Shown here: piece by piece, positions 1 to 40,279 of the stretch
How the letters are laid out: every line of letters begins with the position of its first letter
How positions within the stretch are numbered: position 1 is the stretch's first letter
DNA from: an uncultured Chloroflexia bacterium
Lineage (GTDB): Bacteria; Chloroflexota; Limnocylindria; Limnocylindrales; CSP1-4
Length of the DNA: 40,279 bases
NCBI GenBank assembly: GCA_963766735.1
Contig: CAVYBU010000009.1
Location: 1-40,279 of the forward strand
Reading direction: 5' to 3'
The notes under the pieces: generated by a model
Database searches by the model: none
The model's input: the letters and a program-made list of their open reading frames with translations, nothing else
What the model was told of the DNA's origin: nothing
Position numbers and translations under genes: made by a program

Positions 1-42
1 AAGGCTGGCCATCGCCCAGGGCAACACGAGGCGCTCATCGCG

Positions 43-153
43 GTGACCCGGGACGGCGGGCGGGACTTGACCCTGACCATCCGGCTGACCCTGCACCACG
101 CGCTGGCCATGGTTCGCTGTGAAGACCGCGAGCGGGCGCGAGCGACAGACTGA
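43..153 (+). pseudogene. 5' remnant of a paralog of the membrane protein at 3966-4745
   Basis: nt 73-117 match 4005-4049 at 38/45 (LTIRLTLHHALAMVR vs LTIRLILHEALAMFR); the frame stops at 151-153. Confidence 0.6.
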
Positions 154-308
154 TTGGGTCGATCCCGAGGACGTGGGCACTGCCATTCGGTGTCCTTCGT
201 ATCCGCGCTGGTCCTCCATGACCACGACACTTCCCTGGATCTCGACTGTCGTGCTTGATCTGCGACGTCGATCGCGAAGCACATGCGAGCCAGTGAGGAG
301 CACAGCTC

Positions 309-590
309 ATGAACGATCAAGCGGCAACGACCGCTCAGACTGACGCCCGCACGCCGTCGTTGGCGGCCTCGCTGTTCGTGGTGGGCGTCATGGTCGGGCT
401 CATCCTGTTCTCGGTCATCCAGTTCGGTAGCGAGGTGGCGGACGGCCCACTGCAGGTCAGCATGACCCTCGCCACCCTCGTCGCGCTCGGGGTGGCCTAC
501 GCCTATGGCCATCGTGGAGCGGTGATCAGCGAAGCGGTCCAGAAGAGCATCAGCGGCACGCTCGGCACGATGATGGTGCTGCTGGCCATA
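309..590 (+). pseudogene. N-terminal fragment of an NhaC-family Na+/H+ antiporter-like transporter
   Basis: RBS GAGGAG then ATG; hydrophobic helices ending ...ISGTLGTMMVLLAI; the frame becomes non-protein-like after ~590. Confidence 0.55.
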
Positions 591-873
591 CCTCGCCGCC
601 CTGGGCGTGGGGCTCGCCGGAGCCTTGTTGTCCACCGCCCAGGGCACGCCAACCAGCGTCTACACGGGTGTCGCCATCCTGCCGCTCGTGCCCGGGCTGA
701 CCCTCTACCAGGGCATGCTCGCGATCTCGCAGGGCAAGACCGCGGTCGCCTTCGAGAGGCTCTTCGAGGCCGTCGTCATCTCGGTCGCCATTGCCGTTGG
801 GGTTGCCGTGGGTCTCGCTCTCGGTCGGAATGGCGTCAAGCTCGGCCGACGGATCGTCGGGTGGCGCCCCTGA
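589..873 (+). pseudogene. C-terminal fragment of a ThrE-family threonine/serine exporter
   Basis: YLAALGVGLAG...PTSVYTGVAILPLVPGLTLYQGM (ThrE-type PLVPG..Y motif); no N-terminus. Confidence 0.65.
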
Positions 874-1029
874 GCCAGGCGCCGTCGGGGGTGTCCGTGG
901 TCGCCACCGCGAGCGCGGTCAAGGAGGCGGCCAAGGCGGCCGGAGACCCGACGCCCGGCTGACTCACCGGCGCCGCGCTCCGAGCATGCCGATCCGGGCT
1001 CGCAGCGCAGGCGGCGCCGGCGGTGGAGC

Positions 1030-2826
1030 TCAGGAGGAACCCGGCTCGGGCACGGCCTCCTCCGGAGGCAATGGGCGTTTCGCGTCCCATCCGGAGCCGT
1101 GCTTTGCGATGAAGTCGGCCGCGCCGGTATCCACCGAGGGATACACCCGATCGGGTCCGACCAGCTCCACGATGCCCGAGATCCGGAGGGCGTCCATCAA
1201 CCGCCCATTGCCTTCTGCCACCGCGAAGGTGACCCCGCGGTCCCGCAACGAGACGACCAGGTCGTGCAGCGCAGACGTCCCCGTGAAGTCGGCATCGCTC
1301 GTGGCCTCCGCATCGAAGAGGACCCAGCTCACCGGCGAGTCGGCGGCGTCGACGAGGTCCTTGACCTGCCCCGTGAACCCCTGGGCGTTGCCAAAGAACA
1401 GGGCGCTCTCCCAGCGGACGACCAGCAGACCCGGCACCGTCCGGCCACTCGGCAGGCGCTTGACATTCTGCCAGGCATCCTGGGTGTCGCTGCGGGCGAG
1501 CACGACAAGGCGCGTCCGCGCCGCCGTCATGAGCACGGCGAACAGCGACAGCCCCACGGCGATCACGATGCCCGGCAGCAACCCGTACACCAACGCGGCG
1601 ACGAAGGCGACGACACCTGTCCAGAAGTCGATCCGCTGCTGCCGGGCCATGGCCCGGAACGTCGCCAGATCGAACAGGCTGATCCCGGCCGAGATTACGA
1701 CCGCGGCCAGCGCCGCTGACGGCAGTGGCGCCAGGACCGTGGAGAAGAAGACCAGGATGATGCCGATCACCACCACGCCGACCAGGTTGGCCACCTGCGA
1801 TCGCCCGCCGGCCGACTCAGCCACAGCGGTCCGGGAGTCGCTGGCCGAGACCGACAGGCCGCCGACCAGGCCCGAGAAGGCGCTGGCGGCACCGAGGCCC
1901 AGCAGATCCTTGTTGGCGTCGACGCGATAGTGGCTGCGCTCGGCGAACACTGTCGAGGTGACCGTGGTGTCGGCGAAGCCCATGATGGCAACCGCGAAGG
2001 CGGGCAGCAGCAGCAGCCCGAGGTCGCCCATGGCGTCGATTGGCAAGGCGATCGCCGGAAGTCCGGGCGGCAGGTCCCCGACGACCGCCAGGCCGGCGGA
2101 CTGCAGGTCCAGGGCGGCGGAGGCGACCAGGGCGATGACGACAGCGACCAGCGTACCGGGGATCTTCGGGGCGATCCGCTTCAGGCCAAAGATGATCGCG
2201 AGACAGCCCACGCCCACGACCACGGACAGCGCCTGCGCGTCGCCGAGGTGGGTGACCATCTCGAACGCCTTCGGGATGATGCCCTCCGCCTCGGTGTCAA
2301 TCCCCAGGAGCTTCGGAGCCTGGTCCACGAGGATGGTGACCGCCAGGGCATTGAGGTAGCCGATGAGCACCGGCTTGGAGATGAAGCTGGCGATGATCCC
2401 GGCCTTGGCGAGCCCGGCCAGCATCAGGATCCCGCCTGCGATGAGCGCGATCGCGGCCGCAGTTCCGGTCAGGACGTCGACCGCGGCGCCGGCACCGACG
2501 ATCGACACGAGGGCCGCGGCCACGATCGTCGAGGTGGACGAGTCGGGGCCGACGACGAGTTGCCGCGAGGAGCCGAGCAGCGAGTAGCCGATGATGGCGG
2601 CCATCGTCGCGTAGAGGCCGGCCTCGGGCGGCAGTCCGGCCAGCGTCGCGTAGGCCATCCCCTGGGGCACCATCACCACGCCAAGGGCGATCCCGGCGAC
2701 CATGTCGCGGCGGATCCAGCTTCTCTGGAAGCCCGCTCGCCACGGCATCAGCCAACCCGACCACGCCGAGCCTGGCCTGCGCTCGCCCACTCTCGACTCA
2801 GCGGCCACGTCAACCTCCTGCGACAA
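1030..2826 (-). CDS. SulP/SLC26 anion permease with C-terminal STAS domain
   Basis: 598 aa; DMVAGIALGVVMVPQGMAYATLAGLPPEAGLY and GSSRQLVVGPDS motifs; STAS signatures LFFGNA and DFTG. Confidence 0.95.
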   Translation of the reverse strand: MSQEVDVAAESRVGERRPGSAWSGWLMPWRAGFQRSWIRRDMVAGIALGVVMVPQGMAYATLAGLPPEAGLYATMAAIIGYSLLGSSRQLVVGPDSSTSTIVAAALVSIVGAGAAVDVLTGTAAAIALIAGGILMLAGLAKAGIIASFISKPVLIGYLNALAVTILVDQAPKLLGIDTEAEGIIPKAFEMVTHLGDAQALSVVVGVGCLAIIFGLKRIAPKIPGTLVAVVIALVASAALDLQSAGLAVVGDLPPGLPAIALPIDAMGDLGLLLLPAFAVAIMGFADTTVTSTVFAERSHYRVDANKDLLGLGAASAFSGLVGGLSVSASDSRTAVAESAGGRSQVANLVGVVVIGIILVFFSTVLAPLPSAALAAVVISAGISLFDLATFRAMARQQRIDFWTGVVAFVAALVYGLLPGIVIAVGLSLFAVLMTAARTRLVVLARSDTQDAWQNVKRLPSGRTVPGLLVVRWESALFFGNAQGFTGQVKDLVDAADSPVSWVLFDAEATSDADFTGTSALHDLVVSLRDRGVTFAVAEGNGRLMDALRISGIVELVGPDRVYPSVDTGAADFIAKHGSGWDAKRPLPPEEAVPEPGSS

Positions 2827-3009
2827 GGTTCCGGAAGGAGACCCGGCCCCTGCGGCCGGCCTGGTGGGCTCCTGTTGGACGGCGGATCCCGCGGCCGACA
2901 GCGGCCACGCCCGCGTTCCACTCAGCGTCGAGCGCGACCCGGGAGTCCCGACGGAGCGCCCTCAAGGCAAACGCGATTGCGCTCCCCGGGTGGGTGCGGC
3001 CGAAACGCG

Positions 3010-3046
3010 GCGGGGCGGGGCACACAGATGGCGTGCCCCGCCCCGC
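3010..3046 (-). terminator. GC-rich stem-loop downstream of the DUF1269 gene
   Basis: perfect 14-bp stem GCGGGGCGGGGCAC/GTGCCCCGCCCCGC with a 9-nt loop, just past the stop at 3060. Confidence 0.6.
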
Positions 3047-3059
3047 GATCGTGGTGCCG

Positions 3060-3680
3060 TCAGCCGGCCTGCTTGGCGGCCTCCTTGATGGACTTCGCGG
3101 AGGCATCGGAGACGCCGGCGCTGCGGACCTTGGTGGCCGCCGGCATGGCCTTCTTGACCGCGTCGACATCGGACGCTTCGACGAGCGCGAGGATGCCCGA
3201 CTGGTTGGGCCCAAGGGCTCCGGCCAGGGCGCCGCCCACTTCGGACTTGTGGAGCTCGTTGCGGAGCTTGCCGAGCGCGCCACCGACCGCACCCCAGGCG
3301 ACGGTGCTGGCGATGATGCTGGGCGGGAAGATGATGCCGAGCACGAGCCCGCCAACGGCGCCCCACTTGACGCCCGTCTTGGTGGCGTGGTCGGTCATCT
3401 TCTGGATGTGGACCTTGCTGTCCGCGTCGGTCTTGATGACAAGGACGCCGTCAACCGTGGCCTGGCCGGCCGTCTCCGCGTCCTGCAGGGCCTGGTACGC
3501 CGCCATGGCTGCCGTATCGTCGGCAAACGCCGCAACCACCACGGCGTAGTCGTAGTCGGTCACAACGGCACCGACCGCCTGAACACCGGAGTCATCGCCG
3601 ATCGCGCCCACCACAGTGGCGCCGGTGTCGTCGGCCTCTGCGGCCACCACTGCGTCCTGAGCCCCCTGGTCGTCTGTCAT
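3060..3680 (-). CDS. DUF1269-family membrane-associated protein
   Basis: glycine-zipper hairpin GVKWGAVGGLVLGIIFPPSIIASTVAWGAVGGALG, then LGPNQSGILAL; RBS GAGGTG. Confidence 0.8.
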   Translation of the reverse strand: MTDDQGAQDAVVAAEADDTGATVVGAIGDDSGVQAVGAVVTDYDYAVVVAAFADDTAAMAAYQALQDAETAGQATVDGVLVIKTDADSKVHIQKMTDHATKTGVKWGAVGGLVLGIIFPPSIIASTVAWGAVGGALGKLRNELHKSEVGGALAGALGPNQSGILALVEASDVDAVKKAMPAATKVRSAGVSDASAKSIKEAAKQAG

Positions 3681-3965
3681 AGGTGACACCTCAATCTGCG
3701 TCCATTCCCGCGAAGACCGGGTGCGGACGCCAAACCCAGCCGACGAATTCTACCCAATGTCCCGCCGGGACACGACCAATGGCACTGCTGCGACGATGAC
3801 CCTCGCCCAAGCGCAGCTCCGCGGTCCGCGCGAGCCCGATCAGTTGCGGGGTCCCGCGAGCGGCACGCCGATCGAGCGCATATGGGAGAAGACCGCGGCC
3901 ACGGCCATGTGGCGATCCTCGAACTGGAGTCACAGTCCCACGGGCCCTCGTGCGATCATCGCGGC

Positions 3966-4745
3966 GTGATCCACGACCCTCTCCAACGGGCAGCCCAAGG
4001 CCCGCTGACCATCCGGCTGATCCTTCACGAAGCCCTGGCCATGTTCCGCCTCGGCTACCTGCGGGTGGCCCTGGTGGCCCTGCTCCTGTTCGTGCCGCCC
4101 GCGGTCCTGGCCGTGCTGCTCGAGGGGATCACGGAGGAGCAGCTGGACCTGCCATTCGGCGTCGGGGTGTTGCTCGCGATGGCGATCGGGGGCCTGTTCC
4201 GCCTCTTGGGCCCGGTCGTCTTCGCCGGCTACCTCGACGAGGCTGTGGGCAGCGAGTACTTCAAGGGTCATCGCCAACGGCTGCCAGAGGTGCTGCGGTC
4301 GCTGCCCTGGGTCTCGCTCCTCGTGGCCGACGTGATCGTGGTCGTCGGCGCGTCCATCGGACTCGCGCTGCTGGTGATCCCCGGGATCGCCTTCTACGCG
4401 GCCTTCGGGCTGGTCGGTCCGGTCATGGTCCAGGAGCGCCGCGGGATCCGTCCGTCGTTCGTGCGCACGCTGCAGATCAGCCGGACCGCCGTGATCCCGG
4501 TCGTCCTCCTGGTCATCGTGCCGCTGGCGGCCGAGCAGGTGATCCACGAGGCCGCCTACCGCGTTGCGCACGAGGAGGCGGTCCTGGTCCGGATCCTCGT
4601 GGAATGGCTGGTCGCGGCCATCGTCGGTGGTGCGGTTGGCCTGCTGGAGGTTGCGCTCGCCACGGAGCTCATGGCGCGCAACCCGATGCCAGCGGTCCAG
4701 CCCGACTCGGCAGTCGCCGGCGCCGAGCGGGAGCGATCCGCCTAG
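3966..4745 (+). CDS. polytopic membrane protein of unknown function
   Basis: about 6 TM segments, LLVIPG motif, PVMVQERRGIRPSFVRT; GTG start chosen from a -10-like GATCAT 6 nt upstream. Confidence 0.75.
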   Translation: MIHDPLQRAAQGPLTIRLILHEALAMFRLGYLRVALVALLLFVPPAVLAVLLEGITEEQLDLPFGVGVLLAMAIGGLFRLLGPVVFAGYLDEAVGSEYFKGHRQRLPEVLRSLPWVSLLVADVIVVVGASIGLALLVIPGIAFYAAFGLVGPVMVQERRGIRPSFVRTLQISRTAVIPVVLLVIVPLAAEQVIHEAAYRVAHEEAVLVRILVEWLVAAIVGGAVGLLEVALATELMARNPMPAVQPDSAVAGAERERSA

Positions 4746-4775
4746 CTCGCGAGGCCGGCGGATACCCGCCGCGGG

Positions 4776-6137
4776 TCACCGGGCGTCGGCGGCCACCCGT
4801 CCGTCCGCGATCGCTGTCTTGAGCGCGCCATAGTCGAGATCGTTCTGGTTCGCATACGCCTCGGCGAAGTCCGCGACCGCGCCATCGAACGTGTCGCTGT
4901 TGCCGAGGTAGCCGGCGATCAGGGCCGGCTCACCGGAACGTGCATGAGCCCGGGCGAGGGTCCAGCCGCAGGCCTTGGCGTAGCGGACAAGTCCAGGGGG
5001 ATCGAGCCGGGCAACGTCGACGCCCACCTTCCAGTCGCGCATCTGGCGGACGTAGAACGCCGGCTGTCCGGATGCTCCCAGCCAGCCGAGGAAGATGTCG
5101 CTGGCCGCCTGCATCACACGCTGGCCCTGCACCACCCGCTCCCCGGGCCAGCGGAACTCGCTCCTATCGAGAAACTGCTCGAGGACGGATGCCTGCGCTT
5201 CCTTCACCTGCAGGACGAGGAGGTCATCGTCCGTACGGCCCCGCATCAGCACGATGAACGCGCGAAGCCCGACGCTCCCGACGCCGACCACCTTGTGGGC
5301 GATGTCGAGGACCTGGTAGCGGTCGAGCAGCCGCCGGCGCTCGAGCGGGAGCGTCCTGCGGTAGAGGCGCGTCGCCTTCTCGACCGTGTCCTTGAGATCC
5401 TCCTGGTCCACGCCCGGCAGCTCGCCCAGCCGGTAGAGCAGCGGTGGCTGGTTGCGGAGCCGCAGGGTGCCCTGCACGCGTTCCGTCAGCTTGCCGATGG
5501 GGCGCAGGGGGTCCTCGGTGGTCACGTGACGAACCCCTTCGGCGAAGCCCTTGCGTTGGGCCTTTGGAAGAGCAGCCTGGATCGCCGAGCTGGTGAGGCG
5601 CGCGTACCAGGTCGTGAGGTACGGATCGGCTGCGAACCGGCTCATCGCCGACCGGTAGGTGGCGACCAGCGCCAGCACGTTCCTCCGGTCGTCCCCGGAC
5701 GTGAAGCCATTGCTCCGGCCTGCGATGACGAAGCTCGCCGCGAGCCGCTTGACGTCCCACTCGAAGGGCCCCGGGAGCGTCTCGTCGAAATCGTTGACGT
5801 CGAAGACGAGGTTCCGCTCCGGCGTCGCGTACCCGCCGAAGTTGACGAGGTGCGCGTCGCCGCAGAGCTGGGCGCGGATGCCCGTTGCCGGTAGCGTCGC
5901 GAGGTCCTCCGCCATGATCGCCGCTGCGCCGCGGTAGAAGGCGAACGCCGACTCGGACATGCGGCTGTAGCGAATGGGCACGAGCGCGGTGACCCTCGTG
6001 GCTGCCTGCGCCTCGAGGATCGCGACGGGATTCCTCCGGCTGTCCGGCGGCGACCAGGCGGCGTGCGCCGACCTGGGGACCCGCTGACGCCGCTCACGAC
6101 CTTGGTCGAGCTCGCCCTGGGTGGTGTTGCCTGCCAT
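4776..6137 (-). CDS. DUF2252 family protein (kinase-like fold)
   Basis: LVPIRYSRMSESAFAFYRGAA, CGDAHLVNFG, FDVNDFDET, KVVGVGSVG, LQVKEA, LARAHARSG; the upstream extension of the 815-aa ORF is spurious. Confidence 0.93.
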   Translation of the reverse strand: MAGNTTQGELDQGRERRQRVPRSAHAAWSPPDSRRNPVAILEAQAATRVTALVPIRYSRMSESAFAFYRGAAAIMAEDLATLPATGIRAQLCGDAHLVNFGGYATPERNLVFDVNDFDETLPGPFEWDVKRLAASFVIAGRSNGFTSGDDRRNVLALVATYRSAMSRFAADPYLTTWYARLTSSAIQAALPKAQRKGFAEGVRHVTTEDPLRPIGKLTERVQGTLRLRNQPPLLYRLGELPGVDQEDLKDTVEKATRLYRRTLPLERRRLLDRYQVLDIAHKVVGVGSVGLRAFIVLMRGRTDDDLLVLQVKEAQASVLEQFLDRSEFRWPGERVVQGQRVMQAASDIFLGWLGASGQPAFYVRQMRDWKVGVDVARLDPPGLVRYAKACGWTLARAHARSGEPALIAGYLGNSDTFDGAVADFAEAYANQNDLDYGALKTAIADGRVAADAR

Positions 6138-6226
6138 GCTCCCCATCTCCCGTTGCGGCCCGCCGCCCGTGGCGCCGTCCCTGGCGGCGCCGAGTCGACA
6201 GCGCCATTGTGGGCGCCGCTCAGCCG

Positions 6227-7027
6227 TCAGGACAGCCCGAGTGCCACGAGGATGCCCTGACCGGCGACCGCGAGGGCGATCGTCAGGACGAGGAAGCCCG
6301 CCAGGGATGCTGTGAGGAAGCGCACGAAGGACAGGCCCATGGTCGCGGCGCTCACGGTCGCGAAGGTCGTGAGCGGGTTCGGGACGACACTCAGCGCGAA
6401 GATGATCCGCTGCGGGTGCGTTGCCATGCGCCCGGTGACGGCCGCTTGCCCGTGGACGAGCATGGCCCTCGACCGGGCGACGATGCGATTGGGTGGCTTC
6501 GCCCCAGGCGTCGCGCCGTCCGGCAGCGTCCCTGCATCGTCGAGCGTCGAACGCTCGTCTCCCCCTTGCCGGTGGTGCCCGTGCCCCTCCAGGCGGCGGC
6601 GCTTCCCGATCCGGGTGGCCAGGAAGTAGGAGCTCTGGCCGAGGGCCATCGCCAGCGCGGCGGTCAGGGCCACGATCGGTGCGGCCAGGATCGTGCTCTG
6701 CTGCACGATCATGACCCAGCTGAGCGGGCGAGCGCCCGGGACCGGAACGAGCGCACCCCCGGCGCCGACCCAGCACACCACCATGACCCCGATGTAGGCG
6801 AGCACGCCCGCATCGATCGCGAAACCGACCACGCGCGCAATCGTCGAGGTCGCGACGAGCCCGACAGCCACGAGGACGGCGACCGCCGCGATGCGGCGGC
6901 GGACCGTGGTCGGCCATCGATCCAGCACCCAGGTGTGGGCCCGGTCCACCATCCCCGGCGTCGGCTCGTCGATCGACGCCGCCTGAGCGATCGACGCCGG
7001 CTCGTCGGTCGGCCTGGTGCTCGTCAT
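6227..7027 (-). CDS. DedA/VTT-like membrane protein
   Basis: LVPVPG, ALGQSSYFLA, FALSVVPNPL..ATVSAATMGLSFVRFL; probably leaderless (TACACT-6nt-ATG). Confidence 0.75.
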   Translation of the reverse strand: MTSTRPTDEPASIAQAASIDEPTPGMVDRAHTWVLDRWPTTVRRRIAAVAVLVAVGLVATSTIARVVGFAIDAGVLAYIGVMVVCWVGAGGALVPVPGARPLSWVMIVQQSTILAAPIVALTAALAMALGQSSYFLATRIGKRRRLEGHGHHRQGGDERSTLDDAGTLPDGATPGAKPPNRIVARSRAMLVHGQAAVTGRMATHPQRIIFALSVVPNPLTTFATVSAATMGLSFVRFLTASLAGFLVLTIALAVAGQGILVALGLS

Positions 7028-7262
7028 CAGCGGAGTGTAGCCAGTGGTGACCCGGCGCCAACCGTGTTCGCGTACCTCTCCGGCGGCATCCCGCCTCCCG
7101 TGGCGAGCCGATCGCGTCGGCCGGACCGCGGGCCGTCGCCCGGCTGGGTCCGGCGCAAGCCCAATCCCCGGCCGCGTCCCTCACTCGTCGACTCGAAAAG
7201 ATGGCGGTCGCTACAGTAGCCAACGCACGGAGGCATCCTGCCGGTACTGAGGGCTACATCAA

Positions 7263-9458
7263 ATGGCAGTTGAACGCGAGGGGCAGACGGGCGACGCCGC
7301 CGCCCAGACCGGTAGCCCACTGCTCCTGGGCACGTCCGGTGGTGCGGTTCCTCCCTGGCTGGCGACGCTCGCCGGCTTCTCCTGGCGGGTCGTGGCCGTC
7401 GTCGCCCTGTTCCTGGTCCTGCTCGCCCTCGCCGTCCTGCAGTCCACCGTGGTGGCGACCATCCTGGTCGCCTTCCTCGTGGCGGCCTTCTTCGCGCCGC
7501 TCGACGGACAGCTCCGGTCGCGTGGCTGGGCTCCAACCAAGGCGGCGTCCGTGACGAGCGTCGTCGCGCTGCTCGGCGTGCTCGGGACCACCCTGCTCAT
7601 CATCCTGGGCATGGCGCCGGCCATCGCTGAGATCGTCCGGTACGGCAAGGAAGGGGCAGACATCCTGTCGCAGCGGCTGCAGGAGCTCGGCTTCTCATCG
7701 ACCGCGATCGCCTTCGCCACCGGGTTCATGGACAGCTTCGAGCGGTGGATCGCCGCCGTCGTCGACGCCACGGTCAACCGGATCGGCGACATCGGCACCG
7801 TCTTCATCCTCGGCGGGTTCCTGACGTTCTACGTGCTCCAGTCCGGCGACCGCGCCTGGGGCGGCATCGCCCGCGGGCTCGCTGGCTCGCACTACGACGA
7901 TCTCACGGCGCGGGCCGGCCTCGCGCTCGCGCGCGTGAGCAGCTACCTGCGCGGAACGCTCCTGATGGCGGCGATCGACGCGCTCACCGCCCTCGTCCTG
8001 CTCCAGGTGCTCGGGGTGCCGCTCGCCGCGCCGCTTGCGGTGCTCGTGTTCATCGGTGGGACCATCCCGTACCTCGGCGCGATCTTCACGGTCGGCCTGC
8101 TGGTGCTCGTTGCCTGGGCAGCCCAGGGCCTCGATGCGGCGATCATCCTTCTCGTCGGGCTCGTGGCGGTCAACATCTTGCAGTCGCTGGTCGTGAGCCC
8201 GCGTGTCTTCGGATCCATTCCGCGGATCTCGCCCGCCCTCATCATCATCGCGCTCCCGGCAGGGGCAACGCTGTTCGGCATCCTCGGCCTCGTCGCCGCC
8301 GTACCCGTCGTCGTGGTGGTGTCCACGCTGCTGACCACGGTCATCGACATGCTCGACGACGACCCGCCCGAGGACCGCGGCGCGACGCTCATCCCGGTGT
8401 GGCTCGACCGCCTCGCGCAATGGAGCTGGCGTGCGGTCGCCGTGGTCGCCGCGGGCGCTGCGATCATCACCGCGATGCTCCAGGTCCCCATCGTGACCCT
8501 GCCGGCGATCCTCGCGGCCGTCCTCGCCGCCACGCTCCGGCCCCTCCTTGCCAGGCTTCGGTCCGCCGGGGTTGGGCCCACCGCGGCACCGGCCATCGCC
8601 ACCCTCGGGAGCGCGGCCATCGTCGGCCTGGTCGTCGGAATCACGCTGGTGTCGATCTCCGGGTCGGCCGACGATATCGTGGCGCGGGCGTCCGAAGGCG
8701 CCGGCAAGACGGGCCTCGGCAGCACGCCGGTCGATCTCGTCGGCAATGTCGGGTCCACGATTTCGTCAAACGTGGGACTGCTCATCCAGAACCTGCTCGG
8801 GGTCGTGCTGGCCTTCCTGATGGTGATGTTCATCACCTTCTTCCTGCTCCGCGACGGTCCACGCTGGCTGCAAGTCATCCTGGCCCGCGTGCCGGATGGC
8901 CGGAAACAACCAGTCGCCTCCATCGTGGGCAACAGCGCCGACATCCTCAGCGGCTACATGGTGGGAACGGGCCTGATCTCCCTGTTCGCCGGGGTGACCG
9001 CGTGGCTGATGATGGTGCTGCTCGGGCTGCCGCTCGCGGTGCCGATCGGGGTGCTGACGTTCTTCCTGAGCTTCATCCCCTACATCGGCGATCTCATCGC
9101 GACCGTACTCGCCTTCCTTGTTGCGCTCGCGGTCGGGTCACCGACCGTCGTCCTCATCATGTTGATCTACACGCTGGTCATCAACGTGGTGCAGGGCAAC
9201 ATCGTCGCCCCGCTCGTCTACCGCCGGACCGTCAGCCTGCACCCGGCCATCGTGCTGCTGTCCGCTCCGGCGGGCGCCGCGATCGGCGGGCTGATGGGCA
9301 TGTTCCTGATCGTGCCGTTCCTGGGCATCATCGCGGCGGTGTGGCGCCCGGTGTTGCGCCTGTTCGACCCGACGGCGGAACCGTCCGAGGCGTCCGCTCC
9401 GGCTGACGCAGCCGCACCGGCTGATCCCGCGTCTCCCACCACGGCCAGCGCTGGGTAG
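7263..9458 (+). CDS. AI-2E (TqsA/PerM) family transporter with two tandem AI-2E domains
   Basis: 731 aa; repeats PPWLATLAGFSWR...IPYLGA and PVWLDRLAQWSWR...FIPYIG...LHPAIVLL. Confidence 0.9.
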   Translation: MAVEREGQTGDAAAQTGSPLLLGTSGGAVPPWLATLAGFSWRVVAVVALFLVLLALAVLQSTVVATILVAFLVAAFFAPLDGQLRSRGWAPTKAASVTSVVALLGVLGTTLLIILGMAPAIAEIVRYGKEGADILSQRLQELGFSSTAIAFATGFMDSFERWIAAVVDATVNRIGDIGTVFILGGFLTFYVLQSGDRAWGGIARGLAGSHYDDLTARAGLALARVSSYLRGTLLMAAIDALTALVLLQVLGVPLAAPLAVLVFIGGTIPYLGAIFTVGLLVLVAWAAQGLDAAIILLVGLVAVNILQSLVVSPRVFGSIPRISPALIIIALPAGATLFGILGLVAAVPVVVVVSTLLTTVIDMLDDDPPEDRGATLIPVWLDRLAQWSWRAVAVVAAGAAIITAMLQVPIVTLPAILAAVLAATLRPLLARLRSAGVGPTAAPAIATLGSAAIVGLVVGITLVSISGSADDIVARASEGAGKTGLGSTPVDLVGNVGSTISSNVGLLIQNLLGVVLAFLMVMFITFFLLRDGPRWLQVILARVPDGRKQPVASIVGNSADILSGYMVGTGLISLFAGVTAWLMMVLLGLPLAVPIGVLTFFLSFIPYIGDLIATVLAFLVALAVGSPTVVLIMLIYTLVINVVQGNIVAPLVYRRTVSLHPAIVLLSAPAGAAIGGLMGMFLIVPFLGIIAAVWRPVLRLFDPTAEPSEASAPADAAAPADPASPTTASAG

Positions 9459-9571
9459 CGAGCGGGCGACCCCAGGGCGTTCTCCATGTCCACCCACTCG
9501 GCGACCGGGAGAGCGGCCTCGAAGGCCGTCATCAGGTCTGCCCCGATCAGGCCCCGGCCGCACATGCCGAC

Positions 9572-9774
9572 GCGCCAGCCCGCCGTCGCACCGTCCTTGA
9601 CCCCGTACCAGCACGGCTCGTGCCGGTAGTTGTAGTGGGTCCGGCTGATCACCCCGTAGGGCTTGACCCACACGATCGTCTGGCGCTGCCGAAGCCGATC
9701 CGCTCCAACCCCATCGCCACTGCCAGGACGTTCCGGTCCGCGTACCAGACGTAGGCGACCTCGAGGCTGGGCAC
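9572..9774 (-). pseudogene. internal fragment of a phage-type N4/N6 DNA methyltransferase, frameshifted
   Basis: LEVAYVWYADR...LERIGF / QTIVWVKP..VISRTHYNYRHEPCWYG; both ends missing. Confidence 0.75.
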
Positions 9775-9817
9775 GTTGCCCGCTCGGGGGAGCCACGGTC
9801 GGCGCGAGTTCGCGCTC

Positions 9818-9916
9818 TCACGCCAGCCGCCTCGCCGCGACAAGCCACTCATCCCGGCCCTCGATCGGGATCTCGTAGGTTGCCAACGCGCGCCCGACAC
9901 CTGTCGGGCGCGCCAC
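9818..9916 (-). pseudogene. orphan C-terminal tail spanning att site 1 (putative recombinase tail)
   Basis: VARPTGVGRALATYEIPIEGRDEWLVAARRLA*; homologous to the tail at 32327-32443; its stop overlaps a GTG reading VRARTRADRGSPERAT, like the HTH-A N-terminus. Confidence 0.6.
9888..9915 (+). repeat. att-like site 1: tRNA-Arg 3' end with perfect inverted arm
   Basis: GCGCGCCCGACA-CC-TGTCGGGCGCGC-CA; 12/12 dyad about CC; CCTGTCGGGCGCGCCA equals the 3' end of tRNA-Arg(CCG), e.g. E. coli argX. Confidence 0.85.
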
Positions 9917-10169
9917 CCTCCACCTTCGAATCGGTGGGTTTCCGCGCCCAGGTCCGCCACCCCTGTGCCAACGCGCCCGATGCGCCCAAGTCCGCCTCCC
10001 GCACGGATCGCGCGACCGACACCTTCGAGACCTGTGCGGCACGAGGGCGTGAGGACGGGCCGCCACTTCGTCTTCGGCCACCGAACCGCTTCCCGTGATG
10101 ACGACCCCGCACGTGAGCGCGGGCAGGTGGAGCATGAACCCGGGGGCCTGCGACTTCCGCCGCGACACA

Positions 10170-10202
10170 CAGGATCGCCCGGTCGGAGACCGGGCGATCC
10201 TG
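10170..10202 (-). terminator. stem-loop downstream of the gdh / Cys-rich protein operon
   Basis: perfect 15-bp stem CAGGATCGCCCGGTC-GGA-GACCGGGCGATCCTG. Confidence 0.7.
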
Positions 10203-10223
10203 ATGATGGAGAGAGGAGTGGAG

Positions 10224-10484
10224 CTACCGGACTGAGACTTCCTGTCCGACACGATCGGCGGCCACCGTGGGCTCGCCTGCCGCGATGGGCTCCACCAGGA
10301 ACGGCAGGCCGAGGTGGTCGACGCCGTCGTCCGCGAGATCCTGGTCATAGGTGCACATGCACGGTCCGCTGTGGGCGCAGCCGAAGCAGCAGTACGTCTC
10401 GTCCATGCGGTAGACGGGCCGGTCGATGAGCAGGGCGTCGCACGAGGCGCAGTAGCCACGCTGGGGTCCGTTGAAGATGCGCAT
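10224..10484 (-). CDS. small Cys-rich, metallothionein-like metal-binding protein
   Basis: RBS GGAGGA; CASC...YCCFGCAHSGPCMC. Confidence 0.7.
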   Translation of the reverse strand: MRIFNGPQRGYCASCDALLIDRPVYRMDETYCCFGCAHSGPCMCTYDQDLADDGVDHLGLPFLVEPIAAGEPTVAADRVGQEVSVR

Positions 10485-10516
10485 GAGATGTCCTCCGATG
10501 CTGGGTGTCCTGGACG

Positions 10517-11806
10517 TCAGGGGTAGATCCCGCGCAGCCGGCTCGCGTTCGCGACCCGTTCGACAGCGAGGCTGTGCGCTGCGAGGCGCGTTGAGATCCC
10601 CTCGGCAGCGGCGCGGTGCCAGACCGCCTCCGCGGCCGCGAGGACCTGGCGGCGAAGCCGGTCATTGACCTCGTCGCGCGTCCATGCGAGGGCCGCCCGG
10701 TTCTGCGCCCATTCGAAGTAGCTGACGATCACGCCACCGGCGTTGCACAGGATGTCGGGGATCACGGTGACGCCGTTCTCACTCAGGATGGGGTCGGCCG
10801 AGGGTTCGGTCGGCCCATTGGCTCCCTCGGCGAGGATCCGCGCGCGGATGTTCCCTGCGTTGCGGGCCGTGATCTGACCGTCGAGCGCGGCGAGCACCAG
10901 GACGTCCACGTCAAGCCCGAACAGGGTCTCGTTGTCGATGAGCCTCGTTCCGGGTGTCCCGGACACGCTGCCGTAGGCCCGGAACCGCCGGGCGAGGTCC
11001 GGGACGTCGAGGCCTTCCGGGTCGTACGCGCCTCCGCCGACGTCCGTGATAGCGACGACCCTCGCGCCTGCTTCGTGGAGCAGGCGGGCCGTGGCCTCGC
11101 CGACATTGCCGAAACCCTGTACGGCGACGCTGGCGCCTGCCATCTCCAGGCCGAGGCGGCGCGCAGCGTGCCCGATGGTGTACACGACGCCCTGTCCCGT
11201 CGCATCCGAGCGACCGACGGAGCCACCGAGGGACGGGGGCTTCCCGGTGACGACGCCCGGCACGGAATACCCCCGGTGCATCGAGACGGTGTCCATGATC
11301 CAGGCCATCACCTGGGCGTTCGTGCCCACGTCGGGTGCCGGGATGTCCGACTCAGGGCCGATGACATGCTCGATCTCGGTCGTGAAGCGTCGCGTGAGGC
11401 CCTCGAGCTCCTTGCCGCTCATGCTCGTCGGGTCGCAGGTGACGCCGCCCTTGGCACCGCCGAACGGCACATCGGCCAGCGCGCACTTCCAGGTCATCCA
11501 CATCGCGAGCGCGCGGACGTCGTCCAGGTCGGTCTGGGGATGGAAGCGGAGGCCCCCCTTCGCCGGTCCGCGCGCCACGTTGTGCTGGACGCGGTAGCCG
11601 GAGAACACCCGGACTGAGCCGTCGTCCATCTTCACCGGGAAGTTGACTGTGAGCTCGCGCTGCGGCACCCGAAGGACGGCGCGGAGGTCCGGCTCCAGCC
11701 CGAGGTGCTCGGTGGCGGCATCGAACTGCGTGAGCGCCGCGGCGAGGGCATTCTGCCCGGCGGTGCCGGGCGCTGCGGCGGGCGCCTCGGCAAGCGAAAT
11801 GGTCAT
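10517..11806 (-). CDS. gdhA: Glu/Leu/Phe/Val dehydrogenase (glutamate dehydrogenase)
   Basis: RGPAKGGLRF, MTWKCA, PFGGAKGG, DIPAPDVGT, QGFGNVG, EGANGP, NAGGVIVSYFEW. Confidence 0.95.
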   Translation of the reverse strand: MTISLAEAPAAAPGTAGQNALAAALTQFDAATEHLGLEPDLRAVLRVPQRELTVNFPVKMDDGSVRVFSGYRVQHNVARGPAKGGLRFHPQTDLDDVRALAMWMTWKCALADVPFGGAKGGVTCDPTSMSGKELEGLTRRFTTEIEHVIGPESDIPAPDVGTNAQVMAWIMDTVSMHRGYSVPGVVTGKPPSLGGSVGRSDATGQGVVYTIGHAARRLGLEMAGASVAVQGFGNVGEATARLLHEAGARVVAITDVGGGAYDPEGLDVPDLARRFRAYGSVSGTPGTRLIDNETLFGLDVDVLVLAALDGQITARNAGNIRARILAEGANGPTEPSADPILSENGVTVIPDILCNAGGVIVSYFEWAQNRAALAWTRDEVNDRLRRQVLAAAEAVWHRAAAEGISTRLAAHSLAVERVANASRLRGIYP

Positions 11807-11887
11807 GGATGGTCTCCAGGCGAGTGGGTGGCGTCACGAATGGCCTACAGGCTCGCCCGGGCCCGGGAACGTCGGCGGGGACCGGCA

Positions 11888-11962
11888 TGAACGCGGCGTG
11901 AACAATGGGCTCGAATGCATGAACGGGCTGTTCATGAAGCACCCATCGCGCCGGTCTATGCT
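11888..11962. promoter_or_regulatory. divergent promoter region with TGAAC repeats, a palindrome and a -10 box
   Basis: TGAAC at 11888, 11899 and 11920; CATGAAC-gggct-GTTCATG at 11918-11936; TATGCT at 11957-62, 6 nt before ATG 11969. Confidence 0.5.
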
Positions 11963-11968
11963 CTGCTC

Positions 11969-13014
11969 ATGCCGCCCCAGCCCGCGTCGGCGAAGTCCGC
12001 GTCGGCGAATTCCGCCTCGCTCCCGGTCCGCGATGCCTCGACCGTCGGCCCGTCGCCGTTGCTTCACGCCGCCCTCACGCTCGTTCCGCCCTCGACGACC
12101 GAATCTGAGCTCGAGAACCGGTTCGCCGCCGCCGGCGCGGATCTCCGGCCCCGGATCGCCGCCAGGCTCCTCGCAGACCTCGCCAACCTCGGGCTCGTCC
12201 GGGCAACGCAGCGGGGGAGTCGCGGCACCCGGTGGGTGGCGACGACGCTCGGCCTCCGGTACGTGGATGCCGGCCTGTACGGCGAGGCGAACATCCCGCT
12301 GGCGGAGCTGGAAGGCCTGCGGACGGACCTGCTGTCCACGATCGCCCACGAGCTCCGCACACCGCTCACGGCCGTCCGCACGAGCGCGGGCATCCTGCTC
12401 GAACCCTCGGCGCAGCCGACCGAGGACCAGCGCCGGACGCTGCTGGAGGCGATCGAGCGAAACGGGGAGCGGATGCAGCGCCTCGTGGGCGACATCCTTG
12501 AGCTGTCCCGCTTCCGGTCCGGGAGCGTAAGCCTCCAGCTCCGCCGCTTTGGCGCCGGGGCACTGGCCGACTCGGCGATCGCCGTGGTTGCGCCGCTCGC
12601 GGCGAAGCGAGGCCAGCGCATCGAGCGATCCCTCCCGGCGTCCCGTGACCATCGTGTCTACGGCGACCACCGGCGGCTGGAGCAGGCGCTGCTCAACCTG
12701 ATCTCCAACGCCCAGCGCGTCGCGCCCGATGGCGGGGTCGTCTCGGTCAGTGTGGAGGAGCATGGGTTGTTCACGAGCTGGAACGTCATCGACGACGGAC
12801 ACGGGATCTCCGAGGCTGACCAGGCCCAGCTCTTCGAGCGGTTCTTTGTCGGCCGTAATGACCGCTCCGGCCCGCGCGAGGGCGTAGGGCTGGGGCTGCC
12901 CACCGCCCTGGCGATCGCCCAGGCGCACGGCGGCACAATCGGCGTTCGGAGTGCGCTTGGGCGTGGCAGCACGTTCTCGCTGATCGTCCCGACCGCTGGG
13001 CCCGAGGACGAGTC

Positions 13015-13018
<4 letters not shown>
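11969..13018 (+). CDS. cytoplasmic sensor histidine kinase (HisKA + HATPase) with an unusual N-terminal domain
   Basis: IAHELRTPLT, LLNLISNA, DDGHGI, GVGLGL, HGGTI; no TM segments; start uncertain (11915 or 11969). Confidence 0.92.
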
Positions 13019-13734
<716 letters not shown>

Positions 13735-13925
13735 TCAGGTTGCTTCCGCGGGGGTCAAGTCCTCCCGCCTAGATCAATGGCCCCTCGACGTCCTGACTGC
13801 GGCATCCGCCTCTGGCTCCAGCCGGCTCGAGAGCCGCTCGCGCCTGGTCCTCGCAACAGCGGACCCAGTCGCTGTCGTGCCCACCAGCCGTTGCCATGTT
13901 GCGAGGCGGGTCGAGCTTGGCTGAC

Positions 13926-13953
13926 GCGCGCCCAACACCTGTCGGGCGCGCCA
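13926..13953 (+). repeat. att-like site 2: tRNA-Arg 3' end with inverted arm
   Basis: GCGCGCCCAACA-CC-TGTCGGGCGCGC-CA (11/12 dyad); the minus strand reads MARPTGVGRA. Confidence 0.85.
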
Positions 13954-14165
13954 TTGCAGCCTATTGGGCAGCGCCGGCGACGTCGGAAGAACCCGCGCAA
14001 TGGCTGATACTCGCCAATGACGACCACCGCTCCGCGCGTTTCGCCACGCTGCTCGACCGTCGCCTGTCTGGGACTCCTGCCACCGCCGGCGAGGCCAGGA
14101 ACGGCACGGCGTAGGGGAGCGCCCCGGACACCGCGCGACTTGATGGTGCGGCTGCTCCGCCGGCT

Positions 14166-14248
14166 ACCCTTGGATCTCCAGTTGACATTGAAGGGTTAGC
14201 GGCGCACGCTTGTCCCACCCCTTCATTCATACAGAGAGATTGAAGGGT
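14166..14248. promoter_or_regulatory. two tandem palindromic operators upstream of the Fic gene
   Basis: ACCCTT-N19-AAGGGT (14166-14196) and CCCCTT-N19-AAGGGT (14218-14248); TTGACA at 14182. Confidence 0.55.
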
Positions 14249-14264
14249 TGCAGCCGGAGGCCGT

Positions 14265-15461
14265 ATGCCGAGGACCGTCGAGCGGACCTGGGAAGGAAAT
14301 CCTGGCGCGATGGGCGGGCGCCGGGCGCGTGCCTCGTTCCGGTACCAGGCATTCGTCCCTGACGAAATCGCGGCGCTCAGCCCCGTGGTCCCGTTCGAGG
14401 TCGCCGATCTCTCGGCCGATGCCGAGGCGGCGATCCGGGCGCTCAACGATCGCGCCTCGGTAGGCGGCCTGGAGGCAATCGGCCCGCTGCTCCTGCGGTC
14501 GGAGGCCGTGGCGTCATCTCGGATCGAGGGCTACGACGTCTCCTCGCTCAACCTGGCCAAGGCGCTCATCGACCCTCGGGCAGCGCGAGGCAGCGCCAGG
14601 GTCGTCGCGGCGAACGTGTCCGCGATGGAGGAGGCGATCGCGACCGGCGACCGAACGGACCCGGTCGCCGTGGACAATCTGCTCGCGATCCACGCGGTGC
14701 TGATGGCGGGCGACGAGCGAGCGCGGCCCGGTCGCGTGCGCGAGGAGCAGAACTGGATCGGCGGCCGGCTCGGGAACCCGTCCGATGCCGCCTTCATCCC
14801 GCCGCCGGAGGACCTCGTCATGCCGCTGCTCGCGGACCTCGTCGCCTTCGTCGCCCGGGACGACCTCCCCGCGGTGGCGCAGGCGGCCGTCGCCCACGCC
14901 CAATTCGAGACCATCCACCCATTCATCGACGGCAACGGCCGCGTGGGCCGGGCGCTCGTGCACGTCGTCCTGCGTCGGCGCGGCGTCGCCGCTCGCTTCG
15001 TCCCGCCCGTGAGCATCGTCCTGGCAGCCCGCCCCACCGCCTACGTCGAGGGGCTGGTTGCGTTCCGGGAGGGGCACGTGGCGGACTGGATCGGCTCGTT
15101 CGCGACCTCCGCAGCCGGCGCGGCCCTGATGTCGATCGAGCTGGCGGACCAGGTGGCCGCCCTGCAGGCGACGTGGCGCGAGCGCGCGGGCAGGCCGCGG
15201 GCCGGATCCGCGGCGAGCAAGCTCATCGCGCTGCTGCCCGCTCTGCCCGTGCTTTCGGCGCCGACCGCCCGCGTGGCGATCGGTGTCAGCCAGCAGCAGA
15301 CGCTCGCGGCGCTCAAGTCGCTGGCCGAGGCCGGCGTCATCCGCCAGTTGAGCGAGGGGACGTACGACCGCCAGTACGCCGCGACCGAGCTGTTCGACCT
15401 GCTCGCGGCCTACGAGGAGGGGATCGTCGGCCCGGCGCGGAGCGCGCAGTCAGCGCGGTAG
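14265..15461 (+). CDS. Fic family protein with N-terminal inhibitory motif and C-terminal wHTH
   Basis: HPFIDGNGRVGR catalytic motif; SSRIEG; RBS GGAGG. Confidence 0.95.
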   Translation: MPRTVERTWEGNPGAMGGRRARASFRYQAFVPDEIAALSPVVPFEVADLSADAEAAIRALNDRASVGGLEAIGPLLLRSEAVASSRIEGYDVSSLNLAKALIDPRAARGSARVVAANVSAMEEAIATGDRTDPVAVDNLLAIHAVLMAGDERARPGRVREEQNWIGGRLGNPSDAAFIPPPEDLVMPLLADLVAFVARDDLPAVAQAAVAHAQFETIHPFIDGNGRVGRALVHVVLRRRGVAARFVPPVSIVLAARPTAYVEGLVAFREGHVADWIGSFATSAAGAALMSIELADQVAALQATWRERAGRPRAGSAASKLIALLPALPVLSAPTARVAIGVSQQQTLAALKSLAEAGVIRQLSEGTYDRQYAATELFDLLAAYEEGIVGPARSAQSAR

Positions 15462-15577
15462 GCCAGCCTGGGGTGCGCTTGCGGTCGGTCGCGTCTGTGG
15501 CCACGATCAGGCTCATCGCGGCACCTGAGCCGACGTGGGCGTACACGGGCGGACCTGGGCGAGGTCGCGGGGCAGGA

Positions 15578-15814
15578 TCAGCGCGCACGCGCCCCCGGGC
15601 CCGTTATGGCGGGCACTCCGGTGGCCGGCGTCGTTCGCGGGCGAAGCCGCAAGGGACGCCGATGGTGGGCGTCGCACCACCGGCGCGGCCTGCCCCGCCC
15701 GCCGAGGTACGGGAGCTCGGCACCGCAGGCCGGGCAGTGGCGCGCCGGTGCCAGACTCGCGCGGAGCGCCATCGTCGCGGACGTGGCCAGCGCCTCCAGG
15801 TCGTCAGCGATCAT
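15578..15814 (-). CDS. small zinc-ribbon protein, phage-like
   Basis: CPACGAELP...GRPRRWC; RBS-like GGGGGTGA. Confidence 0.5.
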   Translation of the reverse strand: MIADDLEALATSATMALRASLAPARHCPACGAELPYLGGRGRPRRWCDAHHRRPLRLRPRTTPATGVPAITGPGARAR

Positions 15815-15817
15815 GCA

Positions 15818-16576
15818 TCACCCCCTGGCGAAAACCCCCAAAAATGGCGAAACCCGGCCGCGTGCACACATAAGCGTCGGATAGTCGGCCGCGACCGCCT
15901 TCACGTTGTCGAGCATCGGACCGCAGATCGCGGTCTGCCAGAACGCGGGTGTCGCGAACGCGAGGACGAACGGCTGCTTGGCGGCGAGCGCATCTGCGAC
16001 CGACGTCTCGGAGAAGGCGGGGTTCGGCGCCTTGTCCGTGGACACCTTGGCGAGATCGCCGTCGACGTCGGCCGCGGTCGGCGTGTCGACCGACACCCCC
16101 AGTGCACCGATCGCCGGCGTGGATCCGGTCGCCGCGACATCGAAGTCGGCTCGGATCTGCTCACGCCGGCCGTCTGGGAACGAGGCCGTGAAGCGAGCGC
16201 CCCAGCGTCCGGCCTTGGGGAACTCGACGTCGGCCGCGTACAGGCCCTTCTGACCCTCGATCGCCCACAGGAATGTCGCGTCGCTCGTGAACGCGACCTG
16301 ATCGGGCGCAGCATCGACGTCGTACCACTCGGTGCCGACCGGCACGTCGGGTCCGGCGACCACGTTGTTGGCGCGATCGGTCAGCGAGAACAGGAAGCGG
16401 TTCTTGCCCGCGAGGATCTCCGATGACACGAAGATCGGCAGGATCTGGGGAGCGGCGGCCGCGGCCGATGCCGCGGGCGAGGCCACTGGCGAGGCAGCTG
16501 GGGTTGCCACGGATCCACCGCCACAGGCGGCCAGGGCGATCGACGCCATCGTCAGGACCAGGAGAAGACGACGCAA
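15818..16576 (-). pseudogene. 3'-truncated lipoprotein with thioredoxin-like domain
   Basis: lipobox IALAAC; VLAFATPAFWQTAICGP; protein-like sequence ends at about YPTL (~15870), followed by an unrelated tract. Confidence 0.65.
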
Positions 16577-16650
16577 CGGTGTTCCTCGGTGGGAAGGGGA
16601 CGCCTTGAACGGGCGCGGGATCGACGGGATGGTACGGCGCATCGGTAGGT

Positions 16651-17289
16651 TCAGTCCTCGTCCTCGTCCTCGCCGCGCCACGCCTCGAGCGCCTCGCGCC
16701 CGATGAAGAAGGTCATGCCAAGGGCGGCCAGCGGGTCGGCCCACCACCAGCCGAAGAGGGCGTTCGCGCTGATCCCGACGAGCAGGAAGAGCGACAGCCA
16801 GAAGCAGGCGTCAGTCTGGAACGCGTCGGCGGTCATCGCCCGGCTGCCCAGTGCGAGCCCGACGCTCCGCTTCTGCCGCGCCAGCCACCACATGACCGAC
16901 AGCGAGGCGATGGCGAGCAGGATCCCGACGAGCGACGGCTCGGGCCGCTCGTTCGCGAGGAGCGAGGTGATCGAGTCCCAGGCGATGTAGGCCGCGAGCA
17001 GGATGAGCGATCCGGCGACGAGCTTCTGCGCCCGTCGCTCCACGTGCTCGATCCGCTCCTCGTCATCCTCGTCGGCGTTCCGCTCGGCGCGGAGCCGCCA
17101 GATCATGACCGAACCCGACGCGGACTCGACGAAGCTGTCGATCCCGAAGCCCAGCAGGGCGACCGACCCTGATGCCATCGCCGCGGCGATCGCGATGACG
17201 CCCTCGACGATGTTCCAGCCGACCGTGAGGTACTCGAGCCGAAGGGCGCGGCGGAGGAGGGCCGGTCGAGTCGTCGCGGCGACGGTCAT
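16651..17289 (-). CDS. short CDF-type cation transporter (TM domain only)
   Basis: LEYLTVGWNIVEG, GSVALLGFGIDSFVE, MTADAFQT, GWWWADPLAA; ATG overlaps the upstream stop. Confidence 0.88.
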   Translation of the reverse strand: MTVAATTRPALLRRALRLEYLTVGWNIVEGVIAIAAAMASGSVALLGFGIDSFVESASGSVMIWRLRAERNADEDDEERIEHVERRAQKLVAGSLILLAAYIAWDSITSLLANERPEPSLVGILLAIASLSVMWWLARQKRSVGLALGSRAMTADAFQTDACFWLSLFLLVGISANALFGWWWADPLAALGMTFFIGREALEAWRGEDEDED

Positions 17290-18191
17290 GCGTGGCTCCG
17301 TTCTTCCAACCGCCGGCGGTCGGCGGTCTCGAGCTGGAAGGTCGAGTGCTCGATATCGAAGTCGTCCGACAGGCATTCGCAGAGCGCGTTGAGGGTCACA
17401 GCCGGATCTGCCCCGTCGGCGAGCACGACGTGGGCCGAGACCACGTTCATCCCCGAGGTGATCGTCCAGGCGTGGAGGTCATGGCAGTCGATCACGCCCG
17501 GCGCATCAAGGATGTGCTGGCGCACGTGGTCCATGTCGACCCCCTTGGGCGTGGCTTCCAGGAGCACGTTGGTGGCATCGCGCAGGAGCGAGAACGTGCG
17601 CGGCAGGATCAGCAGCCCGATCAGCACCGAGGCCACGATGTCCGCCCCGGTCCAGCCCGTCACCGCGATCACGACCGCGGCGACGATCACCGCGACCGAT
17701 CCCGCGAGGTCGCCCATGACCTCGAGGTAGGCGCCCCGCATGTTGAGGCTCTCCTTCTGTGCGTCGCGCAGGAGCAGCAGCGACACGAGGTTCGCCCCGA
17801 GGCCGACGAGCGCGAACGCGAGCATCGCGCCCGAGGCGATCTCCGCCGGCTCGGACAGCCGCCGCCACGCCTCGAACAGGACGAACGCCGCGATCCCGAA
17901 CAAGAGAAACGCGTTGGTCACCGCGGCAAGGATCTCGAGGCGGAGATAGCCGAAGGTGCGGCCGCTCGTGGGCGGGCGCTGCGCGAACCAGATCGCCGCG
18001 AGGGCGAGGGCGATTCCCACGACGTCGGTCAGGACGTGGCCGGCATCCGCGAGCAGGGCGAGGCTGTTGGTGACGACCGAGCCGATGACCTCGACGACGA
18101 GGATCGTGAGGCTGAGGGCCAGGACCGCGACCAGGCGCCCGCGGTGCCCGGCGGCGGCCGACCCGTGATCGTGGCCCATCAGAAGGGCCAT
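17286..18191 (-). CDS. czcD: CDF family Zn/Co/Cd efflux transporter (CzcD-like)
   Basis: SLALLADAGHVLTD, RTFGYLRLEILAA, LNMRGAYLEVMGD, HDLHAW, HSTFQLE. Confidence 0.93.
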   Translation of the reverse strand: MALLMGHDHGSAAAGHRGRLVAVLALSLTILVVEVIGSVVTNSLALLADAGHVLTDVVGIALALAAIWFAQRPPTSGRTFGYLRLEILAAVTNAFLLFGIAAFVLFEAWRRLSEPAEIASGAMLAFALVGLGANLVSLLLLRDAQKESLNMRGAYLEVMGDLAGSVAVIVAAVVIAVTGWTGADIVASVLIGLLILPRTFSLLRDATNVLLEATPKGVDMDHVRQHILDAPGVIDCHDLHAWTITSGMNVVSAHVVLADGADPAVTLNALCECLSDDFDIEHSTFQLETADRRRLEERSHA

Positions 18192-18213
18192 CCACCGGAG
18201 CCAGGAGCCCGTA

Positions 18214-18600
18214 TCACTGGCGCTCGGCGACGTGGGTCGCGGCGCTGGTCACGAGATCGCGCAGGTGGTCGTCCACGAGCCGGTACCAGGCGACCCGTCC
18301 GACCTTGCGGCGCTCCACGGCGCCGCGCTCGCGCAGAAACCGGAGCTGATGGGAGAGCGCGGACACGCTCATGCCGATGACGAGCGCAATGTCGCACACG
18401 CACAGCTCCCCGTCGCTGATCGCGAGCAGGTGCAGGATCCGGGCGCGTGACGGGTCGGCGAGCGTCCCGAAGAGCTCGGCGACCTCGCGCGCACCGTGCG
18501 CCCCGAGCGACCGCCCGAGCAGTGGCTCGATGACAGCGGGATGGCGACACTCGGTCGAGCAGGCCTCGGCATCGATGTCAGATCCAAACACTTGAGCCAT
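18214..18600 (-). CDS. ArsR/SmtB metalloregulator (CadC-like)
   Basis: LADPSRARIL, ELCVCDIA, SALSHQLRFL; N-terminal CSTEC. Confidence 0.93.
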   Translation of the reverse strand: MAQVFGSDIDAEACSTECRHPAVIEPLLGRSLGAHGAREVAELFGTLADPSRARILHLLAISDGELCVCDIALVIGMSVSALSHQLRFLRERGAVERRKVGRVAWYRLVDDHLRDLVTSAATHVAERQ

Positions 18601-18615
18601 GCCTCTCCTGCAGCC

Positions 18616-19677
18616 TCAGCGTAGCTTGTCGACGTCCACGAGGCCGTCGTGGCGGCTGCCGTCGAAGATCACGGTCGGGATCTTGCGCGTCCCGATGGTC
18701 TCTCGGACAACCACCTGGTTGGCCGCGATGATCGAGGCCACACGCTCCGAATCCGCCTCAGCCACGATCGCCTCGATGCCGGCCTCGTCGAGCCCGAACT
18801 CCCCGAGCCAGGCCTGCAAGAGCTCGGTGGCTTCCTCGGGCGTCGCCCGGTTGACGACGGTCTGCCACGGCTCGCCCGTCGGGTCGGAGCCGGACAGGAT
18901 CCGCTCCAGAAGCTGCCAGTCCAGTGGGACCTCGGCGCCGGCAACCGGATGGAGTCGCAGTGCCTCGAGGTAGCGCACGACGAGGCCGGAGTTCCGGAAC
19001 TTGGTGCCGTCCAGATCTGGGATCGGGTAGGCGATGTAGGCCAGGTTGTAGCGGTCGGCGAACCCGGCCTCACCGATGTTCGCGGCGAGCTGCGCGCAGA
19101 CCGAGCAGCCGGGATCGATGATCTCGAGGGCCGTGGGTCGGGCGGGGTCGAAGCCCGTCCGCCACGAGACGTTCGGGGGCAGGTACTCGGCCGCGTCCCA
19201 CGTCCGCAGGCGGTCGGGGATCGCGCCGATGGTCTCGGCGACATCGGAGACCTCGCCCCCGATGGCGCCCACGAAGTCCAGCGCGAGCACCTTGTCGAGG
19301 AAGGTGGCCTCGAGGGCACCGATGGAGCACGCCTGGGCGCCCAGCGCGCAGCCCTGCGCATTCGCCTTGTCGCAGGTCCCGTACACCCACAGGTTGACGC
19401 CACCCTTGGCCACCACGTACGCGCTCAGGATCGTGGTGACGATGATCAGCAACGCCGCGACCTCGATCGCGATGGCCGCCGGGCGGACGAGGCCGGGACG
19501 CCACGCGGCGACCGGCGCCAGCAGGTGGTCCTTGATGTCCTGGCTGAAGGTGGTGTCGCAGGGCCGGAGCGTGACCCGCCGCAGCGTGCAGCCCCAGGCG
19601 CGCCGGAGGTACCCGCGGTATCGCGCGGAGAATGCGCCCAGGACGAGGAGGACGAGGAACGCTGCGATGCAGAACAC
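18616..19677 (-). CDS. uncharacterised Cys-rich membrane protein with a C-terminal thioredoxin/DsbA-like domain
   Basis: two TM regions; WGCTLRRVTLRPCD, GTCDKANAQGCALGAQAC, IDPGCSVC, cis-Pro-like KIPT. Confidence 0.8.
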   Translation of the reverse strand: MFCIAAFLVLLVLGAFSARYRGYLRRAWGCTLRRVTLRPCDTTFSQDIKDHLLAPVAAWRPGLVRPAAIAIEVAALLIIVTTILSAYVVAKGGVNLWVYGTCDKANAQGCALGAQACSIGALEATFLDKVLALDFVGAIGGEVSDVAETIGAIPDRLRTWDAAEYLPPNVSWRTGFDPARPTALEIIDPGCSVCAQLAANIGEAGFADRYNLAYIAYPIPDLDGTKFRNSGLVVRYLEALRLHPVAGAEVPLDWQLLERILSGSDPTGEPWQTVVNRATPEEATELLQAWLGEFGLDEAGIEAIVAEADSERVASIIAANQVVVRETIGTRKIPTVIFDGSRHDGLVDVDKLR

Positions 19678-19692
19678 GGATCGATCGTCCCT

Positions 19693-20913
19693 CTAGCCCA
19701 GGCCCCGGACGAGCCGGTCCAGCGCGCCGACCGCGGCGTCGACGTCGGCAGTGGTGTTGTGGAGGCCCACCGAGAAGCGGAGCGGCGGCGGGAGCGCGAG
19801 ACGCTCGCGCAGCCAGTGGTGGGCGCAGAAGTAGCCGCTGCGGACCATGATCCCCTGCTTGGAGAGGAACACCGCGAGCCGGTGGGCGTCCTGCCGCTGC
19901 GCGTACAGGCTGACGATGGGGCTCGGCCCGGCGTTGAGGAGGGTGACGCCGGGGATCGCCGCCAGGCCCTCGAACAGGCGCGCGCCCAGCATTTCCACGT
20001 GCTCGGAAGGTGGGCGGCCGTCGATCCGCAGCCCGCCCAGCCAGCCCAATGCGGCGCGCAGGCCGACGATCTCCCCCCAGGCCTGGAGTCCGGGCTCGAG
20101 GCGCGTCCACGGCTCGTCGGCCAGGAGGTCGTAGTCGTCCTCCCGCACCTCGGACACCATGCCGCCGCCGATGAATCCCCCCTCGAGGCGGGTGAGGAGG
20201 TCCTGGCGCGCCACGACCACGCCGAGCGACGGCGCGTAGGCCTTGTGCCCCGAGAAGCAGATCGCGTCGGCGCCCGTGCCGTCCAGGAGGTCAACCGCGT
20301 GCGGTACGGCCTGGGCCGCATCGAGGATCACGATGCCGCCCCGCTCGTGCGTGTCCCGCACGAGGTCGGCGAGGTTGCCCAGGCGCGAGCCGTCGACGTT
20401 GGAGACCGCGTTGACGACGACCACGGCGCGCTCGAGCTGTGCGGGCAGATACGCGAGGGCGCCGTCCTTCGACCGATCCAGCACGAGGCGCTCGATGCCC
20501 AGCCGCCGTGCGGCGGTCATCGTCGGCAGGAACACCGAGTTGTGCTCGGTGTGGCTGATCACGACACGCCCGAACGTCGCCGACGGCAACTGCCCGAGCA
20601 GGAGGTTGAGCCCATACGTCGTGTTGAGCGTGAACGAGACAGCGTGCGTCCGGCGGGACAGGCCGAGGAGCTCGAGCACCGCGTTGCGGGCACCGTCCAC
20701 CTCCTCGTCCACCCGGCTGCCCCAGGCGTACTTCACCCGGCCCCCACAGGCGCCGAAGGCCGTGTAGTACTCAGTGAGCGCGTCGATGACGGGTCGCGGG
20801 CGCAGGCTCTGGCACGCGGCGTCGAGGTAGACGTCGTGGGCGTCGAGCCAGGCGAAACCGTCCGGGCGACCGTTTGTCTCGGGCTCGGGGGGCTGGCTTC
20901 GTCCGAACCGCAT
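19693..20913 (-). CDS. class V PLP-dependent enzyme, cysteine desulfurase (SufS/CsdA)-like
   Basis: YLDAACQSLRP, NTTYGLN, TEHNS, LDAAQ, FSGHK, RSGYFCAH; the start overlaps the DsbA stop (TGATG). Confidence 0.9.
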   Translation of the reverse strand: MRFGRSQPPEPETNGRPDGFAWLDAHDVYLDAACQSLRPRPVIDALTEYYTAFGACGGRVKYAWGSRVDEEVDGARNAVLELLGLSRRTHAVSFTLNTTYGLNLLLGQLPSATFGRVVISHTEHNSVFLPTMTAARRLGIERLVLDRSKDGALAYLPAQLERAVVVVNAVSNVDGSRLGNLADLVRDTHERGGIVILDAAQAVPHAVDLLDGTGADAICFSGHKAYAPSLGVVVARQDLLTRLEGGFIGGGMVSEVREDDYDLLADEPWTRLEPGLQAWGEIVGLRAALGWLGGLRIDGRPPSEHVEMLGARLFEGLAAIPGVTLLNAGPSPIVSLYAQRQDAHRLAVFLSKQGIMVRSGYFCAHHWLRERLALPPPLRFSVGLHNTTADVDAAVGALDRLVRGLG

Positions 20914-29369: not shown

Positions 29370-30387
29370 ATGTGGAGCCGAACGTTGACCGCACTGGCCC
29401 CCGCGATTGCGCTGCTGCTTGCGGCCTGTGGTTCCGGCACCGCGGGATCGACACCGGTGACCACGACGCCTCCCGCCACGGCCGCGGCAACGGCCGCACC
29501 CAGCCCGGCCACGCCTGCACCGGTAGCGGGGGACGAGCCGTTCGCGCTGCTGACCGACAGCGTCGTGTACCACGAGGACGACGCTGGGGCCTGGTCGATG
29601 GACGTCTTCTATCCCGACGCAGAGGGTCCGTGGCCGCTCGTGATCGTCTACAACGGCATGAGCACATCCACGGCCGCCGGGGAAGCCCGGGAGATCGCCG
29701 CGCGCGGTGCCGTTGCCGTTGCCCCGCAGTGGCTGAAGGTGAAGCCTCCGGAGTTGACTCTTGAGGACTACATCGACGGAGGGCTGTTCGACCGCGCTGC
29801 ATGCGCCGTGAACGCTGCGCAACACCTCGCTGCGGACTACGGCGCCGACCCGACGCGGACGACGGTCGCCGGCTTCTCCGCGGGTATGCACCCCACCGGA
29901 TGGGTCGGCCTGGGCGTCGTGCGCAACGACGTGTGCCAGACACCGCAGCTGTATCAGCCGGTGGGGCTGGTCATGGGCGACAGCCAGTTCCTCTTCTACG
30001 AGCAGGGGTGGGACAGCTCGCTTGCGGACCCCAAGTCACCGGCGGCCGACACCGTTGACCGCTTCGTCAATCCGGAGCGATGGGACGTCCCCGACAACCT
30101 TGCCGTCTATCTGTGGACGTCGGACTACCCCTACGGGCGAGACATCGAGAATTCCGCCGTCCGCGGAGTCCTGGATCCAGTCACGAGACACGACGGGCAC
30201 GCTGATCAATGATCTGACGATCCTCGAGGCATTCGACGACGAGTGGATCGACTGGATGGACAACGGCCTGCTCATGGAGATGCGCATGAAGGGGGCCGGC
30301 CTCGGCGTGATCCATGAGGCCGTCGGCGGCGAGCACGCCTACAGCTCACGGGTGTTCGATGCCATCGAATTGCTGATCAGCCGCTGA
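29370..30387 (+). CDS. lipoprotein, alpha/beta-hydrolase-like; frameshift near 30150
   Basis: lipobox LLLAAC; MDVFYP, DPTRTTVAGFSAG; C-terminal GGEH in the 30022-30387 frame. Confidence 0.75.
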
Positions 30388-30426
30388 CCCCAGCCGGTCC
30401 CACTCCCCGGCCGGCGTCGAGTCCGG

Positions 30427-30551
30427 CTAGGGCTCCAGGCTCGCCACCACCAGCCACCCCTCCGCCCGCCCGCTGTTGATCAGCTGCTCGGTGGTGAGGC
30501 CCGAGCGCGCTCGACGGTCCGCCATGTGGCGCTTCGCGGTGCTCGCCGGAC
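30427..30551 (-). pseudogene. 3' half of a second HTH-B copy
   Basis: STAKRHMADRRARSGLTTEQLINSGRAEGWLVV vs STAKRHLADLRARSGLTTEQLIYRGRAEGWLVV. Confidence 0.85.
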
Positions 30552-30571
30552 GCCAACCCCATGTGCTCCGT

Positions 30572-31924
30572 CTAATCCGTGACTTGACTCGAAAGCTCCT
30601 GGTGGACGTGCCGGTAGATGGCCAGGCGGTTGGCCTTGAACTTCGTCTTGAGATACAGGAGATAACGAACGCCTCCGCCACTCGTCTTTCGGTCGAGCGT
30701 GTGAACGTAGTCCCGAGCGATCTTGAGGCCACCCTGGCGGGCCAGCTCGAGTGCGATCCAGTCAGATGGGCTGGCCCATTGCTTGATTTCCTGGACGATC
30801 CGGCGGGCGACCAGAGTGTCGTCGGGTTCCGGAATGAGACCGTATCCGTAGACAGGGCGCCCGAGGATCGGGTCTCTACCAACAATCCAGATCGAGTCAT
30901 CCGGGATCTTGACTGCCATGCTGGCAATGCCGTCCGCCACGATGCGCTTCAAGAACCGCCGCATGGACTTCTGGACCCCCGCGCGAAGCGCGTTGATCCA
31001 GTTCGTGGCCATCTGGTAGACGGCCTTCGCCGGACCGCTGCCAATGTTGCGCCACCACTTCTCATTGTCGATCCCGATCTTCTTGGGCTTCCCCACCGCC
31101 TTGCCGAGTTCGCTGCGGGCACCCCGGGGGGAGCGGGGCGGTGTCAGACGATCTCGCCGGCCTCCTGGCGTGCTGCTGGTGTTGGGGGGGACCCCCACGC
31201 CCGGAGTTCTGGCTCCGGCACCGCGACGCGTTCGCGTCGTCCGCGTACCCGCCGCCCTACCCGACTTCTCCGTCACCAAGTAGGAGCCCCACCACTCGAT
31301 CATGTGGAACGGCGAGATGCCCTCGGGAATGCCGGCGAGTGACTCCGACGACCAGTGCGTTCCCACTGGCGCGGGCGGTGTCCCCACGGGCAGGCGCTTC
31401 CCCGCCGCGGCCTCTATCCGCCGGCCCATCTCAGCGTGCATCTCAACCAGTGTCGTGGCCACGGCCTGCTGGACCGTCACGCCGTACCTCTGGCCCTCGC
31501 CCCGCAAGAATGCGTCCTTCCTTGAGGCTGAGGCCACGAGATCCGCGTTGCTGAGCATCGGGATCAGGACTCGATCGGCGGCGTCCTTGCCCAGGATCCG
31601 CGGAAGGGCACGCCGGGCTGGCGTCGATCCGCCAGCTTGGCGCTGGGTCGTCCGGACGGATCCGACAGGTTGGCGCGTCGGAAGATCGGCGATGAGCCTC
31701 GCGACGACGGCGTTCCCGACGACCGCCTGCAGTCTGAGGATTGCGTCAGCGCCTAGCCGAAGCTCGCGTTGCCCGACGGGGCGCCTACCTGGCTCGGAGT
31801 CCGCCCGGGCAAGGTCAGCAATGGGCCCGGCAACCCCTGTTGACGCGTTTGGCCTACCCCCGGCAAGCCTCAGTGACGAGGATCCTCTGCCCCAGATGGG
31901 TGGCGTCCCTATCGCGCGGTCCAT
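30572..31924 (-). CDS. hypothetical protein with LQxxxGNxxVARL leader motif; putative toxin or effector
   Basis: AILRLQAVVGNAVVARL..TQR, then a Lys/Arg-rich C-terminal region; visibly less GC-biased than neighbours; start uncertain. Confidence 0.6.
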   Translation of the reverse strand: MDRAIGTPPIWGRGSSSLRLAGGRPNASTGVAGPIADLARADSEPGRRPVGQRELRLGADAILRLQAVVGNAVVARLIADLPTRQPVGSVRTTQRQAGGSTPARRALPRILGKDAADRVLIPMLSNADLVASASRKDAFLRGEGQRYGVTVQQAVATTLVEMHAEMGRRIEAAAGKRLPVGTPPAPVGTHWSSESLAGIPEGISPFHMIEWWGSYLVTEKSGRAAGTRTTRTRRGAGARTPGVGVPPNTSSTPGGRRDRLTPPRSPRGARSELGKAVGKPKKIGIDNEKWWRNIGSGPAKAVYQMATNWINALRAGVQKSMRRFLKRIVADGIASMAVKIPDDSIWIVGRDPILGRPVYGYGLIPEPDDTLVARRIVQEIKQWASPSDWIALELARQGGLKIARDYVHTLDRKTSGGGVRYLLYLKTKFKANRLAIYRHVHQELSSQVTD

Positions 31925-32326
31925 GACCCTCCAGCGATCACGGGCGCCCGTCGCGTGATGGCCGCCCGCCAGGCGCCAGGGGCACGCAGACTGCGTCAGC
32001 CGCACGAGTGCGGGGCGTCCAGGTGTGTACTCCGCTGAAGACTATGGTGCGTATTGTCCCCCCCCAGCAGGGGTCCAGCAACACGCGGTCGCCACATCTG
32101 CCCCGATGGTTGTCTCGTTGCCCTTTCGAGCAGTTGTGGACGTCTGCTCACTCCCCCTCCTCGTACGGCGAGGCTCGGTCGATGGGTCAACAGGAGCGCC
32201 GAGCGGCGCGCTCCGACGGCCAAGAGGCGAATGGATGCCACGGGGATCGGCGCACGGGCGGGTGGCCGGATGACCTCGCCGAGACGTGAAGCGACGCGCC
32301 GGCGTGTCGTTCGGCGCTTCGCGAGC

Positions 32327-32443
32327 TCAGTCAGCCTCCCGGAGCCGTCGCAGCCACTGGTCTCGCCCCTCAACCTTCACATGCACGCTTCCCCGGGTGC
32401 CTCCTTGGGCTGACGCTCGCCTGATACCTGTCGGGCGCGCCAG
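32327..32443 (-). pseudogene. orphan C-terminal tail spanning att site 3
   Basis: LARPTGIRRASAQ...VHVKVEGRDQWLRRLREAD*, homologous to 9818-9916. Confidence 0.6.
32415..32442 (+). repeat. att-like site 3: tRNA-Arg 3' end; probable right island boundary
   Basis: GCTCGCCTGATA-CC-TGTCGGGCGCGC-CA (9/12 dyad). Confidence 0.8.
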
Positions 32444-32559
32444 ACTTCCCGCCTGCCGAACCCGTTGAAGCCGGCCTAGGTGGGAACCCGAGCTGCGGGA
32501 CATGGTGCCCCTCGGCGTGGCTGCTCCGATCCAAGGCACCACGCGCGGGTTGTCATCGA

Positions 32560-33123
32560 TCACGAATGGCTCGAGGCCCGGGACGGCCGGAACCACGGCA
32601 ACAGCGCGCCCCCACGGCCTACAGCGATTTCGAGGTCCTGGTGGTCGAGAGCTCGCGCCAGGGCGGCCTCCTCGACCGGGGTCAGGCGGTTCTCGAGGAT
32701 CGGGATGTACAGCTCCTCCTCGGCCAGGTGCGTCTTGAGCAGGGCGTGGAGGCGCAGCAGGATCCGCCGCAGTGCCAGCACCGACGAACGATCGACGTGT
32801 GACGGCAGGTCCTCCATGAACAACCCAAGCCTCGCCACCAGGCGGCTGATCTCCCGGTGCTCCTTGACCATCACCACCGTGGTTCCGCTCGAAGCGGCGA
32901 GCCGATCGAGCGTCGGGAAGACCGCTGCCTCGACCGTCTCCATGTGGGGGATCAGGTGATCCGTCAGGCCGTCGTGCGCCTCGCGCAGCAGCGGCAGGTG
33001 GCCGACGAGCCCCGCCGTATCGAGGCAATCGCAGCCCAGGCAGTCTGCAAGGTCGTTGAGCAGGCCGACGTAGTGCCGGAGCAGGTGGTGGTGCTCATGC
33101 GAGACAGCGGTCAGCGGTTGCAT
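32560..33123 (-). CDS. hemerythrin domain protein
   Basis: HEHH, LIPHMETVEAAVFP, KEHREI, KTHLAEEELYIP. Confidence 0.85.
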   Translation of the reverse strand: MQPLTAVSHEHHHLLRHYVGLLNDLADCLGCDCLDTAGLVGHLPLLREAHDGLTDHLIPHMETVEAAVFPTLDRLAASSGTTVVMVKEHREISRLVARLGLFMEDLPSHVDRSSVLALRRILLRLHALLKTHLAEEELYIPILENRLTPVEEAALARALDHQDLEIAVGRGGALLPWFRPSRASSHS

Positions 33124-33195
33124 CGTTTCCTCCCGGGGACGCTACGTCAGCCTGGTCGCCGCCCGCGCCACGAAGGGCGCGAGCGCCGGAGACCG

Positions 33196-33469
33196 TCACT
33201 CGAGGTTGCCGCCCTCCCCGGAACTGCCGAGCGCCAGGATCTCGGCCTCGATCTCTCGGACCATCAGGCGCAGTTGCTCGAGGCGCGCGCCGAGGTCCTC
33301 GGTGGCCAATTCCGGGTCGGGCTGCCGCGGTCGGCGATATCGACGTTCCATGGGCAATCCGGCCTCGTCGAGCCAGCCGACGCGGCGCTGAGACGTGGTC
33401 GCAGGGACCTCGGCCATACGACTCGTGGGCATGGGTTCCACACCCGTGCCGGTCATATCCGCAGCTCAT
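33196..33469 (-). CDS. small Cys/His-rich plus coiled-coil protein; one frameshift
   Basis: RBS GGAGG, MSCGYDRHGCG; C-terminus LGARLEQLRLMVREIEAEI in another frame. Confidence 0.5.
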
Positions 33470-33470
33470 C

Positions 33471-33884
33471 TCAACCTCCCGGGTCATCAGGCACGCCATC
33501 GATCCCATCGAGGAAGACGTCGATCAGGCGGGCTCGCTCCCGCATCACCGAGATCCATTCGTCGAGCGCCCGATGGCCCTCGTCGGCCAGCCGGTACGTC
33601 CGCCGCGGCGGCCCGTCGTTCGTGACCCACGTCGACACCACGAGACCTTCCGCCTCGAACTCGCGGAGTGCGCGGTAGGCCATCCCCTCGTCGACGCCGT
33701 CCGGTGCCAGGCAGAGGTCGTCGAGCTGGGTGATGAGGGCGGCGCCGTGCACCTCTCCCTCGGCGATCAGACGCAGCAGGAATGGCTCGAGCCAGCGACC
33801 GCGCCGGCCGCCTTCCCGGACCCAGCCCCGATGCGCGTCGTGGTGGTCGTGTGGGTGCGCGTGGTGAACGTCATCCTGATCCAT
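33471..33884 (-). CDS. PadR family regulator with His-rich N-terminus
   Basis: LEPFLLRLI..HG, YRALREFEAEGLV, GPPRRTYRL. Confidence 0.9.
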   Translation of the reverse strand: MDQDDVHHAHPHDHHDAHRGWVREGGRRGRWLEPFLLRLIAEGEVHGAALITQLDDLCLAPDGVDEGMAYRALREFEAEGLVVSTWVTNDGPPRRTYRLADEGHRALDEWISVMRERARLIDVFLDGIDGVPDDPGG

Positions 33885-33954
33885 GCCAATAGCATCCGTC
33901 TGCCACTGGCAGTTGCGCGAAGTGCCGCATGACCCCCCGATCGACCCGACCTGG

Positions 33955-35247
33955 TCAGCGGTGGAGATTTTCGGCCGCGACGAAGCTCAGGCCGTGCTCG
34001 GTCAGTGACCGCGCGGTGTGGTTCGTGGCACCGACCTTGTCCATGAAATTTGACTGGAGCGCCTCCCAGTCTCCGCTGGCGATCACCTCGGCCTTGTCCC
34101 GGAAGTAGTCGAGGATGTCCGAGGGGTGGGGGTTCGCCGCGTCGACGTCCGGATCGCCGCCTTCGTGCTTGGCGGCGATGTTCGCCACGTGGTCGGCGAG
34201 GCTCGACCAGCTCCGCGCGCCGGTCGTACGGCTGGCGCACGATGCTCTTGTAGGTCTCGGTGATGTGGTGCTCGAAACGGACAGCGTCCTGGAGCCCCAG
34301 CGCCCGGCGGATCTGTGCCGAGATCTCGAGCGTCCCGTTGTCGACCGAGTTGCCCCAGTTGAAGCCGCACCAGCGGGGTCGTGCCGTCCTCGCGCGCGAA
34401 CAACCTCGCGCCCATGAGCGTCCACAGCCCGGAGAACGGGTTGTCATTGCCCATGAACACGGAGATCTTGAACTCGATGTCCACCCCCAGCCTGTGGAGC
34501 AGGTAGCCGGCCAGGACGGTCCCGGGGTTGATGTTCAGGACCTGTTGCACGCCGTACGTCGTGTAGAAGTGGAGGAACTCGTCCACCCACATCAGCGGAT
34601 GATCGTTGGGCTGCCCGATACCACCAAAGTAGCCGGTGATCGTCGCAGGGCCGTCGAGGTGGACGTTGGAGCCGTCGGTGCCCTTCGTGTCCAGGGTCTC
34701 GACGACGCTGGCGCCGATGATCTGCATCGCGGCCGCAACCGCCGGCAGGTCCCCGTCCGCCTCCTGCTCCGCCATCTTCCTGACGCGGATCCAGCGGCCG
34801 GGCATCAGCGACCGGTCGGCGATCGCGCGCCGGGCCGCCTCGATCACCCACGGGAAGTACTGGAGCGAGCTGACCTCGAGGGTCACGGCCAGGTCGTCGC
34901 GGAAGGCCATCGAATTGGCCCGGTCGCCCACGACGCCGCGGCGGAAGTCCGCGACGCTGACGAACGCACCCCGGTCGCGCTGCTCGGCCAGCCACTGAAG
35001 GTCCGGCAGGTACGACGGCTGGATCTCCCGGACCCGGTCCAGGAGAGCCGGCAGCTGGCCCGCCTCCAGCGCCCGGCGGTTGATCTCCTCGGGGGTGCCG
35101 TACCGGGCCACGATCTCCAGCAGGTCGTTGACGATCCGGGCGTCCGGGTCGAGCAGGAACGCGTTGAGCCTCATCCAGCCGGTCGGCCGGGATCGCCAGC
35201 CGGGTCCGGAGGTCGGTCTCCGAATCCGTGCGGGACACCGTGGTCAC
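33955..35247 (-). CDS. enzyme-like hypothetical protein (~430 aa) downstream of panB; about 3 frameshifts
   Basis: stitched from four ORF pieces; TLEVSSLQYFPW, ETLDTKGTDGSNVHL, TITGYFGGIGQPN, EHHITE, AKHEGGD. Confidence 0.75.
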
Positions 35248-35286
35248 AGTCGTCTCCTCTAGAGCGCCGGCTCGGGTGGCGAACCG

Positions 35287-36181
35287 TCAGTGGAGCAGCG
35301 CGAGCAGCTCGTCGTACTCGTCGTCCTTCATGCCGAACCAGTTTGCCGGGGCCGGGAAGGTCCGCTCGGTCACCTCGCCGACGTAGGCCGCGAGACCCTC
35401 GCGGATGACGGCCCCCGCGTCTGCGAACACCTTGGCCATCCGCGGGCGTGAACTTCGGGTAGAGCCCGAACGCGTCGTGGTAGATCAGCAGCTGGCCGTG
35501 GGCGTCCGGCCCGGAGCCCAGGCCCATGATGATGGCGCCCTGGGCCCGATCCCTGATCAGGCCGCACAGGCGATCGGGCACCAGCTCCAGCAGGACGCAG
35601 AACGCGCCGGCCTCCTCGAGGATCCGGGCGTCGTCGACGATCTTCTTCGCCTTCTGCGGCGCTCTTGCCCTGGAGCCGGAAGCCGCCGAGGGAGCTCGCG
35701 CTCTGGGGCGTGAGCCCCAGGTGGCCGATGACGGGGATCCCGCCTCTGCGATGCCGGCCACGCGGTCCGCCATCTCGGCACCGCCCTCCAGCTTGACGCA
35801 GTCGCAGCCGGTCTCCGCCATGAACCGGCCGGCGTTGCGGATCGCTGTCTCCACGCTGGGCTGGTAGCTCATGTAGGGCATGTCGCCCACGACCCACGCG
35901 TTGGGCGCCCCGCGCCGCACCGCCGCCGTGTGGCGGATCATGTCGTCCATGGTGACCGGCAGCGTGCTGTCAAACCCGAGCATCGTCATGCCCAGGCTGT
36001 CGCCGACAAGGATCATGTCCACCCCGGCCTCGTCCTGCAGGTACGCGGTCGGGTAGTCGTAGCACGTCAGCCACGTGATCGGGGTGCCGGCCGCCGCCTT
36101 GTCGATCAAGGCCGGCAGGGTCATCCGCTTGCGCTCCGTCACCGTGGCCTCCAGTCCAGCAATCGTGTCGTCATGCTTCAT
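35287..36181 (-). CDS. panB: 3-methyl-2-oxobutanoate hydroxymethyltransferase; frameshifts
   Basis: [44 protein letters not shown]. Confidence 0.93.
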
Positions 36182-36292
36182 CGTCCGCGCCCGGGGCCGG
36201 CGGAACAGGTCCATTGGGCCCGAATGCCTCCGCGTGGACGCCCGTCGCGTCGAAGCGGGTCTGTGTCCGCCGCGGCATCGCGGCAGAGGTGA

Positions 36293-36929
36293 TCAGCGCC
36301 GGACGCGGCGGGGAGCGCTGCGCTGGCCGGTGACGAGCAGGCGCACGTCAGACACGAGGCCGGACCTGACGACCACCACGTGGGTGGCCGCGATCAGGAT
36401 CACACCCATCGCGATGGCGGTGTGGATGTCCGCCCAGCCGTGCTTGGTCACGGCGAACAGCAGGATCTGCTGGCCCGCGCGCCGGCCGTCCGCCGCCAGC
36501 CAGTGAACGACTCCGCTGCCGAGGATGATGGGCACGAGGATGGCCATCGCCATCACGACGACGGCGCGGACATAGACGATCGCCCTCGGTCGCCGGGCCG
36601 CTCTGAGGCGTCTCGCTTGCCGGGTGAGGATGAGACGCGTATAGGAGAGGACCCGGCGCCGCATCACCGTCACGTGGACGAGCGTCAGGACGACCGCCAG
36701 GACCGAGGCCACGACGCGGATGTCGTTCAGGCGTGCCTGGTCAGCCCGAGGAGCGAGGGCAGCTGGTCGGCGCGCCATCCATCGATCGCCAGCCAGAGAA
36801 CGATCCCGCTCAGGGCCGACACGGTCCGAGTTGGCGATCATCGCCAGGGCGACGACGGATCGCACGTAGAAGATCGTCTTCGCCCGGGGGGCCGCGGACG
36901 TGGCGGTGGGGTGAGCGGGACGCGGTCAT
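36293..36929 (-). CDS. membrane protein with two DUF4405-like (cytochrome b-type) repeats; frameshifts
   Basis: repeats SGIVLWLA..G..LLGLTRHA..DI..LVH and SGVVHWLA..G..TKHGWADIH..ATH. Confidence 0.6.
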
Positions 36930-36980
36930 GGGGGTACCTCCGGGTACGGGGTCCTCGGATCTGTGCGGGCGGTCGGCGGT

Positions 36981-37907
36981 TCAGCCGGCCCGACCCTGGC
37001 CGGTCGGCGAGCCGATGATCGACTCGAAGTCGCCCATGGAGATGTAGGTCGGCGTGTATGTCACGCCCTGGCGACCAGGTTCCTGGCGAACGCACGGAGG
37101 TGGTTCTCGGAGCCGCGCTCGAGGTCCTCGTAGACCAGGGCGATGTCCTGGGTATCGGTCGCCCGCTCGCGCAGGTCGCTGATGTCCATATCCTCGATGA
37201 GCGCGCCGACGGTGAGGGCGTCGACGAGCGATGTCCGCCCGCGCGCCACCAGGTCGCCGTACAGGGTCTGGAGGCCGGGGTTCGTGGACTACCGGCCGGC
37301 TGACCGGCGGCGGGGTCAGCGATCCCGTAGCGATCCAGGAGGGTCTTGATCGGCCTCCACGTGGGTCGTCTCGGCGACGGCGATGTTCTCGAAGACCTGG
37401 CCTGCCCCAGGTGTCTCCGAGCGTCACGTACACGTCGTGGGCCAGCTTCTCCTCCTCACGCATCCACACCAGGCCATCGACCTCCTCGGCAGTCAGCGTG
37501 GCGACCGGCAGGGCCGCGATGCGGAGCGAGACGTCCCCGTTCTCGCCTGCACCCCGCTACGTCGCCCCCCGCGTAACCGCCGCCGCCCCCGGCCCCGCCG
37601 CCGTAGCCGCCGGTCCCGCCACCGACGCCGTTGCCGTTGCCGCCGAACTCCCGCCCCCGCCGGACTCTGCCCCTGCCCCAGCCCGCCGCCACCGGTCTCG
37701 GCCCCCGCCGAAGCCGCCGCCGGTGCCGGCAACGCCGAGCCGATTCTGGCCTCGTGGTCGGACCGGACCACGGCGGGGTCATTGCTCACCGCCCCGAGGG
37801 AGTAGGCCCCGAACAGCCAGGACCGCACCGAGACCGGCGACGAGCGCAACGACCCGGCGTCGGCTGCCGCGGTTGACCGTGGGTTGAGGCGGCGTCAGAA
37901 CAGACAT
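36981..37907 (-). CDS. DUF2202 ferritin-like exported protein; frameshifts
   Basis: MREEEKLAHDVY, GALIEDMDISDL, GSENHLRAF; Gly-rich linker. Confidence 0.85.
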
Positions 37908-37983
37908 GGTATGAGGATCCTTTCGAGTCGAGTCGCGGTCCGCTCACTGTCGAACCGACCACGCGATGAGTTGACTCCATGCA

Positions 37984-38012
37984 GGTGGAGCGTCGGTGGA
38001 CGCGCGATGGAG
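37984..38012. promoter_or_regulatory. three direct repeats at 11-bp period upstream of DUF2202
   Basis: GGTGGAG (37984), GGTGGAC (37995), GATGGAG (38006). Confidence 0.45.
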
Positions 38013-38409
38013 TCTTCGCGGGCTTATCGCCAGGTCCTTGCGCTCGGAGCCCTCGCCGCCGAGCGCCTGAACCCGCGTCCAGGCTGGCCCTCGCCCGTAT
38101 CGCTGGCGGAGACGCGCTGCGTGACGAATGGACACGCCCAAGCCCATGTATCGATTCGTCGCGTCGTCGTCGAACTCCGTAGAGGAAGCGGGCGACCACC
38201 CGCCCCCAGGAGAACCCGGCAACACCGGCTCCAAGGGACGGCGCCGTCGCCGATGCGTTCGAGACGCTGGCGGTACGGAACTGCCCCGCCTGGTCCGACT
38301 CGGCGATCCGCCTGGTTCGCGACGCGGGCCGGGCGCAGGGATGTGCCCAGGAGACGTCGGTCGGCAGCGCGGCCGTGCTTCGGCGTCGGCAGGGTCCGGG
38401 TGAAGACCC

Positions 38410-38874
38410 CTATCCGGATCGGGGCGCAGGATGACGACGGTGGTCTCCCGGGAGCGGCGCGCCGCGAAGGCGTCGAGGTCCTTGTCGTAGGCGGCCCACC
38501 TGGCCCAGCAGGCGGGGCCGCTCATCAGGGCTTGCCGCGCGTCCGTGGACGGCGCGGGACCCACCGGGCAGGTCGACGGTGACGTCGGGCTGCGCCTGCA
38601 GGTTGAGCCACCACGCGGGCTCGGCATCGGCCCAGCCGTTCATGGCCATGGCGACCAGGTCGGGCCCGTCCTCGAAGTAGCCGAGGATGGCAACGCGCTC
38701 CTCGCCGGTGCGGCGCCCGACCGTGCGCAGGCGCATCATGCCCCAGCGGTCGGCCCTCGCGGTCCGGAGGCCGAACCGGCCGCCGGTGACCGAATATGCG
38801 GCCCGCTGCACCGCCCAGAACGTGCGCACGAACCAGCGCGGCGGCAGGGACGCGATCTTCGACGGTTCCGACAT
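38410..38874 (-). CDS. deazaflavin (F420)-dependent nitroreductase family protein
   Basis: LRTVGRRTGEER, NGW..EPAWWLNLQAQP; 3' frameshift. Confidence 0.85.
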   Translation of the reverse strand: MSEPSKIASLPPRWFVRTFWAVQRAAYSVTGGRFGLRTARADRWGMMRLRTVGRRTGEERVAILGYFEDGPDLVAMAMNGWADAEPAWWLNLQAQPDVTVDLPGGSRAVHGRAASPDERPRLLGQVGRLRQGPRRLRGAPLPGDHRRHPAPRSG

Positions 38875-38896
38875 GGTGTGCTCCAGTCCGGCGTGG

Positions 38897-39300
38897 CTAC
38901 GCAGCCGTGGAGACCCACGTCCATGCGTACCAGGCGGTCAACGCGTTGAAGACGATGCTCACGAGAATCAGGAAGTTGTCGTAGATGCCTTTGTAGGGCA
39001 AGCCGAACAAGTTGAACACGACGACGAGCACGGCAATGATGATGCGTCCACCCAGCCGATTGCGGATACGGCAACGTCAGGGACAGGACGACCATGATGA
39101 TCGGGATCAGCATGATCACCGCGATCCCCAGCCACATTCCCTGGCTGGCTTTTCGGCCCTGATCTCCCCCGCGTCACGTGGCCGGCCATCAGGCGCAGCA
39201 CGTCCCCCAGGAGGTAGGTCAGCATCTCCACCGCGACCCACAACCCCGAGAGAATGATCCTCACATCCGTCATGGTTCCCGTTGCCTCGCTCTGCTTCAT
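38897..39300 (-). CDS. DUF6326-like small membrane protein; frameshifts
   Basis: DVRIILSGLWVAV.MLTYLLGDVLR, WLGIAVIMLIPIIMVVLSL. Confidence 0.7.
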
Positions 39301-40279
39301 CGTGGTGGTGGCCGGGCCTCGCTTGCTGCTACGACCTTCCCTCGGAGCTGTGCCCCGCCTCGATGTGGCGGATGGCCGCCGCCGCCTCGGGCAGTGGATA
39401 GGTCGCGCTGATGACCGGCCCGAGCGTCCCCTCTTCGACCATTGGGCTGACCTCGAGATCCTCGCGGTTCGGGGACGGAGAAGGGCCGGCGCAGACTGTG
39501 CTTCACGAAGGTGTTCCAGCACGACCGGCCGAATCAGGCGGACCAGCAGCGCCACGCCACTCGCGCCCGTGCCGCTCATGCAGGTCAGGGTGCCCTCGGC
39601 GTCAGGACACGTCGAGTGTCCGCGAGGGAGTGGTTCTCCATGTTGTCGAGGATCACGTCGTAGCGTTCCTGTGCCCCGGGGTGAAGTCCTCCCGGGTGTA
39701 GTCGATCACGTGGTGCGCGCCAAGCGAGCGGACCAGCTCCACGTCGTTCGGGCCGCACACGCCGGTGACCTCGGCGCCGAGGTGCCGTGCGATCTGCACC
39801 GCGAGACGTGCCCACGCCGCCCGATGCGCCGTTGATCAGGACCTTCTGACCGGCCTGCAGCCGGCCCGCATCGCGGAGGCCCTGGAGCGCCGCAGACGCC
39901 GACGTCGGGATGGCCGCGGCCTGCTCAGCTGATGCCGGACGGCTTGAGGACGAGCGTGTCCTCGGCGGCCCGCGCGTATTCGGCACAGGCGCCCGACTAC
40001 GGCCAGCTTGCAGATGCCGAAAACCTCGTCGCCGGGTGCGACCGGGTCACGGCGCCCCCCGTCGCCTCGACCGTCCCGGCGATGTTGGACCCGGGCACGC
40101 CGAACTTCGGCCCGCGCAGGCCGCTGGTGACCCGGACCGGGAACGGCGAGCCCCGGACGCCGAGCACGTCACCGATATGGAGCCCCGCGGCATGGACGCG
40201 GACGCAGACACCTCCCGGTCGCCGATCCCGGGCTTGTCGATCTCCCGGCTCGACACTCAGCACCTCCGGCCCGCCATAC
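39297..40279 (-). CDS. NAD(P)-dependent MDR oxidoreductase (alcohol dehydrogenase/quinone reductase-like); 5'-partial, many frameshifts
   Basis: VRVHAAG, AGTVEATG, ALQGLRDAG..GQKVLINGASGGVG, YDVILDN. Confidence 0.85.

Follow-up and report, generated by a model that had tools for sequence, protein, structure and literature searches.

Orphan recombinase tails beside copies of a tRNA-Arg(CCG) 3' end: probable junction scars of a divergent large serine recombinase clade with a putative attP inside its own gene

The window, by which we mean the whole stretch of 40,279 nucleotides that was analysed, carries blocks of accessory genes and three copies of one 16-mer, CCTGTCGGGCGCGCCA, all on the plus strand and without mismatch (Table 1). 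Matches at up to two mismatches would be expected 0.17 times by chance, and three were reached in 1 of 100 shuffles. Each site is a G+C-rich palindrome between genes: taken as inverted complement, the 12 bases preceding CC agree with the 12 to its right at 12, 11 and 9 of the 12 positions for sites 1, 2 and 3, respectively. The original prediction had reported both the single orientation and the inverted right arm, and both held when recounted. ARPTG is encoded on the minus strand across all three sites. The minus-strand reading is ARPTGVGRALATYEIPIEGRDEWLVAARRLA at site 1 and ARPTGIRRASAQGGTRGSVHVKVEGRDQWLRRLREAD at site 3, each closed by a stop codon, and the two have in common the motif [IV]EGRD[EQ]WL followed by seven residues and the stop; no EGRD-type tail was found in the minus-strand reading of site 2. 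The claim that two of the tails are homologous was thus sustained as regards motif and stop distance, but taken alone the site 3 tail matched a recombinase tail only weakly (tblastn, E 0.38). The DNA of site 3 beyond the palindrome had no match in the other 260 sampled genomes of the family, and its subfamily is unplaced.

Table 1. Features of the window, with positions numbered from its first letter
Feature	Position	Strand	Basis or content
Accessory block left of site 1	1..9817		Pfam: SulP/STAS permease, DUF1269, DUF2252, AI-2E-family transporter
Orphan large serine recombinase C-terminal tail, site 1	9818..9913	-	31 codons + stop
P half-site of putative attP, site 1	9876..9899		inverted tRNA 3' end + GCAACCT 17-23 bp from centre
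Core copy 1, tRNA-Arg(CCG) 3' end	9900..9915	+	exact 16-mer
Block between sites 1 and 2	9916..13913		Pfam
Small Cys-rich ORF	within 9916..13913
Glutamate dehydrogenase	10517-11806	-	Pfam
Histidine kinase	11915-13018	+	Pfam
Response regulator	13015-13734	+	Pfam
Degenerate P half-site, site 2	13914..13937		inner 12 bp 11/12; no EGRD tail
Core copy 2	13938..13953	+	exact 16-mer
Recombinase 3' end (P' arm), last ~27 nt	13954..13980	-	in-frame stop 13961-13963; remaining gene deleted
Island-like block between sites 2 and 3	13981..32326		Pfam: Fic, two CDF transporters, ArsR, class-V aminotransferase, DsbA-like, GDT1, Amidase_2+LysM, methyltransferase, small LuxR-type regulator, hemerythrin, ECF sigma factor, Kelch-repeat protein
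Module common to other islands and intact elements	22665..24305	-	nucleotide identity
Amidase_2+LysM gene	23104-23841	-	inside module 22665..24305
Diverged orphan tail, site 3	32327..32440	-	37 codons + stop; ends VEGRDQWL + 7 residues
Core copy 3	32427..32442	+	left arm 9/12; junction also at C24:6694

The block left of site 1 is probably the cargo of a decayed element. Five same-genus genomes gave no match to it above 77% identity, with one exception: positions 1-172 are matched at 94% by G036:C6:1-174, a stretch situated 1.6 kb away from an internal junction of tail, core and recombinase remnant. The block between sites 1 and 2 was matched as a whole by only one of the five, G123, at 79-80% identity. 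Within the third block, the shared module is 85-86% identical at the nucleotide level to two other places in the source assembly, C3:383115-384930, beside a tRNA-Pro, and C8:1102-1584, and Amidase_2(+LysM) genes also lie near the tail end of the intact elements of the genomes G188 and G223 described below. A tblastn of the window with a full-length relative found no recombinase body, as had been said of it before. It did find the site 1 tail, 72% identical to residues 479-510 of the full-length recombinase P0052 (E 1e-9). This tail forms the P arm of an attR-type or internal junction. It hardly differs from the tails of P0014 and P0031 or from the junction at the far end of the G223 element. 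At site 2, a stretch of 43 nt is 91% identical to C19:126961-127003, the sequence adjoining the tRNA on another contig of the assembly.

This tRNA-Arg(CCG), at C19:126901-126976, ends in the exact 16-mer, which confirmed the assignment made from the letters. The 3.6-Mb assembly holds five copies of the 16-mer: the tRNA, the three window sites and C24:6694. The last lies within a 14.6-kb stretch 97% identical to window positions 25728-40279 and is therefore the site 3 locus, as a second variant or copy. With so few copies the 16-mer is not a genome-wide REP, one of the three cases that had been named as refuting the prediction, none of which was borne out. We also weighed whether the palindromes might be REP-like repeats or intrinsic terminators that resemble a tRNA by chance. 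Their G+C-rich, intergenic character would suit such a reading, but the tRNA is itself among the five copies, all copies are exact at 16 of 16 positions and end at the tRNA CCA, and the flanks are homologous to recombinase coding sequence of hundreds of metagenome proteins. Many dispersed, unrelated copies would be expected of that class of repeat, which we rejected; we regard a chance resemblance as the least credible of the explanations considered.

The enzyme behind the tails could be traced from the tRNA. At C19:126960-127305, on the minus strand and adjoining the tRNA, lies a 115-residue frameshifted C-terminal piece of a large serine recombinase (LSR), matching residues ~370-484 at 71-96% identity with one frameshift. 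A 57-aa remnant used as query matched 449 of 534 candidate metagenome proteins, and several among the 120 matches listed are ~500-514 aa long and carry PF00239. The proposal that the tails terminate PF00239/PF07508 recombinases stood for the first domain, with 38.4 bits for P0052 and 45 bits for P0030 at a cut-off of 23.3, and not for the second, for which full-length proteins scored 14.8 and 19.9 bits, under the cut-off of 21.1. Across 43 sequences R93 and R96 do not vary and R21, S23 and Q27 scarcely do, and the residue that we take to be the nucleophile was assigned from the resolvase motif. C291, C293, H312 and C316, invariant or nearly so, make up a conserved Cys/His cluster. The full-length AlphaFold model (pLDDT 91.6) has long helices over 328-444, and Foldseek matched it to the SPbeta, phiC31, Bxb1 and LI integrases at probability 1.00 and E values from 1e-15 to 3e-8. 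The alignments to SPbeta, phiC31 and Bxb1 integrases (ranks 1-9) span 510-624 columns, that to the LI integrase fragment 337; identity to the solved integrases is only about 12-16%. These features identify the enzymes as LSRs with a resolvase-type catalytic domain, to which the model and the Cys/His cluster add a recombinase domain and a zinc ribbon with inserted coiled coil. The clade is a divergent, large and previously unnamed one.

Full-length relatives end in one of two ways, as ARPTG-FEPATFGSGGRRSIH, which reads into the antisense strand of the tRNA, or as ARPTG-VGRALATYEIPIEGRDEWLAAARRLA, a conserved tail that is present almost unchanged at site 1 of the window. Among the 120 matches listed, the antisense-tRNA form (FEP...) was present in 47, with one-letter variants in 4 more, and a tail of the type [IVL]xG[RA]x[EDQ]W in 46, ending in Ala in 42. 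AlphaFold predicts the native tail as a confident strand plus helix. It is under coding constraint: in codons 10-31 of 27 distinct tails, which are mutually related and similarity-picked, minor-allele sums by codon position were 30/23/81 and variable sites 10/9/18, so third positions dominate. The stop codon is invariant, per-site mean variation rises from 2.0 in the tail to 12.7 just past the stop, and BLAST matches to the P arm start mostly at the stop codon, where homology ends. When consensus half-sites were built for P (n=29) and P' (n=30), 20 of 24 positions matched about CC. The reconstructed attP is accordingly a dyad of ~50 bp about a central CC with ~24-bp arms, the serine-integrase geometry that had been anticipated from a dyad about a 2-bp core. 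CC at 9900-9901 marks the centre of the dyad as well as the point where attB/attP identity ends on the left, and we infer that it is the crossover dinucleotide.

Intact elements in related genomes bear on how the two tails arise. Among 30 LSR loci, 21 have a tRNA-Arg(CCG), which in 20 sits where the recombinase match ends and in L030 is 1.4 kb off; one more has a tRNA-Arg(TCG), six have a core without tRNA and two are cut by contig ends. In G223 the tRNA, core and intact LSR are followed after 13.3 kb by a tail and core, attL carrying the tRNA-read tail and attR the native one. In G188 the tRNA, core and LSR are followed after 8.7 kb by a tail, a core and the 3' end of a second recombinase, a tandem stack directly beside the tRNA with decayed older elements farther out. 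Recombinase remnants were also found at the tRNA in three (G095, G024, G034) of five genomes checked for an empty attB, and in G087 a further junction lies at a distance of 2.7 kb from the locus. G030 alone appeared empty, and its tRNA ends in ...GCGCTC without an encoded CCA. The heptamer GCGACCT lies at 11-17 on the tRNA side and its counterpart GCAACCT at 17-23 in attP. A spacing shift is known for serine integrases, and the offset may hint at one here.

Since the recombinase reads through the core and its tail lies at the far end, attP is part of the gene's 3' end and integration exchanges the C-terminus, so that the free and integrated forms encode different ends. Three points of the original prediction are thereby supported, namely the attP in the recombinase gene, the swap itself and the host tRNA followed by a convergent recombinase, of which C19 retains a remnant and relatives an intact copy. 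The repeats could also belong to ordinary tyrosine-integrase islands, with 16-bp att cores and serine recombinase fragments there by accident. Direct repeats of tRNA 3' ends are the usual mark of such islands, the source genome has five PF00589 matches, and in the available part of a Mycobacterium survey (PMC10654092) 16 of 23 Int-Y sites overlap tRNA/tmRNA genes, while none of six Int-S sites is so described there. None of the PF00589 matches, however, is on C9 (the contig of the window), C19 or C24. Moreover, the serine recombinase frame enters the tRNA directly at 20 of 30 loci, the far-end tail completes that very frame, and the dyad is centred on 2 bp with 24-bp arms. We hold such islands to be very improbable.

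We consider it highly probable that the 16-mers are junction scars of integrative elements and temperate phages whose divergent LSRs target the 3' end of tRNA-Arg(CCG) and swap their tail in doing so. The attP, as deduced from the half-sites, would be a ~50-bp dyad on CC inside the last ~90 bases of the recombinase gene. Its right arm, P', would be recombinase coding sequence that copies the last 14-16 bases of the tRNA, so that insertion would restore a complete tRNA; P, on the left, would be the inverted copy, followed by 22 further codons and the stop. Recombination at CC would let the recombinase read into the antisense tRNA and acquire a new 15-residue end, leaving the native 26-residue tail bodiless at the element's far end. 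Insertions that came later by the tRNA would push older elements outward and create internal junctions of tail, core and recombinase 3' end. In the source genome the recombinases would since have been deleted, with orphan tails (sites 1 and 3), the C19 remnant and cargo genes left over, and site 2 may be an internal junction that retained 27 nt of a recombinase 3' end. Searches of the source assembly with PF00239 and PF07508 gave no match and no intact LSR of this family is present in it, so nothing there can be active; the only other recombinase in the genome is 29% identical and cut by the start of C8.

The position of the window relative to the tRNA is a separate matter. The expected tRNA on its left was partly borne out: in the same-genus genome G036 the tRNA lies ~38 kb left of the homologue of positions 1-172, with cores in the same orientation, but in the source genome the tRNA is on a separate contig, and no exact end overlaps link C19, C9, C24, C8 and C3. 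The window would thus follow the tRNA, as we infer from G036. The anatomy of the sites could be as described and the three window sites still not be a stack, having come about by rearrangement between att copies, by use of secondary sites or by the transfer of a mosaic island as a whole. In G123 the block of glutamate dehydrogenase, kinase and regulator neighbours Fic without an att core, 0.5 Mb from tRNA-Arg, so that site 2 lies in a neighbourhood which exists elsewhere without it. Cores of relatives also occur at separate loci (C2, C3 and C9 in G188; 1.17-1.21 Mb, 1.30 Mb and 2.26 Mb in G123), and no recombinase remnant was found right of site 1, at the left edge of the second block. Against this stand the G036 homologue and tRNA on one contig with an internal junction between them, the single orientation of all window cores and the tandem stacks directly beside the tRNA in G188. 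For the window as a whole we rate an unstacked origin as rather unlikely; at site 2, comparison with G123 puts rearrangement or secondary insertion on a par with simple stacking. With canonical serine integrases attP recombines only with attB, and stacking at one tRNA would therefore need attL as a target. Contigs from public runs were partial and of low depth (0.39 of the sampled words were present in the best run), and over window positions 7000-17000, where the bin of site 1 was almost uncovered, they contained no joint between att cores, a result without bearing on excision. One contig (X1, record 7) runs across core copy 2 with identical sequence, and the match of another (X4, record 32) breaks off exactly at 13953, a weak hint.

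Site stacks are common in the sampled order. An LSR was found in 136 of 301 sampled genomes (135 of 258 in family f1, 0 of 42 in f2) and the P arm in 112 of 261 genomes of the family, frequently in multiple copies spaced 3-10 kb from each other. The unpublished genome G233 is counted in both tallies. The genomes are mutually related and were chosen for their similarity, so that the counts lack independence. A family recombinase is carried by small elements and also by a 41.7-kb IMG/VR contig with terminase genes, which starts within one recombinase gene and ends within another or the same one. Its ends do not overlap and recombinase residues 77-212 are missing; the contig may be a circle opened within the recombinase gene, or part of a stack.

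Unidirectional genome engineering relies largely on serine integrases, whose direction is commonly taken to depend only on the pairing of att sites and a separate directionality factor. With attP inside the integrase gene, the enzyme's C-terminus differs between the free and the integrated state, in a clade present in about half of the sampled genomes of one bacterial family, and if the tail matters for activity, this would be a one-protein switch. Tentatively, and with more doubt than confidence, we propose that the exchange is a built-in state switch and that the architecture is ancestral to a tRNA-targeting clade and not a local oddity. In the free element the full enzyme, with a strand-plus-helix tail completing the C-terminal DNA-binding domain, would permit attP x attB integration. 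After integration, the tRNA-derived tail would alter activity, site choice, directionality or half-life, and the prophage form could not simply repeat or reverse the reaction. Internal stack junctions might give the native tail back to the enzyme of the neighbouring element. The coding constraint on the tail, its predicted strand and helix and the prevalent terminal Ala are indirect evidence that the exchanged end controls stability or activity; that it affects stability is a guess on our part. For annotation, short 'hypothetical proteins' whose ends read ARPTG... could be explained, in their hundreds, as recombinase relics, which would also supply a marker of island boundaries in these genomes.

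The literature searched, mostly outside subscription journals and supplements, yielded neither a serine recombinase whose gene contains attP nor serine integrases with tRNA genes as targets that they rebuild in this manner. From the literature found, an att site in the integrase's own gene was previously described for archaeal tyrosine integrases, and an attP within a gene also for phage repressors. The closest relatives are the large serine integrases (phiC31, Bxb1, SPbeta, A118/LI), with which the present family shares the N-terminal resolvase catalytic domain, the overall solved fold, a Cys/His cluster followed by long helices and a simple ~50-bp attP with imperfect dyad and central dinucleotide. 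Unlike them, it appears to have attP within its own coding sequence, to target a tRNA gene whose 3' end it rebuilds with a 16-bp identity block, and to lose on integration a structured, conserved 26-residue tail past the crossover; its low identity to the solved members and its PF07508 scores under the cut-off also set it apart.

The available part of PMC3694055 describes mycobacteriophages BPs, Brujita and Charlie with attP in an ORF whose protein has different C-termini in the free and integrated states. The likeness of this integration-dependent immunity lies in the attP inside an ORF and the two C-termini; there the gene encodes a repressor, the integrase is a tyrosine one and a degradation tag is removed, whereas here the serine integrase itself would be altered. 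Archaeal 'suicidal' integrases of the SSV, pTN3 and pT26-2 types carry the recombination site within their own gene (PMC8371274), and the available part of that review states that such recombinases are exclusive to Archaea. Those are tyrosine recombinases that are split into two inactive halves, while here a bacterial serine recombinase would have its last 26 residues exchanged, its frame staying open for 15 more codons. Archaeal suicidal integrases also target tRNA genes. Membership in the SSV-type class (PF16795) was rejected, the enzyme being a serine recombinase with only 26 of ~510 residues exchanged. Tandem tRNA islands of tyrosine integrases, finally, resemble the present system in that the element brings a copy of the tRNA 3' end that makes the gene whole again, junctions are recognizable by direct repeats and decayed older elements lie farther from the tRNA, as in G188. 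They differ in the class of recombinase and in the internal junctions, which here are full attP-like palindromes that would restore the native tail of the next recombinase.

The observation made in the original prediction was confirmed and the core of its interpretation is supported: there is, with high probability, a clade of large serine integrases that target tRNA genes and whose attP lies inside their own 3' end, and the window keeps only scars of the clade's activity. As had been claimed, the 16-mer core CCTGTCGGGCGCGCCA occurred in three same-orientation copies (sites 1, 2 and 3; Table), all without mismatches. The 12 bases left of its CC matched the inverted complement of the 12 bases to the right at 12/12, 11/12 and 9/12 positions, respectively, and ARPTG could be read on the minus strand through every copy. 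At sites 1 and 3 this frame continued to [IV]EGRD[EQ]WL, followed by seven residues and a stop; minus-strand translation of site 2 gave a frame without this continuation. ARAGORN detected no tRNA in the window. The whole assembly (3.6 Mb, 35 contigs, 70% G+C, 94% completeness, contamination 4.2%), in which the window makes up all of contig C9, held five copies of the 16-mer, which is not the behavior of a genome-wide REP-like repeat. One copy forms exactly the last 16 bases of a tRNA-Arg(CCG) gene, 3 kb from the end of contig C19, and the proposed identity as the 3' end of this tRNA was thus correct. The fifth copy, on C24, lies inside 14.6 kb at 97% identity to the window and so represents site 3 again, as a further copy or a second variant.

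Att-related sites, gene blocks and accompanying features. Positions refer to the window unless a contig or locus is named; G000 is the window's assembly, other G numbers are relatives' genomes.
Feature	Position	Layout, content or remarks
Left of site 1		SulP permease, DUF1269, DUF2252, AI-2E-family transporter
Site 1	9900, + strand	tail, core; no recombinase remnant in following sequence
Half-site-like stretch	9960-9990	~60 bp right of core 1; TGTGCCAACGCGCCCGATGCG, like P half-site (…TTGCCAACGCGCGCCCGACA) with a 2-base gap
Between sites 1 and 2		glutamate dehydrogenase, histidine kinase, response regulator
Site 2	13938, + strand	degenerate P half-site, core, 27 nt of recombinase 3' end with in-frame stop
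Between sites 2 and 3		Fic, metal transporters, ArsR, desulfurase-like enzyme, DsbA-like, GDT1; further Amidase_2+LysM, methyltransferase, hemerythrin, ECF sigma factor, others
Site 3	32427, + strand	diverged tail, core, then hemerythrin gene
tRNA-Arg(CCG)	C19:126901-126976	ends in the 16-mer
Fifth 16-mer copy	C24:6694	
Near-identical region	25728-40279; G000:C24:1-14512	site 3 included; true duplication or two strains binned together
~330-bp unit	25457-25828, 26787-26908; G000 C8 (5 places), C19:128727-129062, C26:2631-2960	79-89% identity between copies; at least nine occurrences, chiefly in island-like regions; in the window, codes for a small protein that has a LuxR/GerE-like helix-turn-helix (translation read by eye)
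37-base G+C-rich sequence	29306-29342, 27132-27202	13 genome copies at <=4 mismatches, on C2, C3, C7, C8, C30 among others; may be a REP-like repeat or shared promoter/operator
Distant second serine recombinase	G000:C8:71-1042 (minus); G036:C6:15069-16674	in other islands; ~29-35% identical to P0052; in G036, core-like 16-mer (1 mismatch, opposite orientation) 0.4 kb away
tRNA-Arg(CCG), locus L096	G030:C7:769348-769372	ends …GCGCTC; no encoded CCA, no recombinase remnant after
Adenylyltransferase-like cargo, locus L041 (G223:C3)	11968-12861 of locus	streptomycin adenylyltransferase family match (PF04439, 132 bits) in the intact 13.3-kb element
Opposed cores, locus L104 (IMGVR_UViG_3300039412_001175)	11439 and 18663 of locus	single contig, 7 kb between the two cores, which face opposite ways; P arm and recombinase 3' end at each; segment between them could invert

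Right of the C19 tRNA, the minus strand encodes ...IYERITVAGPEIVGIRLTSAAYAHGLALALPEKVAM-ARPTG and runs on into the antisense of the tRNA; in this integrated state the frame, stop included, overlaps the tRNA gene by 65 nt. With the 57-residue C19 piece as query, 449 of 534 candidate proteins were matched. The 120 matches listed were 79-96% identical, and several of them were ~500-514 aa long with a PF00239 domain; source names were those of Pin-like site-specific recombinases and, for one matched protein, Candidatus Limnocylindrales. Two forms of ending were read in 13 fetched long sequences (430-514 aa), ...ARPTG-FEPATFGSGGRRSIH/R, which is the antisense reading of the tRNA, and ...ARPTG-VGRALATYEIPIEGRDEWLAAARRPA, the conserved tail, from which site 1 of the window differs in two or three places. 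The FEP... continuation was present in 47 of the 120 listed matches and one-letter variants of it in 4 more, an [IVL]xG[RA]x[EDQ]W tail in 46; the RPTG motif itself was absent from 10, and the last 13 ended otherwise, in most cases through frameshift or truncation. When three full-length proteins were compared with the genome by tblastn, the C19 remnant (residues ~370-484, one frameshift), the site-1 tail and a 29%-identical recombinase truncated where C8 begins were recovered; PF00239 and PF07508 profile searches of the genome returned nothing. The window therefore holds tails without bodies, as anticipated, and these tails do terminate PF00239 recombinases, full-length relatives carrying a near-identical site-1 tail.

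The enzymes behind the sites are large serine recombinases. Two full-length family members, P0052 and P0030, pass the PF00239 cut-off and lie slightly under that of PF07508; a PDB sequence search with the recombinase gave nothing useful. Across 43 aligned full-length relatives, which share 27-84% identity with P0052, R21, S23 and Q27 were nearly invariant, R93 and R96 invariant, and a C291/C293/H312/C316 cluster was conserved. The AlphaFold model built from this alignment (mean pLDDT 91.6) had full-length SPbeta, phiC31 and Bxb1 integrases and an LI integrase fragment as best Foldseek matches (E 1e-15 to 3e-8).

A dyad with two half-sites about a central dinucleotide is the attP layout of serine integrases, and this geometry, predicted for the present sites, was recovered in the family. 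Read outward from CC, the consensus of 29 distinct P arms (left half of attP, inverted copy plus tail) and that of 30 distinct P' arms (right half, on the recombinase coding side) agreed at 20 of 24 positions, namely the 12 inner bases, T15 and GCAACCT at 17-23. To the left of CC, the tRNA sequence (…TTCGAAT) differs from that of attP (…CCCGACA). Since the half-sites mirror about CC and tRNA and attP diverge to its left, CC marks the centre of the dyad and also the left end of the identical stretch, and from this attP-like layout we infer that crossover would occur there. The 14 identical bases right of CC are what a tRNA-targeting element must bring to rebuild the tRNA.

Of 301 sampled genomes of the order (the unpublished G233 included), 136 contained relatives of P0052, 135/258 in the window's family and 0/42 in the other family. 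In the 30 best recombinase loci, tRNA-Arg(CCG) was found 21 times, in 20 cases with core and tRNA 3' end where the recombinase match stops; in locus L030 it lay 1.4 kb away from the match. One further locus had tRNA-Arg(TCG), six had a core without tRNA and two were cut by contig ends. Three near-complete genomes illustrate the anatomy. G223 shows tRNA, core and an intact 500-aa recombinase in succession and, 13.3 kb on, a second core preceded by the tail ARPTGVGRALATYEIPIEGRDEWLAAARRLA and its stop, which is the tail stranded at the far end that the proposal called for. G188 has the same arrangement over 8.7 kb and, because another recombinase 3' end comes after the far junction, is a tandem stack. 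In G123, of the same genus and in one contig, the tRNA lies at 1.30 Mb, with four more cores at 1.17-1.21 Mb. A single open frame with the native tail resulted when the far-end arm was joined to the arm beside the tRNA. It follows that attP lies inside the recombinase gene and that integration swaps the C-terminus, 15 residues encoded by the tRNA taking the place of the final 26, as suspected from the window. If the G030 locus is an unoccupied site, the CCA in other genomes comes from the element.

Of 261 family genomes (G233 among them), 112 contained the site-1 P arm, often as multiple copies spaced 3-10 kb, and most matches started at query positions 16-19, the stop codon of the tail. We compared codons 10-31, outside the palindrome, of 27 distinct 31-codon tails from P-arm loci: variation by codon position was 30/23/81, with 10/9/18 variable sites of 22 each, which, in a set of mutually related sequences selected by similarity, is a pattern rather than a P-value test. 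The TGA stop was invariant in these tails, and per-site variation rose from 2.0 in the tail to 12.7 just past it. An exhaustive profile-free protein search gave 1721 proteins (E up to 0.001). Among 38 fetched representatives of >=460 aa, 14 had antisense-tRNA peptide ends (…GIEPAT, …GLEPPT, …GFEPPT; several different tRNAs) and at least 7, which were 34-53% identical to P0052, ended in …[IV]x[IV]xGRxEWL…[RS][ST]A; a terminal Ala was present in 42/46 canonical tails. The modelled tail forms a strand (489-493) and a helix (499-509), with pLDDT of 93 and 85 for the respective 10-residue blocks, and the ARPTG residues sit in a loose loop ahead of the strand. Given the codon variation, the jump at the stop, the tails of distant relatives and the model, the tail is conserved and coding, and probably folded.

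The G223 element carries a Prim-Pol/AAA_25 replication protein, an HNH nuclease, small DNA-binding proteins and an Amidase_2 protein, with Lnt-like and adenylyltransferase-like genes as cargo; Amidase_2+LysM is present in the G188 element. A 41.7-kb IMG/VR contig encodes small and large terminase subunits, a DNA methylase and a Prim-Pol/D5 primase, and has recombinase pieces at both ends, one with the native tail. Tailed temperate phages and small elements thus both use the integrase.

In the window, the stretch left of site 1 had no match above 77% identity in five same-genus genomes, except positions 1-172, which correspond to the start of G036:C6 at 94% identity. That contig has an internal junction of tail, core and 45-residue recombinase remnant 1.6 kb from the point homologous to the window start, a layout which suggests a decayed element of ~11.5 kb with the window start just inside it. 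To judge by its sequence, the half-site-like stretch next to core 1 may derive from an additional junction. Islands on C3 and C8 match the amidase region at 85-86% identity.

Accretion at one tRNA to the left of the window, the last element of the original prediction, was borne out in part. On G036:C6, tRNA-Arg and a recombinase stand 38 kb from the homologue of the window start, in the predicted orientation, and G188 demonstrates that stacks do exist beside the tRNA. In G123, however, the dehydrogenase/kinase/regulator block and the inverted Fic gene are adjacent, 0.5 Mb from the tRNA and devoid of core-like sequence at <=3 mismatches, and synteny with the window begins only at ~10295, right of site 1. 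To our knowledge, canonical serine integrases do not target attL. That the window sites were not simply stacked at one tRNA appears to us less likely than not. Contigs of four public runs, partial and of low depth, contained no joint between cores over window 7000-17000; in one of them the match breaks off precisely where core 2 ends, which hints weakly at a different right-hand flank.

Returning to the proposed clade, a Mycobacterium survey describes, in the part consulted, tRNA-overlapping sites as those of tyrosine integrases (PMC10654092). Passages of another paper state that attP sites often complete an interrupted gene and do not mention attP inside an integrase gene (PMC12884075). The next nearest system are the archaeal suicidal integrases, which likewise have the att site within the integrase's own gene; a review places such recombinases only in Archaea (PMC8371274). 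The nearest idea is integration-dependent immunity, where, according to excerpts of PMC3694055, integration removes a degradation tag; there attP lies in a repressor gene, whereas here it lies in the serine recombinase's own gene.
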